DNA from: a virus
Length of the DNA: 64,000 nt
Direction: 5' to 3' (one strand)
Virus record (IMG/VR): IMGVR_UViG_3300031688_000003
Location: 55,272-119,271 of that record
The notes below the pieces were generated by a model. That model had not been told where the DNA came from. It saw only the letters and a program-made list of their open reading frames with translations, and made no database searches. Made by a program: the position numbers and the translations under genes. Below, piece after piece: positions 1 to 64,000 of this stretch (position 1 is its first letter; the number at the start of each line of letters is the position of its first letter).

Positions 1-2
1 AT

Positions 3-3000
3 GATGAGCTAGAAGAAACATTAGGAGATACGTCTTGGGTGGACATAATGTCAAAAATGTCTGAGGAAGAGTTTAACAATTTTGTTGCACCTTATAGTAA
101 AAGAACAGATAGTTTAAACAATCTTAAAAGGTTTACAGGTGATGAGAGATGGTGGGCTGGTAATCTTGCTAATGTTATTTCTGATGAAGAATATGCAAAG
201 GCAAATGAAAATCGTAAATGGACAAGAGACAACCATAGAAAAGGGAACCTTCCTAATTATAGTGAAGTGGCACCACTTGGAAAATCTACAGAAGATGTAT
301 TTTATGATGCTGAAAAAGCTTACTATAATACACCAGTACACACTAAAGAAGAACTTAATGCTGACTTTGATACTGCTTATCCTTATACATTTAATTCAGT
401 TGCTGGAACGGATCCTTTAAATAAGATACCATGGAAGAATGAGATGAAGGATGATCCAGAAAAGTGGGAGGGTTCGTGGTCTGATTATATAAGAAGTACA
501 GATATACAACCTGACTATTATGAAATAGGGGACATAACCCTTGCTGAAGAAAGTAATCCATTTCATTTTGTATATGACGGTGGAGATCAAGATGGAGAGA
601 CAGTTAATACAGCAGTTCCAGATAAAGGGATAAAAGATATACAAGATGTACGTAGTCATGATGAATATATGAAATGGTATGATCATCATAAAAAGAGCGG
701 TGTTCTTAATAATAAATCTAAAAAAGATATGGATTATTGGGAAGCTTTAACTGATAAAGATAATAATGTATGGACATCTAACTTTAAATATACAGATGCA
801 TCACCAAGATATAAGGAACTAGATTTCCTTGAAAACCCTAATATGAATATATCAGATGGGGAAAGAGGGAGATTATCTGATAGATCTGAACAGTCGTTAT
901 CAAGATTTGAAACATTAACGGGTAGAGATAGAAAGATGTATAATGATAACCATTTAAATGAAATGGAATATTTTAATTCAATTGGTATATTTGAAACTCC
1001 TTTAGATAAACCTATTGCCTACTATCCTAAAGAAGAAAGGATGGAGTTAATGAAAGTATTAAATGATTATGAAAAGAAACAAAATTCTGAAAATACAGCT
1101 TGGACAATAGATTATAAAAATTCTGAGTTTTATGGTAAAGAAAGAACATATAAGTATGGTGGTTCACTTCCAAAAGCTCAATTAAAGCAAGTTAAGAATG
1201 CATATGCTTTAACTAAGAGTTTAATTAAAGGTAAGCAGTTAGGTAAGGTTTTAAATAAATCATTAAAACTTAATGAATTTATTCCTAAAGCATCAAAGGC
1301 TCCAATCATACCAAAAAATAAAATAGCTTATGTAACTCCTATAAATACAGATGTAAACATAAACATAGGTAATGATATAATATCTAATAACAAAACTGTA
1401 AATGCTGATAATAAATTTAGTTTACAATCAGATGTCTTTAAGAACAAAATACCATTAACAAGAGTATTAAGTTCTAAAGGTTTAAGATTTACGGATGGTA
1501 AATTATTTAGTTCAACAGAACCACATACACATTATAAATCAGACAGCAGAGGTGAGGAATTTCCTCTTCGTTTAAAATCAACAAATAGAAATACCACACA
1601 TTGGTCTTATGGTCATATAGGTAATCCTGGACATGGGGGTGGAAGTTGGTCAAAGAAGTCTACAGCTATCATTAATGATTATGAAAATTTGTCAAAATCT
1701 GGACTTGCCCTAGATCTTGATCCAACTGATACATGGTTCTATTCTAAAGGTAATTTTGAAATACCTGCTAATTCATTAATCTTGACTAGAGATAAGACGT
1801 TATATAAGAAAATAAAAAAAGAAACAAATATTACAAATATAAAACTATTTGAAAATACTAATAATGAAGATTTTGAAAGTATTGTAAACTCATATTCTAC
1901 AAGAGGAGGAAAAGGAGCATATACTAGACCAACGGATGATATGATAAATCCTAAAGATCAGTTTTTTAATGCAGGAGAAGGTGAAATGATAATGAGAGAC
2001 TATATGATAAAAAACTATAGTAAAGGAGATGATGTATCTTTAACACAGACTGCGGATCACTATAAACCTCATCAGTGGCAAGGACATGATTTTGATTGGG
2101 TACACCCCTTTACTGGTAAAAAATCAGGTATTACAACAATGCATCCAGATTTTGATCATTCTTATATGGATCTTGGAGATCCTTTTGGAGGAGGTCAGAG
2201 TAAGGCACACTCTGGTTCTCCATTATCTACTATAGAAAGAATGGAATATAATTGGGGAGATAATATGACAACTAATCATGGATTATACAGTAGTAACAAC
2301 AGATGGGGCAATGGTGATAGATCAGGAAGCTTAGATATATTAGCAAAATTACCAAAAACCATACAAGTAAATGAAATGGAGAAGGTAATGAAAACCTATA
2401 AAAATCAACGTGAAGGTCTTAGACTTCAACAAGAACTAGCAGAATTAAACGGGTTTAAATCATATAAAGAATTCAAGAACTCAATATCAAAACAAGAATG
2501 GTTAGATTTTAAGAGAGATGGTGGCTCACTAAACAAAGCACAATGGTGGAATCCTAAGAATGCATATGCTTTAGCTAATACTATATCTAAATCATTTAAA
2601 CCAGCTAAATCACTTCTTCCTAAACCTAGTTTTAAAAATATAAACTACCAAAAATTATTACCTTTTACTGAATCAGGTTCTACTCTTGTTCCTCAAACCC
2701 ATATGAGTAGTGGGAAGGAAGGAACTAGTATGGATCTATCAGAGACATTAAATTCTATTTATGCTGATAACAAACCTATGTGGTTTGGTCCTACTGCAAC
2801 AAGTAATAGATATAGAATGACAGATGATAATAATAAATTTATTCCAACAATTCCTGGACAAGGTGGACTTTTTCAAGTAGGTTCTGGAAGACTTGGTAAT
2901 ACAGGTAAACCAGGTTTTGATGAAATACCATTTACAGAAGCAACAATGCCATTTGGTGGTCTGGCAAATGATGGTTACCACCTTAATCTAGAAACTGGAT

Positions 3001-6000
3001 TGCCTAATTACAATGATCCACTAATGGATCACAAACTTTTAACAAAAAATGCTTTTCAAAATAAGATTGATGGTGTTTTTAATCCTAATACTAAGTTTAA
3101 AATATTTAAGAGTGACCTCTCCAAAGGTAATCATGCAATGCACCAGAAATGGTCAGACAAAGAACTTGCTAAAATTAAAGCAGATGGGTATGATGCTATT
3201 CAACTTGTAGATCAAAATGGTAATCAGATAGAAAATATATTACTTAATAAAGAAAAGTTTAAGATAAATAAGATCAATGATATGGATGTACACATTGACA
3301 ATCCTGAATTCAAATATGGTGGATCACTACCTAAGGCTCAATGGTACAATCTAAAGAATGCATATAATATCGGTAAGGGTTTAGTAAATACAATAAAGAG
3401 TCCTTTTATTAATGATTTAGTGCAAGGTAGTAATAAACTCTATAGGGGTATAGGACCAGCTGGATATAATAGTGCAGTAAATACTGGTAAGATACTATCA
3501 AATGTAAACCCAACTGCAGTAAATGAAGGTGCTTTTAATTTAACAAAGAACTTTGGAAATAAAACTTTTTTCACTCCTAATGTTGAAACAGCAAGTAAAT
3601 ATGGTGATGGTTATATAGCTGAAATAAATAATGATGTTAATGATTTTAGTAATAGATATAATTCAGACTGGAGTCAGTTTACAACTGACCCTGTTTTCTT
3701 AAGTCAATCTAACATATATAAAATGAATATGTTAGGAAATTATAAAAGAATACTTTCTCAAAATACAGTAGGAGATCATAGTAAAATAAACTTTTTAGAT
3801 AATGTTAAACTTAGGACAAATTATACATCTAGTACAGGTTTAGATTATTATGGTCATAGAAATGTTAAACATAATATAAAAGGAGGATGGCCTACACAGT
3901 TAGAGGTTGAAAAACTAAAAAAAGATTCAGGTTTAACACTAACACAAGATAACTTAAGAAGTTATGTAGAAAAGATTGGTAAAGTTGGCGGTGGTAAATA
4001 TCCTAAAACAACTTTATATAGATATGGTGATATGGCTACAAATGCAGCTGGTAATAAAGACATGGGTTACTATTCAGCAGATCCACTTGATCCACTTAGA
4101 TACAGTGAAAGAGCAGATAGAACTTTTAATGGAAGTGTTTTTAAAATTGATGTTGAAAATGAATTACTACCAGAATTTTATAAAGGAATAGGATTTGGTA
4201 ACCAAGGTAAAGAACCAGGATTTCAATCAGGAACATTATTTAAAGAATTTGAAGTTCCAGAAGATTTTTTAGGTAAATTTGGAAATCAACAAACTTTCAA
4301 AACTTTATCTGATTATAAAAAATGGCTTAATACAGTTAAGCAATCTGGAGGATCATTAACTAAACATCAAGTTCCTAAATTAATTAAAGGTGCATTAGAC
4401 TTAGGTAAGAAGGTGAAGAATATTATTTCTCCTAAAAATGTTAACTCAATTATAGATTGGAGTAAAGTCAGTCCTGCAATATTAGCTAATAAAAACTTAT
4501 TAAGTGAATATGCTGATATAGAAATGGCAACTAAAGCAAATGCAACATGGATGAAGAATGATGATGGTACTTCTTTCTGGGGTACACCTCAACAGTTTAT
4601 TCAAGTAAATAGTGAGGCCTTTAAAAACTCTTATCCAGAAGGTTATAAAAGAGTATTCAGAGGTGAGTCAGGTACTTTGAAATTAACAGATCCTCTTTAT
4701 TCAGGAGCTGCAGATATAGAATCAGGTAATAAAGGTATATTTACAGCAAATGAAGGTTTAGCTAAACTATATACAAACGATTATAGATTAGGGTCAAATA
4801 GTAGTATTCTTCAATTAGCAATACCTAGTGTTAGTGATGGTAGCAAATACTTAAATATAAACGGTCTAGGTAATGATTGGACAGATCTTAGTTCTATAGG
4901 TACTACAAAAAAGACTCTTGAACTAAATATAAAGAATTTAGAAAATAACATAAAGAAGGATGCAGAAGGATTTCAATGGGCATCTGGCAGTGGTAGTTTA
5001 GAAAGTTATGATGTAAATAAACACTTACAAAGTTATAAAGATTTTTACAATAACTATGATGAGATAGTTGCTAATCCTATCTATAAGAAATTACTTGAGT
5101 TTAAAGAAGCTGCTTGGGAAAATGACAAAATTCTTAATGGGGGAAATTTAGCAGGACGACAAAGTTTTGGAACTGGAGATGTAGGTGACTTTATGGAAAA
5201 ATCAGGTTTAAATAATATAAGATTAAACTATATAGATGATGGTGGTTTTGGAGATGTAACACTTAACAACCAGATACCAGGTAACTATCTAAAATCTCTA
5301 ACAAATAACAATGGTAGATTTAATCTAAAAAACCCCAACATGAATAGACAAAAAGGAGGATCACTACCAAAAGCTCAATTGCAATATTATGATAAAGCTA
5401 AAAAAACATATGATTTTGTTAAAGGATTATGGACTGTTGCTAAGCCTGTTTCAAAACTTGTAATACCAGGAAGGTCAGCTACTGATGTGGCTCATAAAAT
5501 AAAACCATTAATTAATAGTTACCAAAAACCAAATTCTGCTGGTGTTGCAAGTTTGATAAATCCTAACTGGACTGTTGATGAAGGTGGATTATATGAAGGT
5601 ATGGATAGTAGAGTTAGAACATTTATAGAACCAGGCCAGTATGGAATAAATGAACCTATAAGACTAATGGATGGTAATACTAGATTTCATTATGGACAGA
5701 GTCAAGGAAAAGATTGGGACGAATGGTATAGAACATTTCAGCATAATAACCAATCTTTATATCCAGAGATAGCTGAAAAAAATCTTACTCTTGAAAATGG
5801 AACATGGAGACCTAAAACACAGCTTGAACTTGATGATGATATACCAACAGAAGTTTGGGATCCTGTACAACAGAAATTTGTTAAACAAAATTTGAAAACA
5901 AGACCCTTTGCTGATCCCACATCCCTATATAGAGCTGTTAATGCTCCTGATATTCAAACTGCTGAAAAGTTTGGAACTACAATTCCTTCACTCAATTCTG

Positions 6001-7217
6001 GTGCAGATGGGAGAAGGACAGGATATACCGACTTACAAAAAAACACTCCATATGATGTTTTATTTACAACACCCAATGCAGGTTGGATAGGTGGTTCAGG
6101 TGTTGATGATCCATATAATTTATTTAATTTATATGCAAAAAAAGATCAAGGAAAATTTATAGTTAAAATGCCAAGAACAAATGGTGCTGTTGAGAGTTTA
6201 ACTCAAATTAATAATAGGACAGATATTTTAAACAATTCTCAATATCCGTACAGTGGAAACACTGGTTCAGTTTGGAATGAAGCAACTGGTAAATTTGATA
6301 TACCTACACATCTTGGTTCAGGTATATTCAATACAGTCTCTGGTAAGCCTGATTTAAGTTTAATACCAGAAGGATCAATTGTTAATCCAAATTATTCAAG
6401 TTTTAATGGTAACCAGATAACTCCAATATTTGGAACAAAAGGAACAACAGTTAGAAACGCACAAGATGTATTACCAATAGAAGACTATTTCAAAAAACTA
6501 AAAGAAGATCCTAATTGGAAATTTAATAAAGGAGGATCTGTAAAAGCTCAATATGTAGGTGAAACTAAAGAAGATATAGATTGGACAGGTACAACTCAAG
6601 GTGAGATACCAAGCAATGAACCAGACTTAGATCTTTTAAAGCAAGGTGTTGGTTATGCTGAAAGTCTTAATGGTGAGTTGATGATTAATTCTCAATCTAC
6701 TGCAACAGGATTATATGGTCAAAGATTTTCTGAAGTAAAGAAAGGTAAATTATATGATGGAACAAGAGAAGAATTTGCTGTAGATCTTGATGCTCAAAAC
6801 TCTTTATTTGAACAAAGATACAATGGAGAAATAAAAGATATACCAGGATTAAAACAAAGTGGTATAGATCTATATGAAGAGTATAACACACAAATAACAG
6901 ACTTTCCATACTCAACAACTGAAGTTGCTGCACTGGTAAACTTCATAGGTAGACAAGGTACAAGAGACTACCTAGGATACGTTCTAAGAGACGGTAATAC
7001 ATTAGAATCAGTATTCCCTACTAAGTATGGATCAAAAGCAAATCAGTCAAATAAGACTCCAAATGAATATATCACTAAATTTAATGAAGGTTTAAATATA
7101 AAAAAGAAAGGAGGTGAAGTAGATAAGCTTACTGAAAGATTGATAAAGAAATATGAAGAAGGAGGAACACTTACACCTGCAGGAACTAAACATTTAAAGT
7201 CTCTAGGGATGATATAA
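3..7217 (+). CDS. Giant modular virion protein (5'-truncated): several ADP-ribosyltransferase-like modules and a C-terminal lysozyme/transglycosylase-like module separated by KxGGSLPKAQ motifs
   Basis: Frame is open from nt 3, so the true start lies upstream (the track start at 39 is a GTG). Six GG-linker copies; LYRG/LYRY/FRGE/LYRA...(F/Y)(F/Y)(T/S) ART-type strands; WMKNDDG...QFIQVNSEAFK and LKSLTNNNGRFNLKNP resemble polyvalent-protein ART modules; AESLNG...STATGLYGQ resembles a lysozyme-fold catalytic segment. Confidence 0.75.
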   Translation, partial: DELEETLGDTSWVDIMSKMSEEEFNNFVAPYSKRTDSLNNLKRFTGDERWWAGNLANVISDEEYAKANENRKWTRDNHRKGNLPNYSEVAPLGKSTEDVFYDAEKAYYNTPVHTKEELNADFDTAYPYTFNSVAGTDPLNKIPWKNEMKDDPEKWEGSWSDYIRSTDIQPDYYEIGDITLAEESNPFHFVYDGGDQDGETVNTAVPDKGIKDIQDVRSHDEYMKWYDHHKKSGVLNNKSKKDMDYWEALTDKDNNVWTSNFKYTDASPRYKELDFLENPNMNISDGERGRLSDRSEQSLSRFETLTGRDRKMYNDNHLNEMEYFNSIGIFETPLDKPIAYYPKEERMELMKVLNDYEKKQNSENTAWTIDYKNSEFYGKERTYKYGGSLPKAQLKQVKNAYALTKSLIKGKQLGKVLNKSLKLNEFIPKASKAPIIPKNKIAYVTPINTDVNINIGNDIISNNKTVNADNKFSLQSDVFKNKIPLTRVLSSKGLRFTDGKLFSSTEPHTHYKSDSRGEEFPLRLKSTNRNTTHWSYGHIGNPGHGGGSWSKKSTAIINDYENLSKSGLALDLDPTDTWFYSKGNFEIPANSLILTRDKTLYKKIKKETNITNIKLFENTNNEDFESIVNSYSTRGGKGAYTRPTDDMINPKDQFFNAGEGEMIMRDYMIKNYSKGDDVSLTQTADHYKPHQWQGHDFDWVHPFTGKKSGITTMHPDFDHSYMDLGDPFGGGQSKAHSGSPLSTIERMEYNWGDNMTTNHGLYSSNNRWGNGDRSGSLDILAKLPKTIQVNEMEKVMKTYKNQREGLRLQQELAELNGFKSYKEFKNSISKQEWLDFKRDGGSLNKAQWWNPKNAYALANTISKSFKPAKSLLPKPSFKNINYQKLLPFTESGSTLVPQTHMSSGKEGTSMDLSETLNSIYADNKPMWFGPTATSNRYRMTDDNNKFIPTIPGQGGLFQVGSGRLGNTGKPGFDEIPFTEATMPFGGLANDGYHLNLETGLPNYNDPLMDHKLLTKNAFQNKIDGVFNPNTKFKIFKSDLSKGNHAMHQKWSDKELAKIKADGYDAIQLVDQNGNQIENILLNKEKFKINKINDMDVHIDNPEFKYGGSLPKAQWYNLKNAYNIGKGLVNTIKSPFINDLVQGSNKLYRGIGPAGYNSAVNTGKILSNVNPTAVNEGAFNLTKNFGNKTFFTPNVETASKYGDGYIAEINNDVNDFSNRYNSDWSQFTTDPVFLSQSNIYKMNMLGNYKRILSQNTVGDHSKINFLDNVKLRTNYTSSTGLDYYGHRNVKHNIKGGWPTQLEVEKLKKDSGLTLTQDNLRSYVEKIGKVGGGKYPKTTLYRYGDMATNAAGNKDMGYYSADPLDPLRYSERADRTFNGSVFKIDVENELLPEFYKGIGFGNQGKEPGFQSGTLFKEFEVPEDFLGKFGNQQTFKTLSDYKKWLNTVKQSGGSLTKHQVPKLIKGALDLGKKVKNIISPKNVNSIIDWSKVSPAILANKNLLSEYADIEMATKANATWMKNDDGTSFWGTPQQFIQVNSEAFKNSYPEGYKRVFRGESGTLKLTDPLYSGAADIESGNKGIFTANEGLAKLYTNDYRLGSNSSILQLAIPSVSDGSKYLNINGLGNDWTDLSSIGTTKKTLELNIKNLENNIKKDAEGFQWASGSGSLESYDVNKHLQSYKDFYNNYDEIVANPIYKKLLEFKEAAWENDKILNGGNLAGRQSFGTGDVGDFMEKSGLNNIRLNYIDDGGFGDVTLNNQIPGNYLKSLTNNNGRFNLKNPNMNRQKGGSLPKAQLQYYDKAKKTYDFVKGLWTVAKPVSKLVIPGRSATDVAHKIKPLINSYQKPNSAGVASLINPNWTVDEGGLYEGMDSRVRTFIEPGQYGINEPIRLMDGNTRFHYGQSQGKDWDEWYRTFQHNNQSLYPEIAEKNLTLENGTWRPKTQLELDDDIPTEVWDPVQQKFVKQNLKTRPFADPTSLYRAVNAPDIQTAEKFGTTIPSLNSGADGRRTGYTDLQKNTPYDVLFTTPNAGWIGGSGVDDPYNLFNLYAKKDQGKFIVKMPRTNGAVESLTQINNRTDILNNSQYPYSGNTGSVWNEATGKFDIPTHLGSGIFNTVSGKPDLSLIPEGSIVNPNYSSFNGNQITPIFGTKGTTVRNAQDVLPIEDYFKKLKEDPNWKFNKGGSVKAQYVGETKEDIDWTGTTQGEIPSNEPDLDLLKQGVGYAESLNGELMINSQSTATGLYGQRFSEVKKGKLYDGTREEFAVDLDAQNSLFEQRYNGEIKDIPGLKQSGIDLYEEYNTQITDFPYSTTEVAALVNFIGRQGTRDYLGYVLRDGNTLESVFPTKYGSKANQSNKTPNEYITKFNEGLNIKKKGGEVDKLTERLIKKYEEGGTLTPAGTKHLKSLGMI

Positions 7218-7248
7218 GAATGGATATAATTAGACAATGTCCTAATAA

Positions 7249-7262
7249 TTTAGTATATTATA
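7249..7262 (+). promoter_or_regulatory. Putative late promoter motif TTTAGTATATTATA
   Basis: Intergenic; the identical 14-mer recurs at 44724-44737. Confidence 0.45.
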
Positions 7263-7296
7263 AGTGTATAGTGCTAAATATTAATTAATTGAGCAA

Positions 7297-10200
7297 ATGG
7301 CAAAAGAATTTCCAGATAATAAAACTTTAGAAGTTTACCAGCAAGGTGGTGCTACTCAGAGTGTTAACTCATGTCCAGAAGCTATATCTGATGACATGAT
7401 AAATATAGATAATAGAGAACGTTCTATTGTAAGATCTAACTATAGTAAATCAAATACAGAAAGCAAATGTGGAAATTGTATCTTTTTTGACATATCTAAT
7501 AGGATAAAAAAGTGTGCAGATACTAAGTCAGATAATAAAGGATACTGCTGGGATCAAGAGTTTGTATGTGAATCTCAAAATATTTGTGATATGTGGGAAG
7601 AAGGTGGTCCAATCAAGTCTAACAAAGACTCATATGCACAAGATGAATCCTCTAATGAGTTTGAACAAAATAAAGCAGAAGTTGAACAGATACAAACTCA
7701 GAAACAGATGCCTGTGTTTAATGAGTCTCAACAACAACCAATGGCTCCGCAACAAGGTGCACCACCTCAAGCAATGCCTCCTCAACAACAAGCTCCTGCA
7801 CCACAAGAACAAATGCAACCTTCATTTGCATATGGTGGATCTTTAAGGAAGGCTCAAGAGCAACATGAAACAAATCCTATAAATCCTGTAACAGGATTAC
7901 CTTTTGAAGATGATATGTTGGCAGCAAAGAAAGAAAGAGATTTACAAGCTGCAAAAGAAAGAGAAGCAATATTAGCTCAACAAGGTCAAGATAATAATAC
8001 AGATATATATGATGAAGCAAATCCTAAAGAAGCAGGTTCATCACTTAAAGATAAATATAAAAACTGGAGAACTAAAAGAGCAATAAAAAAATATCAAAAG
8101 AGTTTAATCCCAGAAGCTCCATTTATGATGTATAACTCTGATCCTTCACAAGGTGTTCTAGGAGAGATAGGTAATTGGATGAAAAGTGCGAAGAAAGACT
8201 TTACTACTAATTGGGATAATAATAATAAGAAAAGTAACTATCAACAATTTAAAGTTTCAAATCCACATGATGATGTAAGATTCTTTGATCAAGATAATCC
8301 TGATGCACCACTGCTCAACTATGGCCAGAAGAATTCTAATGATTATAACAAGTTCTCTACTGACAGAACATCAGCATTTCCAGAACTATATCAAATATCA
8401 TCTATGGATAATGAAGGTAACATAAGTTACACAGGAGAGAAGTTGTTAGGGGATATGGTTGAAACAGAATACATGCCTGATGCTGTTCACATTCAACATA
8501 CTGAAGATGGAACAGGAGTTACAGGAGCATACATATATACTGGAATGAGTGATGCTGGAAAAAAAGAATATGAGTTTGTTCCTTTTGATAAAGAAAATCC
8601 TACTCAGATTTCAGTTGGACCATCTAAGCAAAAACGTGCTGAACAAGAAATGGCAGATAAGAATATATGTATAAATGCAGGTGGTGAATGGGATGCTGGA
8701 GTATGTACATATCCTGATGAGACAACTAAGAAAGATAATTTACAAAAGAAGAAAAATGAGAACTTTAAAAAGACACCATTAAATATAGAATTTGATAAAG
8801 ATAAACAATTTGGAGGTACTCCAACATTTGCACATATGAGAGATGGAGGTTCTCTGTCAAAGTTTCAAAGTCAAAGTGAATGGACAGATGAACAACTAAA
8901 AACATATCTAAAGTTGCAAAATGAAATGCTTGTTACTGGTGGTGTTGATGGATCTAAAATTGATCTATCTAAAAAAGATACTTGGCCTAGTGTTAAATTT
9001 TCAGTTTCAGATGGTACATATAATACAATGTATCCTTGGTTACCAGATATGTCTACTAAAGAAGGTAAGTCACAAATGTATAATTTACATAAAACTGCAT
9101 CAGATAAATTTCCTGATCAAACATACATGCCTGGTGTATATTGGGGATCAGATGATGAAGGTGGTGCATATCCATATCTAAATGAAACTGTTGAGGGTAA
9201 AGAAGAAAGAGCACGTCATACTGCATCATTGCAACGTGACTTTGCAACATTACAAGAAGCATTAGCATTTGCTAAAAAAGGTGGATATAATACTGAAGGC
9301 TTAAGTGTAAATGGTGTACCTATACAAAACGTTAGTAATATAGGTAGTTCTGCCGATGACATAGACTATGGTGCAGAAGGGAACTTTAATAGAAGAAGGT
9401 TGGGTATTAATAGAAGTGTAGGAACAGATGATTTAACAGGTACAGTTTATGATGCAGCATATAAACCATATCAAGAAAAATTACAAAAGGAATATGATAA
9501 CCATTATGCTACTAAGTCTGGTGTAGATAATTGGTCTATGGAAAAATTTATGAATGAGTATGATCATAGTGGATACAAGCAAGACTGGCAAGAAGTTACT
9601 GCAGATAACATGGAGGATGCTATAAATTATTCAGGTAATCAAGCCTTTGAAGGTTCCATGGGAGGTTATGGTGGAGGTGCAATAGGATATAATTCTGGTA
9701 ATAGTGAATACATTATAGGAAATGATACATTACCTAATCCTCAATTTCAAGATCATGGAAGGAATAAAGAAATGACTACTGATATGGGTTATATACCAGG
9801 ATTGGTTGGAGGAATGGGTGGATTAAAACTAGGAATGAACTTAGCAAAATATGTAGGAGGTTTCAGTGTTCCTTATACACAAGGAGCACTTACTTTTGGT
9901 AATGTAGCTAATGGAATGATGGCAACTAATGGTGTAGTTAACACTCTACCAACTGCAGTTAATAATTTTAAAGAAGGTGACTGGGAGGAAGGGTTGATGA
10001 ATACAGCTTTTGGACTTGGTGAAATGACAGGGTTTGGAAATATGGGTACTAATATTTTACCAAAAACATTTAATCAAGTCAGAGGTCTTAACTCAACAAT
10101 GCCTGCTTTAAATATTAAAGGTCAATCTAAAATTATGGAAAGTTTAAACGCAAATAAGAATTTGAGAACATTCAATGCAAATCCTCTTAGTAAAAGACCT

Positions 10201-12261
10201 TCACAGCTAGGTATACTTAAGGATTATATGAAAACTAATTATACTAATAAGTTGATTAATCCTAACTTTGCCCCAAAAGTATTTCCAACTAACTATACTC
10301 AATTTCCAGGAGTTCCAGGGTTAAAATATGGAGGCTCTTTACCTAAAGCACAAATACAAAATGGTGCACATGATGTAGCAGCTAATTATCAAGTAAATCC
10401 TGCACAGTTTGATTATGATACAAATATGCCTAAGGAAGGAGCAATTAGTGCATATGGAGATGTATGGCAAGGAGGACAATGGGTAGATGCTACTGTAGAA
10501 GAACAAGGTTTTAATACTCCTAATTCAGAACAGTTTGGAAATGTAAAAACTGCATTCTCAGATGAGACAGGTGTTACAAACCGTAATGCAAATTATGATC
10601 CAGATAGAGCATATCCTTTTTCAGCAAATGCAATAAACAAAGATATAAAATCTGCAGCAGCTAATAGCTTTGATGTAAGAAGAAAAGACATAGATATGAA
10701 TACTTATAAACCTGAAGATGGTTCTATAAATAAATCATATGGTGATATATATAATTCTGAGAGTGGAAACTTTGATGATAATCAATTTACACCAATGTTT
10801 GATCAAACAGATGATTTTGCATTTGAAGGAGATAATAATACATTAAGTAGAAGACAACTTAGAGATGTACGTCAAGATAATAGAAGACAAGCTAGAGCTG
10901 AAGATAAAGGCTTTGGATCTTATGAAGATATGCAAACTGATAAGAGTGAAAGAAAAGCAGAGAAAAGACAAAGGAGAAAAGATAAAAGAGATAGATGGGG
11001 TGAAACACCAGGGGCAAGGATGACTAATAAAGTGAATTATGCATTAGATAGTAATCTAGGTCAACTATTTCAAAAAGGATCTAAAGCTGCAGTAGAAGGA
11101 GCAAAAATTATAAATAATCAGTTTGATGGTTATAATGAAGATATGGAATCAGAAAAAGTTTTTGCTGGTAGATCAGCAGGATCTATGTATGGAGTAACAA
11201 GTTCTGATGCATTATCAAGAGGTGAACATGATAAAAACACTGGTATTTTCCAACCAGATGATAAAGTAATTTCAAGATGGGGTAAGTATGGTACTGAACT
11301 ACCTAGAGCACAAGGTCAAATGGAAACTGCTAGTATATATGATATACCAAATAAGGATGGTTCTTATAATGATCAAAATTGGTTTACAAAAGCTAATCAT
11401 GGATTTAGTGAGGGGGTGTATAATGATGCACAAAGAACAAATCATGGGGTGGCACCAATTGTAGGTGGTGGTATAATAGGTAAGATGGCAGACGTAAAAA
11501 GCATATATGATTTTGGTAAGAGTGCATATGATGGTGTAAGTAATTGGATAAATGAAGAAGAGGTAGATGAAATTGCTGGAACACCTGAAGGATATGCTAT
11601 GGATATGGCTAAGTATGGAGGTCACCTGAAAGCACAAAATCAAAAGGAAACTGGACTAAAAGAATTTTGTGTTAATGGACCAATAATTGATTCAGGAGGT
11701 AGAGTTTTTTCTCAATGTCAAAATAGAGATTTTGATTCTAAGCATGACTTAAGTTTATATGGAACAATGTCAATGGGTAAATTAAATGATGAATTTACAT
11801 CATCATTTGGATTAGCTCCAGGATATACTTTCAATCCTAGTGGAGGAACAAATGGTCTTAAAACATACGTTGGTGGAAACTATGGTTTACGTGCTACTGA
11901 AGATTCTAGTGTAGATGATGGATTGAATGGAACTACTGTGGATATGGATAATTATATGAAACTCTTGGCTTCAGTAGGATATACTGGAGAAGTAGGTGGT
12001 AACAATACTCAATATGGGTTTGGTGCTTATGCTGATAAAGATCTAATGGGTGATAATGGTACTACTTATGGTGGCTATGCTAATGTTGGACCTGTTACTT
12101 TTAAGGGAGGAATCAATCCAAACACAGGTCCACAATTTTCTTTAGGTATAGGGGCACATCTTAAACAAAGAGGTGGTGAACAAAAACAAAAAACAGTAAG
12201 TGTAAATTCAGATATGTATTACGAATTAATAGCTGCAGGAGCAGATATAGAAATTATATAA
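7297..12261 (+). CDS. Giant modular virion protein (1654 aa) with GG-linker motifs, N-terminal six-Cys module and C-terminal beta-barrel-like module
   Basis: Long ORF with an A-rich start context; motifs AYGGSLRKAQ, RDGGSLSKFQ, KYGGSLPKAQ, KYGTELPRAQ, KYGGHLKAQ; CGNC...C...GYC...C...CDMWEEGGP at the N-terminus. Confidence 0.7.
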   Translation: MAKEFPDNKTLEVYQQGGATQSVNSCPEAISDDMINIDNRERSIVRSNYSKSNTESKCGNCIFFDISNRIKKCADTKSDNKGYCWDQEFVCESQNICDMWEEGGPIKSNKDSYAQDESSNEFEQNKAEVEQIQTQKQMPVFNESQQQPMAPQQGAPPQAMPPQQQAPAPQEQMQPSFAYGGSLRKAQEQHETNPINPVTGLPFEDDMLAAKKERDLQAAKEREAILAQQGQDNNTDIYDEANPKEAGSSLKDKYKNWRTKRAIKKYQKSLIPEAPFMMYNSDPSQGVLGEIGNWMKSAKKDFTTNWDNNNKKSNYQQFKVSNPHDDVRFFDQDNPDAPLLNYGQKNSNDYNKFSTDRTSAFPELYQISSMDNEGNISYTGEKLLGDMVETEYMPDAVHIQHTEDGTGVTGAYIYTGMSDAGKKEYEFVPFDKENPTQISVGPSKQKRAEQEMADKNICINAGGEWDAGVCTYPDETTKKDNLQKKKNENFKKTPLNIEFDKDKQFGGTPTFAHMRDGGSLSKFQSQSEWTDEQLKTYLKLQNEMLVTGGVDGSKIDLSKKDTWPSVKFSVSDGTYNTMYPWLPDMSTKEGKSQMYNLHKTASDKFPDQTYMPGVYWGSDDEGGAYPYLNETVEGKEERARHTASLQRDFATLQEALAFAKKGGYNTEGLSVNGVPIQNVSNIGSSADDIDYGAEGNFNRRRLGINRSVGTDDLTGTVYDAAYKPYQEKLQKEYDNHYATKSGVDNWSMEKFMNEYDHSGYKQDWQEVTADNMEDAINYSGNQAFEGSMGGYGGGAIGYNSGNSEYIIGNDTLPNPQFQDHGRNKEMTTDMGYIPGLVGGMGGLKLGMNLAKYVGGFSVPYTQGALTFGNVANGMMATNGVVNTLPTAVNNFKEGDWEEGLMNTAFGLGEMTGFGNMGTNILPKTFNQVRGLNSTMPALNIKGQSKIMESLNANKNLRTFNANPLSKRPSQLGILKDYMKTNYTNKLINPNFAPKVFPTNYTQFPGVPGLKYGGSLPKAQIQNGAHDVAANYQVNPAQFDYDTNMPKEGAISAYGDVWQGGQWVDATVEEQGFNTPNSEQFGNVKTAFSDETGVTNRNANYDPDRAYPFSANAINKDIKSAAANSFDVRRKDIDMNTYKPEDGSINKSYGDIYNSESGNFDDNQFTPMFDQTDDFAFEGDNNTLSRRQLRDVRQDNRRQARAEDKGFGSYEDMQTDKSERKAEKRQRRKDKRDRWGETPGARMTNKVNYALDSNLGQLFQKGSKAAVEGAKIINNQFDGYNEDMESEKVFAGRSAGSMYGVTSSDALSRGEHDKNTGIFQPDDKVISRWGKYGTELPRAQGQMETASIYDIPNKDGSYNDQNWFTKANHGFSEGVYNDAQRTNHGVAPIVGGGIIGKMADVKSIYDFGKSAYDGVSNWINEEEVDEIAGTPEGYAMDMAKYGGHLKAQNQKETGLKEFCVNGPIIDSGGRVFSQCQNRDFDSKHDLSLYGTMSMGKLNDEFTSSFGLAPGYTFNPSGGTNGLKTYVGGNYGLRATEDSSVDDGLNGTTVDMDNYMKLLASVGYTGEVGGNNTQYGFGAYADKDLMGDNGTTYGGYANVGPVTFKGGINPNTGPQFSLGIGAHLKQRGGEQKQKTVSVNSDMYYELIAAGADIEII

Positions 12262-12263
12262 TT

Positions 12264-15200
12264 ATGAAAGTCAAAATAAATAAATTACCTGAAGGGTATA
12301 AAGTTAAAAATGGACAGATTGTAAAAGTCATGTCTATGGGTGGTGTTCCTTATAGTAATACTATAGGGCCTATTCCTGAACAGTTTGCTAATCTAGAAGC
12401 TGAAAAAGGTGAGACTGCACTTACTGATTTAACTAATGATGGAAACTATGAGCTATATAATATAGGTGGTAGAAGACATCAAGATGGTGGAACAAACTTA
12501 AGTTTACCACCTCAATCTTTTATCTTTTCTGATACAGCAAAGATGAAACTTAATAAGGCACAGCTACAAGACTTTGGTATCAACTCTACAAAGAAGATGT
12601 CACCTGCTGCAGTATCAAAGAAATTTCCATTAAATAGATATTACTCTATTCTTAATGATGAGTTTGTAGATGATATAGCAACAAGAAGTTCTGAACTAAT
12701 GTTAGATAAAAACAAAATGCAACTTTCACATTTAGCATTTGTATCAGAAAGTAAAAAGAAATTTGAAGACGGTGTACCATTAGCAGCATACCCATACTTA
12801 ATGTCTAAGGATATTGATCCACAAGAATTTGTTCAGAAAGTAAATAAGCTAAATGAGGAACAAGCTCAAATGCAAATGATTGATCAATTACCACCAGAAC
12901 AACAACAAGAGTTCTTAGCATTACAAGATTTTACAGGAGGACAAGGAGGTCCCCCACAGGGAGGACCACAAGGAGGAATGCCCCCAATGGGACCACCACA
13001 AGGAGGAGGTATGCCACCACAAGGTATGATGCCACCTCAACAAATGATGGCTAAATATGGTGGTGGTTTACCTAACTATCAAGAACTTGGAGCTTATGAT
13101 CAGCAACTAGTATGTTCTCAATGTGGTACACCTGAAGGAGAACCTCATAATATGAGACATATGTTTATGCCAATACCTATTGGTGATTATATTAACCAAA
13201 ATCCAAGAGCTACTCCTCCTGGAGCACCCCGAGGTACTATTACAACTGATGTAGCTTCTTATCCTCCTTTTGATGAGAATGGTAATTTTCAGAATGTAAA
13301 TAAATTAAAAAAAGCTGAATTATTAACACAGAAATATGGTGGAGGTTTACATAAGGCACAAATACAAGAAGAAATTCTATCAATACCACCTATACAAACA
13401 CAAACTGTACCAAACTATAGTAAAACATCTGGTCTTGATATTTCTATACCTGGGAACTTTATGAAAGATCAACACTACACAGGTAGTGAAGCTATGAAGA
13501 ACTGGCAAATAGAAAATGGATATGCATCTCAGTTTGATACATTTAATGTACCTGAAGGAAACGTGTTTTTTCAACAAGGTGGACCACCTGCAGCTCAACA
13601 ACCACAAGGAGGACAAGGTGGTGGAGGAGAGATTGAACAAATAATGCAAATGGTTGGACAAGCTATGGAACAAGGTGCTCAACCTGAAGAAGTTATAGCA
13701 GAATTATTACAGAATCAAATTCCACCAGAAGTAGTAATGCAAATTTTTGGTCAATTAGGAATGCCACCACAGCAAGTAGAACAAATGATAATGGCTGTTA
13801 TGCAACAAGTACAAGGAGGTCAGCAACAAATGGCTGCACCCCAAGGACCACCTCCAGGCCCACCACAGGGTGGAATGCCACCAGAAATGATGGCTGCTAT
13901 GCAACAAGGTCAAGGTCAAGGTCAACCACAAATGAAGTATGGTGGTTTATTTAAAAATCAATCTGAATCTCCTGAAGGTCCATCAATGCACTTACCTTCT
14001 CAAAGGTTAGAAGAAGTAGAAGATATATTCCCTTTTAATGCAGCAGATTTTGCTAGTGAGTATCCACAAATTAGCTATGGTAGAGATATTAATGAAGGAA
14101 TCAATCAAGGATCTTTAGTAGGAATAGCAGAAAGAGCTTTATCTGCTCAAAATGCTACTCCAGATCCTATGTATGATGGAAGATATAAAGATGACCCACA
14201 AGCAGATTATGCACAATCAGGTGGTGCATTAAATAGATTTGTATATGGAGGTGAAGAATATATAGATAGATACACTGACTATGACAATACACCTATGGGG
14301 TTACCTAAAGCACAAGTTGGTAGTGGAACCAAGTATGGTAATGATAACTATAATAATATGATGAATCTATATCAATCAGATGATTGGGATATGGTTAATG
14401 AATATGGTTATCAAACATATGAAAAAATGTATAGTTCAGGTAATTATGATATGGGATCTATGATGTCACAAGAAGAGTATGAAACACAATTTCTTGCTGA
14501 TCAGAAATTTAAATACCTAATGAATGATCCAGGAGCATTATCCGAGATGGAAATTACATTACCTAATGGTACAGTAGTTAAAGGTGATAAACTTTTAGGT
14601 CATAAAGCTTGGGATAATCCTAATTCACATGGTTTTACTATACCTAATGGAATGTATAAAGCAGTATATGAGGAGTTTTCTAAATTGAATCCAAATTTTG
14701 AGTTACCAGCTTTACCTGAAGATATAAGAGCAGATGTAAGACAAAAACAATCTGTGTTCAATAGTCTAGGTGGTTTATCTAAACATGCTGAGAAAATGTC
14801 TGCAGATGGAGATGATAGCTGGTCTAATTTAATTTCCAATGTTAATCTAGAAGCATTTGGTAATGATGATGATGGTGGGTTAGGTGAAGATAGATGGTCT
14901 AAAATTGATGGTAGATATGGTGATACATATAATAGACAGTTAGTTACTATGAATAATGAACCAGGAGAAGAATCAACAAGAGATGTATCTACATGCTTTA
15001 ATGATAAAGAAGGGAATCCAATTCAAGCTAAAGTAGCTGAACAACAGGCGTGTACAGAAAGAGGCGGTAATTATGATGTACAAGTTTGTAGATGTATAGA
15101 AAAAACAGAAATTATAACTAAACCTCCAGAAACACCTGAGTTCTGGAAACAAGATATAATGAAGTTAGATGCATTATCAGGCATAGATATAAATAAATAC

Positions 15201-15989
15201 TATCCAAGTAGACAAAGTTTTACTGGTAACTTTATGGATCCAGCATATAAAGATCCAACTAGAGAGATTGCAGCTATTGGTGAACAAGCACAGATTGCAG
15301 GAGATATGGCAGCATCAATGTCAAGTGGTCCTGGTTTATCATCTATTCTTGCTAAGATTCAAGGAACAGCTGGTGCACAAATTGCTGGTGCTCTTGATAA
15401 AGTTCAAAATGATAACATTAGTATTTACAACGGTGCAGAACAATTTAATGCTGGTGTACAGACTAATACAGATGTGCTTAACCAAGATGCTGGTAAAACT
15501 TTTATGGATGCAGTTAACTTAGTAGATCAAAACTATGATAATGCAAGAAATGAATTAGATGTTCAGATAGCTGATATGCAAGCTAATGCTTGGACTAACA
15601 TGGCTAATACAGCTAATCTAAATAGTTTGACACCTGATTTAAAAGTTAGCCCAGCAAATGCAGGATTAATTAATGCTAATACTAGTAAGGCTTTAAATGC
15701 TAATGTTCCAGTAGATGCTCAATCTAGTATGGATAAAAGATTAGCATTAGAGAAACAATACTATGATGCAAATTGTGGTAATATAAGTGATGATAAAGAA
15801 AAGGCTGCATGTAAGTTGGCAGCATCAAAAGCTGCTGATAAAACTATGAAGGCTTCTAATACAACAACACCACCTGCTACAGTAGTACCACCAGGTTATC
15901 AAGGTGAAGCTGGTAATACACTTAAAGAAACCAAATATGGTAGCGAATTGAGAAGAGAGTTGATGATGAGAAGAGGAGGACAATGGTAG
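12264..15989 (+). CDS. Modular virion/cargo protein (1241 aa) with GG-linker motifs and Q/M/P/G-rich disordered tracts
   Basis: Long ORF starting 2 nt after the previous stop; KYGGGLPNYQ, KYGGGLHKAQ, KYGGLFKNQ, MGLPKAQ motifs; N-terminal EAEKGE...GGRRHQDGG...SFIFSD segment of a kind I recall from Bacteroidota phage internal proteins. Confidence 0.7.
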   Translation: MKVKINKLPEGYKVKNGQIVKVMSMGGVPYSNTIGPIPEQFANLEAEKGETALTDLTNDGNYELYNIGGRRHQDGGTNLSLPPQSFIFSDTAKMKLNKAQLQDFGINSTKKMSPAAVSKKFPLNRYYSILNDEFVDDIATRSSELMLDKNKMQLSHLAFVSESKKKFEDGVPLAAYPYLMSKDIDPQEFVQKVNKLNEEQAQMQMIDQLPPEQQQEFLALQDFTGGQGGPPQGGPQGGMPPMGPPQGGGMPPQGMMPPQQMMAKYGGGLPNYQELGAYDQQLVCSQCGTPEGEPHNMRHMFMPIPIGDYINQNPRATPPGAPRGTITTDVASYPPFDENGNFQNVNKLKKAELLTQKYGGGLHKAQIQEEILSIPPIQTQTVPNYSKTSGLDISIPGNFMKDQHYTGSEAMKNWQIENGYASQFDTFNVPEGNVFFQQGGPPAAQQPQGGQGGGGEIEQIMQMVGQAMEQGAQPEEVIAELLQNQIPPEVVMQIFGQLGMPPQQVEQMIMAVMQQVQGGQQQMAAPQGPPPGPPQGGMPPEMMAAMQQGQGQGQPQMKYGGLFKNQSESPEGPSMHLPSQRLEEVEDIFPFNAADFASEYPQISYGRDINEGINQGSLVGIAERALSAQNATPDPMYDGRYKDDPQADYAQSGGALNRFVYGGEEYIDRYTDYDNTPMGLPKAQVGSGTKYGNDNYNNMMNLYQSDDWDMVNEYGYQTYEKMYSSGNYDMGSMMSQEEYETQFLADQKFKYLMNDPGALSEMEITLPNGTVVKGDKLLGHKAWDNPNSHGFTIPNGMYKAVYEEFSKLNPNFELPALPEDIRADVRQKQSVFNSLGGLSKHAEKMSADGDDSWSNLISNVNLEAFGNDDDGGLGEDRWSKIDGRYGDTYNRQLVTMNNEPGEESTRDVSTCFNDKEGNPIQAKVAEQQACTERGGNYDVQVCRCIEKTEIITKPPETPEFWKQDIMKLDALSGIDINKYYPSRQSFTGNFMDPAYKDPTREIAAIGEQAQIAGDMAASMSSGPGLSSILAKIQGTAGAQIAGALDKVQNDNISIYNGAEQFNAGVQTNTDVLNQDAGKTFMDAVNLVDQNYDNARNELDVQIADMQANAWTNMANTANLNSLTPDLKVSPANAGLINANTSKALNANVPVDAQSSMDKRLALEKQYYDANCGNISDDKEKAACKLAASKAADKTMKASNTTTPPATVVPPGYQGEAGNTLKETKYGSELRRELMMRRGGQW

Positions 15990-16034
15990 TAAACATGAAA
16001 GGTTTACCCAATATATTTTATAAAGTTAATAAAT

Positions 16035-16048
16035 TTTAGTATTTTTGT
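16035..16048 (+). promoter_or_regulatory. Putative promoter (TTTAGTATTTTTGT, contains TAnnTTTG) for the ejection protein/RNAP operon
   Basis: Intergenic variant of the same motif, just after a small GTAAAC/GTTTAC hairpin. Confidence 0.45.
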
Positions 16049-16051
16049 AAC

Positions 16052-19000
16052 ATGGCAACATACATTCCAGGCGTAGAAGATAAAATTCCACAAAGTCAAC
16101 CCTTTGTGCCAGATTATAAATTCCTATCAGATGTCTTACACACAAGACAGGATAGGTTTGATAAGAACTATAAACAATTAAATGATGTTTATGGTAAAGT
16201 GGTATATGCAGATCTAACAAGAAATGATAACAAATATGTTAGAGATCAATATGCAGAACAACTTGCACCACAAATAAAACAAATTTCTGGATTAGATCTT
16301 TCTCTTCAAGAAAATGTTGATGCAGCATATGGTTTATTTAAACCATTCTATGAAGACAAACAGGTTATTAAAGATTTAACTGCTACCGCAACTCTAAAGC
16401 AACAAAGAAAAAAGATGAGTTCTTTTAAAGATAGTTCTATAAGAGAAGTTAGAGAAAAGTACTGGGACTATGGAAGACAAGGATTAGATATTTGGCAAGA
16501 AGATTTTAAAAATGCTGATCCTCAAAAAGCTTTAGGTATGGGTTTACCTCAATACATTGAGGATGTTGACTTAGTTGAACAAGCAATGATATTGTTAGAT
16601 AACTCTGAGTTAGGAGATACAACAAGTGATGTAGATGTATCACAAGATAATAAATGGTTAATTACTCTAAAGAGTGGTTCATTAATTACTGCAGCTCCAA
16701 CAGGTAGAATGATTGAAGTTAAAGATAGTAAGGGTAAAGTAATAATGGTTCCTGAAACTGAGAACCTAGCTCTTAATCATGTAAAGGATAGATTAATGGA
16801 TGATCCTAAGGTTCAAGCTGCTTATCACTTAAGAAACTTTGTTGACATGAGAAATTATGTTAAGGAAAAGTCTGAAGAGTTAGGAGGTGACGATGCTGCT
16901 AAAAAAGCATGGGCAACTGAAACTATGGAAAAATATAAAACAAGATCTGAAGAAGATATTTCAAACCTAAGTAAAGTTAAAGAAACTAAAAAAATTGAAG
17001 TTAGTAGTTGGGAAGCATATGCTAATAAGATAGGTATTGAACCTGGATCTGAAAATGATGTTAGCTTTCTAAATTCAATGGATGAATTAGAATTAATAAA
17101 TAAAGTTATAACTTCTCAAACTCAAAGGTTACAAGATGCTACAGCACCTACTGATGATATTAAGAACTTACTTAATAAAGCTTATAGTCTAGCTATGGGT
17201 ACTCAAATGGGTGATGATATGCTCACTTCTGCTTCTGCATATGCAAAAAAAACTCAGACCCGTGAGATAGAACCCAATCCTAATTACACAGCATGGGTTG
17301 AGCATCAATATGCAATGGCAAGGATTAAATATAAAGAGGCATCTGATGCTGCTAAGGAAGAAAAGGAAAGCGTTTCTCAACCAATACAAGTACCTATATA
17401 TAGATATAAAGCTGGAGACAAGTCTACAACAGGTAAGAATACAACTTCTGATCCTGACCAAAATCTTTTAGAAACAATAATCAATGGTGACGATGCTACC
17501 TCTGATGCAATAGCATATAATAATGAAACAACAACAAATGATATAAACTATAATGTAACTGAGCAAAAAAGAATTCTTAAGCAGGTATATTTAGCAAATG
17601 CTCAAGATTTAAATCTTGATCCTTCTAAATTTACACCAATATTCTCTCCTGATTTAATGGTGGGAACTGGAAAATTAGAAATAGGAGAAATATATTATCC
17701 AGATGAGGTAACTCTAGACAATGGTATGGTAAACAAGGGTATACCACAAGAATATGGAACTGGTGTTATAGGAGAAATGAAAATGTTGCAAGAAAAGATT
17801 GTAGAAGAAAATAAACCTATAGCTCAAAGATTAGTTAATTATCCAAAGTCTACATCAATGACATGGAATGAGTTTAATGATATTGAAGATTCAGATCAAA
17901 TACATGACATGTATATGAACATGCTTAATTTTATAGATAATGCTGATAATTACTTACCTTCTTACATGACATTAGATACAAAAACTAAATCAGATATTGC
18001 ATATAGTATATATAACCTAAGAGGTAATATGTCTATGTTTAATGAAGGTGTTGATAAGATGGCAGCTAATTACATGCAGGTTCAACAACATTTAGTAGGA
18101 ACAGATGAGGACTTTAAATATGCTGCACAAGATGGAGGTTCTATTTTTAATAATGATGGTATACTTATAGATAGAGAAGAATGGAAAAAAAGATATGTAG
18201 ATAAATGGACTAAAATATCAAATGCAGAAATTAGGTCAAACATGACTCAACAGAATTTTCAAGGTGAGCAATTTCTACCTCCTAACATGTTAGACAATAC
18301 ACCTGATGATATTTTGCAGGCTATTAACAAAACTAAGGGTGATGGAACAAACACTCTTCCTGCAGCAGATGCAGACCTTAACCAAATGCAGATTATAAAT
18401 GAAGAAGAGAATCAGATAAATGTTCCATGGTCTCTTACTAGTGGAAAATATTGGCAAGCAAATATGATGGGTACTGAAATGCCAGGTGGAAATGGAATAC
18501 AAGAATACCACATTACTACACCCCAACCAAGATTTGATCAGATTCAAAACGATGCAGATTTATATTATGATTATATGTATGCTGAAATAAATAAAAAAAT
18601 GACAAAAGATGGTGAAAATGCTGCTGAGTTTGGATTTAACTTAAGTGCACAGTTAAATGGTCAACCTGAAACTATAGGTGGAGATTTGTTTCAATCTGGA
18701 GAACATCAGTTTAAGTTTGATGAAAATGCATCTACTGAAGTAAATGCTCCATCAGTAGACTTTGCAAATCAAGTACTAGAAATCTTAGATGGTGATCCAT
18801 CAAGCTTTAGCGTATATGCAGGAGGTAATATAATACTAGAGAAGGGAGAAATACTAGGTGTTCAAAATCCTGAGATGATGAATGTTATCCAACAATGGTA
18901 TTATTCAATGGGAGATAACTACGGTAATAATAAAGCAGACGGAGGTGGTGCACCAAAAGCAGATGGTTTAGACTTCTCCATTTCTTATGCTAAGAATAGA

Positions 19001-19510
19001 GGTGGTTCTGATGCTGATGTTGCTGGATATGAAATACACATTGGTACTGACTGGGCTAACTCAAGTGTATTAGGAAGATATGATAAAGAAACAGATGACT
19101 ATATAACTGGAATGGTAACTGAGGATAAGAGTAAAGCATTTTTAACAGATAATGTAATTACAATTCTATTTGACAAAGCACTTGATAATAATAAATATAA
19201 AACTGGTGATAAAGAAACACAGTGGGTAATGAATGAATTAAGTAACAATGATGGACGTATTGTTAGAAATGTACCAGGTGCAGGAACTATAACAATATTT
19301 AGTACAGGTGATGGTAGATATATGTATAGTGAACAATTAATCCAATATGAAGGTAATAAGAAAATACCATTTGCTGGACAACAAATAGAAATACCTGCTT
19401 CTCAAATAGCAAATGTTCTTGCTACCCAACAACAAAGATTAACCGAAATGGGTACAGCAAATATGGAACAGCTTAAAGCATATAACATATCTAATAAAAT
19501 TATACAATAG
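16052..19510 (+). CDS. Putative ejection/internal virion protein (1152 aa)
   Basis: Long, mostly helical, Cys-free ORF directly upstream of the virion RNAP, the usual position of crAss-like cargo genes; function inferred from synteny only. Confidence 0.55.
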   Translation: MATYIPGVEDKIPQSQPFVPDYKFLSDVLHTRQDRFDKNYKQLNDVYGKVVYADLTRNDNKYVRDQYAEQLAPQIKQISGLDLSLQENVDAAYGLFKPFYEDKQVIKDLTATATLKQQRKKMSSFKDSSIREVREKYWDYGRQGLDIWQEDFKNADPQKALGMGLPQYIEDVDLVEQAMILLDNSELGDTTSDVDVSQDNKWLITLKSGSLITAAPTGRMIEVKDSKGKVIMVPETENLALNHVKDRLMDDPKVQAAYHLRNFVDMRNYVKEKSEELGGDDAAKKAWATETMEKYKTRSEEDISNLSKVKETKKIEVSSWEAYANKIGIEPGSENDVSFLNSMDELELINKVITSQTQRLQDATAPTDDIKNLLNKAYSLAMGTQMGDDMLTSASAYAKKTQTREIEPNPNYTAWVEHQYAMARIKYKEASDAAKEEKESVSQPIQVPIYRYKAGDKSTTGKNTTSDPDQNLLETIINGDDATSDAIAYNNETTTNDINYNVTEQKRILKQVYLANAQDLNLDPSKFTPIFSPDLMVGTGKLEIGEIYYPDEVTLDNGMVNKGIPQEYGTGVIGEMKMLQEKIVEENKPIAQRLVNYPKSTSMTWNEFNDIEDSDQIHDMYMNMLNFIDNADNYLPSYMTLDTKTKSDIAYSIYNLRGNMSMFNEGVDKMAANYMQVQQHLVGTDEDFKYAAQDGGSIFNNDGILIDREEWKKRYVDKWTKISNAEIRSNMTQQNFQGEQFLPPNMLDNTPDDILQAINKTKGDGTNTLPAADADLNQMQIINEEENQINVPWSLTSGKYWQANMMGTEMPGGNGIQEYHITTPQPRFDQIQNDADLYYDYMYAEINKKMTKDGENAAEFGFNLSAQLNGQPETIGGDLFQSGEHQFKFDENASTEVNAPSVDFANQVLEILDGDPSSFSVYAGGNIILEKGEILGVQNPEMMNVIQQWYYSMGDNYGNNKADGGGAPKADGLDFSISYAKNRGGSDADVAGYEIHIGTDWANSSVLGRYDKETDDYITGMVTEDKSKAFLTDNVITILFDKALDNNKYKTGDKETQWVMNELSNNDGRIVRNVPGAGTITIFSTGDGRYMYSEQLIQYEGNKKIPFAGQQIEIPASQIANVLATQQQRLTEMGTANMEQLKAYNISNKIIQ

Positions 19511-19512
19511 GA

Positions 19513-22500
19513 ATGGCTGAAATAGATGAAACCACACAAGGAAATACTAACCTTCCTCAAGATCAAAATATATCTAATCAAATGGTACAGGAAGAGTCTA
19601 TTCCTGAGAGTAATGTACCTCAAGTAAGTGATATAAATTTTGAAGATATTGCTGATATGATAGGTTCACCTACTGGTAACTTAGCTAGCCTTCAGCTTAG
19701 AGATCCTGTATTTGAGGGGATGTTAAGACAAGCTGCAATACCTATTAACTCAGCACCACCTATGACTGGTTTACATTCTTCATCTAATCCTTTACCTGGT
19801 AAAGCAACACAACATTATAATCCATATGAAGATTCCACGCCACCTGACATGACCACTATAGAGGGTAAGAAAAAGATGATGATGCAAGGAATGCATCAAG
19901 CTATGGTTAATCCAAGACAACAAAAAGCTCCAGGTTATAGATCAGATTTAGAATATGGAATAAGAGAAACAAATTTTGATAGATATTATGCACATAATAA
20001 ATATGATGAATTAGGATTTCATCCTTTTAGAAATAATGAACAAATATATAATGCTAATGCCACACTCTGGGATGATCATGCTAGAGCATGGAAACAAACA
20101 AGCCGTACTTATTGGACTGGTTTCACTTCTAGTTATGATGCTATAGGAGATTGGTTATCTGGTGATGGATACCTTTCTCCAGATAGAGATGGTGCAGAAG
20201 CTTTTGTTGATGCTATGCGTATTGGTAACTCATCAAAAGAAGGAGTAGGAGGTGCAGCAATAAGGTTTGGTTTAAATTCAGGATATACATTTGGTATTAT
20301 ATCTAATATCATGGCAGAAGAAATAGTACTTGCAGGTGTTACTGCACTTTCAGGAACAGGAGCTGCTCCAGTTGCAGCAGCAAGAACTGCTCAGAATGTT
20401 GGAAGACTAAAAACGGCATGGAATGCATTTGGGACAGCATTTAAAACAGGTGTTGGTCAGTCAACTAGAATATCAGCAGGTGCAAAACTTATGAAGGATA
20501 TGAATAAGGTGGAAAATGCTAGACATTTTTTTACTGCTGTAGGTGAGGGTGCTTTAAACTTTGTTACTCCAGGAACAATGCAGGCTATCCGAACTCTTAA
20601 CACTTCCAAAGGAGTTGTAAGAGGTGCTCAAAGTATTAAAAATGCAAATGCAGTATTTGGTGGATTTTATAGAGATATGAGACAAATCAATCTTGCAATA
20701 GCAGAAAGTAAGTTAGAATCAGGAATTGTTTATAATCAAATGATTGATGGTTTATATCATGATTATGTTGCACAATATGGTGATACTCCACCTTCAGAAA
20801 AGATAGATGAGATACGTCAAAAAGCAACTGCAGCTTCTAGTGCTACTATGGGTTTCAATGCTCCTCTTATATATTTATCTAATAAAATTGTATTAGGTAC
20901 ATTATTTCAAGGAATGGGTGGTGGTCTTAGTAGACTAGCATCAAGATATGAAGGTAAAGGTGCAGCACGTCTTTTTAGAAATAGTACAGTTAAACCAGCT
21001 GCAGCAAAAGCTACTACTGATGTAGCTAAAAAAACAATGTATGATGGTGGTTCAACTTTTATAAAGAGACTTAAAAATTTAGGTGTTAAAGGTTCAGCTG
21101 GTTCTGTTGGTGCTTTTGCATTAAGATACACAGGTGCTAACTTTGCTGAAGGTATTCAAGAACTTTCACAAGAGGTTATTGCTAAAACAGCAGAAGATTA
21201 TTACACTGGTTTATTTTTAGATCCAGCATCTATACAAAATATGTTATTGGATGCATCCCTTAAGGATGCAATAAATGCACAAATAAGCCCTCAAGGGTTT
21301 GAGGTATTTATGTCTGGGTTCTTAATGGGTGGTTTAGTTCAACCTGTACAACAAGGTCTAATGGTTGGATTACCTTCACTGTACCAAATGGGTAAAGGTC
21401 ATTATGGTACTAAACAAGATAAAGCAAAGTACCAACAATATAAAAAAACTAAAGAAGAATTTCTTTCTAAGTCTTTAGAAAACTTAAACCTTATTGCAGA
21501 AGATCCTTTAAAGTATTTTGATCCTACAAAATTAAATGCAGTAGAACAGAAGCAAATAAATGAAAGATTATTACAATCTTCATACTCATCTGATATGTTA
21601 TCATTCATGGATGATAAAGATCAGTCTATGTTCTCTCAACTTGATTACTTGTATAAGACTGGTAAATCTTCAGAATTTAAGTATCTATTAGAGGACTATA
21701 CTAAATTATCTGATGCAGAACTCTTAGAAGGTTTTCCTGAATATACAAAAGAGATTAAGTCAGGTAAGTTAAGAGGAAAATTAGAAAAAGCTATCAGTAA
21801 GATTGATGAGTTTAAAAAAGGTTGGGATATGGTAAAGATGAGTTATCCAAACCCATATGATCCATCTGAATTTATGGAGGGTTCTGCTGAATGGAATATA
21901 ACAGCATTACAATCATTAGCATATGATCATTCTACAAAACTATTAATGTATTCACAAGATACTTTTAAAAGAGCACTTGAAAGATCAAATAGTATATTTG
22001 AAAGGTTAAGTGGTGAATCTGTAATAAGTAAGTTTAATACTAATGATATATCTGCATTATTAGATCTTAAGAGTCTTAAAACTGAAATGGAACTTCTTAA
22101 GTCTGAAATTGAACTTGGAGCAACAACATCAGAACAGAAAGAACTTATAGAGACAAAAACAAAAAGGTTAGAGTTACTACAAAATTACTTTGATATAATC
22201 ACTAACCCAGAAAACTTTACTAAAAGAAGTGAAGATAATATTGCTATATCTGCAAAAACAGATATGGAAGCAACAGAAGAGACTGGAGATGACACTATGG
22301 AAATTGGTGGTCAAAGATATAAAGCAGCTAGAAAAGTAACTTCTGAAGTTGGAACTTTTGATAGAAGAAAAATTAATAAGTTAACTCCAGCATTTAATGC
22401 ATATATCAATTTCTTAGCAGAACAGAAAGGAGAATTCATTCATGGTAATGATATGACTGATGTGTTAAAAGATATAGTAGATTATAAATTTCTAAAAGGA

Positions 22501-25500
22501 AGATCACAAACATACTTCAGAGCTATTGAAAATTTGAATAATCCAGAAGCTATGGGTGATACAGCTCAGAGAATTGCTGAAAGATTAAAGATTATATTTG
22601 ATAGAAATAAAGAGGATGTTGAAGTTGCAGTTAAAAAGTATGTAAATGATTTAGAGAAAAATGAATTAATAAATCAATTTGCATCTCAGCTTATTTACCC
22701 TGATGCAGATCAAGTTATTTTATTTTTCCAAGAAGGTATTATACCAACTATATTTCAATCTCCATCTGGACAAATTACAGCACAAGATAATACAGGTAAG
22801 TGGGAAGCTATACAAAACCTAATCAAAGCATACCAAAATAGACCAGGAACAGAAACAACTGTTCAACCTGGAGATGCTGTTACTGAAGATGAAATAAATA
22901 ATGAAGATGAGTTTGATAGACTAGCAAATCAAGCTGAACAGAAAGTTACTGAAATATCAGAATCTACTAATGCTGTATTAGTTACAAAATGGAAATCATA
23001 TGTTCAGTCTAGAGTTGGTACTTCTGGAAAAGTTTTATCATGGAATGATTGGCAGAATACTAAAGAAGCAAAAAATATAAAAGCTATTAGAGCAGAGTTA
23101 GATGTTGTTTATTTAAGTAACTTAACTTTAGATCAACAACAACAAAAATCTTTTGATAAATGGTTAATTGAAAATCAAAGAACACCTGAAGTATATAGAA
23201 TACTTGACTCAAAGGGTGGGTCAATAAGTGATTATATTATTACTGATTCTGACACAGCACAAACTGATAAGTTAGATGCTGGAGATGTATTAACTGAAAG
23301 TCCTACAGGTATAAACATATTAAAGAAACTAGTGTCTAGTCAATCAGGTGATGATGAATTTTTCTATGAAGTTGTAGATAATAATATGAATAATCTACAT
23401 CAACAATATGTAAATGTTGATCCTAGTATAATGGATACATATGCTACTATGGGTGAGGCTTTAAAAGCTCAAGATGCAATTATAAAGTTACTACCTAGTA
23501 ATAGCACTTTCCCATTTCAAGGTAGAGATTTTCATTATAAACAGATATTACAAGATAACAACAAAGAACTTTTTACAGTAATCACAACACCTTCATTATT
23601 TAATAAGGGTGGTAAATTATACTTAAGACCTCTTGAATTTGCAAATGATCCTAAGAAAAGCTTTGAAGTAACTGATGTGGGTAATTATAGTCCATTAGAT
23701 GCTACTAATTTTAAGGCATCATCAAAGCAGGATAACTTATTAAAACTTAGACAATCAGAACCTATTAGACTATATGCTAGAAGAGCAGATAATGAAACAG
23801 CTGAAGATGCTGAAGTAAGATTAACTGATAGATTAAAAGAAATACCTCAAGAACAAGTTCGTGCTTTTACATTAAAGGTCTCTAGAAATGCTAAATGGGA
23901 AAGCTTTTTAAATGAAGAACCAACAAATAGAGGTAAGTTAGGTACTGAAGAGTTTAATAATCCAAGATTAAGAATTGGTTCAGAAGAATTAACTGTTGCT
24001 GTAATGCATGGACGTGAAATACTTGGATACTTACAGGGACCTACTGGATCTATTATTTTAGATGCATATGATAATGTTATAAATCCTTTATCTTTAACTG
24101 AAGATCAAGCAGAAGAGTACTTTCAAATATATAAAACATCTTCTACACAACTTAGAACTGCTGCAGAACAACTTCAAATAATAAAAAATAACTATGCAAG
24201 TAGTATTTTATTAAATAAAAAGCTAAGAGATCTATTAGGAAGTGATCAAGAAGCAGATATTCCTATAGCAAAAATCAAAGGTTTAGATCTTAGAATATCT
24301 CCAGGTGAAATGTCATTTGCTGCTAAAGGTAAAGGAGTAACATTTTCTGAATTACATAGTAGTACAGTTGATGGAAAGAATATATGGGTAGTAGATAACC
24401 GTAGTGATGGTAATGGTGGTATAATTACAAATATTACTGATGATGAAGTTTATGAAAAGACTGATGCATTAGTAAGTGCAGCAACTGATCAGTCAGGATA
24501 TAATCCTTTAAATACTAAAAGTAGATATGTTGCAGCAGTAAGACTTAACAATGGAACATTTACATTTGTAGAATTAAAAGCAGGTGAATTAACTAGTGAT
24601 GAGAAAAGTCAGTTAACATTAGATATTCTAAATGAACAAGATAAAACATTAGCTGAAAACATTGATAAAGAAAATGATGAAGTAAAAGATGCTACTGTTA
24701 ATTTTGCATTCAATGAAAAACTTAAAAATGATTTCTATGTATTTGGAAAAACTGGAGAGTTTATTGATATAGAACTTACAGCTAGAGGTGATGTACAAGT
24801 CATATATAGAAATACAAAGAAAGCTGGAAAAGATGGTAAAGCATTAAGAGTTACATATACTGTAAATGAGAATGAACTTAAAGGTGTTAAAGAATCTGCA
24901 AATCCTTTTAAAGAATTCTTAACTGTAATCAATAACAAAATTAAATTTAAAGATTCATCTATTGAAGTAAAGAGTGGTCTTAAATTAAGCTCAGATAACT
25001 TTAGATCATCTATACCTAAAGAAGCTACAATACAAGATCTTGCATCTGTAGTTACTAACTTTAATAAAGGACTAAGAGAAAACATTAGAATTGAAGCAGT
25101 CATTGCTGATTCAGCTCAGATTAATAATATTTTAAATAATGTAGAGCTCCCATCTTTTGTAAAGAATAGTGTTAAAGAACAAATAGAAAATACAGATCAA
25201 GTACTACTTGAAGCTGAAAGTGAAGCACCTGAGTTGACTCCAGAGTATATGAGACGTTTATTTGCAGAAGGATATGTAAATATAGACACTAACATTATAA
25301 AAGCAATAGCTAGAAAGCTAGCAACTAATATAGAATTATCAGCAGCTGAACGTACAATTTATGCTAATAATAAAAATACACAAGTACGTGATGATATAAA
25401 CTTATTAAAGCTTACATATAGATCAGGTGTAATTGAAGAGGGTGGTTCCACTGATATTGATATTGAAGGTAATCCAGTTGTAGTTGAAAAATCTCCATCA

Positions 25501-28500
25501 AGAAAAATAGCTGATCAAATTAAAGATCTTGAAGAAGAATCTGGTAAGTTAGAAGATAAAATTTGGGAAGATACATATTATAGCATTGCTTCTGATGAAC
25601 AAATTAAAGCAGATCCTAGTGTGATAAAAGAAGGTAACATTGCTGCTAATGATGCTATTGAGAATAGTGAAGAATTAAAAAGTATTGAAGCTAAGATTGC
25701 TGAGTTAAAAAAGAACTTAGCTCCAAAGGTTATTAATGAAAGACTTGGTCAAGAACATATTGAACAAATTGATGAATTTATTACTTGGTCTCAACAGAAC
25801 TTACCTGACTTTATTCAAATACAAGACATAAGAGATTTATCAGCTAGACTAAAAGAGAATGGTAAGACAGCTGGTATGTTTACATTAGAACTAAACACAT
25901 TAGGAAATAATATAGAAGGTAATATATATGTAGGTGCACAAACACCATTTAAATACCACGAAGCATTTCACGGGGTGTTTAGAATGTTACTTAGTGAAGA
26001 AGAGATTAGAAAATATATTTCACTTGCTAAAACAGAGAAGCTTGCTGCACTTAGGAAAGAAGGTAAAAAACTATCACAAGCTCTTAATGAACTTAGAACA
26101 TCACATAGTATCTATAATAAACTATCTAAAACAGAATTAGAACATAGACTATATGAAGAATACTTAGCAGATGCATTTGACGCATTTAAAATGAAGCCTA
26201 AGGGAACTAAAACTTCTTCTGAAATTAAGAGTCTGTTTACAAGAATTATAGAATGGATTAAAGCTGTATTTAATAGATTTAGTAAGAATGAATTAACAAC
26301 TTTATTTGAGAATATTGATTCAGCAAAATACTCTATATCTTCAGTTCAATCTAATAGGTTTACAACTGCTACAGAAACTGGCATAACCTCAGCTGCACCA
26401 AAAGTAATTGCTATAGATAGTTTTGAGAATACATATACAGATCCATTCACAGGACAAGAGATTGTAAGTTTATCTAATATATATATGCCTGCTAATGATC
26501 AAAGACAATTAATTGCTACTGTTTCAGCACTATACAGAAGCTATGTAGAGAGAGGTGATTTATTAACTATGTCTAAAAGAGATGTGTTAAATACAGCTAT
26601 TGCTGATTACACTAAACTTCTTAATCCAAGAAGAACTTACTACACTAGTGAATCAAATGGTATATCATTTAGAAGTATAAGAAAGAAACTTAAAACATAC
26701 TATAAAGCTTTAAAAACAAATAGAGACGTAATTGCTGAGAACGTTACTAATTATTTAGCAATCTTTGATGCCAAATATCAAATTGAACAAGATGCATTTG
26801 AAGAGCATATACATAATGAAGATAACAACATAAGGAAGGTTGACCAGTATGGTAAAGATGCTAGTCAAATAGGAGGAGCTATGTCATTATCAACTGAATT
26901 AAGAACATTTATTGCAACTACAGTATTATCAGAACAAGATTTATTTGGAAATACAGAAACACTAGAGGGAATTCCTATTGTAACTACAGTTGATTTTAAC
27001 TTTGCATATAGTGGTCTTCTAAAAGCTTTATCTGATAAGACAACAGACTTGGAATTATTAAGAGCACTTGCTTTATTTAGTTCATCTAATAAGAATACTG
27101 CAGCTGTAGCTAATAATATATTTAATGAAATAGGTATAATAGATCCAATATCTTTATTAGATGCAGAACAATTACCTGAAATATCAAATCCAAATTTCTT
27201 ACAAAAAGTTATAAAAGGATTTAATATGTTTAGAGTAGACTATATGTTTGCTCATAAAGATGATGATACTGGTATTGTGTTCTTATATGCAGCAAATAAG
27301 AAAGATGATGCACATTCACAAATAGATCATTGGTCTCAGCACTTTGATGAAGTTTATCCTACATTATTAACTGATGATGGAAAGAAAAAAGCTGTATCAT
27401 TACTTAACTTGTTTTACTCTAAACTTCAGAATCCAAAAGAAAGAAGTAGGAATGCATTAGACATAGAATCAAAGGATATAGCTAAAAAGATATATGAACA
27501 AATTGGTATACAACTAAACGCTGAAACTATTAAGTATAGTATATTATCTACCAAAGTAGTTAGAAAGAACTGGGAAGAAGCAATTGTTTCTTTAGGTTTG
27601 TCTGCTGGAGCTGATCCAATTGTATCAGAAGATATTGCTGAGTTAAGAAATTCAATTTCAAGAGGGGAAAACATATTCTTAGATAATCAAACTAACATAC
27701 CTGAGAATGAAGCTGAAGAACAAAGCACACCTGAGGTGGTTGAACAAAGTACAGGTATTAGTAGTAGATTAAAAAAGATGGCTAATACAAATGCTAACTT
27801 TGATGAGACAGTAGGTGCTACAGTATTTAGAGATCCAAAAGGTAATTTAATATATGCTCATCAGATGCCTACATTCCATTTAGTGAAGATTGCTGAAATG
27901 AGTGAAGCTAATTGGGCAAGTACTAAATTAGAAGAGAATAAATTCTTTAATAGAAATTACTTATTAAACAATGATAAGTTCTTGGCTCATGCAAAATCTG
28001 GACAATTAAAGGTATCAAGATTTATAGGAAGTAAGGAAGGTAGACTAACTGAGAATGAACAAGGAACTCTAATAGAGAATAGAGGTTTAAACACTAATCA
28101 AAAAGATGGTGTATCATTTGGAGAATCAACAGGTGCAGAATTTATTGCTGATGTTCTTAACTCTTATGTATATAACTATAATAGAAATAGTCAATCTGTA
28201 CCCTTAAACCCATATGATAAAAATGGTAAGGAGTTATTTTATATAACTGCTCCCGTAGATTTGAAAGTATTATCTGATGCTAGTACTTCAGACTTTGTTG
28301 ATCTACCAATTGAAAAAATGATAGAGCAAGATGAATCAGGAGATATTAAACTTACTGACCATACTCTTGATGCATTGATCAATAACATTTTACAATATGA
28401 ATATGACCGTGTTGCAGATGAATTAAATGCAGAGACAACTGCTAAAGATGTCATAGAAGGATTCAATACAGATATTATAAAGAAAGGAGTACAAACAGGT

Positions 28501-31500
28501 CAAAGAGGAAAGAGGTTTGTAAGATCAAGAGGATTTATTACTTCAAGAAAATCTAAGATTAAAGTATTAGGTGGTATTAAAACACCTCTGATGTCTGAAA
28601 AGACAAGAGCAGATATTGCAATAGGAGAACAAAGAATAATATTAAGGGGTGGAAAGGCTCTTGGAAAGATTGGTTTAGATTCAGGACAAGAATCACCTAT
28701 ATCAATTGACTATAAAGTTGAAGGTGAAACAAAGTTTGAATCATTTATACTAAAGAATAAAGGCCTTGTATCTGTAGATAACATCAACTTAGATGAGTAT
28801 TTAACAAATCTTGGTGAAGCTAAGAGCACTAAACCTTTTGCTGGTAAGAAGAAACAGAACACTGCTAAGTTAGGGGATGTAACTTATTACTTCCAAAGAG
28901 GTGATGATGCTAGATTCTTTAATGGTACAATACAACAATATGCATATGAGTTTATCCCATTAGGAGAAGCAAATATAGAGATAGGTGTTGAAGAAGTTAA
29001 AACTGTATCAACACAACAAACTACTGAGGTTAAAGCTACGGCAGGAACAAATTATAAAATTAAAAAGTATGATACTGGTTTAGAGAGTCTTTTACTTTCT
29101 AGAGGTGGAAAAGAAATAGGACATATAGATATAGACTCAAGTGAAAAAAATATAGCAGACGAAGAAGTTAATGCTATGTATAATGCTAATCCTGAAAGAA
29201 AAACTATTGTTAATATAGAAATAAATAAAGCTGAACAAGGAAAAGGACTAGGAAAATATTTATATAAATTAGCAGCTAAAGAATACGGTACTTTAAGGTC
29301 TGATATTTCTATAAGTCCTGAAGCTTTTCGTGTATATGAAAGTTTAGTTAAAGAAGGGTATGCAAAAAAGATAACTAATATAAAACAAATAGAAGGAAAT
29401 GTTGGAACGTTTTTAATTCAAGATACAGCAGGTCAACAAACTACAGAATCAGATGTAGCTTACTTTGAGTCAGATACATTTGTGGAAGAGACTTTAATCA
29501 ATGCTGCTAAAGAAGGGTTAACCTTTGATCAGGCAGTAGATAGAATAGGTAAAGATAAGTTAAAAGGAATAATAGAAGAAAGAATTCTTACAGATTTCTT
29601 TGACTTCAGACGTTTGCTTACTAATACCAAAGCTACTGCTAAACTTAGTAGTGAGCTTACTGAAGGTTTAGGTATGATAGTTAGACCTGAAAAAGGTAAA
29701 AAAGGTAAAGCTTATCATAAAGTTACAAATGAGGGAAGGAAAGCAATGACACTATATAATCTTAAAGAGAATGATCTAGATTATAATCTTGCTCAAATAT
29801 TCATGCATGGTTATGTAAATGCAAGATCCTTTAATGATTTACTATTAGGTGATCATGCTTTACTATTTGAAAACTTTACTGCTGAAACTAAAAGGGCTAA
29901 AATGCAAAATGCATCAGGACCTAGTGCAGCCTCAGCTATAGTAGCACCTAAGCTTGGTATTAATCATACATTCATGGCTGATAATAGTATTAGTTTATTT
30001 ACTTATCATGATCCAAAAGTTCAGAAGAGATTTTCAAATGGTACGATTGAATCAACAGATGCACAAATGGTTGGTACAGTTAAATCATTTAGACACCTTT
30101 GGTTTGGTGTAGGTAAACTATCTCCAGCACAATCAGATCTATTAGATAGAATAGAAAGAGGTGATGTGATTACTGCTGAGGATATGTGGGGTGATGTGAA
30201 GTTAGGTACTGAAGGTTATATAAAACTTAATGCTATAATAAACTCTAAGAAGTTTGTTTATGGTGATGGTAATGTATTTGCTAAGATGTCATTCTTTATG
30301 TTAAGTAAAGGTCTTACGTCATACAAAAACAAATTTGGAGAATGGGTTGCACTTCCACAAATGGAAGAGCTTCATAATTTAAGAGTAAAGCTTGAAGCTG
30401 CTGAAAAAGGTACTCAAAAAGTATCACTTGCTATACCAACATCAGGTTCTAAAATGATGAAGAAGAATGTAATCACTGCAAAAGAAATGTATGGTTCTAA
30501 ATCTATACTTGAGATACAGGAAGATTATAAAGATGTAAATGGATCACACAGGAGTATAACACAAGGATTAAATCCTAAATGGATGAGACTTCAAGTTATT
30601 AATCCATCAAACAAGCTAGAGGGAATTGATCCACGTCAGATGAAGCAACTAGCTACAACTGAACAAACTGATAATATAGAAGTAGTTATAGGTGGTGTAC
30701 CAATTTCTATAAAGAAAATAAAAGAAGCATATCATAAATCTGTTTCTGATCAAGTTACATTAAGATATAGAAACAAAAGAAATCTTGTGTTTAATTTAGG
30801 AACTGCTTTAGATGAGATAGGGAAGAGTGTAGATATTAATAAAGTAACAGTTAACCTTAGATCATTCTTACGTTATGCTATATCTGGACTTGAAGCTTCA
30901 AAGTCTAAAACACAAATGTTAGAGTTCTTCTCCTTTGATGAAGTAGGTAACCCTAAGTTTAATTTAAATAATCCCATTACAATAGATAAGTTCCAAGAGT
31001 TATTCTTAGGTTACTTTAGTAAAGGTGTTCTTGCTGGTAAACAAGCTGAGATTACAGCAGCATTAGTTTCTAGTCATGGAGCAAAACCTATGAGGAAAGT
31101 TTTAGAGTTAGATGAAAATGGTCAACCTTTAAGAACTCAGGTTATAAGAATGGATGAGTTTAAAGAAATGAAGACTAAACCAGAAATAGCTGATAAGTTT
31201 ATTGAAATTGATAATGAACCAGGTAAATGGGTAGGTCTTAAAGTAGGAGATGTAATACTACAGAAGTTACAACATAATGTATATGATCCAATAACGAAAG
31301 AGTACTATAGTGAATTTATGATGGCAGCACATCATAGAGAAGTTTATAAGAATCTTAAACCTGGGGACATAATTCCTATTGAAATTGCAGAAGCTTTGGG
31401 TATACGTATCCCTTCACAAGATAAACATTCTGCTATGAGTTTAAGACTTGTAGATTTCTTACCTGTCTATTATGGATCCTCTGCAATGTTCTCTGATGAG

Positions 31501-34500
31501 TTAATTGAAATATCAGGAGCGGATTTTGATATTGATAAATTATTCATGCATATTAAAGAGTGGTATTATGCAAAAGGGAAATTTAATGAATACGGTAAAA
31601 GCAATACAGATAAGGGAAGATATGCAGAATATATAAGAAATGTTTTATCTCAAGTAAATAAGAGAGGAACAGCAGTATCTGACGCAGTTACTAATTGGAG
31701 TACAAATGATTCAGCATTCCTAGACGAGGAAGAAACAGCAGATTTGCAAGATGACTTAGCTAGACAAACAGCATCTGAATTAAAAGTAAATGCAAGCTTA
31801 TTTAAAGAAGCATATAGTGCAAAAATTATATCTTATGTATTAGAAATAAATGATAGTATAACAGATGAACAAGTGATAAAACTGTACAATAAGAATGAAG
31901 ATTTATATGGTGCTTTACAAAGTTTAGGTCTTCCTGTTACATTAAAAGAATATAAAGCATATTTTGAGAAGAATGGTGAACCATATGAAGCAGCAATAAA
32001 CAATGATATACTTGATCAAAGGATTGCTTTGATTGGTAATGAAGGGATTGTTAAACCTAAAGACGGAAGACAAATAGGTATTGGAAATGAGCCAGCAGAT
32101 CTAGAACCTTTATATGAAATTAGAGATTATCTTAAAGAAGAGTTTCCTGAGTTAGCTGATTTTGCTAATCCTGAAGATATTGATCCTGATAACATGTTAG
32201 GTCTTCTTGAGACTTGGAATAGTATTAAAACTGGTGAAGGAGGTATTGGTGCAGCTGTAAGACCAAATGTTGTTCTTAATATGTTAGGTGAGAATGGTAT
32301 TAAGGTTCAGAGTAATATTGCTGCAGGAAGAGAGTTGAATCCTCAGATTAGATTTAATAGTACTACATTTAGTGAGTTTGCAACTAAGTATTCTATTGAA
32401 GGTAAGGGTAATGATAAAGCTGTAAGAACACAGTATCTTATATCATCTCTGATTACAATGATGACAGATAATGCTAAAGAGAGATTAGCTGATGTATTAA
32501 GTATAAATAAGAATTCACTTGCAGTTGTAACAACGTTATCTTCATTAGGTGTACCAATTAAGACTAGTATGTTATTACTTAAGAATCCTATTATTAAATT
32601 AGGATATGACTTAGCAATAAATAAAGTATCCCCAATGGACCCTGGTATATCATCTATACTAAAGAAAAGATTAACATTCTTAAATAATGATTATGAAATA
32701 TCTACTGTCCCTGTAACAGATGCTATACTTACTGGAGCTATAATGAATGACTGGGTTAACCCAACTCTTCCTTTAACTTCAGGTTTTGGTACAGATATGA
32801 CAGGTCAAACTCCTGAAGGATATACTGATGAAGAAGCTTCTCTTGAATACTCAGTAATTAAACAATTTGTTAATGCACGTAGATTGACAGACTATACAGG
32901 TAAATTAGGATCACTTGTGGATTTACTTGCTGGGTTTGGTAGAAGCACTCAAGATATAGATAAAGCTGCTAATGACTTTAAAGAACTTGGTGTAGGATTA
33001 TCTGACTCAGAATTTAAGAAACTTAAAGATAAAGACGGAGTTGCAATTCCTATTGATGTAAGACCAATATTTGAAGGTAATGATTTCCGTGCAACTTACT
33101 ATAATATATTTAAAGAATTCACAGAAGATTTATTACCTGCTGTATTTATAACACGTACTGCTGAGTTTGTTAAAATGAAAGAAGCAGTGGTTGCAAATAT
33201 GATAAGTAATAATATGCTAGTAGATGAGAGAAGAGTAAATATTATTGAGAAGGATGTACTTAGTTATTTAACTATGACTTCATACAAGCAGTTCTTACTT
33301 AATTCTCCAGATGGTGCAGAGAAATTAGGTTCATTACAGAACGGTTTAATATATGATGATCTTGGAGGAGAAAACTCTGTTACTATAGATAATGTTATAA
33401 CTAGTGTTAGGAATTACTTCAAAGCAGAAGGTAAAGAAAATTACTTCATAGAGAAGTTTATATATCTAGACTTAGCTTCTAATGATACTAATAAGGCTGG
33501 TATTAATAGAGCTAAAGCAAACAACTGGACACAGATGAGTGATTCTAAAGTTGTAGACTTACAAGCTAGTTTTGCAGAGATCTATAGTGAACCAGCATTA
33601 AGAACACACGCTTATGATCTTATGCATTACCTTTTAGTTAAAGATGGCATGCAATTTAAAAATAACACTTTCTTAAGTGCTATACCTGGGTTTATGTTTG
33701 ATAGAGTATTGAATGCAATATCAGCAGGACATACATTATTGAAATCTACAACTGCAACAGATTCTTCATACAACTTAGTATTTGGTAAATCTTCAGAGAT
33801 GCTAGCTAATGATTTTGTAGAAGGTTATCTTAAGTCAAATCAAAATGGTTGGTTATTACCTATGGTAAAATCTATAACTACTGATGAAGCACAAGCTGCA
33901 CATATAAATAAAGAAGGTAACTTAATTGTTAATATGTTTAATGGTGTAAAATCTTTCACAGAACAGAAGGGTACAAAAGTAATTAAAGGTAAAAAGTATA
34001 AATTCCAACGAGAAGGTAAATCTATATTTGTAGATCAAAAGAGTAAGCAATATAAAGCTCTTGCTAAGAACATGGGTCAACTAGGTGGAATGGGTTTTAA
34101 ATTTGAAAATATAAAGAAAGGAGAAAAAGCTTTAGAATTAGTTCTTCCATTATATGTAAGAAATATATACAAAGATGACTTTGGGACTACATATGTAAAG
34201 AACTTTGAGTTACAACAAACATATAGAGAAAAGAGATTTTCTAAGTCTGGTGATATTATGAACATGTTAGATGGTGAAGAACTTGTAGCTAAAGGTTACC
34301 AGGCAGTATATGTTCCTGTAGAATTAGTTGGTTCAAATCAAGTTACTCCAGTTAGTTTTGCATTAGGAGAAGTTCCTACATACAAGTCACTAAGAGATAA
34401 GTATAAATCAGATCCTATGGATGGGCTTATTAATAGTTTAAATTTAGATCAGATTGAAGAAGATATTAAATCATTTGGTAATATGGACGCTGCTGCAATG

Positions 34501-34896
34501 CAAGATCTTTATAATCAAGCTACTAATTCTGGAGCTTCTGTTAGTAATACTAACAAGTCTGTAAAGATAGATGGTACAAACATAAACAATGAACCTACAA
34601 TTATTGAACCTGAGTTTAATTACACTGTGGATAGTATGCCTAAAGAGATTTCTGATGCAGCTATAGCAAGTACTCAGTTACTAATGTCTCAGCTAAGTGT
34701 AGAACCAAGTAAGGAGTCTAGTAAGTCAGATGTAGAAATAGCAACTGTAAGAGATTGGTGGGCAGATATTAAAACAGATAAGTATGGAGCACAAAAATAT
34801 ACAAAGAGATCTGGTATTGATGGTATATTAAATGAATTTGATACCTTTGACGGCACAGCAGAAAGATTTATAGAAATAATAGAAAATTGTAAATAG
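19513..34896 (+). CDS. Giant virion-packaged DNA-dependent RNA polymerase (crAss-like, 5127 aa) with zincin metallopeptidase and GNAT-like domains
   Basis: Catalytic loop GADFDIDK (DFDID at 31522-31536) preceded by RIPSQDKHS; upstream KRAK..NASG, TDAQ, MRLQ and QMKQL blocks; HEAFH (25957-25971) with downstream EEYLAD; QGKGLGKYLY acetyl-CoA-binding-like motif near 29235. Confidence 0.9.
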   Translation: MAEIDETTQGNTNLPQDQNISNQMVQEESIPESNVPQVSDINFEDIADMIGSPTGNLASLQLRDPVFEGMLRQAAIPINSAPPMTGLHSSSNPLPGKATQHYNPYEDSTPPDMTTIEGKKKMMMQGMHQAMVNPRQQKAPGYRSDLEYGIRETNFDRYYAHNKYDELGFHPFRNNEQIYNANATLWDDHARAWKQTSRTYWTGFTSSYDAIGDWLSGDGYLSPDRDGAEAFVDAMRIGNSSKEGVGGAAIRFGLNSGYTFGIISNIMAEEIVLAGVTALSGTGAAPVAAARTAQNVGRLKTAWNAFGTAFKTGVGQSTRISAGAKLMKDMNKVENARHFFTAVGEGALNFVTPGTMQAIRTLNTSKGVVRGAQSIKNANAVFGGFYRDMRQINLAIAESKLESGIVYNQMIDGLYHDYVAQYGDTPPSEKIDEIRQKATAASSATMGFNAPLIYLSNKIVLGTLFQGMGGGLSRLASRYEGKGAARLFRNSTVKPAAAKATTDVAKKTMYDGGSTFIKRLKNLGVKGSAGSVGAFALRYTGANFAEGIQELSQEVIAKTAEDYYTGLFLDPASIQNMLLDASLKDAINAQISPQGFEVFMSGFLMGGLVQPVQQGLMVGLPSLYQMGKGHYGTKQDKAKYQQYKKTKEEFLSKSLENLNLIAEDPLKYFDPTKLNAVEQKQINERLLQSSYSSDMLSFMDDKDQSMFSQLDYLYKTGKSSEFKYLLEDYTKLSDAELLEGFPEYTKEIKSGKLRGKLEKAISKIDEFKKGWDMVKMSYPNPYDPSEFMEGSAEWNITALQSLAYDHSTKLLMYSQDTFKRALERSNSIFERLSGESVISKFNTNDISALLDLKSLKTEMELLKSEIELGATTSEQKELIETKTKRLELLQNYFDIITNPENFTKRSEDNIAISAKTDMEATEETGDDTMEIGGQRYKAARKVTSEVGTFDRRKINKLTPAFNAYINFLAEQKGEFIHGNDMTDVLKDIVDYKFLKGRSQTYFRAIENLNNPEAMGDTAQRIAERLKIIFDRNKEDVEVAVKKYVNDLEKNELINQFASQLIYPDADQVILFFQEGIIPTIFQSPSGQITAQDNTGKWEAIQNLIKAYQNRPGTETTVQPGDAVTEDEINNEDEFDRLANQAEQKVTEISESTNAVLVTKWKSYVQSRVGTSGKVLSWNDWQNTKEAKNIKAIRAELDVVYLSNLTLDQQQQKSFDKWLIENQRTPEVYRILDSKGGSISDYIITDSDTAQTDKLDAGDVLTESPTGINILKKLVSSQSGDDEFFYEVVDNNMNNLHQQYVNVDPSIMDTYATMGEALKAQDAIIKLLPSNSTFPFQGRDFHYKQILQDNNKELFTVITTPSLFNKGGKLYLRPLEFANDPKKSFEVTDVGNYSPLDATNFKASSKQDNLLKLRQSEPIRLYARRADNETAEDAEVRLTDRLKEIPQEQVRAFTLKVSRNAKWESFLNEEPTNRGKLGTEEFNNPRLRIGSEELTVAVMHGREILGYLQGPTGSIILDAYDNVINPLSLTEDQAEEYFQIYKTSSTQLRTAAEQLQIIKNNYASSILLNKKLRDLLGSDQEADIPIAKIKGLDLRISPGEMSFAAKGKGVTFSELHSSTVDGKNIWVVDNRSDGNGGIITNITDDEVYEKTDALVSAATDQSGYNPLNTKSRYVAAVRLNNGTFTFVELKAGELTSDEKSQLTLDILNEQDKTLAENIDKENDEVKDATVNFAFNEKLKNDFYVFGKTGEFIDIELTARGDVQVIYRNTKKAGKDGKALRVTYTVNENELKGVKESANPFKEFLTVINNKIKFKDSSIEVKSGLKLSSDNFRSSIPKEATIQDLASVVTNFNKGLRENIRIEAVIADSAQINNILNNVELPSFVKNSVKEQIENTDQVLLEAESEAPELTPEYMRRLFAEGYVNIDTNIIKAIARKLATNIELSAAERTIYANNKNTQVRDDINLLKLTYRSGVIEEGGSTDIDIEGNPVVVEKSPSRKIADQIKDLEEESGKLEDKIWEDTYYSIASDEQIKADPSVIKEGNIAANDAIENSEELKSIEAKIAELKKNLAPKVINERLGQEHIEQIDEFITWSQQNLPDFIQIQDIRDLSARLKENGKTAGMFTLELNTLGNNIEGNIYVGAQTPFKYHEAFHGVFRMLLSEEEIRKYISLAKTEKLAALRKEGKKLSQALNELRTSHSIYNKLSKTELEHRLYEEYLADAFDAFKMKPKGTKTSSEIKSLFTRIIEWIKAVFNRFSKNELTTLFENIDSAKYSISSVQSNRFTTATETGITSAAPKVIAIDSFENTYTDPFTGQEIVSLSNIYMPANDQRQLIATVSALYRSYVERGDLLTMSKRDVLNTAIADYTKLLNPRRTYYTSESNGISFRSIRKKLKTYYKALKTNRDVIAENVTNYLAIFDAKYQIEQDAFEEHIHNEDNNIRKVDQYGKDASQIGGAMSLSTELRTFIATTVLSEQDLFGNTETLEGIPIVTTVDFNFAYSGLLKALSDKTTDLELLRALALFSSSNKNTAAVANNIFNEIGIIDPISLLDAEQLPEISNPNFLQKVIKGFNMFRVDYMFAHKDDDTGIVFLYAANKKDDAHSQIDHWSQHFDEVYPTLLTDDGKKKAVSLLNLFYSKLQNPKERSRNALDIESKDIAKKIYEQIGIQLNAETIKYSILSTKVVRKNWEEAIVSLGLSAGADPIVSEDIAELRNSISRGENIFLDNQTNIPENEAEEQSTPEVVEQSTGISSRLKKMANTNANFDETVGATVFRDPKGNLIYAHQMPTFHLVKIAEMSEANWASTKLEENKFFNRNYLLNNDKFLAHAKSGQLKVSRFIGSKEGRLTENEQGTLIENRGLNTNQKDGVSFGESTGAEFIADVLNSYVYNYNRNSQSVPLNPYDKNGKELFYITAPVDLKVLSDASTSDFVDLPIEKMIEQDESGDIKLTDHTLDALINNILQYEYDRVADELNAETTAKDVIEGFNTDIIKKGVQTGQRGKRFVRSRGFITSRKSKIKVLGGIKTPLMSEKTRADIAIGEQRIILRGGKALGKIGLDSGQESPISIDYKVEGETKFESFILKNKGLVSVDNINLDEYLTNLGEAKSTKPFAGKKKQNTAKLGDVTYYFQRGDDARFFNGTIQQYAYEFIPLGEANIEIGVEEVKTVSTQQTTEVKATAGTNYKIKKYDTGLESLLLSRGGKEIGHIDIDSSEKNIADEEVNAMYNANPERKTIVNIEINKAEQGKGLGKYLYKLAAKEYGTLRSDISISPEAFRVYESLVKEGYAKKITNIKQIEGNVGTFLIQDTAGQQTTESDVAYFESDTFVEETLINAAKEGLTFDQAVDRIGKDKLKGIIEERILTDFFDFRRLLTNTKATAKLSSELTEGLGMIVRPEKGKKGKAYHKVTNEGRKAMTLYNLKENDLDYNLAQIFMHGYVNARSFNDLLLGDHALLFENFTAETKRAKMQNASGPSAASAIVAPKLGINHTFMADNSISLFTYHDPKVQKRFSNGTIESTDAQMVGTVKSFRHLWFGVGKLSPAQSDLLDRIERGDVITAEDMWGDVKLGTEGYIKLNAIINSKKFVYGDGNVFAKMSFFMLSKGLTSYKNKFGEWVALPQMEELHNLRVKLEAAEKGTQKVSLAIPTSGSKMMKKNVITAKEMYGSKSILEIQEDYKDVNGSHRSITQGLNPKWMRLQVINPSNKLEGIDPRQMKQLATTEQTDNIEVVIGGVPISIKKIKEAYHKSVSDQVTLRYRNKRNLVFNLGTALDEIGKSVDINKVTVNLRSFLRYAISGLEASKSKTQMLEFFSFDEVGNPKFNLNNPITIDKFQELFLGYFSKGVLAGKQAEITAALVSSHGAKPMRKVLELDENGQPLRTQVIRMDEFKEMKTKPEIADKFIEIDNEPGKWVGLKVGDVILQKLQHNVYDPITKEYYSEFMMAAHHREVYKNLKPGDIIPIEIAEALGIRIPSQDKHSAMSLRLVDFLPVYYGSSAMFSDELIEISGADFDIDKLFMHIKEWYYAKGKFNEYGKSNTDKGRYAEYIRNVLSQVNKRGTAVSDAVTNWSTNDSAFLDEEETADLQDDLARQTASELKVNASLFKEAYSAKIISYVLEINDSITDEQVIKLYNKNEDLYGALQSLGLPVTLKEYKAYFEKNGEPYEAAINNDILDQRIALIGNEGIVKPKDGRQIGIGNEPADLEPLYEIRDYLKEEFPELADFANPEDIDPDNMLGLLETWNSIKTGEGGIGAAVRPNVVLNMLGENGIKVQSNIAAGRELNPQIRFNSTTFSEFATKYSIEGKGNDKAVRTQYLISSLITMMTDNAKERLADVLSINKNSLAVVTTLSSLGVPIKTSMLLLKNPIIKLGYDLAINKVSPMDPGISSILKKRLTFLNNDYEISTVPVTDAILTGAIMNDWVNPTLPLTSGFGTDMTGQTPEGYTDEEASLEYSVIKQFVNARRLTDYTGKLGSLVDLLAGFGRSTQDIDKAANDFKELGVGLSDSEFKKLKDKDGVAIPIDVRPIFEGNDFRATYYNIFKEFTEDLLPAVFITRTAEFVKMKEAVVANMISNNMLVDERRVNIIEKDVLSYLTMTSYKQFLLNSPDGAEKLGSLQNGLIYDDLGGENSVTIDNVITSVRNYFKAEGKENYFIEKFIYLDLASNDTNKAGINRAKANNWTQMSDSKVVDLQASFAEIYSEPALRTHAYDLMHYLLVKDGMQFKNNTFLSAIPGFMFDRVLNAISAGHTLLKSTTATDSSYNLVFGKSSEMLANDFVEGYLKSNQNGWLLPMVKSITTDEAQAAHINKEGNLIVNMFNGVKSFTEQKGTKVIKGKKYKFQREGKSIFVDQKSKQYKALAKNMGQLGGMGFKFENIKKGEKALELVLPLYVRNIYKDDFGTTYVKNFELQQTYREKRFSKSGDIMNMLDGEELVAKGYQAVYVPVELVGSNQVTPVSFALGEVPTYKSLRDKYKSDPMDGLINSLNLDQIEEDIKSFGNMDAAAMQDLYNQATNSGASVSNTNKSVKIDGTNINNEPTIIEPEFNYTVDSMPKEISDAAIASTQLLMSQLSVEPSKESSKSDVEIATVRDWWADIKTDKYGAQKYTKRSGIDGILNEFDTFDGTAERFIEIIENCK

Positions 34897-34898
34897 AT

Positions 34899-37800
34899 AT
34901 GGCAACTTGTTATAACAAAAATACTCCACAGTATAAAGCTTTAGAAAAGAAATTTAAAAGCTCATTAAAGATTGACGGTTACATTGATGCATATCAACGT
35001 ACTTCTAAATCAGATCAGATTCCTTCAGTAGCTAATGTTGAGACTATGCTAAAGAGAAGACAAACAATGTTATCTATAAAGAAAAGAGGATATAAGAAAT
35101 CTATATTATCAAATTTGAGCAGAATGAAATTAGTTAATAATCACTATGGTCAATACAAAGTTAATCATAGTAATCCAATTACAAGAACATATAGCCCTAC
35201 TATATTAAACAGAAACTATCAGACTATATTAAAAGTACTACAACATAATAGAATACCTATTGAAGCTGTAACTTTTAAGAACATATCTAACAATATAGTT
35301 TCTACTGAGCCAGGATACTTTGAATCATTTACAGTTGATATAAATGAAAACCTTCTTAAAAATTTAGATGAGTTAAAAGATACTATAGATACTAGTAAGA
35401 CTAATGTAATTAGCATAATCAATCAATTGAAATCTACATTCCCTAATGTACAAGTAGATATTGTTTCAAATAAAGAAGCAGAAGAATACTATAATCTATT
35501 ACCTGCTTCTAAGAGAGCTAAAGTACCTTTCAATTTAATTAACGCATATTACCAAGGTGGTGTAGTTAAGTTAATTGAAAACAAAGTAACTTCAGAGATT
35601 GCAGTAGAAGAAATGTTACATCCTTTTATATCTGCTATAAAGCAGGATAACAATAAGTTATATAAGAGTCTGTTAACTGAAGCAAAGAAGATGTTCCCTT
35701 TACTTAATCAAGAGATTGCTGACTCATATATTGTATCAAGAGGGTTTAGTCAAACAGATAGGGACTTAGAATTAGTAACCCAATCATTAGCATTACACTT
35801 TAAAAAAGAATATCAAGAAGCTCCTACAGAAAATTGGAAATCAAACATAGTAGATTTATTAAAATGGTTTTTAGATTTAGTTGGTAAGGTGTCTGACTAT
35901 ATTGTAGGTGATAAGTTAAGAATAACTGTAGATGTTTTAAAACCTACATCAAACCTAACAGATATTGCTAAGTTGCTAAACACAGATCAACTGCAGATAC
36001 TTTTAAATACAAAGGTTGATGAGCAAGTTAGATACTCATTGGATCCAGAATCTAAAAGAGTTGTAGATTACGTAAAGGGTAAGAGTAATGATGTTCAGAA
36101 AGCTATTATAGACAACTTCTTTAATATTGTTACAAATTTAGACTTTGAAGTAAATCAATTGACTACGGATAACGTTATACTGGAAAGAGATACACATACA
36201 TATGTAAACCTATCTGATTCAAGCATTACATATAAGTCATCAACTACAGCAATCAAAGGTCCACTTACTGATACAGAAGGTGCATATGAATTAAATAGAT
36301 TAATAGGTAATGATTTTGACACTATACTTGAAAGCATTACAATGAATATACCTCTTGAAGAAATGCCTAAGTTAGATGTATTAGCTGAGGATGTAGCCAA
36401 AAGAGCATATGAAGCTTTGCAAAATTATACATTTGGTATGGAAGCAGATGGTAGTGTATTAATACCACAGATAATAGTATCAGATAGAGAGAGTAAAATA
36501 GCAGGAATGATTGATCTATTACGTATTCATCCTGATGGAAGTCTTACAATTATAGATTTAAAGTCAAGTAAAAACTCAAGTGACTCTTTTGGTTATACTG
36601 ATATGGTCTATCCTGTTAGTGAAGGTAGTGTATTTTTTGATCCAAAAGATCCTGGTAAGAAAGTATTTACAACTAGCCAACAACATTCTATACAGACAAA
36701 TCTATATAGAAGAATGCTAGAAAACATGGGGTATACAGTAACCCCTGAGTCACAAACATTTCATGTACTAGTTGGTATAGAAGGTAAAGGTAAGAATCAA
36801 AAGTTCACAGGTGAGTTCAAACTAGATGGTACAAAGTTTCATCCAGCTACACAGAGTAAAACATATGTAGATCAGATAGTTCCTTATAGAGTTAATGAGT
36901 CTTCAGAAAAAGCTTTAGAAGGTGCTCTTGAGAGTGCAGGAATATTTTCACCAGCTGATATTATAAATGATCAACCACAAGAACAAGCTCCTCAAAGTGA
37001 CGCCCCTTCAAATGCTGCATATAGTTCAATGTTTGACGTTGTAAAAGAATTTAAGAAAAATGTTATAACAAGAAAATCTGCAATTGAAAAGTTAAAGAGT
37101 AGTACTTTATTTAATATGTCTCAAACAGAATACTTAGATGAACTACAACAAACTGTTTCTGCTATCAATGTATCAATGTTGAGAGGTACAGCAGATGTAG
37201 TGTTTACTGAGTTACTAAGAGATGGTATAAAAAAGATCAAGGATGTTACTGAATACTTAGGAACTAAAGAGAATTTTAAAAGTCCTGAGTATATCAAACA
37301 TGTACTATATTGGAAAAAGTTTGTTGAAACATACCGTGGATTAGTTGATATATCTAATGCTGATGGTTTAAACAAGACTCAATTACAATATAAAGAATTA
37401 TTACAGACAGGTCTTAATGCACTTGTAGGTGAAAAGCAAAATGATGCAGGAGATAAACTACCAGGTATACTTGATAGTGCTTTAGAAAATTATGTAGTTG
37501 CATGGTCTTTGGATAAAACTAATAGAGATGATATGACAGAGGATGATGTAAGAGCTATGTCTAAACATACTGAGGATATTGGCATGCTAGAACATTTAAC
37601 AGGAGATCTTGACACTTCTGCTGATATGTTATCAGCTCTTATGGCTAAAGAATTTAAGGCTACAAAACAAAAGATGCTTGATAAGGTTGAGGATATTAGT
37701 GATGATATAAGAAATTCTGCAAATAACTTAATGATGGAAACTTTAGGTAATAAAGTTGACTATAAGTTTATGCAAGTTTTTGATGAGGATGGGATATGGA

Positions 37801-40511
37801 CAGGGAGATATGTTAAGAAAATTGGTTATCAGTACTACAGTAAGTTAGATCAATTATCTAAAAATTTAAGTGATACTGACGGAACCCCGTTGAGATATAT
37901 AGAAAAAACAAACCTTGAAGATTATACAGCAAGTGATATAGAGCATAATCAGAAACTTGCTAAAGCAAAAGTAGAGTATTCAAAGTTTATGAATCCTGAA
38001 AAGACTAGTAAGCAAGGTTATTCAGACGGTGAATTTCATAAATTGACAGAGGAGTTTAAAACTGCTAGAAATAAAGTAATGGAGTATAGAAGATCTATAC
38101 AGCAGTGGGTTAGAAAAAATGGTATATCAGATTTAGAAGTAGAGAACTTTAAAGGTAAGTACTATGATACAATAGAGTACTACAAGAAAAGTAAAGATGC
38201 CTATGGTGATTTTACTGGTATGGTTAAGTTAGATACTATGACAGTAATCAAAAAAGACAATGTAGAGAAGAGAGAAATATCTGCATCAGGAGAAGAAATG
38301 AGAGATAGTAAGTATTTAAGTATTATGGATCCTCAGAATTCTTTACAGAGTGCAGAGAAACAATTTTACTTAATGTTTAGAAGAGTATATGAAGATGAGT
38401 TGTTACCTAAACTACCTAAAAATATTGGGTCAATGATGCTTGGTAGAAGTCCAGTTGTTAAGGATAGATTTCAAAAGGAGTTAGAAACTAAACCTGAATT
38501 TATCCAAGGTTTTTGGGCAAAGACTCAAACAGGATTCCAGAATTTCTTTAATACAACTACAAAACAAGAGATAGTTGCATTTGATGAATTTGGTAATTTT
38601 GTTGAAGATACATTGCCTATTTTTTATGTAGGTCAACCTAGAACAGAAGCTGAACTTGTAAAGATACAAGATGAAATAGCTAGCAAAGTAAAACTTAGAA
38701 GTACAGCAAAGACTGCTGAAGAATTACAAGAAATTGATTCTGCTCTAAGTCAACTGAGACTCAATAGAACAAGATTACAAGATCAACCTACTAGAAGTCA
38801 GATGAGTACAGACATGACTGATAATCTTTTAAGATTTGCGGGGATGGCACAAAATTATGAAAGTCTTGGAATAGTTGAAGATACTTTTAAAGCTATAATG
38901 ACTACTATGGCTAAAAGAAAATATGATCCAAAAGAGTATGGGGTATTTTCTAGAATAGGTAAGGGTGTTAATGCTAAATTAGAAAAGGTAGGTATAAGAG
39001 GTACAGGAAGTTCAAGGGGTGATGCCAAAATATTACAGAGAGCACGTAAGTATATGAGTATGACTTTCTATGATAATGAAAAGAGAAGTCTTGAATGGTA
39101 TGATAAACTGGCTGCCAAGATTGTATCTTTTTCATCATTAGGATATGTAGGTTTTAATGTCTTTGGTAATATTAATAACTTTGTGATGGGTAGAGTTAAT
39201 AATGGTATTGAGGCTGCAGGTGCATTATACTTTGATAGAGGTGCTTATGCTTTAGCTACATTAGAGTTTAATAAAAGAATGTCTACTGACATGTTTAATA
39301 AATGGGCTCATAATTATAATGGTGCATTTGGTAAAGGTAAATATAAGAAGTACATTCCTATTAGTAAATTTGAGGGAGCTGTTGATTGGTTTAGAATGTT
39401 AGATGATAAAACAGATATACGTGAAACTGTAAAGACTCCAGGTGTAGAAGGAAGAGCAATGAGAATAGTAGAGTCTGTAGGTTATTCTTTGAATGATGCT
39501 TTTGAATACAATGTACAAACTAAAACTGGTCTGGCCATTCTTTATACTCTTCAGGTAGACAATGGTAAAGCTGAAGGAGAGGGTGGTAGAGAGACTATGA
39601 GTTTGTATGATGCTATGCAATGGAATAATACCTCAGGTACTATGGACCTTAAAGATGGCTTTACTCATATCACACTTAAGAATGGTAAGAGAAAAGTTTT
39701 CAATGATGATGTTAGATATGAGATTAGAAATTATATACGTGAGGTAAATAAGCAAATCCATGGTAATTATGCTAGAGAAGATAGAATGGTTATACAAGCA
39801 CATACTATTGGACAACTTGCTGCACAATTTCATAAGTGGATTGCCCCAGCTATTAAGGCTAGGTTTAGAGCAGAGTACTTTGATGAAAACTTAGGATTTG
39901 TAGAAGGAAGATATAGGTCCATGTTGAATTTTTTAGCATACTCAACACGGAACCTAACTCAAATAGGAAAACTTCAAAGTAACTATAAAGCCTTTAATGG
40001 TAAAGATGGTTTAGTTAAATTAAAAAATGTACATAGAACACTTGGGGAACTAGCAATATTCATGACAGTAGTGTCATTAAATTCATTACTGAAAGATTGG
40101 GATGAAGATGATGATGACTCTAAAAAATCAGCTACTAGAAAAAGATTAGAGAATGCACTAATCTACCAAATGAATAGACTACAAAAAGAATTAGTACTTT
40201 ATTTACCTGTCTTTGGTGGAGCAGAACAAATGCAAATGCTTGATGGTCCAATATCTTCAACAAGATTAGTTGGAGAATTTAGTGGAGCATTTATGGAGAC
40301 ACTAGGTTGGATACCACATTTACCAGCTTATATGTCTAAAGAAGGACAAGAATTTGAAAACTGGAAAAAAGACTCTGGTCTATACTATACAAGAGGTACT
40401 AGAAAAGGAAAAGTAAAGCTTTCTAAAGAATGGGGTGATGTAATACCAGGTTGGTATACTATTAATAGATGGTTAGCATTTGATAATATTAAAAACTTTT
40501 ATGTCAAGTAG
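34899..40511 (+). CDS. Giant virion protein (1870 aa) with degenerate zincin-like and PD-(D/E)xK nuclease domains
   Basis: AGMIDLL...IIDLKSS followed by QTNLYRRML (about 36498-36720); EEMLH (35607-35621) where HExxH would be; follows the RNAP gene as in crAss-like phages. Confidence 0.75.
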   Translation: MATCYNKNTPQYKALEKKFKSSLKIDGYIDAYQRTSKSDQIPSVANVETMLKRRQTMLSIKKRGYKKSILSNLSRMKLVNNHYGQYKVNHSNPITRTYSPTILNRNYQTILKVLQHNRIPIEAVTFKNISNNIVSTEPGYFESFTVDINENLLKNLDELKDTIDTSKTNVISIINQLKSTFPNVQVDIVSNKEAEEYYNLLPASKRAKVPFNLINAYYQGGVVKLIENKVTSEIAVEEMLHPFISAIKQDNNKLYKSLLTEAKKMFPLLNQEIADSYIVSRGFSQTDRDLELVTQSLALHFKKEYQEAPTENWKSNIVDLLKWFLDLVGKVSDYIVGDKLRITVDVLKPTSNLTDIAKLLNTDQLQILLNTKVDEQVRYSLDPESKRVVDYVKGKSNDVQKAIIDNFFNIVTNLDFEVNQLTTDNVILERDTHTYVNLSDSSITYKSSTTAIKGPLTDTEGAYELNRLIGNDFDTILESITMNIPLEEMPKLDVLAEDVAKRAYEALQNYTFGMEADGSVLIPQIIVSDRESKIAGMIDLLRIHPDGSLTIIDLKSSKNSSDSFGYTDMVYPVSEGSVFFDPKDPGKKVFTTSQQHSIQTNLYRRMLENMGYTVTPESQTFHVLVGIEGKGKNQKFTGEFKLDGTKFHPATQSKTYVDQIVPYRVNESSEKALEGALESAGIFSPADIINDQPQEQAPQSDAPSNAAYSSMFDVVKEFKKNVITRKSAIEKLKSSTLFNMSQTEYLDELQQTVSAINVSMLRGTADVVFTELLRDGIKKIKDVTEYLGTKENFKSPEYIKHVLYWKKFVETYRGLVDISNADGLNKTQLQYKELLQTGLNALVGEKQNDAGDKLPGILDSALENYVVAWSLDKTNRDDMTEDDVRAMSKHTEDIGMLEHLTGDLDTSADMLSALMAKEFKATKQKMLDKVEDISDDIRNSANNLMMETLGNKVDYKFMQVFDEDGIWTGRYVKKIGYQYYSKLDQLSKNLSDTDGTPLRYIEKTNLEDYTASDIEHNQKLAKAKVEYSKFMNPEKTSKQGYSDGEFHKLTEEFKTARNKVMEYRRSIQQWVRKNGISDLEVENFKGKYYDTIEYYKKSKDAYGDFTGMVKLDTMTVIKKDNVEKREISASGEEMRDSKYLSIMDPQNSLQSAEKQFYLMFRRVYEDELLPKLPKNIGSMMLGRSPVVKDRFQKELETKPEFIQGFWAKTQTGFQNFFNTTTKQEIVAFDEFGNFVEDTLPIFYVGQPRTEAELVKIQDEIASKVKLRSTAKTAEELQEIDSALSQLRLNRTRLQDQPTRSQMSTDMTDNLLRFAGMAQNYESLGIVEDTFKAIMTTMAKRKYDPKEYGVFSRIGKGVNAKLEKVGIRGTGSSRGDAKILQRARKYMSMTFYDNEKRSLEWYDKLAAKIVSFSSLGYVGFNVFGNINNFVMGRVNNGIEAAGALYFDRGAYALATLEFNKRMSTDMFNKWAHNYNGAFGKGKYKKYIPISKFEGAVDWFRMLDDKTDIRETVKTPGVEGRAMRIVESVGYSLNDAFEYNVQTKTGLAILYTLQVDNGKAEGEGGRETMSLYDAMQWNNTSGTMDLKDGFTHITLKNGKRKVFNDDVRYEIRNYIREVNKQIHGNYAREDRMVIQAHTIGQLAAQFHKWIAPAIKARFRAEYFDENLGFVEGRYRSMLNFLAYSTRNLTQIGKLQSNYKAFNGKDGLVKLKNVHRTLGELAIFMTVVSLNSLLKDWDEDDDDSKKSATRKRLENALIYQMNRLQKELVLYLPVFGGAEQMQMLDGPISSTRLVGEFSGAFMETLGWIPHLPAYMSKEGQEFENWKKDSGLYYTRGTRKGKVKLSKEWGDVIPGWYTINRWLAFDNIKNFYVK

Positions 40512-40522
40512 AACAGAAGGTG

Positions 40523-42382
40523 CTAGCTAATTTCACACGCACCTCCTGCACAAGCTAACTCACCTTTAAGATCAGTATTATCTTCTATTTCAACTACATT
40601 ATCTAGATTAATATCCATTAGAGATTTTATTAATTCATTATATTTCTCTTCTGTAATGTCTTCAAATGGAGCTTGAATATATGTTCCACCATCATAGGGT
40701 AAGACAGCTAAACCATTATAGTGTTCTCTGTTATCCCACATCCATTTTCCAGCAGCATCCCATTCATGATCTCTTAAAGAAATAGTAGCAGATACATTAT
40801 GAGTATTTGATCCTGCTCTATGTCCAGTGTTAACCCATTCAGTAGCAACTTTTTTAACTCTTTCAAGTAATTGAAAAGGTGACTCAGTTCTAAGTATAGA
40901 ACCTTTAGGTGCCATTTGTGGAATACTAATACATGCAGTATCATGAGGTCTAAAGTAATCATCTTCTAATAACTCTGGATGATTGATGCTTAAGTAATTA
41001 TAGATTGATTCATTTTTACCTACACGCATTCTTCTGATGTAGAAATCATTATGCCAAGCATGAATACCTGAACTTGTACCTAATGTTAATGATGTAGTAC
41101 CTGCAGGTTTAACGCATGTTGTCCTTGCTGCTTTGTTTATCCCTATCAGTTTTGCTACTCTTGAGTTTTCTCTCTTTACTATACTTGCAGCTTCCTTCAT
41201 ATCCAGCTGGAGCACAGCGGCACTCCCTATTCCTGTCATTGACACACCTATAAGTGCGTCCTTCTCTGTTGTGCTTTGCCATATCTCTCTTAAATAATGA
41301 AAATTAGTATAACCTGCTTGAAGTGTACCAATGAATGCAGCCATTTTAACTCTTTCATTTAGATCCTCTTGTGATTCTATGTTTGAAACATTTACTTCAC
41401 ATAGATTACAGAACTGATATGGTCTTAATGCAATTTCACAACACGGATTTGTTCCCCAATCCTTATCATTGTTTAAATATATACCTGGTTCACCCGCTCC
41501 AGATAACTCAACACGTTTCCATAAGTTCATGAAGAATTCTTTAGTTATTTTATGTCTCATTAATACTGCAGAGTTGTTTGATCTACCTCTTTGTGGATTT
41601 TTTTCCCACCAGTCTCCAGTTTTACATGAAATCATTTCTTCATCATGAGCACTAAACAAACTAATCAAAGCTGCTCTTCTAATACCACCAGCTAATACAG
41701 CATCAGCAATATGGCAAACCATATCATGAACTTCTAAACTAGACAACTGACTACCATCATCTTTAGAATCTAACAGACCTTCAAGCTTTAATAAACATTC
41801 TTTAAGTGGTTGAGGTCCAGGAGCCTTACCACCTGATGTTACTAATCTTGCACCCTTTGCTCTAATGTCAGAATAGTCAAATACAACTTTAGATGACCTA
41901 CCATTAAGATAAGACTTAATTAATACTTTAACAGCATCAGCCCATCCTTCAATTGAGTCTCCAATTAAATATCTTTTAAATCTTTTATCATATGGTTTGT
42001 TAATAGGAGGTAATTTATTAACATGATGTTGTTGAACAGAATAACCAACACCTGTACCACCTAATAGTAAAAACATAGTTTCACTAAATGAGTGAATATT
42101 ATCTATAGGAAGATAAGCACAGTTATAAACTCTATTAGGGCTTATTTCAATAGGTTTACCACCAAATTGCATTGACCTCATTGATGGTAAAACTTTTTTA
42201 TCATATACAAATTTATATGCTTTAGTAATTTCTTCAACTATACCTGGATATTTCTTTATATGCATAGCTTTGTTTCTGTCAACTAACTCACTCCATGTCT
42301 CTCTTCTTTGTACTTCTGGTAAATATTTTGCGTATTTCATATGGACAGTAATGTCACTCAGAATTTTGTTACTTAAATTCAT
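40523..42382 (-). CDS. nrdJ: Class II (adenosylcobalamin-dependent, monomeric type) ribonucleotide reductase
   Basis: LPSMRSMQFGG, YNCAY, TNPCCEI (radical Cys loop), CNLCEVN, TCVKPAGTTSL, C-terminal CAGGACEIS redox pair; no beta subunit nearby. Confidence 0.92.
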   Translation of the reverse strand: MNLSNKILSDITVHMKYAKYLPEVQRRETWSELVDRNKAMHIKKYPGIVEEITKAYKFVYDKKVLPSMRSMQFGGKPIEISPNRVYNCAYLPIDNIHSFSETMFLLLGGTGVGYSVQQHHVNKLPPINKPYDKRFKRYLIGDSIEGWADAVKVLIKSYLNGRSSKVVFDYSDIRAKGARLVTSGGKAPGPQPLKECLLKLEGLLDSKDDGSQLSSLEVHDMVCHIADAVLAGGIRRAALISLFSAHDEEMISCKTGDWWEKNPQRGRSNNSAVLMRHKITKEFFMNLWKRVELSGAGEPGIYLNNDKDWGTNPCCEIALRPYQFCNLCEVNVSNIESQEDLNERVKMAAFIGTLQAGYTNFHYLREIWQSTTEKDALIGVSMTGIGSAAVLQLDMKEAASIVKRENSRVAKLIGINKAARTTCVKPAGTTSLTLGTSSGIHAWHNDFYIRRMRVGKNESIYNYLSINHPELLEDDYFRPHDTACISIPQMAPKGSILRTESPFQLLERVKKVATEWVNTGHRAGSNTHNVSATISLRDHEWDAAGKWMWDNREHYNGLAVLPYDGGTYIQAPFEDITEEKYNELIKSLMDINLDNVVEIEDNTDLKGELACAGGACEIS

Positions 42383-42514
42383 ATTTTGATTGGTTTTAAT
42401 AAAAGGATTAATAATTCCCTGTTAAGGGTAGATACAAGATAAATAAAATATCTTAAATTTTATAGTATATGCATGAACAAATTCACACGTTTTTAATTTT
42501 AAATGTAATATTCT

Positions 42515-42528
42515 TTTTGTATATTGTA
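42515..42528 (+). promoter_or_regulatory. Putative late promoter motif (TTTTGTATATTGTA) in the divergent nrdJ/late intergenic region
   Basis: 12/14 match to TTTAGTATATTATA; a minus-strand TACTTTTG at 42538-42545 could serve nrdJ. Confidence 0.4.
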
Positions 42529-42578
42529 TATATACTACAAAAGTATAATAATATTTATAAATAAAAAAATTTAAAACC

Positions 42579-42896
42579 ATGAGTTATAGTTTAATTAAAA
42601 AATACAACTGGACTTACTTTGCAGAGAAAATTCTTAATGCTTTAACAGGATCAAAAAATACTTATATGGCAAATATAGCTGCAGGTGAAACTGAAATGCT
42701 TCCAATAGCTTTTAGATCTATTTCTATAATGAATACACATGCAACAAATACTATTAAAGTTCAAAATTCTACACAAAATATCATTCTTCCTGCACTTACT
42801 ACAGTAACTTTTGATGCAGTTCAAGGCTCTCTCTATTCTGGAGATATAACAATTATAACAGGATTTGGTACAGCAATTGTAGCAGGAACATATTAA
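42579..42896 (+). CDS. Small beta-rich putative structural protein
   Basis: 105-aa ORF with A-rich start context (AAAACCATG), first gene of the late block. Confidence 0.5.
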   Translation: MSYSLIKKYNWTYFAEKILNALTGSKNTYMANIAAGETEMLPIAFRSISIMNTHATNTIKVQNSTQNIILPALTTVTFDAVQGSLYSGDITIITGFGTAIVAGTY

Positions 42897-42907
42897 AACA
42901 TTTTTGA

Positions 42908-43672
42908 ATGGCAACTAATATTAATACACAAAAGGTTTTATCAAGAAGAATATCTGGAATTGATGGAATAGGTGGTGCAATAGCTTTCACAGATAAGTAT
43001 TCAATAAGTTTTGATGGAAGTAATGAATATCTTGCTTTGTCTTCAGTTCCATTATTAGGTACACTTGGTACAGGAGATTTTAGCATATCTTTATGGGTTA
43101 ATGTTACTAATCTTACTGGACAAGGAAATCAAAGACTCGTTACATTTGGAGCAGGAGGATCATATCAAACTGCTATGGCTGTTAATAATACTGGTAATTT
43201 AACTTTTTCTGGACCATGGAGTGATCAATTTGCTTGGGGAGGAACAGCTGGAAATTGGAGACATGTGATATATAGAGTAAATAGACAATCAATTTCTAAT
43301 AATGTAGGTTTTGCTGTAGATGGAATAATATATGACAATAAAAACGTTAATACTACAGGAATCACTTTTGATACTACTGGTAATGGATACATTGGTAGAA
43401 ACGCAGGATCATTTAATTTTGCAGGAAATATAGATGAGATTGCTGTTTGGACTAAATACCTTACTAACGCAGAGTGTGTAGAAATATATAATTCTGGAGT
43501 TCCTACTGATTTACAGGCATCAAGTGTTTCAGCTAATTTACAAAGCTGGTGGAGAATGGGTGATCCTGGAGGGCCTGGTTCTTATCCTACTATTGTAGAT
43601 CAGGAATCAGGAAATAATGCTACAATGACAAATATGCTAGGTGCAAATATAACTACTAATGTACCAACATAA
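42908..43672 (+). CDS. LamG/concanavalin A-like domain protein, putative tail fibre or receptor-binding protein
   Basis: FDGSNEY, FSISLWVN, WRHVIY, FAGNIDEIAVWTKYLTNAECVEIYN and WWRMGD match the Laminin_G_3 pattern. Confidence 0.8.
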   Translation: MATNINTQKVLSRRISGIDGIGGAIAFTDKYSISFDGSNEYLALSSVPLLGTLGTGDFSISLWVNVTNLTGQGNQRLVTFGAGGSYQTAMAVNNTGNLTFSGPWSDQFAWGGTAGNWRHVIYRVNRQSISNNVGFAVDGIIYDNKNVNTTGITFDTTGNGYIGRNAGSFNFAGNIDEIAVWTKYLTNAECVEIYNSGVPTDLQASSVSANLQSWWRMGDPGGPGSYPTIVDQESGNNATMTNMLGANITTNVPT

Positions 43673-44721
43673 TGAGAAAATTAATCCTAATATTATTTTT
43701 ATTAATATCTTATACTACTGTTGCTCAAGATAAATGGAAGGAGTTTTGTAAGAAAACATTTAAGTTTTCTACATTTTACGCTGCAGTCAATGGAGGGACA
43801 TCAATTTCAGATGTAGATAGATACTCAATCACTAACGGTTTAGAAACAGAAATAGTTAAAACACCATATGATTACGCTATAACGTTAGGGATAAGAAAAA
43901 TAGCTAGATTTGGATATGAGAATAAAGCCAATACATTTTACGATGGAACAGAAAACTCTTGGTCTGATGCTGCTACAATAGGTAAGAGGGATGGTTTAGA
44001 ATTTCTTTTTGAGATAGATTTACGAAGATTACAAGGACAAGACTACTTAGACCAACATCATTTTTTAAGGTATGTTGCTCCTGACTGGATTACGAAGATT
44101 GAATATTTACAGAATGGATTTGCAGATATACAATATTTTGAAGCATCAGAAAGATATAGATATAAACTCAATAATAAGCTTTCTTTTAACATAGGGAGTG
44201 CTCAAAGGATAGCAGAACCTTATGGATATGATCCTTTAGAGGAATGGTTGCTATCAAATGGCAACTTACATTATACGTATTTAGCTATAGAAGAGGGTTA
44301 TAATTATAATTTATATGCAAATGAATATAGTGACCCTAGTGGTAATATAGTTGCTACTAGCAGTGAGGTATGGAAAGAATTAATAATACCTGTAGTTCTT
44401 TCAGATTATTCTGAGAAGAAACGGAATGAATTAAAAAGACAATGGACATACTCTGTAGTCCTGGGTGCAGATTACTATTATTATAAGAAGGATAAATGGT
44501 TACATGCTTGGGGTAATTTAATGCCTTATCATTATGATGAAGGTAACGAATATTCCTATCACAATTATGTAGATGGTCAATGGTTAGATTACTCTGGAGG
44601 ACTTATATTAGGTTATAAAATTACTAAGAGTTTAGGATTCTTTGTAGAGGGTAAATATAACAAGTATTGGAACAAAGAATGGTATGATTTTAAATTTGGA
44701 CTTAACTACATAATACTATAA
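43672..44721 (+). CDS. Exported protein with signal peptide, probable outer-membrane beta-barrel
   Basis: MRKLILILFLLISYTTVA|Q signal; alternating aromatic beta-strands ending WYDFKFGLNYIIL. Confidence 0.6.
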   Translation: MRKLILILFLLISYTTVAQDKWKEFCKKTFKFSTFYAAVNGGTSISDVDRYSITNGLETEIVKTPYDYAITLGIRKIARFGYENKANTFYDGTENSWSDAATIGKRDGLEFLFEIDLRRLQGQDYLDQHHFLRYVAPDWITKIEYLQNGFADIQYFEASERYRYKLNNKLSFNIGSAQRIAEPYGYDPLEEWLLSNGNLHYTYLAIEEGYNYNLYANEYSDPSGNIVATSSEVWKELIIPVVLSDYSEKKRNELKRQWTYSVVLGADYYYYKKDKWLHAWGNLMPYHYDEGNEYSYHNYVDGQWLDYSGGLILGYKITKSLGFFVEGKYNKYWNKEWYDFKFGLNYIIL

Positions 44722-44723
44722 TT

Positions 44724-44737
44724 TTTAGTATATTATA
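44724..44737 (+). promoter_or_regulatory. Putative late promoter motif TTTAGTATATTATA
   Basis: Intergenic, identical to 7249-7262. Confidence 0.45.
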
Positions 44738-44742
44738 TATAT

Positions 44743-44988
44743 ATGGTTAAGCACAGTAAACATTACTATGATACTACAAGGAATTTATCATATGAAACAA
44801 TTAAAAAAAATAAAAAAATGAATTGGATTAATAGTTGGAACACTGGAAATAAGAAGTTAAAATATGAAATTGAAATAAGAATAGGTAAAATAACTATTTT
44901 AGACATTAAAGCATGTCTTTTTTGTGATGTAGATTGTGCTGCAAAGAGGTTTAGATTTATTGTATTCAATCTTGGATTTGAGATATAA
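44743..44988 (+). CDS. Small hypothetical protein (true start may be ATG 44818)
   Basis: ORF coupled to the next gene by TAATG; in-frame ATG at 44818 has an A-rich leader. Confidence 0.5.
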   Translation: MVKHSKHYYDTTRNLSYETIKKNKKMNWINSWNTGNKKLKYEIEIRIGKITILDIKACLFCDVDCAAKRFRFIVFNLGFEI

Positions 44989-45134
44989 TGAGTAGAAGAT
45001 TAAATGTAAAACCTAACATGGCGAGAGCATTGCAAAATGCTGCTGGTAGAAATGTTAGACCTAAACCTGTACTAAGAAATGGTGGCAGACCACTACCTGT
45101 TAAAAAAGTAGGTGGTTGTGGATGTGGAAAGTAA
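44988..45134 (+). CDS. Small basic protein with two GG motifs (48 aa, not in ORF track)
   Basis: MSRRLNVKPNMARALQNAAGRNVRPKPVLRNGGRPLPVKKVGGCGCGK; start overlaps the previous stop (TAATG). Confidence 0.65.
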   Translation: MSRRLNVKPNMARALQNAAGRNVRPKPVLRNGGRPLPVKKVGGCGCGK

Positions 45135-45140
45135 TTGAAA

Positions 45141-45281
45141 ATGGGTAAAAAAGTATGTTGGAAATATGGTAAAGGAAAATATTGTGGTACTTTAATTCCT
45201 AGTAAGGAAACAAAGACACATAGATATGCTAGAACTGAGAATGGTAAAATAAAATCTTTACCTAAAAAGAAAAAAAAATGA
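45141..45281 (+). CDS. Small Lys-rich protein (46 aa, not in ORF track)
   Basis: MGKKVCWKYGKGKYCGTLIPSKETKTHRYARTENGKIKSLPKKKKK; its TGA overlaps the next ATG. Confidence 0.65.
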   Translation: MGKKVCWKYGKGKYCGTLIPSKETKTHRYARTENGKIKSLPKKKKK

Positions 45282-45562
45282 CAAAAGAATTAAGTGAAGA
45301 TACAGCAATCAAATTAAGTATAAAAACCTTAGGGGGAATTGCTACACTAATTGCTATACTAGTTGGGATGTGGTTTAATTTACACGGTGAGATTGCAGAG
45401 GCTAAAACTCTTCCAGCTCCAGTACCACCAGACGTAAGTAGAATGGAATTTGATATGAAAGATCAAAACATCAGGTTGTCTATTGAAAATACTGAAAAAG
45501 CTGTTGATGACTTAAAAAACAGATTAATTAGAATGGAAGATAAATTAGATAAGCTACGATGA
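45278..45562 (+). CDS. Small membrane protein (one TM helix plus coiled coil)
   Basis: TLGGIATLIAILVGMWF hydrophobic helix, C-terminal heptad pattern. Confidence 0.6.
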   Translation: MTKELSEDTAIKLSIKTLGGIATLIAILVGMWFNLHGEIAEAKTLPAPVPPDVSRMEFDMKDQNIRLSIENTEKAVDDLKNRLIRMEDKLDKLR

Positions 45563-45909
45563 AAGTTATTTGGAGAATATTTACTGGGTATTTATTAATA
45601 TTATTATTTTTAATATTTAGTTCAAATGTCTCAGGTCAAATTGTAGTAACTCATTTTAATGCTGCCTGGAATGATCCTAATAAAGTAAGTTACATTGGAG
45701 ATCTAACAGACTGTGATATAGTTTATGTTGATATAGCAGTAGCACCAAAACTACAAACTAAACATAAAATAGTAGTAGTACCAACTGTTATTATCTATAA
45801 AGATGGAGAAGAACAAAAAAGATACCAAGCTGACATATCATTTAGTATGAAAGCTACAAGAAAAGAAATGCAAGATTATATTGACGAATTATTAATGGAA
45901 GACTTCTAA
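45559..45909 (+). CDS. Exported thioredoxin-fold protein lacking CxxC
   Basis: Signal/TM segment ending VSG|Q; VVTHFNAAWN where FxAxWCxxC is expected; cis-Pro motif VVPTVIIYKDGEEQKR. Confidence 0.7.
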   Translation: MKVIWRIFTGYLLILLFLIFSSNVSGQIVVTHFNAAWNDPNKVSYIGDLTDCDIVYVDIAVAPKLQTKHKIVVVPTVIIYKDGEEQKRYQADISFSMKATRKEMQDYIDELLMEDF

Positions 45910-48359
45910 TGAAAAACTTACTAATATTATTATTATTACCATTAAGTATATTTGCTCAAGACTCATGGGTAAATTTTAAAGTTCAGTATGATTTTTATGC
46001 ACCACAAGAAGCTAACTTCTTTATGGTAGAAGATACAGTATCAGGGGATACAGTAATGTTTCATCAACCTACAGTAGGTTATGAATATTTAGACACAGTA
46101 ATTAATATAAACTCAGGTAACTATGTTGTTACATTAACAGATAATTTTGGAGATGGTTGGGTTTCAAATCAACCAGCTTGGTTTAAAATGAGTAATGATT
46201 GTCAGGGAGCAATATTAGATTATACACCTTTAACACAGGCTTTCTTTACTCTAGATACTTTAGTAAATATATGGCCATGTGCTCCACCTCAACCACTAGG
46301 ACCTCTAGTACCTACTAACATTATAATTAACTTAGATCAATTTACACCAGAAACCTCTTGGGATATACAAGATTCAAACGGTATTGTATATGCATCTGGA
46401 TCAGGATATGGCTCACTTGCAGCTTACTCTGTAGTAGATACAATAGTAGAGATACCTAAAGGATCATTAAAATTTAACATATATGATTTATATGGTGATG
46501 GTTTAGAAGGTTCTGCATGGCAAGGTGCTGATGGTTCTTATTTTGTAAAACAATGTAATGATACACTAGTGTATGGTACAGATCCAGCTTTTGGTTTTGA
46601 TACTATACACTGTTTTGTTTCTGACTCATGTCCACCTATACTAGGTTGTACAGATGATGACTATTTAGAATATGATTACTATGCTGATATAGATGATGGG
46701 AGTTGTCTTACATTAAAAGTATATGGATGTACTGATATTTCTATGTATAATTTTGATGCTTTAGCTAACACAATGGATATGTTAGATGAATGTGAGTTTA
46801 CTCTTATCCTACATGACCTTATAGGAAATGGATGGGTGGGATCTTATTTACAATTATTTACTCCAGATACATCATATATTTTTACACACACTTCTGGATT
46901 TACTGATATTTATCAAGTAACTATAACATCTCCTGACCCTATATCATTTGTATTTAGTATAGATCCTTTAGCACAGGCTACAACAATAGAATGTGGATTT
47001 ACTTTAATTAATCCAGATGGAGATACTATGATTAATATCCAACCTCCTTTTATTACTCCTTCTTTTGTTTATCCTTTGATTACTGCTTGTGGTAATGAAT
47101 GTGTAGAAATGGTTTATGGATGCACATATACTAATGCAATTAACTATGATTCATTAGCTAACACAGATGATGTTAGTTGTTACTATAACCCAGGGTGTAC
47201 TAACCCTGTCTACTTAGAGTATAATGCTAATTACGATCAAGAAGATGGTTCTTGCAGTACTTTAGTTGTAATAGGCTGTATGGATTCTACAGCATTTAAT
47301 TATGTAGATACAGCAAACACAGAACTACCTAACTCATGTATAGCAGTTGTTGAAGGATGTATGCAAGCTTTAGCTTTTAATTATAATGTGAATGCTAACA
47401 CATCAGATACTTGTATTGCTATTGTTTATGGGTGTATGAGCCAATTAGCATTAAATTATGACTCAGTAGCAAATGTAGATGACAATAGTTGTATAGGGAT
47501 TGTTTATGGGTGTATTGATACATTAGCATTCAATTTCTCTCCTATGGCTAATGTTGATGACGGAGGGTGTATTCCTGTTATATATGGTTGTATTAATCCA
47601 ATTATGTTTAACTTTGACAATAGTGCTAACACTAATGATGGAACTTGTATTCCTTTTATTTATGGTTGTACTGACTCAACAATGTTTAATTTTAATCCCT
47701 TAGCTAATGCAGATAATAATACTTGCAATCCTTTTGTTTATGGTTGCACTGACCCAAGTGCCCTTAACTTTAATCCGTCTGCAAATACAGAAGATTTTAA
47801 TTGTGTTACTTATATGTATGGTTGTATGGATGCAACTGCTTTTAACTATGATACGTTGGCTAATACTGATAATGGTTCATGTGTGGCTATTGTTGAAGGG
47901 TGTGTGGATCAAACAGCGTTTAATTATAATTCAAGTGTTAATGTGGTTGATAGTTTGTCTTGTTTATATAGTGCTAATTGTATTACTGGTGACAGTATTC
48001 CGTATTGGTTGAATGATCCTTGCTATGCTTGGGTAATAGATGTAGATGACTATTGTTGTGATAATGAATGGGATGATATTTGTCAATTAACATATGATTA
48101 CTGTAATAGTTCATGGGTTGGTAATCAACCTGAATCTAGAACAATAAGTGATAATATTAATCTATATCCTAATCCTACTACAGGAGTAGTTAATTTCTCT
48201 GTAAATGTAGACATAAGTGTCTTCAATACGTTAGGAGAAGAGTTAATACATGAAATAAATGTTAAATCAATAGATTTATCATCTTTTAGCAAAGGTATTT
48301 ACCATTTTGCTATTAAATATCAAAATAAATTTGTAAATTATAATATAGTGAAGAACTAA
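45909..48359 (+). CDS. Secreted Cys-rich repeat protein with a type IX secretion (Por) C-terminal sorting domain
   Basis: MKNLLILLLLPLSIFA|Q signal; about 13 GC(T/M)D..A.N(Y/F)...AN.DDGSC repeats; C-terminal LYPNP...VFNTLGE...IDLSSFSKGIY (TIGR04183-type pattern). Confidence 0.85.
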   Translation: MKNLLILLLLPLSIFAQDSWVNFKVQYDFYAPQEANFFMVEDTVSGDTVMFHQPTVGYEYLDTVININSGNYVVTLTDNFGDGWVSNQPAWFKMSNDCQGAILDYTPLTQAFFTLDTLVNIWPCAPPQPLGPLVPTNIIINLDQFTPETSWDIQDSNGIVYASGSGYGSLAAYSVVDTIVEIPKGSLKFNIYDLYGDGLEGSAWQGADGSYFVKQCNDTLVYGTDPAFGFDTIHCFVSDSCPPILGCTDDDYLEYDYYADIDDGSCLTLKVYGCTDISMYNFDALANTMDMLDECEFTLILHDLIGNGWVGSYLQLFTPDTSYIFTHTSGFTDIYQVTITSPDPISFVFSIDPLAQATTIECGFTLINPDGDTMINIQPPFITPSFVYPLITACGNECVEMVYGCTYTNAINYDSLANTDDVSCYYNPGCTNPVYLEYNANYDQEDGSCSTLVVIGCMDSTAFNYVDTANTELPNSCIAVVEGCMQALAFNYNVNANTSDTCIAIVYGCMSQLALNYDSVANVDDNSCIGIVYGCIDTLAFNFSPMANVDDGGCIPVIYGCINPIMFNFDNSANTNDGTCIPFIYGCTDSTMFNFNPLANADNNTCNPFVYGCTDPSALNFNPSANTEDFNCVTYMYGCMDATAFNYDTLANTDNGSCVAIVEGCVDQTAFNYNSSVNVVDSLSCLYSANCITGDSIPYWLNDPCYAWVIDVDDYCCDNEWDDICQLTYDYCNSSWVGNQPESRTISDNINLYPNPTTGVVNFSVNVDISVFNTLGEELIHEINVKSIDLSSFSKGIYHFAIKYQNKFVNYNIVKN
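47115..47963 (+). repeat. Eleven tandem Cys-pair protein repeats of about 25-27 aa (YGCxD..AxNY/F...AN.DDGxC)
   Basis: Counted in the translation; two further dispersed copies lie near 46640-46790; DNA copies are diverged. Confidence 0.85.
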
Positions 48360-48374
48360 ATAAAATTAAATACC

Positions 48375-49100
48375 ATGGCAACATACAATATAACATCTAA
48401 ATTAACACTTACTGGGCAAGGGGTAAGTTCAGATGTACTAAATCAAACAAATACACAAACCTTCAACGTTACACAACCTACAGTTGAATCTGGAGCTTTA
48501 GATCTTTCTACATCTAAAACTACATTAGGTACAATGGATGGTATAAAGAACACTGGTACTACATATCTTTATCTTAAGAATACTGGATCAGCTACTCAAG
48601 GAACTGCAGAAATAGGTGTAGACACTGAAACTCAAGGAATAGCATTTCTTGCCTTTATTGGAAACCCTGCAAATGCTGGAACAATTACTCTTATATCTAC
48701 AGATTTAACATCTAAAGTTTATACAGCTGCTGCTGCTGAAAATTTAACAAACAATGAATTTAAAAGTACAGGTAGTATTACTCAAGTAGCAGAATCATTA
48801 CAAAAGTGTATACAAGCTAGTACAGGTCATGCAGGTAAGATTGTTGTATCATCTTTAGTAGGAGTATTAACCTTAACTCAAGCTAAAGGAGGTAGTACTG
48901 GGAATTCTGCTATTACTGTTACGACAACATCTACAGTTTCTTCTGCTGTTTTTACTGGAGGAGGTAGTAATGTACGAAATAAAATGGTAGTATTAAAACC
49001 AGGGCAATTTACAACAATACCAGTTGCAAAAAATGTAGATCTTTCACTATCTAGTTCTTTAACAACAACATGTGAATACGGTTGGTGGACACTTGTATAA
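48375..49100 (+). CDS. Putative structural protein, paralog of 49122-49493 with an internal insertion
   Basis: Shared MAT start, (V/I)ESG(A/T)L, YLY.(K/R)NTG and terminal EY/EF blocks. Confidence 0.6.
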   Translation: MATYNITSKLTLTGQGVSSDVLNQTNTQTFNVTQPTVESGALDLSTSKTTLGTMDGIKNTGTTYLYLKNTGSATQGTAEIGVDTETQGIAFLAFIGNPANAGTITLISTDLTSKVYTAAAAENLTNNEFKSTGSITQVAESLQKCIQASTGHAGKIVVSSLVGVLTLTQAKGGSTGNSAITVTTTSTVSSAVFTGGGSNVRNKMVVLKPGQFTTIPVAKNVDLSLSSSLTTTCEYGWWTLV

Positions 49101-49121
49101 CAATTAAATAAATAAAAAAAA

Positions 49122-49493
49122 ATGGCAACTATTAACTCTCAAATAATTTTATCTGGAGCTGGAATAACTTCAGAACCTTTATTAATAAATCATACTTCAA
49201 CATTAGTTGTAAGAAATCCTGCAATTGAATCAGGTACTTTAAATGTAACTACAACAGCAGCTACTTTAGTACCTACAAATGCAAGTAAAGTATATCTATA
49301 TGCAAGAAATACTGGTGCAATAAATACTGCTGATAGTATAAATATAAAAACAATAGGTGGTACAAATATTATAGAGTTAGCACCAAGTGATTGGTGTTTT
49401 CTTCCTATTGAACAAAATTTAGGGTTAGATGTTGAATCTGTTACTGCATCAGGAATAAGTACAATTGAATTTTCTTATTTTACAGCAGCATAA
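49122..49493 (+). CDS. Putative small beta-rich structural protein
   Basis: 123-aa ORF, paralog of the upstream gene. Confidence 0.6.
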   Translation: MATINSQIILSGAGITSEPLLINHTSTLVVRNPAIESGTLNVTTTAATLVPTNASKVYLYARNTGAINTADSINIKTIGGTNIIELAPSDWCFLPIEQNLGLDVESVTASGISTIEFSYFTAA

Positions 49494-49684
49494 TGGCTAA
49501 AAAATTTATGGGTATTAATCCTGATCATAAAGGATATTGTACTCCAATGACTAAAGCAACTTGTACACCAAGACGTAAAGCTTTAGCTAAAAGGTTAAAA
49601 CCAGGAGGAGATTTATATAAAGGAAGTATGGGTGGATCAATGATAGAAGGATTAAAAATGAGAAAAAAATTTAATAAAATATAA
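49493..49684 (+). CDS. Small basic protein
   Basis: 63 aa, Lys/Arg-rich, CTPMTKATC, contains SMGG; coupled by TAATG at both ends. Confidence 0.6.
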   Translation: MAKKFMGINPDHKGYCTPMTKATCTPRRKALAKRLKPGGDLYKGSMGGSMIEGLKMRKKFNKI

Positions 49685-50079
49685 TGGCAAATATATTAGG
49701 AAAAATATTTTCAGCAGGTGCAGGTGAACTTGTTAAAAGTGTAGGAGGAGTTATAGATAACCTTCATACATCTAAAGATGAAAAGCTAGCAGCTGAATTA
49801 AAAGTAAAAGAGCTTATAGCTAAGTATGAGACTGATATGGAGAAAGAAATATCTAGCAGATGGTCAGCTGATATGGCTTCTGACTCTTGGTTAAGTAAAA
49901 ATGTCAGACCGTTAGTATTAATATTCTTAGTAGTAGCTACAGTGCTATTAATATTTATTGATGCTGGAGTAATAAATTTTGTAGTAGAAGCTAAATGGAC
50001 TGACCTACTGCAGTTAGTATTAATAACAGTGATAGGTGCCTACTTTGGTGGCCGTTCACTAGAAAAAACCAAAAAATAA
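49684..50079 (+). CDS. Holin (3TM gene-transfer-agent-type family)
   Basis: RWSADMASDSWLSKNVRPLVL...TM...TM...YFGGRSLEK is the characteristic pattern. Confidence 0.8.
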   Translation: MANILGKIFSAGAGELVKSVGGVIDNLHTSKDEKLAAELKVKELIAKYETDMEKEISSRWSADMASDSWLSKNVRPLVLIFLVVATVLLIFIDAGVINFVVEAKWTDLLQLVLITVIGAYFGGRSLEKTKK

Positions 50080-50300
50080 TGGCAAAGTATAAAGTAATTA
50101 CAGAGTTTGATCAAACACAATCAAAGGGTAGAGTTTTTAATTGGAGAAAAATTAAAACAAGTCCTAAAGGTCAAGAACAAATGAAAGAAGCATATGATTT
50201 AGGATTAACTAGTTACATTGAAAAAATTGAAGACGTTAAACCTGAAGTTAAGAAAGTTGTAGTAAAGAAAGATAAAAAAGATGATTTAGAATCCTTATAA
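50079..50300 (+). CDS. Small hypothetical protein
   Basis: 73-aa ORF coupled by TAATG. Confidence 0.55.
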   Translation: MAKYKVITEFDQTQSKGRVFNWRKIKTSPKGQEQMKEAYDLGLTSYIEKIEDVKPEVKKVVVKKDKKDDLESL

Positions 50301-50301
50301 C

Positions 50302-50382
50302 ATGGCAAAGTGCAAATGTGGTAAAACAAAAGCTGAAGATGGGACCTGTGATGGTTCACATCAAGAAAGCTGTAAAAAATAA
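50302..50382 (+). CDS. Minimal CDGSH iron-sulfur motif peptide (26 aa, not in ORF track)
   Basis: MAKCKCGKTKAEDGTCDGSHQESCKK; fills the gap between two genes, starting 1 nt after the upstream stop. Confidence 0.75.
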   Translation: MAKCKCGKTKAEDGTCDGSHQESCKK

Positions 50383-50392
50383 ATAATTTATT

Positions 50393-50911
50393 ATGAAAAA
50401 TAACTATAGAATTGCTTTAAATAAAGCACATAAAGGTGTAGAACACCGTAAAATAAAAGCTCAAGATATTGGTGAGTACAACGTAGCACCAGGATATAAT
50501 TCAGCAATAATGGGACCTAGGCAACCAGTTATATCAGATGAGAATGTACAAATTACTAATCCTACACCAATATGGCCTGCTGATAAAACTCGTGCTGCAT
50601 ATGATGCTGGTGCAATTACAAATGATGGAGCTATGGGGATCACTTCAGGAGGTGAAGGATTTATGCCTTCAGGAGAAAGTATGCGTGATAATAGTTATGC
50701 TTCTGTTGATTCAAGATCTATGCTTGGAAATATTGGAACAAGAATAGGTAATATATTTAGATCAAATGAAAAAGATATAGACCCTAGAAGAAAAATAGTA
50801 GAACATGATGGTAGTTCATCTCCCATAAAGAAAAATATCAGGAAACAAGGAGGTACTACTAATTACCAAGCAGCATTAAAAGCCTATAAAAAAGGTGGCA
50901 ATGTCAAATAA
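50393..50911 (+). CDS. Hypothetical protein with C-terminal RKQGG and KKGG motifs
   Basis: 172-aa ORF in the late operon. Confidence 0.6.
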   Translation: MKNNYRIALNKAHKGVEHRKIKAQDIGEYNVAPGYNSAIMGPRQPVISDENVQITNPTPIWPADKTRAAYDAGAITNDGAMGITSGGEGFMPSGESMRDNSYASVDSRSMLGNIGTRIGNIFRSNEKDIDPRRKIVEHDGSSSPIKKNIRKQGGTTNYQAALKAYKKGGNVK

Positions 50912-51134
50912 AAATCCAGTGTCTAATAATAAGTTAAATTCTATTATGAGGCAAAACCGTGTGAGTAGAGTTAAAAAGCTTAATAATTCTAAAAGAACAA
51001 TTCCTAAGTCTGATTGTGCTATGATTATGAAAAATGGAGGTGATACTCATAAAATGCCTGATGGTACAGTACATGCAGGTAGATCACATGCTGAATATTT
51101 AAAGATGTTAAAGAACAAACCCAGCGGCTATTAA
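50901..51134 (+). CDS. Small basic protein with KNGG followed by a THKMPDGTVH His-rich motif
   Basis: ATG at 50901 preferred over GTG at 50895; last gene before the terminator. Confidence 0.55.
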   Translation: MSNKNPVSNNKLNSIMRQNRVSRVKKLNNSKRTIPKSDCAMIMKNGGDTHKMPDGTVHAGRSHAEYLKMLKNKPSGY

Positions 51135-51150
51135 GCTACTGGGTTCTTTC
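51119..51150 (+). terminator. Putative intrinsic terminator of the late operon
   Basis: ACCCAGCGGCT-ATTA-AGCTACTGGGT hairpin followed by TCTTTC, at the convergence point with the minus-strand block. Confidence 0.55.
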
Positions 51151-51207
51151 ATATATAGGAAAAAGTTGGTTTATGGAAGTCAAAACCTATATATAAGCGT
51201 TCTTTAA

Positions 51208-52068
51208 TTAAAAAATATATCTAATTGTGTTCCAGGGTATAATTTCATTATGTAGTTCTTTAAATTGTTTTATACTCTTTCTTTTAAATCTGTATTCATA
51301 TCTTATATTTTCTCCACCATATTGTGATATTTTAGTTTCTTGAATTTCTGGTTTCCATAGTGTAATCTCTGTCTCAGGATGATTTTCTGTATTAACTATA
51401 TGCTTTTTAAAATTGTGTGTAAGAAATATAACTTCAGACTTAACTTTATCTTTATTCTTTTTTTCTACTAAGCTATTAACTTCTTTAAACAGCATTTCAT
51501 AGTCTTCTAACCAAGTATCTGTAATAATGACTGGAGAAAAATTTATGTGTACGTCATATCCTGCTTCTATAAAAGTATTAATTGCTTTAATTCTATCAGT
51601 AATTTTAGATGTATTAGGTTCATGTATATCAGCCATCTTTTGTGGCATAAGGCTGAATCTGATTCTTATCTTACCTTCAGGATTAAATGATAGTAATTTT
51701 TTATTTACATATTTAGTTGCAAAAGACCCCATAGCAATAGGATGATCTTTAAAAAACTCAAATATTCTTTCCCACTCATGATATTTAGCATGTAAAGCAA
51801 AATCTTCATTACAACTTATATCATATGTAACAAAATCTGCGTGTGTTTGATTAGGTTTTTTAACAGTTGAGAAATATGCATGATTATTAACTTCTGTTAG
51901 GATGTCACCTGTGTTAGTTGCAACAGTTAATCCTTTTGGCTTATGTCTTTTCATGTAGCAATAGCTACAATCATAAAGACAACCGTGTCCAAAACTTGGA
52001 CTTATAAAATCTGTAGATCTACCAGATTCTCTTATTTTAAATGTCTTCCTTCTTATTTTTTGTATCAT
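51208..52068 (-). CDS. Spore photoproduct lyase-like radical SAM protein
   Basis: GCLYDCSYCY (CxxxCxxC); YDISCNEDF keeps the Cys equivalent to the SPL H-donor; FATKYVN, RIRFSL, HEPNTS..RIKAIN and NFSPVI follow the SplB pattern. Confidence 0.85.
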   Translation of the reverse strand: MIQKIRRKTFKIRESGRSTDFISPSFGHGCLYDCSYCYMKRHKPKGLTVATNTGDILTEVNNHAYFSTVKKPNQTHADFVTYDISCNEDFALHAKYHEWERIFEFFKDHPIAMGSFATKYVNKKLLSFNPEGKIRIRFSLMPQKMADIHEPNTSKITDRIKAINTFIEAGYDVHINFSPVIITDTWLEDYEMLFKEVNSLVEKKNKDKVKSEVIFLTHNFKKHIVNTENHPETEITLWKPEIQETKISQYGGENIRYEYRFKRKSIKQFKELHNEIIPWNTIRYIF

Positions 52069-52318
52069 CTATAGAAATTTTTAGTAAACATAGGTAACCT
52101 ATAAGATCATCTATAGTATCATATGTTGCTGGACATAAACCAGCATTTTGAATACGTGCAAGTTTATCATCTATCCTTGCACATATATTTTCTTTAGCTG
52201 AACCATTCCCAAATATATTACAGGGATTTGTAGCTGAGTCACCATAACTTTCATTTTTACTTAATAAAAGACTAGTAACCTCACTCATTATTTTTTTAAT
52301 TTTATATTCTGTTCTCAT
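52037..52318 (-). CDS. DUF1599-like (nucleotide-modification-associated) small protein
   Basis: LLLSKNESYGDS...RIDDKLARI...DTIDDLIGY pattern. Confidence 0.6.
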   Translation of the reverse strand: MRTEYKIKKIMSEVTSLLLSKNESYGDSATNPCNIFGNGSAKENICARIDDKLARIQNAGLCPATYDTIDDLIGYLCLLKISIDDTKNKKEDI

Positions 52319-52485
52319 TTTTTAACATTTTTAAAGTCAACATTAAATTCAGGTAAAGATAATCTTGCAGGTAATACAATTTCTAAATAACATTTATTAC
52401 ATACACTACCATCTTCTGAATTTTTAACAGGTGCAGGATTATTTCCATAACCTTCTATAATATTATTACATATAATACATTTCAT
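52315..52485 (-). CDS. Small CxxC...CxxC zinc-finger-like protein
   Basis: MKCIICNN...GNNPAP...VCNKC; ATG 52485 preferred because the longer track ORF overlaps 52491-52634. Confidence 0.55.
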   Translation of the reverse strand: MKCIICNNIIEGYGNNPAPVKNSEDGSVCNKCYLEIVLPARLSLPEFNVDFKNVKK

Positions 52486-52490
52486 AATAT

Positions 52491-52634
52491 TTATTTTTTT
52501 GTCCATACTGAGTAAACTTTTACGCCATTCTGAGTTACACATTCTAATTTTTTTTCTTCTTTACTTTCTTGAGATAATTTATCTCTATTTAAGTACTTAG
52601 GGTTCTTACTATTTAATTTTCTTTTTTTTGTCAT
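52491..52634 (-). CDS. Small basic hypothetical protein (47 aa, not in ORF track)
   Basis: MTKKRKLNSKNPKYLNRDKLSQESKEEKKLECVTQNGVKVYSVWTKK. Confidence 0.55.
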   Translation of the reverse strand: MTKKRKLNSKNPKYLNRDKLSQESKEEKKLECVTQNGVKVYSVWTKK

Positions 52635-52736
52635 TATGGTATTGAGTTAAGGTTAAACATATAGGGAAGGCTTTTCACTCTAGAGTAGTACACCCTTGCT
52701 AGTCAGCCTTCTTCTATATGACAATCATGTCAGTGA

Positions 52737-53606
52737 TTAAATTTTAAAATCTTTAAATGTATCATAATCTTGTGCTTCCATGTCAGCTAAACTATTTAAA
52801 TCTACATCAATTATATTATCATCTAAGTGACCTGCTTTATAATTTTTTAATAAAAATTCTGAAACATCTCTGTTTTTAATGTTTAAGTGACTTAATAATT
52901 CAGTAGTCATAAATTTATGAAATTTTTGTTGATTAGACATCCATGACCTTGGATGAGATGACTTAAGAGCATGTGTAACATGATTATAAAATGACCATGC
53001 ATTATTTAATGAACAACTATAATTAAAAGTTGGTTTATTCATTTCTCTTTTTATTGTTGACATTTGTGTTGCATCAATAATTTCTTCTTCAATAAATAAA
53101 CGACCTAGTAACTCAGATTGATCTTTTCTTGAAAGAGTATGATTCTTAAATTGATCTTTATCTTGAATTAATTGATTAAAATGCTTATGTGCATATTTAA
53201 CTTGTGAACCAATTTGACTTTGAACATCTAAATCTGCTGTTCCAGTATGTTTTCTTGCATATGAAGCCATGTCACCATGAATCATACCATTATTGCAAAC
53301 AAATACATATGCTCCTATTCCACACTGAAACCTTGTGCTTTTATCATATGAGTTTGTCCAGGCAAACATCATACCTAAATCATCATCATGTGTACTTACT
53401 ATTTGATAAATACCTTGTACTACTTTTGCACCTGCATTAGATCTGAATGACTTATTCTTTATAACAAAGTTATTCTCTTTTAATAGATTATCTGTATAAT
53501 CTATGATGCTTCTATGTGGAATAACTGTGTAAGTTTTTCCGTGTGTTGGTAGTTCTGCATTGCATAAATCTACCTCAGTAATTGTTGTTGGTTTTGTATA
53601 TCCCAT
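52737..53606 (-). CDS. DUF932 family protein
   Basis: WTNSYDKSTRFQCGIGAYVFVCNNGMI and AWSFYNHVTH match the DUF932 pattern. Confidence 0.75.
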   Translation of the reverse strand: MGYTKPTTITEVDLCNAELPTHGKTYTVIPHRSIIDYTDNLLKENNFVIKNKSFRSNAGAKVVQGIYQIVSTHDDDLGMMFAWTNSYDKSTRFQCGIGAYVFVCNNGMIHGDMASYARKHTGTADLDVQSQIGSQVKYAHKHFNQLIQDKDQFKNHTLSRKDQSELLGRLFIEEEIIDATQMSTIKREMNKPTFNYSCSLNNAWSFYNHVTHALKSSHPRSWMSNQQKFHKFMTTELLSHLNIKNRDVSEFLLKNYKAGHLDDNIIDVDLNSLADMEAQDYDTFKDFKI

Positions 53607-53620
53607 ATCCTTATTTTTTA

Positions 53621-53651
53621 CAAATATATAAATTAATTTTAATCAAACAAA
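53621..53651 (-). promoter_or_regulatory. Bacteroidota primary-sigma promoter for the DUF932 gene
   Basis: Minus strand TTTG-N19-TATATTTG, an exact match to the TTTG(-33)/TAnnTTTG(-7) consensus, 14 nt before the ATG. Confidence 0.75.
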
Positions 53652-55549
53652 CTTATTTGGTTTGTTTTAACTCCCAGAATGTTATTTATTTCTCTCTCAA
53701 TAGCATCTAAGTAATACTTTTGATTGATGTCATAATTTTCCCATTCTTGTTCTATCATGTTGTTGTTTACTGTTTGTAACCAACGACCAGCTTCTAATTG
53801 TATTTCTCTATTATCAGTCTTATTTACTTTAGTTATTTTAACACCTTTATTAGAAATAAAATATCTATTAATTTTCTGAAGTTCCTCTTCATATGGATGA
53901 CCATCTTTAATTGATCTTGCTATTTGTTTCCAGTTACCCTTGGATTTCCCTCCTATGCAATAATCTAATATGTTTTTATTTTGATTTATTGTATCTTCAG
54001 GTAATATTCCATTAACAAAATATGAGTAGATAGCTTTTGGTATTATAAGTTTTGATTTATTCTTGTGAAGTGCTAAATTCTTAAATTCAAATCTTCCCTT
54101 ACATTTTGTTTCACCATCATTATTTATTGCAATATAATTATTAACATCAGCAAGAACTATCTTTTTATATTGATCATGTTCAAGATTAAGATTAGTTATT
54201 TCTTCCCATTTTTTGCATACTTCCATATATAAGTCAATTTTAGACCTAGGTATGATTGTCTCAACACCATCAGTGTTTTGTAATAAAGGAATAGCTTCAG
54301 GTATTGCAAGCATTATCATTTCATAAAGCATCATTAATGTCAATTGACCATTTACAGTAATAAACATAGTAAACTGCGGGTCATACAGGAAAGAGTTCTT
54401 GTCATTAGATAAACCATATGTACTATTAAGTATAATTTTATATACATAATTCATAGGGTTACTCTTAGGGATTTTCTTTCTCTCCTCAAAGAACCATTCA
54501 TATAGTTCACAAAATGCTTTATTATCTAGATGTGCAGGTGCAATCTTATTCATGATAGCTAAGTTTGGATAGAAACTTGTAACATCAGATGACATTATAA
54601 TATTCTCTTCATCAGATTCATAAACACCAGGTCTAGCTGCTCCATGAGCTCCTCCTAAACCAAAATCTGTCTTAACTCCTTTATACTTAACAGAGTACTT
54701 AAAACCTCCTTTAGTATGAAGCGGGTCCAACTCAACAGCTTTAAATCTTTCTAGAAGATTTTTAAATTCAGGTGTTTCAAACTTAATATAGTCAAGTATA
54801 AGTCCATCAATCTTAATAACACTTCTAAATGTTCTTAGTTTTTTAAGTTCATACTTTGGTATCTTAAGTTCTTTGCTTAAATAATATGCAAATAACTCTT
54901 TACTGATACGTGGTTCAGATGCACTGTATAGATTAATGTTATATTGATCAGTAAGATTTTTTCTTAATTTGATTAAAGGTTTAGATCTATTAAAGATCTC
55001 TTTAGTTGCGTCTACATCATTAATACAATATCCAATTATAAGACTTAATTGTTGTTGAGTCTCTATTTTTGTTTCATGATGTATTGGCATATCAAGAATA
55101 TTATCCCAATCCATAGTATATTCAATCCATTTTAAACTAGAACGTTTAGCAGGATTATCCCAGTGATTAAGTTTAAAAACATCAATTTGTTGTATAGTCA
55201 TGTTCCACTCAGGAAAATCATGAAACTCTTTATTGTTAGAGTTAGTGATTGCTCTCTGTGCATAACCATATATTTCCTCAGCAATAGATTCACCATCCAT
55301 TAGCAATAAGTTCTTATGATTTTTTATTATATTGTGGGTCACTTGTGCATCAAATGCTAATCCATTATAGGATATGTGCCACTCTTTTTCTTCAAGATTT
55401 TGTTTTAGGAATTCACTAAACTTTGGATAATCATTTTGTAGTTTACATATAGAAAAGACGTGTGTCTCTTCAGTTTTATAATGTTTAAATACTGCTACAA
55501 AACAATTACATAAAGTTTCATAATCCATGACCCAGTGATTCATGGCCAT
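53639..55549 (-). CDS. polB: Family B DNA polymerase (crAss-like type)
   Basis: Exo I DYET, Exo II YNGLAFD; polymerase motifs SDVTSFYPN, KIILNSTYG, QNTDG. Confidence 0.9.
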   Translation of the reverse strand: MAMNHWVMDYETLCNCFVAVFKHYKTEETHVFSICKLQNDYPKFSEFLKQNLEEKEWHISYNGLAFDAQVTHNIIKNHKNLLLMDGESIAEEIYGYAQRAITNSNNKEFHDFPEWNMTIQQIDVFKLNHWDNPAKRSSLKWIEYTMDWDNILDMPIHHETKIETQQQLSLIIGYCINDVDATKEIFNRSKPLIKLRKNLTDQYNINLYSASEPRISKELFAYYLSKELKIPKYELKKLRTFRSVIKIDGLILDYIKFETPEFKNLLERFKAVELDPLHTKGGFKYSVKYKGVKTDFGLGGAHGAARPGVYESDEENIIMSSDVTSFYPNLAIMNKIAPAHLDNKAFCELYEWFFEERKKIPKSNPMNYVYKIILNSTYGLSNDKNSFLYDPQFTMFITVNGQLTLMMLYEMIMLAIPEAIPLLQNTDGVETIIPRSKIDLYMEVCKKWEEITNLNLEHDQYKKIVLADVNNYIAINNDGETKCKGRFEFKNLALHKNKSKLIIPKAIYSYFVNGILPEDTINQNKNILDYCIGGKSKGNWKQIARSIKDGHPYEEELQKINRYFISNKGVKITKVNKTDNREIQLEAGRWLQTVNNNMIEQEWENYDINQKYYLDAIEREINNILGVKTNQISLFD

Positions 55550-55653
55550 ATTACTACAATATTAGAAGATTTTATAGTTCCACCACAACTTGCACATAAC
55601 TTACCACTTGGAGTAGGAGAGCTTTCTCCACAATTACACTCGTATCTATTCAT
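55540..55653 (-). CDS. Small zinc-ribbon-like peptide (37 aa, not in ORF track)
   Basis: MNRYECNCGESSPTPSGKLCASCGGTIKSSNIVVIWP; overlaps the PolB start. Confidence 0.45.
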   Translation of the reverse strand: MNRYECNCGESSPTPSGKLCASCGGTIKSSNIVVIWP

Positions 55654-55661
55654 AATATTAT

Positions 55662-55856
55662 TTATTTAATTTTTTCAAATTTTAACTCTAACCACTCATA
55701 ACATGCCTGTGGTGTTTTTTTCTTTGTAGATGATGATTTTCTCCACGGACCTAACTTTGTTCTTTTATAAACATTAGCTTTCCAAAAGCTTCCTGATGGA
55801 TAAACTTCTATCCACATGTTTCTTTTAAGTAAATATTCTATGTCTGATTCTTCCAT
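55662..55856 (-). CDS. Small hypothetical protein
   Basis: 64-aa ORF in operon orientation. Confidence 0.55.
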   Translation of the reverse strand: MEESDIEYLLKRNMWIEVYPSGSFWKANVYKRTKLGPWRKSSSTKKKTPQACYEWLELKFEKIK

Positions 55857-55873
55857 GATTTATAATTTAAGAC

Positions 55874-55900
55874 AAAAAAAAGGGACACTAGGCCCCTTTT
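55874..55900 (-). terminator. Intrinsic terminator
   Basis: Minus strand AAAAGGGG-CCTAGTGT-CCCTTTTTTT hairpin with U-tract, downstream of 55920-56378. Confidence 0.7.
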
Positions 55901-55919
55901 CATGTCAATTTATATAATG

Positions 55920-56378
55920 TTATTTAATAACACTCATGTTAGACTCCATCATAGCAGGTTGTGCCTGAACTTGATTTTCTAACTCTTTTTCAATATGTTC
56001 AACAAAGTTGAAGCTGTCTGCATTTAAACAAAAGCCATTAAGGAATGTTTCAATTTCAGATTTTTCAGATAGATAGTATTCAGCATATGTTTCTATTAGC
56101 CTTCTTTCTTCTCTGAAATCTTTTCCATTTTCACGTTTTCCTAATTTTAATTTTTGTGGATCACCATTATCATCAAGCTTTGGTAGCATATGATAAGATT
56201 GTTTACATTGTTTTGAGATCACTGCAAGTATTTTACTGCTTGGATCAAAGATTGCTTCCATATAAGGGCAATCTGGGTTAATTGGAATTGCTTTAAAAGA
56301 CTTGTAAGGACCCCAATTTGATGAGATCAATAACATGCTTTTCTCTACATTGATAGTAGAATTTACTTTTTTTGCCAT
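55920..56378 (-). CDS. Hypothetical protein
   Basis: 152-aa ORF with an A-rich start context. Confidence 0.6.
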   Translation of the reverse strand: MAKKVNSTINVEKSMLLISSNWGPYKSFKAIPINPDCPYMEAIFDPSSKILAVISKQCKQSYHMLPKLDDNGDPQKLKLGKRENGKDFREERRLIETYAEYYLSEKSEIETFLNGFCLNADSFNFVEHIEKELENQVQAQPAMMESNMSVIK

Positions 56379-56395
56379 AATTTAAATTTAATTTG

Positions 56396-57016
56396 TTAAC
56401 TCTGCAAAGATATAAACTTTTGCTTAAATAGTTGTAATTCATTAGAGTTATATTTGAAACACTCTTTTTCTAGGTTAGGTAAGTCACATAATTCATGCAC
56501 TTCATGTATGTATTTAATGTCTACAGCTAATAATGCTGCATAATCTTCATGCCAATATATTGGATGTAAGAAACTTTCTACATATTCTGCAATTTTTCCA
56601 TGCTCACCAAAGAATTCAGTAATTAGTTCTTTTGTTTTTAATGATATTTTTGAATACTCTCCTTTAATTAATCTATTTATGTCATATTTATACTTAGTTA
56701 AGTCAAATATAACTGCTATTTTATTTTCATACTCTAAATTAAATTTTGCTTTGTAGCTTTTATTAGTTATTATATACTTCTCTTCAAATAACTTAAAACT
56801 AGATAGTTGTTTATCAGGAATATCATAAATACATACTAAATGATAGTCCTCTATATTATATACATCATCCCAACTCATGTAGGTTTCACAAGGTACAAAC
56901 TTTACCCCCTTCTTTATGTTTAGTAGAGGGTAAAGGAAGACTTTGCTTTTTTGAAAATAATCTTTATATAAGTCTTTCAAACTTTTTGTATTAGTTATAC
57001 TTACAGTGATAAACAT
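56396..57016 (-). CDS. Hypothetical protein
   Basis: 206-aa ORF in the replication operon. Confidence 0.6.
   Translation of the reverse strand: MFITVSITNTKSLKDLYKDYFQKSKVFLYPLLNIKKGVKFVPCETYMSWDDVYNIEDYHLVCIYDIPDKQLSSFKLFEEKYIITNKSYKAKFNLEYENKIAVIFDLTKYKYDINRLIKGEYSKISLKTKELITEFFGEHGKIAEYVESFLHPIYWHEDYAALLAVDIKYIHEVHELCDLPNLEKECFKYNSNELQLFKQKFISLQS
56404..56413 (-). promoter_or_regulatory. Bacteroidota -7 promoter element (TATCTTTGCA) inside the 3' end of the upstream gene
   Basis: Reverse complement of TGCAAAGATA; about 25 nt before ATG 56378; no clear -33 TTTG. Confidence 0.5.
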
Positions 57017-57019
57017 TAA

Positions 57020-58030
57020 TTATAAATGTACATTTCCTTTTAAGAAATCATATGGTAATTCATATCTACACTCTGTATAATGGAAGTTAATCATTTCTAG
57101 TATTTTATGCAAATTATCTGTCCATTGATTTAATGTAGCACTTGATACATCAAAAGCATAGGTTTGATCATATTTATCTATGACTACAAACTTAAAAGAA
57201 ATTTTATAACTGCTTGCTATTTCCTGAGAAACATTTTTACCAACTAGTATAACATAGATAGCTGCTTGAAGCCAATATCTATAGAACTCTAATGTATCAG
57301 GAAAATCTGTCAAACTTTTACCTGAAGTTTTTAAGTCAATAATAGTAATAGTCTTTGTCTCATGATCAATAACATATCTATCTACATAACCATGAAGTCC
57401 AAACTTATACTTAACAAGATCACAAGTCAAATACTTTTCATTAAATACTTCTAGATTATCCATTTCAAAATCAGTTACCTCATTAGTAAACAATTTCATT
57501 ATAGAATCATTAGATTTCATTAATGAAACTCTTTCAGTAGCTTTAGTTAACATATCATTATCTATTACATCTTTACCTGCTGATGTACGTATAAATTTAA
57601 GATAGTTTTCATTATCTACTGTTTGAATTTTAGCAACTTTCTTTGAATCATCTTTCATAGATTGATATAAATTTTCATTTATCAATGCTTGTATGATTTC
57701 TGGTTCAAGATCTTCTAGAGTTTCAGATATAGTTTCACTAGGAAGGATGGGTAATCTACTCTTAATATCATTAAGAACCCTACGCACTGCATCTGAAGGC
57801 AATTTACCAGGAGTTACAGAAAACTCTTCATAGAGCTTCTCAGGCTGTAACAGCATCAAGTGAAGAAGTTTACCCTCCACTAGATGTTTATCTGTTCTAA
57901 CCTCTTTTTCCTGTAGTATGTACTCTTTATAGAATATTTTAGGAGAAAACAATAGTCTGTTCATTGATGAATAACTAAAGTTGAATTCTTTATCCATGAA
58001 TTCCTTTTCTTTCTGTTTATTTATTTTCAT
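57020..58030 (-). CDS. PD-(D/E)xK (RecB/Cas4-like) exonuclease
   Basis: FSYSSMN at the N-terminus; GLHGYVDRY...IIDLKTSG; YWLQAAIY. Confidence 0.8.
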   Translation of the reverse strand: MKINKQKEKEFMDKEFNFSYSSMNRLLFSPKIFYKEYILQEKEVRTDKHLVEGKLLHLMLLQPEKLYEEFSVTPGKLPSDAVRRVLNDIKSRLPILPSETISETLEDLEPEIIQALINENLYQSMKDDSKKVAKIQTVDNENYLKFIRTSAGKDVIDNDMLTKATERVSLMKSNDSIMKLFTNEVTDFEMDNLEVFNEKYLTCDLVKYKFGLHGYVDRYVIDHETKTITIIDLKTSGKSLTDFPDTLEFYRYWLQAAIYVILVGKNVSQEIASSYKISFKFVVIDKYDQTYAFDVSSATLNQWTDNLHKILEMINFHYTECRYELPYDFLKGNVHL

Positions 58031-58032
58031 AA

Positions 58033-59208
58033 TTAAAATGGTAATGTGTCTAATGCAAGATGTTCCTCATTTATCACCTGACCTAAGTTTTTATCAATAC
58101 ATTTCTTTTTATATTCAGGTTTAAGTTTTAGATCAGTTCTTTTGAATTCAAATACTGAATCAGCATCCATTCCAAAACTACTTTCTATAACAGTTTGATA
58201 TAATGAGTCAAGTACAGAATTCATTACATACTTAGTTAAACCTTTATCTTCAATTAATTTAGTAATAAAAGAATTGTAAGGATGCACGCTATGTCTAGCA
58301 TAGGTTAATGCATATTTCTCAAATTTAGATCTAATAGTTTTAAAGTTAACATGGCTCCATGATTTTCCAGCTCTAAATGTTTGCTCATATTGAAAGAACA
58401 ATAATGCTATAAAACCTTTTGAATCTTCAACATTACAATTAGATATTATTTCCATACCTAACATTATGTTTTCTTGATCAGAACTTTTAAACATTGCATT
58501 TAATTGATCATATACTTTTGCATCAATGGTTAATGAATCTTCAGTTGCAATATCATTTACATATGTATCCATTATCAAATTGTCAGACTCTGCATTTAAA
58601 TAATCCCAAATTTCTATATGTCCAGGTATAACATAACTATGATAACCTCTACTGCTAGTTATATCTTCTAACTTTTGTAGAAATTTTTGAGCTTTTGTAT
58701 TTTGAGTATTCCAATAATATGTAGATGTTGATTTTATTATATAATAGTTGCTTACATCTAATTTAGATATGAAATCATTTTCTAATGTAGTATTTTTAAA
58801 ACCATTTTTTCCTTTATACATTCCCGTTAATAATGCAATAAAGTCTTCTCCAGTTACTAAAGAATCCCAAGTTGTACTAACTAAAGAGTTTATGTATGTC
58901 ACACTAGTTATAATACAATCAGCCTTTTTCATATCTCTTGTTGACTTAGTATTATATTTATCATGTACTATATTTAATTTTTCTCTTGGTAAAGATAGTT
59001 TAGGTGTTCTATATATTAGTTTACCACTTAAATTATTAAAATCAATTTTGTTTAAATTTGCATCTTCAATAATTCCAACATCTATTTCAGTACTATTTTG
59101 CCATTTATCTGAGCTACTTTTATAAATACCTATCTCATTTAAGTAAAATGCATCTAAACACTGATCTTTTTCATTTGCATTAAAGCTTACTTCTATAATT
59201 TTTTTCAT
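58033..59208 (-). CDS. Hypothetical protein associated with MoxR/VWA, paralog of 59205-60266
   Basis: IYRTPKLSLPREKLN...TRDMKKADCIIT resembles FVFPGCDVSQDRIK...TNDYELADVYIT (BRCT-like). Confidence 0.55.
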   Translation of the reverse strand: MKKIIEVSFNANEKDQCLDAFYLNEIGIYKSSSDKWQNSTEIDVGIIEDANLNKIDFNNLSGKLIYRTPKLSLPREKLNIVHDKYNTKSTRDMKKADCIITSVTYINSLVSTTWDSLVTGEDFIALLTGMYKGKNGFKNTTLENDFISKLDVSNYYIIKSTSTYYWNTQNTKAQKFLQKLEDITSSRGYHSYVIPGHIEIWDYLNAESDNLIMDTYVNDIATEDSLTIDAKVYDQLNAMFKSSDQENIMLGMEIISNCNVEDSKGFIALLFFQYEQTFRAGKSWSHVNFKTIRSKFEKYALTYARHSVHPYNSFITKLIEDKGLTKYVMNSVLDSLYQTVIESSFGMDADSVFEFKRTDLKLKPEYKKKCIDKNLGQVINEEHLALDTLPF

Positions 59209-60266
59209 ATTTTCATTTTTTTATATAATTTATACTCAGGCTTAAGTTCTACTTTGAAAGTATATAAGTCTCTGTTCTCAATTCTTATTTCTTTTCTTAC
59301 AATACCTTCTAAATATTGAAAAGATTCATTATTAAGAAGTTCTTGCTCTTCAAGATATTGTATCATTTCAAGTGCACTACGTCTACGTATTTCTTGGATT
59401 TCAGAAACACTTATCCAGAATTGTACATCCTTATTTCTATTAAAGTTATATAGATTATCTAATTCTTGAGATAGTGCCCAAAGTAAATGGTACTTTTCCT
59501 TATACTTTATAGTAGGAAGAATAGAACCAATCATATTATGATCATCATTATTACGAGAATTCTGTAAAGCTGTAATATCTGATATTAGTTGTTCTGTTAG
59601 GTCAACTTTATTTGCAGATTGATTTAAAACTTTTTCAACATGCCATACTTCAGCATTACCCATTTCTACATTGTATGCACAATTCACTGCCATCCCAGTT
59701 AATAACCAAGACTCAACTGGCATTGAGAATGTTGTAAACAAACGCCTGTTGAACCATTGATCAAGTTTATCATCAACTATTATTCTTGCTCTTTCACCAC
59801 CCTTCATATTATTAGTGTCATCAGTATAGTTTGTTATTATTGTAGAACCTTCTTCTACAGAGTCATAATTCCACAATTTAGGAAATAAAGTTGTTGATTT
59901 AACTGTATCTCCATTTTCAAAATTACCATTTATCATAAAATGAGTTATATAAACATCTGCTAATTCATAATCATTTGTTACAGTAACTTTATGTTCTTTT
60001 AATGCAGATTTAATTCTATCTTGTGATACATCACATCCAGGAAATACAAAAGCTTTTTTTAACTTAGTTAAATCAGGAGCTTTAGTTTCATCATCATCTG
60101 ATAATATTGCTTTTAACTTTCTCCAAGTATGTGCGCTTTCATCAGCGTGAACTTTTTCTATATTGCCATTAGACCCACTGACCATGATCCCATAAGGATC
60201 ACAGTCAATGTTAAAGTGGTCAATAGCTGCTTGTAATGTTGGTTGGTTAACATTTTTTGTTGCCAT
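59205..60266 (-). CDS. Hypothetical protein associated with MoxR/VWA
   Basis: 353-aa ORF, weak paralogy to its neighbour. Confidence 0.55.
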   Translation of the reverse strand: MATKNVNQPTLQAAIDHFNIDCDPYGIMVSGSNGNIEKVHADESAHTWRKLKAILSDDDETKAPDLTKLKKAFVFPGCDVSQDRIKSALKEHKVTVTNDYELADVYITHFMINGNFENGDTVKSTTLFPKLWNYDSVEEGSTIITNYTDDTNNMKGGERARIIVDDKLDQWFNRRLFTTFSMPVESWLLTGMAVNCAYNVEMGNAEVWHVEKVLNQSANKVDLTEQLISDITALQNSRNNDDHNMIGSILPTIKYKEKYHLLWALSQELDNLYNFNRNKDVQFWISVSEIQEIRRRSALEMIQYLEEQELLNNESFQYLEGIVRKEIRIENRDLYTFKVELKPEYKLYKKMKI

Positions 60267-60267
60267 A

Positions 60268-61521
60268 TTATTTTACAGTCATTTTCATTATTTCAGGATT
60301 CATCATTAATTTGTTGAATTTCTGTTTGTTACCATTGAAGATTGTTCTAATAACTAAGTATTTAAGATCATTAGTAAAGTAATCCTTAGTACATAATGCT
60401 ATTATTCTATCAGTAATCTTCTGAGTTACAGTTTTCTCATTTGAGTATACCACGGCATAGTTAGCTAATCTTGTTGCTAAAGTAGAGGCAATGTCTGCTC
60501 TATAATCATCATCTTTACCAATACAACTACCAAGTTCACCAAGAATATAAGCTTCATTATCATGAGTTAATAAATCTTTTGGATTTACTAATTTATCTAA
60601 CTTGTTATTAATAAATGTAGTAAACATAGAAGCAAACTCATCTCCTACAGATCCTTCCCCAATCATTTGGATTAATGGTAAATCTTTCTCAAAGTTCTCA
60701 ATACTAGATATAGCATTAAAGAATGTTGTAATAGATCTTGCATTAGTCTCTTGTGTAACTAACTCAGGATGCATTAATAAGAAGTTAATACATCTTGTAT
60801 CAATACCTTCTGATTCTGCCCAACGAGCCCATACATCTACATCAAACTTTAAGTTAGCTGTGATATATCTTGTCTTTTGTGCTGAATCCACACTGTTAAC
60901 CATATAATCTCCATTGTCAGGATTAGAAGTTAAAATGATATGCCAGTCTTTTGGAAGAGACCATGAAATGTAAGTCTGTCTATCTACTAACTCCATTACT
61001 GCTTGAATAAATCTCATGTCTGCACGGTTCCAGTCATCAAGAAGAAGTATACCACCTTCTTTTGCATCAGCAATCCATTCAGGTGCACAGTAAGACATTC
61101 TGTTTTTACCAGTTACTTTCCATCCTTGTCTAAGATATTCTTCAACTGCAAGTTCATCAACCCATTGTCCAACTTTTTTAGTTTGAGTTGAATTTGCTGC
61201 TGCTGCTTGTGCTTGTGCAGGTGAATAGCTTAAATCATCTATCTTTTTAGCTACTTGCTTCTCTTTATACATTTGGAATTGTCTAACAGGAAATCCAACT
61301 AAATCACCTAATTCTTCTATCTGAGCAAGATTAAGTTTAACAAATTTTAATTTATTTTCTTGAGCTAATTGTATTACAGCTGTTGTTTTACCAATACCTG
61401 ATTCACCAACTATCTCAATTGCTACTGGTTTTTTACCTCCTTCTTGTAGAAATCTATTGTTTTTAATAACATGATTTGTGAAATCTTTTACTTCATCAAT
61501 GTTTAAATTTACTTGTGCCAT
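60268..61521 (-). CDS. MoxR-type AAA+ ATPase
   Basis: Walker A GESGIGKTT, Walker B LLLDDWNRAD, sensor IILTSNP; start MAQVNL at 61521 preferred to 61578. Confidence 0.85.
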   Translation of the reverse strand: MAQVNLNIDEVKDFTNHVIKNNRFLQEGGKKPVAIEIVGESGIGKTTAVIQLAQENKLKFVKLNLAQIEELGDLVGFPVRQFQMYKEKQVAKKIDDLSYSPAQAQAAAANSTQTKKVGQWVDELAVEEYLRQGWKVTGKNRMSYCAPEWIADAKEGGILLLDDWNRADMRFIQAVMELVDRQTYISWSLPKDWHIILTSNPDNGDYMVNSVDSAQKTRYITANLKFDVDVWARWAESEGIDTRCINFLLMHPELVTQETNARSITTFFNAISSIENFEKDLPLIQMIGEGSVGDEFASMFTTFINNKLDKLVNPKDLLTHDNEAYILGELGSCIGKDDDYRADIASTLATRLANYAVVYSNEKTVTQKITDRIIALCTKDYFTNDLKYLVIRTIFNGNKQKFNKLMMNPEIMKMTVK

Positions 61522-61540
61522 TTTCTTTTTTTTTATTTTA

Positions 61541-62707
61541 TTAATTAAGTTGTATTTTTTGTCCTGGTAAATCTTCATTTATCTGACATCTTGTACTATG
61601 AACCCATAACGCATTTTGAGGGCATTCTTCTGGTGGATATGCTTCACCATCTGTTAAATATATTAAAGCAGTATACTTCCCTACTTTATTGTAATGATCT
61701 ATTACTGGTTGGAATTCTGTACCTCCCCTACCTTTAACTTCCCAATCTTTCTTTGGATTAAAGTCTTCTATAGAATTTATTTGTGTATCACATTGTGCTA
61801 CGGTAATCTTATGGCCTGTTTTATGCATGTGAACTAACTCATTCATGAATTCTTTGAGTTCATCATTAGACACAGATCCTGATGTGTCAACACCAACAAG
61901 TATATGATTTTTAAATTTAATCTTTAAACCAGGATTAGCAGCATATCTTTTATTATACTTTCTCCTTAACTTCTTAGTATATGAGATAGTAGAATTACCA
62001 ATAAATCTCTTTAAATAACCTTTCCAGTCAAATGATGGTGGTTCAATATGTGTTAACCTATCAATAAGTTCAGCAAGCTCGCCAGGAACATGACCACATC
62101 TTTTAACAGTTTGATCTGCAGTTTCTTTCAATTGATGTTCAACTTGTTTATGTACAAGTTTTTTATCAGCTTCAGATAATTCATCAAATTCTTGCCATGT
62201 TGGATGATCATATGGACTATCACCATTCATTTGTTGCATTACATTATTTAATGCATCACATTCACCATCTTCACAGGCCTGGTCTAATAAGTCATAATAA
62301 ACTTTAGTACCTGCTTTAGTTGGAAGATTTAATTCTGCAAATGTTTCTAATTTTAAACCTCCATCTGGAAGATAATCATCATCTATATATTGATTAATCT
62401 CTATATCTGCTGCTATGTTAAACAACTTAAAGTTTGGAAATCTATCTTTCATTATCATATGTCCAAATGACACATGTAATAATTCATGTTTAAGCAAGCC
62501 TATTTGATGTTTATCAGGTAATCTTGTAAAAAATTCAGGGTTAATTGATAATTGTATACCAATACCTTTTGGACTCACACCTGCTGTAGGAATGTCCTTT
62601 CTAAAGACTTTATTAAGCCCAATTAAAAAGAGCCCATAAAAGGGCTCTGATAATATTAATGTTTTACTAGCTCTTGCAAGCTTGTCCTGCATAAGTTGTT
62701 TATTCAT
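61541..62707 (-). CDS. DUF2201-type protein: N-terminal HExxH metallopeptidase-like domain plus C-terminal VWA domain
   Basis: LLKHELLHV, NIAADIEIN; MIDAS VGVDTSGSV, GRGGTEFQP, IYLTDGE. Confidence 0.85.
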   Translation of the reverse strand: MNKQLMQDKLARASKTLILSEPFYGLFLIGLNKVFRKDIPTAGVSPKGIGIQLSINPEFFTRLPDKHQIGLLKHELLHVSFGHMIMKDRFPNFKLFNIAADIEINQYIDDDYLPDGGLKLETFAELNLPTKAGTKVYYDLLDQACEDGECDALNNVMQQMNGDSPYDHPTWQEFDELSEADKKLVHKQVEHQLKETADQTVKRCGHVPGELAELIDRLTHIEPPSFDWKGYLKRFIGNSTISYTKKLRRKYNKRYAANPGLKIKFKNHILVGVDTSGSVSNDELKEFMNELVHMHKTGHKITVAQCDTQINSIEDFNPKKDWEVKGRGGTEFQPVIDHYNKVGKYTALIYLTDGEAYPPEECPQNALWVHSTRCQINEDLPGQKIQLN

Positions 62708-63101
62708 AATTTAAATTTATTTTAATATCTTTGATGATCTTTGTTCCTCCTATATGTTTAAGATGATTAGTAGCTAACTCTAGAATCATTTCTTCTATTA
62801 TTTTCATTTCAATATTAGGAATCATTTGAGTTTTTGATATATGTTTTTTAATAACTGGAAATAGATTTTTCCATTCTAAGTTAATACCAAACATATCATC
62901 TACAACTAGAAAAAGACTATTTGATATTGATCTACGTAATTTAACCCTATTCTCTTTATATAATGATTTTAATAATAATGTCATCATTACTTTGTTTGGC
63001 TCTAAGTTTTTAAGAACTTCTATAGCAACATTATAATCATCCTCTATATCATTGTTTAACATTTTTTTTATGTTGTGAAATTCTTCATAGCTTAATTTCA
63101 C
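62700..63101 (-). CDS. Hypothetical helical protein
   Basis: 133-aa ORF; N-terminus resembles an internal helix of 58033-59208. Confidence 0.55.
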   Translation of the reverse strand: MKLSYEEFHNIKKMLNNDIEDDYNVAIEVLKNLEPNKVMMTLLLKSLYKENRVKLRRSISNSLFLVVDDMFGINLEWKNLFPVIKKHISKTQMIPNIEMKIIEEMILELATNHLKHIGGTKIIKDIKINLNYE

Positions 63102-63583
63102 TTTAGTTTATATGGTTTATTAAACTCTGCATCATCAGGTTTTGACATCTTAACATCAGAATCTTTCTTCTTGTTCTTAGATTCATATTTACCTTCTATT
63201 TTTATTAATACTCCTGGTTCTTCTTTGTTGTATTCAAAGTCTTCTAGGACTGGTATGATAAATGTTGCATTATCATCTTCTATCCAACCATGTTTAGTCA
63301 TTTCATCCTGCACAGTCTGTAAAGGATTAATGTGATCAAACTTATGGCGTGAACCTCTTATAAATTTAAAAGAAACATATACTGGTGTTTCATACTTTGC
63401 AAACTCTTTAGCAAAAGATGCTGCAGTACTCTTATAGATACTGTCTGTATCTTTTCTGTACTTCATTGTTGTTTTACTTGCTATAAAGAATTTTCCTGTC
63501 CACCTTCTGCTATTTTTAGAACTTGGTACATTACCTGGTATAAACCATGATGAAAATGAACCTAATATTGAATCATCTTTCAT
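63098..63583 (-). CDS. RusA-like Holliday junction resolvase
   Basis: PGNVPSSKN at the N-terminus; FDHINPLQTVQDEMTKHGWIEDDN acidic catalytic pattern. Confidence 0.7.
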   Translation of the reverse strand: MKDDSILGSFSSWFIPGNVPSSKNSRRWTGKFFIASKTTMKYRKDTDSIYKSTAASFAKEFAKYETPVYVSFKFIRGSRHKFDHINPLQTVQDEMTKHGWIEDDNATFIIPVLEDFEYNKEEPGVLIKIEGKYESKNKKKDSDVKMSKPDDAEFNKPYKLK

Positions 63584-63939
63584 TTGTTTAAAGCTTTTAG
63601 ATTCTTAATTTCTTTTAAGTATTTTCTAATAGTTTTTGAAACAGTTGCATAGTGACAATCTAGATCTATGGCTATTACTTTCATAGGTGTATCCATATTG
63701 TTCAACCAGTATTCAAGTATTTTAGAACGTTTATCTGTTCTTATTGTATACTTACCTTTATCTAAAAGTAATATACTTTCTTTCTCTATTAACTTTTTAC
63801 TTAAAAGTTCTTCAGAAGAAGCTTCAGTTTCTCCACTGTATTTCCACAGTTGATCTGCAGTCTTAACAATAGGACCATTATCTTTTTGCCATTGTTGTTC
63901 TTCTTCCATTTGTATGGCTACGTGATGTCTATTAATCAT
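63580..63939 (-). CDS. Putative helix-turn-helix DNA-binding protein
   Basis: C-terminal PMKVIAIDLDCHYATVSKTIRKY. Confidence 0.55.
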   Translation of the reverse strand: MINRHHVAIQMEEEQQWQKDNGPIVKTADQLWKYSGETEASSEELLSKKLIEKESILLLDKGKYTIRTDKRSKILEYWLNNMDTPMKVIAIDLDCHYATVSKTIRKYLKEIKNLKALNK

Positions 63940-64000
63940 CCCTGTGTTTGTTCATTTCTTCTAGTACTTTTTCTAATGCCCACTTTTCTGCAAAACGTAT
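63932..64000 (-). CDS. 3' end of a gene running off the window
   Basis: Open frame IRFAEKWALEKVLEEMNKHRDD-stop overlapping the next start. Confidence 0.45.
   Translation of the reverse strand: MRFAEKWALEKVLEEMNKHRDD

What the first reader, a model, noticed from the sequence alone, without database searches (positions are those of the whole stretch)
3..15989. Three giant virion proteins punctuated by a conserved di-glycine motif: candidate phage polyprotein-processing system
Seen: about 15 copies of [KR]-x-G-G-[SG]-L-x-K-A-Q (KYGGSLPKAQ exactly three times, at 1152, 3312 and 10324) fall between otherwise unrelated modules of roughly 90-500 aa. The DNA copies differ at synonymous positions, so selection acts on the peptide. 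The full motif is absent from the three downstream giant proteins. Known: viral polyproteins are matured at Gly-Gly sites (ASFV pS273R cleaves GG-X; adenovirus protease cleaves (M/I/L)xGG-X), and phage prohead proteases process internal proteins such as T4 Alt. Inference: these ORFs are polyproteins packaged into the head and cut at xGG|SLPKAQ, releasing many small proteins that share one N-terminus. The motif could instead be a repeated capsid-packaging signal. I know of no characterised system like this in crAss-like phages.
Basis: partly seen in the sequence, partly recalled or inferred. Interest (0 to 1): 0.92.

Follow-up and report, generated by a model that had tools for sequence, protein, structure and literature searches.

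The report
Junction tag in phage cargo proteins
Three giant proteins that this uncultured marine crAss-like phage probably packs into its particle and injects are strings of swappable enzyme modules joined by one short, strongly conserved peptide (K-Y-G-G-S-L-P-K-A-Q-x-G). The peptide is real and I found no description of it, but whether it is cut by a protease or serves uncut as a docking handle is still open.

Summary
ORFs A (3-7217), B (7297-12261) and C (12264-15989) carry 9 strict and about 7 degenerate copies of [KR]-x-G-G-[SG]-L-x-K-A-Q. Residue shuffles give none, and no strict or relaxed-pattern copy occurs in D, E, F or any other frame.

The window belongs to a 119-kb crAss-like phage with no cultured close relative. 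A, B and C lie between the muzzle-like gene and the virion-RNA-polymerase giants, where crAss001 has its cargo proteins.

Relatives with 76-94% identical capsid proteins share only the ends of A. The middle modules are shuffled, and homology breakpoints cluster at the motif (37 of 108 against 7.9 expected). One module folds like a DarT/Tpt1 ADP-ribosyltransferase. Homologues carry LysM, YkuD, SLT, amidase and SET domains.

The motif occurs in-frame in 65 viral-contig loci but only once in 596 Gb of prokaryotic genomes. In ten related genomes it is confined to these cargo genes.

Cleavage at GG|S is neither shown nor excluded. Against it:
- The LPKAQ core often lacks GG.
- Copy number ranges from 1 to 14.
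- No GG-specific protease was found.
- In crAss001 gp45, similar [FY]-G-G sites flank segments that dock on the portal and tail.

I favour an uncut docking or hinge tag (0.4) over a cleavage site (0.3). The scan found the same phenomenon in at least 8 other genomes.

The parts
3..7217 (+). ORF A (5'-open in the window; 2629 aa in the whole genome): cargo-position giant with conserved N- and C-terminal modules and a hypervariable array of middle modules
7297..12261 (+). ORF B (1654 aa): cargo-position giant with 5 motif copies
12264..15989 (+). ORF C (1241 aa): cargo-position protein with a conserved N-terminal domain (aa 1-200), then motif copies and P/Q/G/M-rich linkers
1149..1187 (+). motif copy YKYGGSLPKAQLK (A, aa 611 of full-length A)
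2511..2549 (+). motif copy KRDGGSLNKAQWW (A 1065)
3309..3347 (+). motif copy FKYGGSLPKAQWY (A 1331)
4338..4376 (+). motif copy KQSGGSLTKHQVP (A 1674)
5346..5384 (+). motif copy RQKGGSLPKAQLQ (A 2010)
6522..6557 (+). degenerate copy FNKGGSVKAQYV (A 2402), at the junction to the conserved C-terminal module
7825..7863 (+). motif copy FAYGGSLRKAQEQ (B 180), at the end of a P/Q-rich linker (nt 7681-7851)
8836..8874 (+). motif copy MRDGGSLSKFQSQ (B 517)
10321..10359 (+). motif copy LKYGGSLPKAQIQ (B 1012)
11281..11319 (+). variant without the second Gly: GKYGTELPRAQGQ (B 1332)
11608..11643 (+). degenerate copy AKYGGHLKAQNQ (B 1441)
13050..13088 (+). motif copy AKYGGGLPNYQEL (C 266), at the end of a P/Q/G/M-rich linker (nt 12867-13109)
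13329..13367 (+). motif copy QKYGGGLHKAQIQ (C 359)
13932..13967 (+). degenerate copy MKYGGLFKNQSE (C 560), at the end of a P/Q/G/M-rich linker (nt 13716-13991)
14211..14321 (+). split degenerate copy: AQSGGALNRFVYG (C 653) followed 26 aa later by TPMGLPKAQVG (core without GG)
1437..1889 (+). confident core of module A611-1065 with an ADP-ribosyltransferase-like (DarT/Tpt1) fold
   Evidence: AF2 pLDDT 60-94. VIA-align top four hits are Tpt1 and three DarT chains, Z 5.1-5.7. Weak but consistent.
6540..7214 (+). conserved C-terminal module of A (aa 2405-2629), shared by nearly all homologues
12211..12258 (+). conserved C-terminal tail of B (..YELIAAGADIEII-COOH), preceded by [KR]-x-G-G; present in B-like proteins of all lineages examined, including cyanophage Lbo-JY46
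25660..26502 (+). candidate partner only: HExxH...EE (gluzincin-like) segment inside the 5127-aa giant E, conserved in 20 orthologues
   Evidence: AF2 and fold search are weak (best Z 5.5, a putative metal-dependent hydrolase; anthrax LF/PPEP Z 3.2-3.5).

Best explanation
Shown: A, B and C are the cargo-position proteins of a crAss-like phage. Each is a string of exchangeable modules, including enzyme-like ones. The peptide [KYF]-[KRQ]-[YD]-G-G-S-L-P-K-A-Q-x-[GQ] marks the joints between modules. It lies in coil or low-complexity sequence. It is confined to these genes across lineages whose capsid proteins are only about 22-28% identical.

Inferred (the mechanism I commit to, 0.4): the peptide is an exposed short linear motif that stays uncut in the virion. 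A conserved phage partner reads it. Candidates are the portal, the tail-barrel rings or an assembly factor. It acts as a docking handle and hinge that lets a beads-on-a-string cargo protein be loaded, held along the portal-tail axis and threaded out module by module. crAss001 C1 (gp45) is laid out in this way.

Because any module flanked by the tag remains loadable, the tag also makes module swapping safe. That would explain the hypervariable 'effector magazine'. The architectural part I hold at about 0.9.
For: - Motif statistics.
- Gene order TerL-portal-MCP-...-Z-A-B-C-D-E-F, with an ADFDID RNA-polymerase-like motif in E.
- Homologues share only the terminal modules of A and shuffled middles, with HSP ends at motif positions. 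In numbers, 37 of 108 unique internal endpoints lie within -8..+16 of a motif, against a null of 7.9 (maximum 20 in 5000 trials).
- The motif is in-frame in long ORFs in 70 of 73 viral-contig matches, against a single match (with a slightly longer pattern) in 596 Gb of prokaryotic genomes.
- In ten genomes the LP.[AFYH]Q core occurs 11.1 times per 10 kaa in cargo genes and 0.16 elsewhere.
- Eight consecutive near-invariant residues with unconserved flanks are typical of a peptide ligand.
- AF2 places both tested copies in coil, pLDDT 26-31.
- P/Q/G/M-rich linkers end at three copies.
- LPKAQ occurs at the N-terminus of the C-like proteins of G005 and of cyanophage Lbo-JY46, without GG.
- In crAss001 gp45, [FY]GG sites at 209, 427 and 562 bracket the cryo-EM segments 214-245 (tail barrel) and 425-552 (portal). 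The paper reports no cleavage.
Against: - No binding partner is identified, and no complex prediction could be run.
- D, E and F, which must also be packaged, lack the tag, so it is not a general packaging signal.
- Copy number varies from 1 to about 14 among close relatives, and 57 of 120 C-like homologues have none. The tag is therefore dispensable at many joints.
- A, B and C do not match the crAss cargo Pfam families, so the crAss001 analogy is positional and motif-level only.
- The AF2 model is poor overall (mean pLDDT 49.5), so 'coil' is weak evidence.
Confidence: 0.4

Rival explanations
1. Polyprotein processing. The tag is a protease site, cut at GG|S or elsewhere in the tag, for example before the invariant Leu or after Gln. 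Cutting happens in the prohead or after ejection and releases independent effectors. The protease might be the zincin-like segment inside the co-packaged giant E, or the DUF2201-type metallopeptidase.
For: - Junction placement.
- The modules have different likely targets: peptidoglycan enzymes and LysM in homologues, ART-like and SET modules. The polyvalent-protein paper predicts processing by an MPTase domain (PMC5512222).
- HExxH...EE is invariant in nearly all E orthologues.
- Pfam DUF2201_N 'putative metallopeptidase', E 6.8e-20, at window 61541-62707(-).
- GG at P2-P1 is a classical viral and bacterial protease site (established knowledge).
- Some proteins end 2 residues after [KR][KR]xGG.
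Against: - No GG-specific protease family was detected.
- The zincin assignment is weak (Z 5.5), and G009 keeps the tag although its E orthologue reads HEAFE.
- GG is missing in 20 of 43 core copies.
- Eight to eleven invariant residues is more than most cleavage sites need.
- Copy number is not conserved among relatives.
- crAss001 gp45 is modelled through one AFGG-W site.
Confidence: 0.3
2. The tag is read after ejection by a host or envelope factor, in the way the linear TolB and TonB boxes of colicins are. It would help pull, sort or refold the modules in the periplasm or cytoplasm.
For: - It is an exposed linear motif flanked by glycines.
- Peptidoglycan-acting modules in homologues imply passage through the periplasm.
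- Conservation of the peptide exceeds that of any phage structural protein compared.
Against: - An LPKAQ header also occurs in a cyanophage (Lbo-JY46, host Leptolyngbya), whereas the host of this clade appears to be Bacteroidota. A host-specific factor is therefore unlikely.
- No known host-box consensus matches.
Confidence: 0.1
3. The tag is a passive linker or recombination scar. It is merely a tolerated joint inherited with cassettes, or a microhomology that promotes cassette exchange, and has no reader of its own.
For: - Breakpoints of homology sit at the tag.
- One module of A is found in a different gene elsewhere in relative G001.
- There is a slight excess of DNA identity among copies.
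Against: - Synonymous sites are nearly randomised while eight residues are near-invariant across lineages with 22-28% identical capsid proteins.
- A neutral linker would drift.
- 24 nt at about 80% identity is poor substrate for homologous recombination.
Confidence: 0.1

Closest known systems
Cargo protein C1 (gp45) of Bacteroides phage crAss001 (Bayfield et al. 2023, PMC10172136; Pfam PF25725)
   Same: - It occupies the same gene position, between the muzzle gene and the virion RNA-polymerase genes.
- It is a packaged, ejected protein laid out as separate segments along the tail barrel and portal.
- Its repeated [FY]-G-G sites at 209, 263, 332, 391, 427 and 562 bracket the ordered segments.
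   Different: - There is no detectable sequence or Pfam homology.
- gp45 has a Gly-rich transmembrane segment; A, B and C have none.
- gp45 lacks the SLPKAQ half of the tag and any arrays of enzyme modules.
- It is 842 aa, against 1241-2629 aa here.
Polyvalent proteins of phages and conjugative elements (Iyer, Burroughs, Anand, de Souza, Aravind 2017, PMC5512222)
   Same: - Many unrelated effector domains sit in one polypeptide encoded next to virion genes.
- There is extensive domain shuffling.
- Domains include ART-PolyVal, lysozyme/SLT and peptidoglycan-acting domains.
- Processing by a zincin-like MPTase is predicted.
   Different: - That paper describes no conserved junction peptide ('linker' and 'glycine' each occur 0 times).
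- No MPTase is detectable inside A, B or C themselves.
Demarcation motifs of polymorphic toxins (CdiA VENN, Rhs DPxGL) - from my own knowledge, not tested here
   Same: A short invariant peptide marks the border where variable toxin modules are exchanged.
   Different: - Those occur once per protein, before a single C-terminal toxin.
- Here up to 7 copies separate tandem modules.
- The sequences are unrelated.
Capsid-targeting or cargo-loading peptides (T4 CTS of internal proteins and Alt; encapsulin GSLxxK-type loading peptides) - from my own knowledge
   Same: - They are short conserved peptides that bring cargo into an HK97-fold shell.
- The T4 CTS is also removed by the prohead protease, so docking and cutting are not exclusive.
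   Different: - Those are terminal and present in a single copy.
- Here the copies are mostly internal and multiple.
- No binding or cleavage was tested.
Gly-Gly-X viral proteases (adenovirus adenain, ASFV pS273R) and C39 double-glycine leader peptidases - from my own knowledge
   Same: They cut after G-G, and G-G precedes a small residue in most copies here.
   Different: - No clan CE or C39 domain was found in the parts scanned.
- The conserved part of the tag lies mainly after the GG.
- GG is dispensable in many copies.

Membership tests
Polyvalent proteins (Iyer et al. 2017) | Several unrelated effector or enzymatic domains in one polypeptide of a phage or plasmid | tested here: met
   - The modules are mutually unrelated by BLASTP.
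- One module has an ART-like fold (Z 5.1-5.7).
- Homologue P0003 matches ART-PolyVal at 3e-06, 28.5 bits, below the 31.2-bit cut-off.
- LysM, YkuD, SLT, Amidase_2, SET, NlpC/P60 and Peptidase_M91 occur in motif-bearing homologues.
Polyvalent proteins (Iyer et al. 2017) | Encoded among late or virion genes and delivered with the DNA | tested here: inconclusive
   The gene context is met. Presence in the virion and delivery cannot be tested with these tools.
Polyvalent proteins (Iyer et al. 2017) | Associated zincin-like MPTase predicted to process the protein | tested here: inconclusive
   - There is no peptidase Pfam hit in A-F.
- A conserved HExxH...EE segment lies in the neighbouring giant E, with weak fold support.
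- A DUF2201_N metallopeptidase lies elsewhere in the genome.
Crassvirus cargo protein 1 / 2 (Pfam PF25725 crAss_CARG1, PF25712 crAss_CARGO2) | Match to the family HMM | tested here: not met
   - gp45 and gp46 match at 2.3e-66 and 6.4e-219, but B, C and D have no match even at E up to 10, and A had none at E up to 0.01.
- PF25725 found nothing in six-frame searches of G000, G003, G005, G009 and G042.
- A profile-to-sequence hhalign of the C N-domain against gp45 gave E 0.33.
Crassvirus cargo protein 1 / 2 (Pfam PF25725 crAss_CARG1, PF25712 crAss_CARGO2) | Position between the muzzle gene and the virion RNA-polymerase genes | tested here: met
   - The order is Z (2521 aa, PHROG virion structural protein; weak BLASTP to gp44, E 0.007)-A-B-C-D-E(ADFDID)-F.
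- The same order holds in nine relatives and in Lbo-JY46.
Viral polyprotein with dedicated protease | Cognate protease encoded by the virus | tested here: inconclusive
   - No prohead, clan CE, clan CA or C39 protease was found by Pfam or PHROGs in the giants and the structural block.
- Not every small ORF of the genome was scanned.
- There are two zincin-like candidates.
Viral polyprotein with dedicated protease | Conserved site at every domain boundary | tested here: inconclusive
   Sites lie at boundaries in this genome. However, close relatives have 1-8 copies, and many joints lack the tag.
Viral polyprotein with dedicated protease | Cleavage products in virions or infected cells | not testable with these tools
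   There is no isolate and no proteome. The closest cultured crAss-like phage with virion MS, phi14:2, lacks the motif.
Terminal capsid-targeting or cargo-loading peptides (T4 CTS, encapsulin CLP) | Short peptide at a protein terminus that binds the shell or core | tested here: inconclusive
   - Most copies are internal.
- N-terminal LPKAQ headers occur only in G005 and Lbo-JY46 C-like proteins.
- 117 of 120 C-like homologues have LPxG[FYW] instead.
- Binding is not testable here.

The most novel reading that the evidence does not exclude
A dedicated cargo-polyprotein system in a very abundant marine crAss-like clade. Giant 'effector magazines' are loaded through a universal tag. They are then cut at that tag, by a virion-packaged zincin embedded in the RNA-polymerase giant or by another phage protease. 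Cutting happens inside the head or on entry and releases a strain-specific cocktail of ADP-ribosyltransferases, cell-wall enzymes and other effectors that all share the same new termini.
Probability: 0.25. Interest if true: 0.85.

Novelty: new variant of a known kind. Interest (0 to 1): 0.62.

Why it matters
If the tag is read by a conserved partner, whether a docking site or a protease, it is the rule that lets these phages pack and inject an interchangeable set of enzymes. That would explain why genomes with 94% identical capsid proteins carry almost entirely different cargo modules.

It gives a simple sequence handle for finding injected effectors in uncultured crAss-like phages. Candidates include anti-defence and host-takeover enzymes such as DarT-like ADP-ribosyltransferases.

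It also turns an open question into a concrete experiment: how are megadalton amounts of cargo protein ordered, held and threaded through a crassvirus tail? The test is to mutate or transplant one 12-residue peptide. A portable loading tag would also be useful for engineering phage-delivered proteins in laboratory strains.

Tried and rejected
- **Family searches on the giants.** Pfam and PHROGs on A-D and F gave no families. Pfam on E and F gave nothing relevant. PDB sequence searches of A, of the second half of E and of the C N-domain profile gave nothing.
- **ESM Atlas.** Searches with the A N- and C-terminal modules gave only unnamed viral clusters. There was one weak SLT lead for the C-terminal module.
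- **Related loci.** The search for related loci with the A C-terminal module as a single protein found no relatives.
- Contexts of P0002-P0026 could not be fetched, so I used IMG/VR records instead.
- **437-aa ORF between portal and MCP as protease.** It has more than 5900 homologues, none with a Pfam domain, so this was uninformative.
- **Cultured phages.** phi14:2, with published virion MS, was scanned for the motif and has none. crAss001 has only the [FY]GG half.
- **Bacteroidota 'Q-rule' signal-peptidase cut at A|Q.** Rejected because there is no hydrophobic h-region, Pro sits at -3, and an LPKAQ header occurs in a cyanophage.
- **'Joint = footer of one protein plus header of the next'.** Only weakly supported. 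Among 120 C-like homologues the header is LPxG[FYW] in 117, and GG lies in the last 8 residues in only 19.
- **Homology of the C N-domain to the gp45 portal-binding domain.** Not significant by hhalign (E 0.33).
- **Self-cleaving G|S autoproteolysis, inteins and ribosomal skipping.** Rejected on sequence grounds, since the flanks are unconserved and no fold surrounds the site. This is inference, not a test.


Full report
**1. What the window is.**

The + strand carries six giant ORFs:
- A, 3-7217
- B, 7297-12261
- C, 12264-15989
- D, 16052-19510
- E, 19513-34896 (5127 aa)
- F, 34899-40511

The window is the right-hand part of a single 119,271-bp virus record. Upstream lie TerL, the portal, the MCP, a 2198-aa LRR tail protein and a 2521-aa 'virion structural' protein that I call Z. 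A follows Z, and in full A is 2629 aa.

The DNA polymerase is closest to that of the crAss-like Cellulophaga phage phi14:2, at 36% identity. E carries an ADFDID motif of the kind that marks crAss-like virion RNA polymerases (the assignment rests on established knowledge).

The order Z-A-B-C-D-E-F parallels muzzle gp44, cargo gp45/gp46 and RNA-polymerase proteins gp47-50 in crAss001.

No cultured close relative exists in the phage collection. The best MCP hit is the cyanophage Lbo-JY46 at 28% identity. By contrast, a 437-aa structural-block protein has more than 5900 metagenomic homologues, many from Tara samples, so this is an abundant marine clade.

**2.

- KYGGSLPKAQ is at nt 1152, 3312 and 10324.
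- There are 9 strict and 12 relaxed matches in A-C, plus four looser ones.
- Residue shuffles give essentially none.
- No strict or relaxed match occurs in other frames or in D, E or F.
- Codons vary at synonymous sites.
- Across 14 identical GGSLPKAQ copies in ten genomes, DNA identity is only slightly above the codon-usage expectation: 19.9 against 18.3 of 24.
- A logo from 53 copies gives [KYF]-[KRQ]-[YD]-G-G-S-L-P-K-A-Q-x-[GQ]. Information is confined to these 13 positions.

**3. The tag marks joints of exchangeable modules.**

- The 25 homologues of A share the N-terminal module (1-69 or 1-189) and the C-terminal module (2405/2426-2629). They otherwise share only scattered middle modules in different orders.
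- Five complete IMG/VR genomes have MCPs 76-94% identical to this one. They share almost none of the middle of A.
- One A module (611-1065) sits in a different gene elsewhere in G001.
- Unique internal HSP endpoints fall within -8..+16 residues of a tag 37 times out of 108. The null mean is 7.9, with a maximum of 20 in 5000 trials.
- Caveat: the tag's own conservation pulls HSP ends a few residues past it. That cannot create the clustering by itself.
- Module A611-1065 has only 16 representatives among 1.84 billion proteins.

**4. What the modules are.**

- AF2 of A 585-1095 is poor overall (mean pLDDT 49.5). It has a confident core (pLDDT 60-94) whose four best PDB matches are Tpt1 and three DarT chains (Z 5.1-5.7). 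CopC and CteC ADP-ribosyltransferases rank lower. The match is weak but consistent.
- Homologue P0003 has a sub-threshold ART-PolyVal hit in the part that aligns to A 1331-1674.
- Among 32 motif-bearing ORFs from viral contigs, Pfam finds LysM, SLT, YkuD, Amidase_2, lysozyme, NlpC/P60, SET and Peptidase_M91.
- This is the 'polyvalent protein' make-up described by Iyer et al. 2017. They predict processing by zincin-like MPTases but describe no junction peptide.

**5. Distribution.**

- A degenerate DNA pattern for GGSLPKAQ hits 65 IMG/VR loci. Of 73 matches, 70 are in-frame in long ORFs, with the same [KR]-[KY]..x-G context.
- A slightly longer pattern hits once in 596 Gb of prokaryotic genomes, on a Bacteroidetes MAG contig.
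- Of 50 motif-bearing records, 36 contain an MCP match. Most are 76-95% identical. Three (G009, G033, G047) are only about 25% identical.
- A PSSM scan of ten genomes finds the tag almost only in the positional orthologues of A, B and C. One exception is an extra gene in G001, and there are isolated weak matches elsewhere. Counts per genome run from 1 to about 14.
- phi14:2 has none.
- crAss001 gp45 has only the first half of the tag, [FY]-G-G-x-L.

**6. Is it an exposed linker?**

- In AF2 both tested copies are coil with pLDDT 26-31. Much of that model is equally poor, so this is weak evidence.
- In B and C, three copies end long P/Q/G/M-rich low-complexity stretches.
- On average the flanks have normal hydrophobicity, so the modules abut the tag closely.
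- Nothing suggests a buried element of a repeated fold.

**7. Cut or uncut?**

For cutting:
- The tag sits at the joints.
- The module functions are heterogeneous.
- G-G is a classical protease site.
- A conserved YHEAFHxVFR...YEEYLAD (HExxH+E) segment lies in E. Structural support is weak: best hit a putative metal-dependent hydrolase at Z 5.5, with anthrax LF and PPEP zincins at Z 3.2-3.5.
- A DUF2201_N 'putative metallopeptidase'-VWA protein lies next to an AAA ATPase.

Against cutting:
- No GG-type or prohead protease was found where I looked.
- G009 keeps perfect tags although its E orthologue reads HEAFE.
- The LP.[AFYH]Q core is about 70-fold enriched in cargo genes. It is preceded by GG-x in only 23 of 43 cases; other cases read KYG[ST]E-LPKAQ or have no glycine.
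- The C-like proteins of G005 and of cyanophage Lbo-JY46 start M-K-[VI]-R-[VI]-x-(G)-L-P-K-A-Q-x-G.
- Copy number is not conserved.
- Eight consecutive near-invariant residues look more like a ligand than a scissile site.

The crAss001 precedent:
- Cryo-EM shows gp45 residues 214-245 on the tail-barrel rings and 425-552 on the portal wing. It is interpreted as one stretched chain, with no report of cleavage.
- The [FY]GG sites at 209, 427 and 562 bracket exactly these segments. The modelled segment 425-552 starts A-F-G-G-W.
- That is a positional and motif-level analogy only. A-D do not match the crAss cargo Pfam families.

**8. Verdict.**

The architecture is well supported: a junction tag in hypervariable cargo proteins. 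The mechanism is inferred. I rate the options as follows:
- an uncut docking or hinge handle read by a conserved virion partner, 0.4
- a protease site, 0.3
- a post-ejection host-factor box, 0.1
- a passive linker or recombination scar, 0.1

His alternative, a packaging signal, is at least as good.

I found no description of the peptide in the searchable literature. The scan itself has met the same phenomenon in at least eight other crAss-like genomes, with follow-ups reaching the same open question.

**9. Limits.**

- The AF2 models are of low confidence.
- Not all small ORFs were scanned for proteases.

Noticed in passing
window 25660-26502 (+), inside ORF E: A conserved HExxH...EE (gluzincin-like) segment, YHEAFHxVFR...YEEYLADxFE, in the 5127-aa virion-RNA-polymerase giant. 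It is invariant in 20 orthologues except G009 (HEAFE). The fold match is only weak (Z 5.5, a putative metal-dependent hydrolase). G005 giants carry further HExxH sites.
   Followed up: partly
window 31522-31536 (+), ORF E aa 4004: An ADFDID motif resembling the catalytic DxDxD loop of crAss-like virion RNA polymerases. A PDB sequence search of the second half of E nevertheless found no match to phi14:2 gp66.
   Followed up: no
window 60268-62707 (-): A gene pair in the replication module: an AAA (MoxR-like) ATPase plus a 388-aa DUF2201_N putative metallopeptidase / DUF2201 VWA-like protein. PHROGs labels the latter 'HNH endonuclease', which looks like a misnomer.
   Followed up: partly
window 12211-12258 (+), end of ORF B; also L141:17334-19358(-): B-like proteins of all lineages, including cyanophage Lbo-JY46, end in a conserved tail, [KR]-x-G-G...(D)xxxxxLIxAGADIEI[IL]-COOH. 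It may be a second, terminal handle. P0025 has internal copies fused to an LPEAQ core (GGYIIEELPEAQEGG).
   Followed up: partly
window 12264-13073 (+), N-terminal domain of ORF C: A conserved domain with invariant ..LEAE.GE..GG[KR]RH..GG..FIFSDT and an N-terminal strand-like header M-K-V-K-I-N-K-L-P-x-G-[FYW] (117 of 120 homologues). It has no Pfam or PDB match. A local resemblance to the portal-binding domain of crAss001 gp45 is not significant (hhalign E 0.33).
   Followed up: partly
L141 (Leptolyngbya phage Lbo-JY46, PP438436.1 62000-111999): This cultured cyanophage, unclassified below Caudoviricetes in its record, has a crAss-like structural and cargo block. Its MCP is 28% identical over 99% of the length, and it has A-, B- and C-like positional orthologues with the same terminal peptides.
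   Followed up: partly
G001 (IMG/VR record behind L050) 110077-115446 (-): A 1789-aa motif-bearing gene outside the cargo block carries modules homologous to A 611-1065 and B 1436-1631. So a cargo-type cassette protein sits at a second genomic site in a relative with an 83% identical MCP.
   Followed up: no
G051 (IMG/VR record behind L066, 245,646 bp): The record holds two different MCP copies (82% and 80% identical to the query) and two E-like giants. It is probably two related phage genomes joined in one assembly.
   Followed up: no
all 14 GGSLPKAQ copies in ten genomes (e.g. window 1158-1181): Ser in the tag is always encoded by TCN (11 of 14 TCA), never AGY. Lys is mostly AAA and Gln mostly CAA. 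This is a small nucleotide-level bias beyond codon usage.
   Followed up: partly

What the first reader, a model, noticed from the sequence alone, without database searches (positions are those of the whole stretch)
2544..6527. Tandem cassette of at least five divergent ADP-ribosyltransferase-like modules in one virion protein
Seen: successive modules carry ART-type strand signatures. (a) THMS...KADGYDAIQL...ENILLNKEKFK, 2697-3265. (b) KLYRGIG...TFFTPNVETASKYG..YIAEI, from about 3435. (c) TLYRYG...GYYS...VFKIDV...KEFEVP, 4008-4260, an R-S-E-like set. (d) WMKNDDG...QFIQVNSEAFK...VFRGE...GIFT...LAKLY...LKSLTNNNGRFNLKNP, 4450-5345. (e) SLYRAV...VLFTTP, from about 5921. Known: (a) and (d) resemble the ART modules of phage/plasmid polyvalent proteins, and T4 injects the ART Alt to modify host proteins. 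Inference: a MARTX-like payload of NAD-dependent effectors injected with the DNA, each with a different target (host RNAP, defence proteins, nucleic acids) or depleting NAD. The linkers would allow modules to be swapped.
Basis: partly seen in the sequence, partly recalled or inferred. Interest (0 to 1): 0.82.

Follow-up and report, generated by a model that had tools for sequence, protein, structure and literature searches.

The report
Several ADP-ribosyltransferase-like modules in phage cargo protein
A 2,629-residue protein of an uncultured crAss-like phage, sitting where such phages encode proteins injected with the DNA, strings together cassettes of which at least three are predicted to have the fold of NAD-using ADP-ribosyltransferases; this extends a known phage theme (polyvalent proteins) rather than founding a new one.

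The parts
3..7217 (+). Giant ORF (window part, 2,404 aa; the full ORF is 2,629 aa and starts 672 nt upstream of the window)
   Evidence: identical to P0002. No Pfam or PHROG family.
2520..2543 (+). Linker peptide GGSLNKAQ opening cassette M2. Sister copies are at nt 1158, 3318, 4347, 5355 and 6531.
   Evidence: Conserved at cassette borders in homologues (58 hits against 0.4 in shuffles). Synonymous sites vary among the copies.
2673..3311 (+). Candidate triad: His61 (nt 2700-2702), Trp88/Phe89, Gln236-x-Glu238 (nt 3231-3233).
3426..3767 (+). Candidate residues: Arg (nt 3444-3446), Thr-Pro of FFTP, Glu (nt 3621-3623).
3834..4346 (+). Fold unassigned.
   Evidence: 17 homologues. AF2 pLDDT 70-91 over model 490-609. 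No row in the fold lists. ESM-Atlas lead: Tox-ART-HYD1 0.90, TreTu_C 0.88. Pfam HMMs of both give no match.
4347..5354 (+). The ART core is nt 4455-5309, with a helical insert of about 100 aa (nt 4908-5204). Candidate residues: Arg105 (nt 4659-4661), Phe132-Thr133, Asp298 and Asp303 (nt 5238-5240 and 5253-5255).
5355..5864 (+). Module M5a: small conserved domain (NEPIKLMDGNTRFWLGE...), function unknown. It is joined without a linker to M5b.
   Evidence: AF2 confidence is low.
5865..6530 (+). Fold not determined.
   Evidence: Only 3 homologues and none in IMG/VR. ESM-Atlas lead only. Not included in the AF2 model.
6531..7217 (+). C-terminal module M6, conserved with the N-terminus across homologues (up to 92% identity)

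Best explanation
The ORF encodes a polyvalent cargo protein of a crAss-like phage of Bacteroidota.

Build. A conserved N-terminal part and a conserved C-terminal part frame a variable set of cassettes, which are separated by a conserved GG-S-L-P-K-A-Q peptide. Within the finding's range, at least three cassettes carry domains with the ADP-ribosyltransferase fold:
- M2: His / Trp-Phe / Gln-x-Glu.
- M3a: a minimal domain of about 110 aa with Arg / Thr / Glu.
- M4: a derivative of the ART-PolyVal family with Arg / Phe-Thr / Asp and a helical insertion.

Mechanism. By analogy with ΦcrAss001 cargo proteins and T4 Alt, the protein is packed in the virion. It would be extruded through the tail ahead of or with the DNA. 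In the cell, the ART-fold modules would use NAD+ to modify or deplete host components.

Shown: the cassette architecture, the shuffling, homology of M4 to ART-PolyVal, and ART-like predicted folds for three modules.

Inferred: packaging and ejection, catalysis, the targets, and any processing at the linker.
For: Architecture and motif.

Peptide-level selection on the linker.

M4 homology. It shares flanks with modules that score 45-58 bits on PF18760 (cut-off 31.2). hhalign of the cores gives 91%, E 1e-6.

Viral library: 11 hits at E <= 1e-3, mostly named PolyVal ART, including from crAss-like viruses.

Invariant triad-like residues.

Context. TerL, portal and MCP. CrAss_Ring_2 at 66.5 bits and CrAss_Ring_1 lie directly upstream. 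ΦcrAss001 gene order and cargo model: PMC10172136. Multi-ART polyvalent proteins: PMC5512222.
Against: No ART family HMM matches the window's protein, even at E <= 10: PF18760, PF03496, PF13151, PF15633, PF24691.

M2 and M3a have no significant profile similarity to ART-PolyVal.

M4 departs from the family's H-Y-D pattern, and its closest homologues have Asn at one acidic position.

The alignment used for folding contained some misaligned rows (A11 itself was not scored).

There is no sequence similarity to any GenBank phage, so virion location rests on synteny alone.
Confidence: 0.62

Rival explanations
1. The ART-fold modules are degenerate pseudo-enzymes. They would serve as structural, binding or spacer units of a very long ejection protein that helps build the trans-envelope channel, as proposed for ΦcrAss001 gp45. 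They would not be NAD-dependent effectors.
For: M4 has R/F/D in place of H/Y/D, and N replaces D303 in the two closest homologues. No Pfam ART model recognises any module. ΦcrAss001 gp45 and gp46 are thought to form the channel (PMC10172136).
Against: Triad-like residues are invariant or nearly so across diverged homologues: H61 and Q236xE238 in 12 of 12, R105 and D298 in 30 of 30, R and E of M3a in 8 of 8. Such conservation is not expected of spacers. Arg at strand 1 is itself the hallmark of one major active ART class.
Confidence: 0.22
2. Only module (d) is a true ART relative. The matches of (a) and (b) would be chance resemblances of small alpha/beta domains, helped by an imperfect alignment.
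Against: For each region the matches are consistently ART-fold proteins from several families and cover most of the target domain: 124/159 for ParT, and 77-88 aligned residues of the roughly 90-residue ART-fold half of Tpt1 or of 128-residue TreX. In the unbiased search, ART-fold enzymes were the matches found for both regions. In each module, conserved His/Arg lies on the first predicted strand, an aromatic or Ser/Thr on the second, and an acidic residue on a later strand. M3a almost always accompanies an ART-PolyVal module.
Confidence: 0.12
3. One or more modules are NAD+-degrading enzymes (glycohydrolase or phosphorylase) rather than transferases. They would lower host NAD+ or destroy NAD-derived defence signals on entry.
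For: Among the structural matches are the RES-type toxin of the Xre-RES pair, MbcT and NatT, all toxin-antitoxin toxins that share this fold. That these three act on NAD+ itself is from my own knowledge.
Against: ParT, AcrIF11, exotoxin A, Tpt1 and TreX, which are transferases, score equally or better. The fold alone cannot tell the two chemistries apart.
Confidence: 0.15

Closest known systems
Phage-type polyvalent proteins with ART-PolyVal domains (Iyer et al. 2017, PMC5512222; Pfam PF18760)
   Same: A giant multi-domain protein in the late/virion gene block, with several ART-type domains in one chain and extensive domain shuffling between relatives. M4 is homologous to ART-PolyVal by flanks and profile. 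BFVD hits carry that name, including from crAss-like viruses.
   Different: No module passes the Pfam model. M4 has R/F-T/D instead of H/Y/D and a helical insert of about 100 aa. The ART-fold modules belong to at least three mutually unrelated sequence families rather than being repeated copies. No metallopeptidase, the domain proposed to process polyvalent proteins, was found. Cassettes are separated by a conserved GG-SLPKAQ peptide that the text searches did not find in the literature.
ΦcrAss001 cargo protein C1 (gp45) and C2 (gp46) (Bayfield et al. 2023, PMC10172136)
   Same: The same gene slot after the ring proteins and the giant tail-end protein. Presumed storage in capsid and tail, and ejection in N-to-C order.
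   Different: About three times longer than gp45 (90.8 kDa). No sequence match to any GenBank phage record. gp45 is described as a channel former with no enzymatic domains.
T4 Alt (packaged R-S-E ADP-ribosyltransferase)
   Same: An ART carried in the virion and delivered with the DNA. M3a and M4 have Arg on the first strand, as Alt does.
   Different: No match to PF03496. Alt is a single-domain protein of a different ART clade, not part of a polyvalent chain.
AcrIF11, ParT, Tre toxins (small bacterial and phage ARTs)
   Different: Sequence identity is 11-14%. Those are free-standing proteins with known targets. Nothing here indicates the target.

Membership tests
Pfam ART-PolyVal (PF18760) | Match to the family HMM above the gathering score (31.2 bits) | tested here: not met
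   No hit for the whole protein at E <= 1 or for the whole genome at E <= 10. Homologous short-type modules in other phages do pass: 58.1, 53.2 and 45.5 bits.
Pfam ART-PolyVal (PF18760) | Profile-level homology of the core to bona fide members | tested here: met
   M4 core against the core of Pfam-positive modules: hhalign 91.2%, E 1e-6, 82 columns. The N- and C-flanks are shared. Not met for M2, M3b and M5b. Borderline for M3a (E 0.028).
Pfam ART-PolyVal (PF18760) | Active site His (strand 1), Tyr (strand 2), Asp (strand 5), as defined in PMC5512222 | tested here: not met
   The M4 family has R (135/146), F (130) followed by T (120), and D/N (84/22). The window has R105, F132-T133, D298 and D303.
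ADP-ribosyltransferase superfamily (fold level) | Split beta-sheet ART fold similar to solved ARTs | tested here: met
   [not shown]
   M3b was modelled but is absent from lists that other domains fill. M5b was not modelled. There are only ESM-Atlas leads at 0.88-0.90.
ADP-ribosyltransferase superfamily (fold level) | NAD+ binding and ADP-ribose transfer or NAD+ hydrolysis | not testable with these tools
   Needs biochemistry.
R-S-E ARTs of the Alt/VIP2 type (PF03496) | Match to the family HMM | tested here: not met
   No match in the genome at E <= 10.
crAss-like virion cargo proteins (ΦcrAss001 gp45/gp46) | Gene position after the tail ring proteins and the tail-end giant protein | tested here: met
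   CrAss_Ring_2 (66.5 bits) and CrAss_Ring_1 (25.7 bits, just under the cut-off) lie at genome 45434-47022. A 2,521-aa ORF follows, then this ORF. Gene order in PMC10172136.
crAss-like virion cargo proteins (ΦcrAss001 gp45/gp46) | Sequence similarity to known cargo proteins | tested here: not met
   tblastn of the protein, its N-terminus and M4 against 50,697 phage records: no match.
crAss-like virion cargo proteins (ΦcrAss001 gp45/gp46) | Presence in purified virions | not testable with these tools
   The virus is uncultured.
MARTX-type multi-effector toxins | Autoprocessing cysteine protease domain that releases the effectors | tested here: inconclusive
   No peptidase family was found in this protein or in the neighbouring late proteins by Pfam or PHROGs. 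Modules M0b, M1, M5a and M6 have unknown folds.

The most novel reading that the evidence does not exclude
The crAss-like cargo slot holds a family of 'effector magazines'. The conserved GG-SLPKAQ peptide would be a processing or docking signal that lets one chain deliver several unrelated NAD-using enzymes. These include a new Arg-type branch of ART-PolyVal and a minimal 110-aa ART domain (M3a) that works as an obligate partner of a second ART-type domain. Each would be aimed at a different host or defence target.
Probability: 0.2. Interest if true: 0.75.

Novelty: new variant of a known kind. Interest (0 to 1): 0.55.

Why it matters
crAss-like phages are among the most abundant viruses known, and what their packaged cargo proteins do, apart from the RNA polymerase, is largely unknown.

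If this reading holds, the first protein out of the tail can carry enzymatic payloads as well as channel-forming parts. Marine relatives would then swap such payloads as cassettes.

The work also defines three sequence families that current domain libraries miss:
- the M4 family, with hundreds of members
- the M3a family, with dozens
- the M2 family, with about a dozen

These are candidates for ART-fold enzymes. They may act against host defences, as AcrIF11 does, which makes them testable in laboratory Flavobacteriia or E. coli.

Tried and rejected
Searches that found nothing:
- Pfam and PHROGs on the whole protein.
- phmmer of the protein, and hmmsearch of three module alignments, against PDB sequences.
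- tblastn against GenBank phages.
- Five ART family HMMs against the genome.

Structure prediction:
- The first AlphaFold job was sent without an alignment and was useless (pLDDT 34). That cost one of the two jobs, so M5b (e) could not be folded and no module could be folded alone.
- Foldseek against PDB on the 1,121-residue model gave no E <= 1e-3, although ART enzymes led the list.

Building the alignment:
- The first attempt failed in the tool.
- Several designs misplaced the M3a or M3b rows. MAFFT repeatedly pulled M3a rows onto the M4 'YRG' strand or onto M3b.
- The design finally used was chosen on local trials. The tool's own alignment, A11, was judged only from its identity values.

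Tools and literature:
- A text search for the linker peptide in the literature found nothing relevant.

Ideas considered and rejected:
- The linker is a DNA-level recombination site. Rejected because synonymous positions differ among the nine copies.
- The five modules are recent tandem duplicates. Rejected because they share nothing beyond the linker region.

No ART-fold row appeared for M3b. This is reported here only as an absence in lists dominated by other domains.

Full report
**Where the finding lies**

The window is the last 64 kb of a 119,271-bp virus record. The finding sits in one ORF, window 3-7217, which runs off the window's start. In the whole record it is 2,629 aa.

The record encodes a terminase, a portal and a major head protein. 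Two crAss-type tail ring proteins follow: PF25702 at 66.5 bits and PF24228 at 25.7 bits. After them come a 2,521-aa ORF, this ORF, and five more giant ORFs of 1,152-5,127 aa. The family-B DNA polymerase is closest to that of Cellulophaga phage phi14:2.

In ΦcrAss001 the order is ring proteins, muzzle gp44, cargo gp45 and gp46, then the RNA-polymerase proteins. The cargo is stored in capsid and tail and is thought to be extruded N-to-C (PMC10172136). By position, this ORF is the gp45 counterpart. No sequence similarity to any GenBank phage was found.

**Architecture**

A peptide of the form [K/Y]xGG-S-L-P-K-A-Q occurs six times in the protein, at window nt 1158, 2520, 3318, 4347, 5355 and 6531. 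It occurs three times in the next ORF, and strict copies occur nowhere else in six frames of the genome. A looser copy (RDGGLIKHQ) closes the first 190 residues.

In 163 homologues the motif occurs 58 times, against 0.4 in shuffled sequences. It follows every M2 module (13/13). It almost never follows M3a (1/35), so M3a and the domain after it form one cassette. The nine window copies differ at synonymous sites, so the peptide is what is conserved, not the DNA.

Homologues keep the N-terminal 190 aa or so and the C-terminal 225 aa or so (up to 92% identity). They carry the middle cassettes in different numbers and orders.

In residues of the window translation P0001, the modules are:
- M3a, 1106-1277 (b)
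- M3b, 1278-1448 (c)
- M4, 1449-1784 (d)
- M5a, 1785-1954
- M5b, 1955-2176 (e)
- M6, 2177-2404

**Sequence evidence for ART**

None of the standard libraries recognises any module.

The exhaustive representative search found 563 relatives, mostly of M4. The M4 family has two conserved flanks: WMKNxDGSxFxGTPEQF before the core and NNGMFDMTNPNIYK after it. Between them is a core with invariant R105, F132, Y142 and D298.

The same flanks enclose a shorter core in many phage proteins. Those shorter cores pass Pfam ART-PolyVal, at 58.1, 53.2 and 45.5 bits against a cut-off of 31.2. With the flanks removed, the M4 core aligns to these cores at 91% probability, E 1e-6. M4 is thus a derived ART-PolyVal domain.

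The family's His/Tyr/Asp (PMC5512222) is replaced by Arg (135/146), Phe (130) with Thr next to it (120), and Asp or Asn (84/22). The window has Arg, Phe-Thr and Asp. The two closest homologues have Asn at the last position.

M3a gave only E 0.028 against the ART-PolyVal core. M2, M3b, M5a and M5b gave nothing. The modules do not resemble each other.

**Structure**

One AlphaFold job was lost to a run without an alignment. For the second, I gathered clean module segments from IMG/VR and metagenome loci. After several failed designs I built alignment A11, with 62 rows, for P0001 840-1960.

Model confidence:
- M4: high, pLDDT 87-97.
- M2 core, M3a and M3b: moderate to high.
- M5a: poor.

In VIA-align against 48,161 representative chains, most rows are helical hairpins matching the M4 insert. 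The five rows I could place outside the insert are these:

|---|---|---|---|
| 1 | AcrIF11 (6kyf) | 6.5 | M4 |
| 7 | VPA0770 toxin | 6.0 | M4 |
| 38 | Exotoxin A | 5.6 | M4 |
| 45 | Mouse Tpt1 | 5.5 | M3a |
| 50 | PARP-1 | 5.4 | M2 |

One search confirms that 6kyf is the phage ADP-ribosyltransferase AcrIF11.

The second look at Foldseek's candidates is almost wholly ART-fold proteins, spread over the same three regions:

In the viral library, 11 hits reach E <= 1e-3. Most are named PolyVal ADP-ribosyltransferase or ART-PolyVal-like, some from crAss-like viruses.

In each module, conserved residues fall on the expected elements of the model:
- M2: H61 on the first strand, W88/F89 on the second, Q236-x-E238 on a late strand. 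All are invariant in 12 sequences.
- M3a: Arg on the first strand, Thr-Pro at the end of the second, Glu on the third.
- M4: R105 on the first strand, F132-T133 on the second, D298 and D303 in the last hairpin.

I could not see residue-level structural alignments. That these residues line an NAD pocket is therefore inference.

**What remains open**

M3b was modelled with fair confidence as a small alpha/beta domain with few strands. It does not appear in the fold lists, which the other domains fill. M5b was outside the model.

For both, the ESM Atlas put a Tox-ART-HYD1 cluster among the nearest named clusters (0.90 and 0.88), and TreTu_C for M3b (0.88). The tool rates such scores as leads only. 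The Pfam models of those families do not match.

M3b occupies the place that an ART-PolyVal-type domain occupies after M3a in most relatives. This is suggestive but not evidence of fold.

**Interpretation**

The best reading is a polyvalent cargo protein carrying at least three ART-fold modules. This fits the class defined by Iyer et al., in which ART domains are the commonest protein-modifying domains and occur in up to twelve copies per protein.

It differs from that class in four ways:
- The modules belong to unrelated sequence families.
- M4 has an Arg-type site and a helical insert.
- No processing peptidase was found.
- The cassettes are bounded by a conserved double-glycine peptide.

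I could not decide whether that peptide is a cleavage site, a docking element or a flexible hinge.

Catalysis, targets and packaging are all inferred. Two rivals stay open: that the modules are pseudo-enzymes in a long ejection protein, and that some are NAD-degrading enzymes rather than transferases.

**Verdict**

Its coordinates match the real domain limits closely. Its count of five and its functional picture go beyond the evidence. This is a new variant of a known kind, of moderate interest.

Noticed in passing
window 7834, 8845, 10330 (ORF 7297-12261): The next giant ORF carries three more copies of the GG-S-L-x-K-A/F-Q linker. One homologue (P0006) joins a module of that ORF to an M4 module, so cassettes move between the two cargo genes.
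   Followed up: partly
L003:15599-15800 (first ~66 aa of the ORF, upstream of the window): A small N-terminal domain (…SGNITMKGVDFPVMGTDNLGN…) recurs in 72 of the 163 related proteins. It is usually at the N-terminus but sometimes internal or C-terminal. It may be a packaging or docking signal.
   Followed up: no
window 6531-7214 (module M6): The conserved C-terminal module contains GYAES…STATGLYGQ, which recalls the catalytic Glu-Ser and GLMQ motifs of lytic transglycosylases such as the one in T7 gp16. No library confirmed this.
   Followed up: no
loci L042, L056, L058, L059, L064, L066 and others; proteins P0087, P0114, P0112: M3a is almost always fused directly, without a linker, to an ART-PolyVal-type domain. 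This forms a widespread two-domain unit in uncultured phages.
   Followed up: partly
proteins P0011, P0012, P0013: Relatives of this cargo protein carry a SET (lysine methyltransferase) domain beside an M4 module. This is another protein-modifying payload in the same scaffold.
   Followed up: no
window 45909-48359: An 816-aa phage ORF ends in a type IX secretion C-terminal sorting domain (PF18962, 32 bits).
   Followed up: no
window 19513-34896: A 5,127-aa ORF has no Pfam match at all. By position it should hold the virion RNA polymerase parts that are separate genes in ΦcrAss001.
   Followed up: no
[not shown]
   Followed up: no
L003:8034-15599 (2,521-aa ORF just upstream): The ORF in the muzzle-protein slot has a von Willebrand factor A domain near residue 2000 (24.4 bits, at the cut-off).
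   Followed up: no
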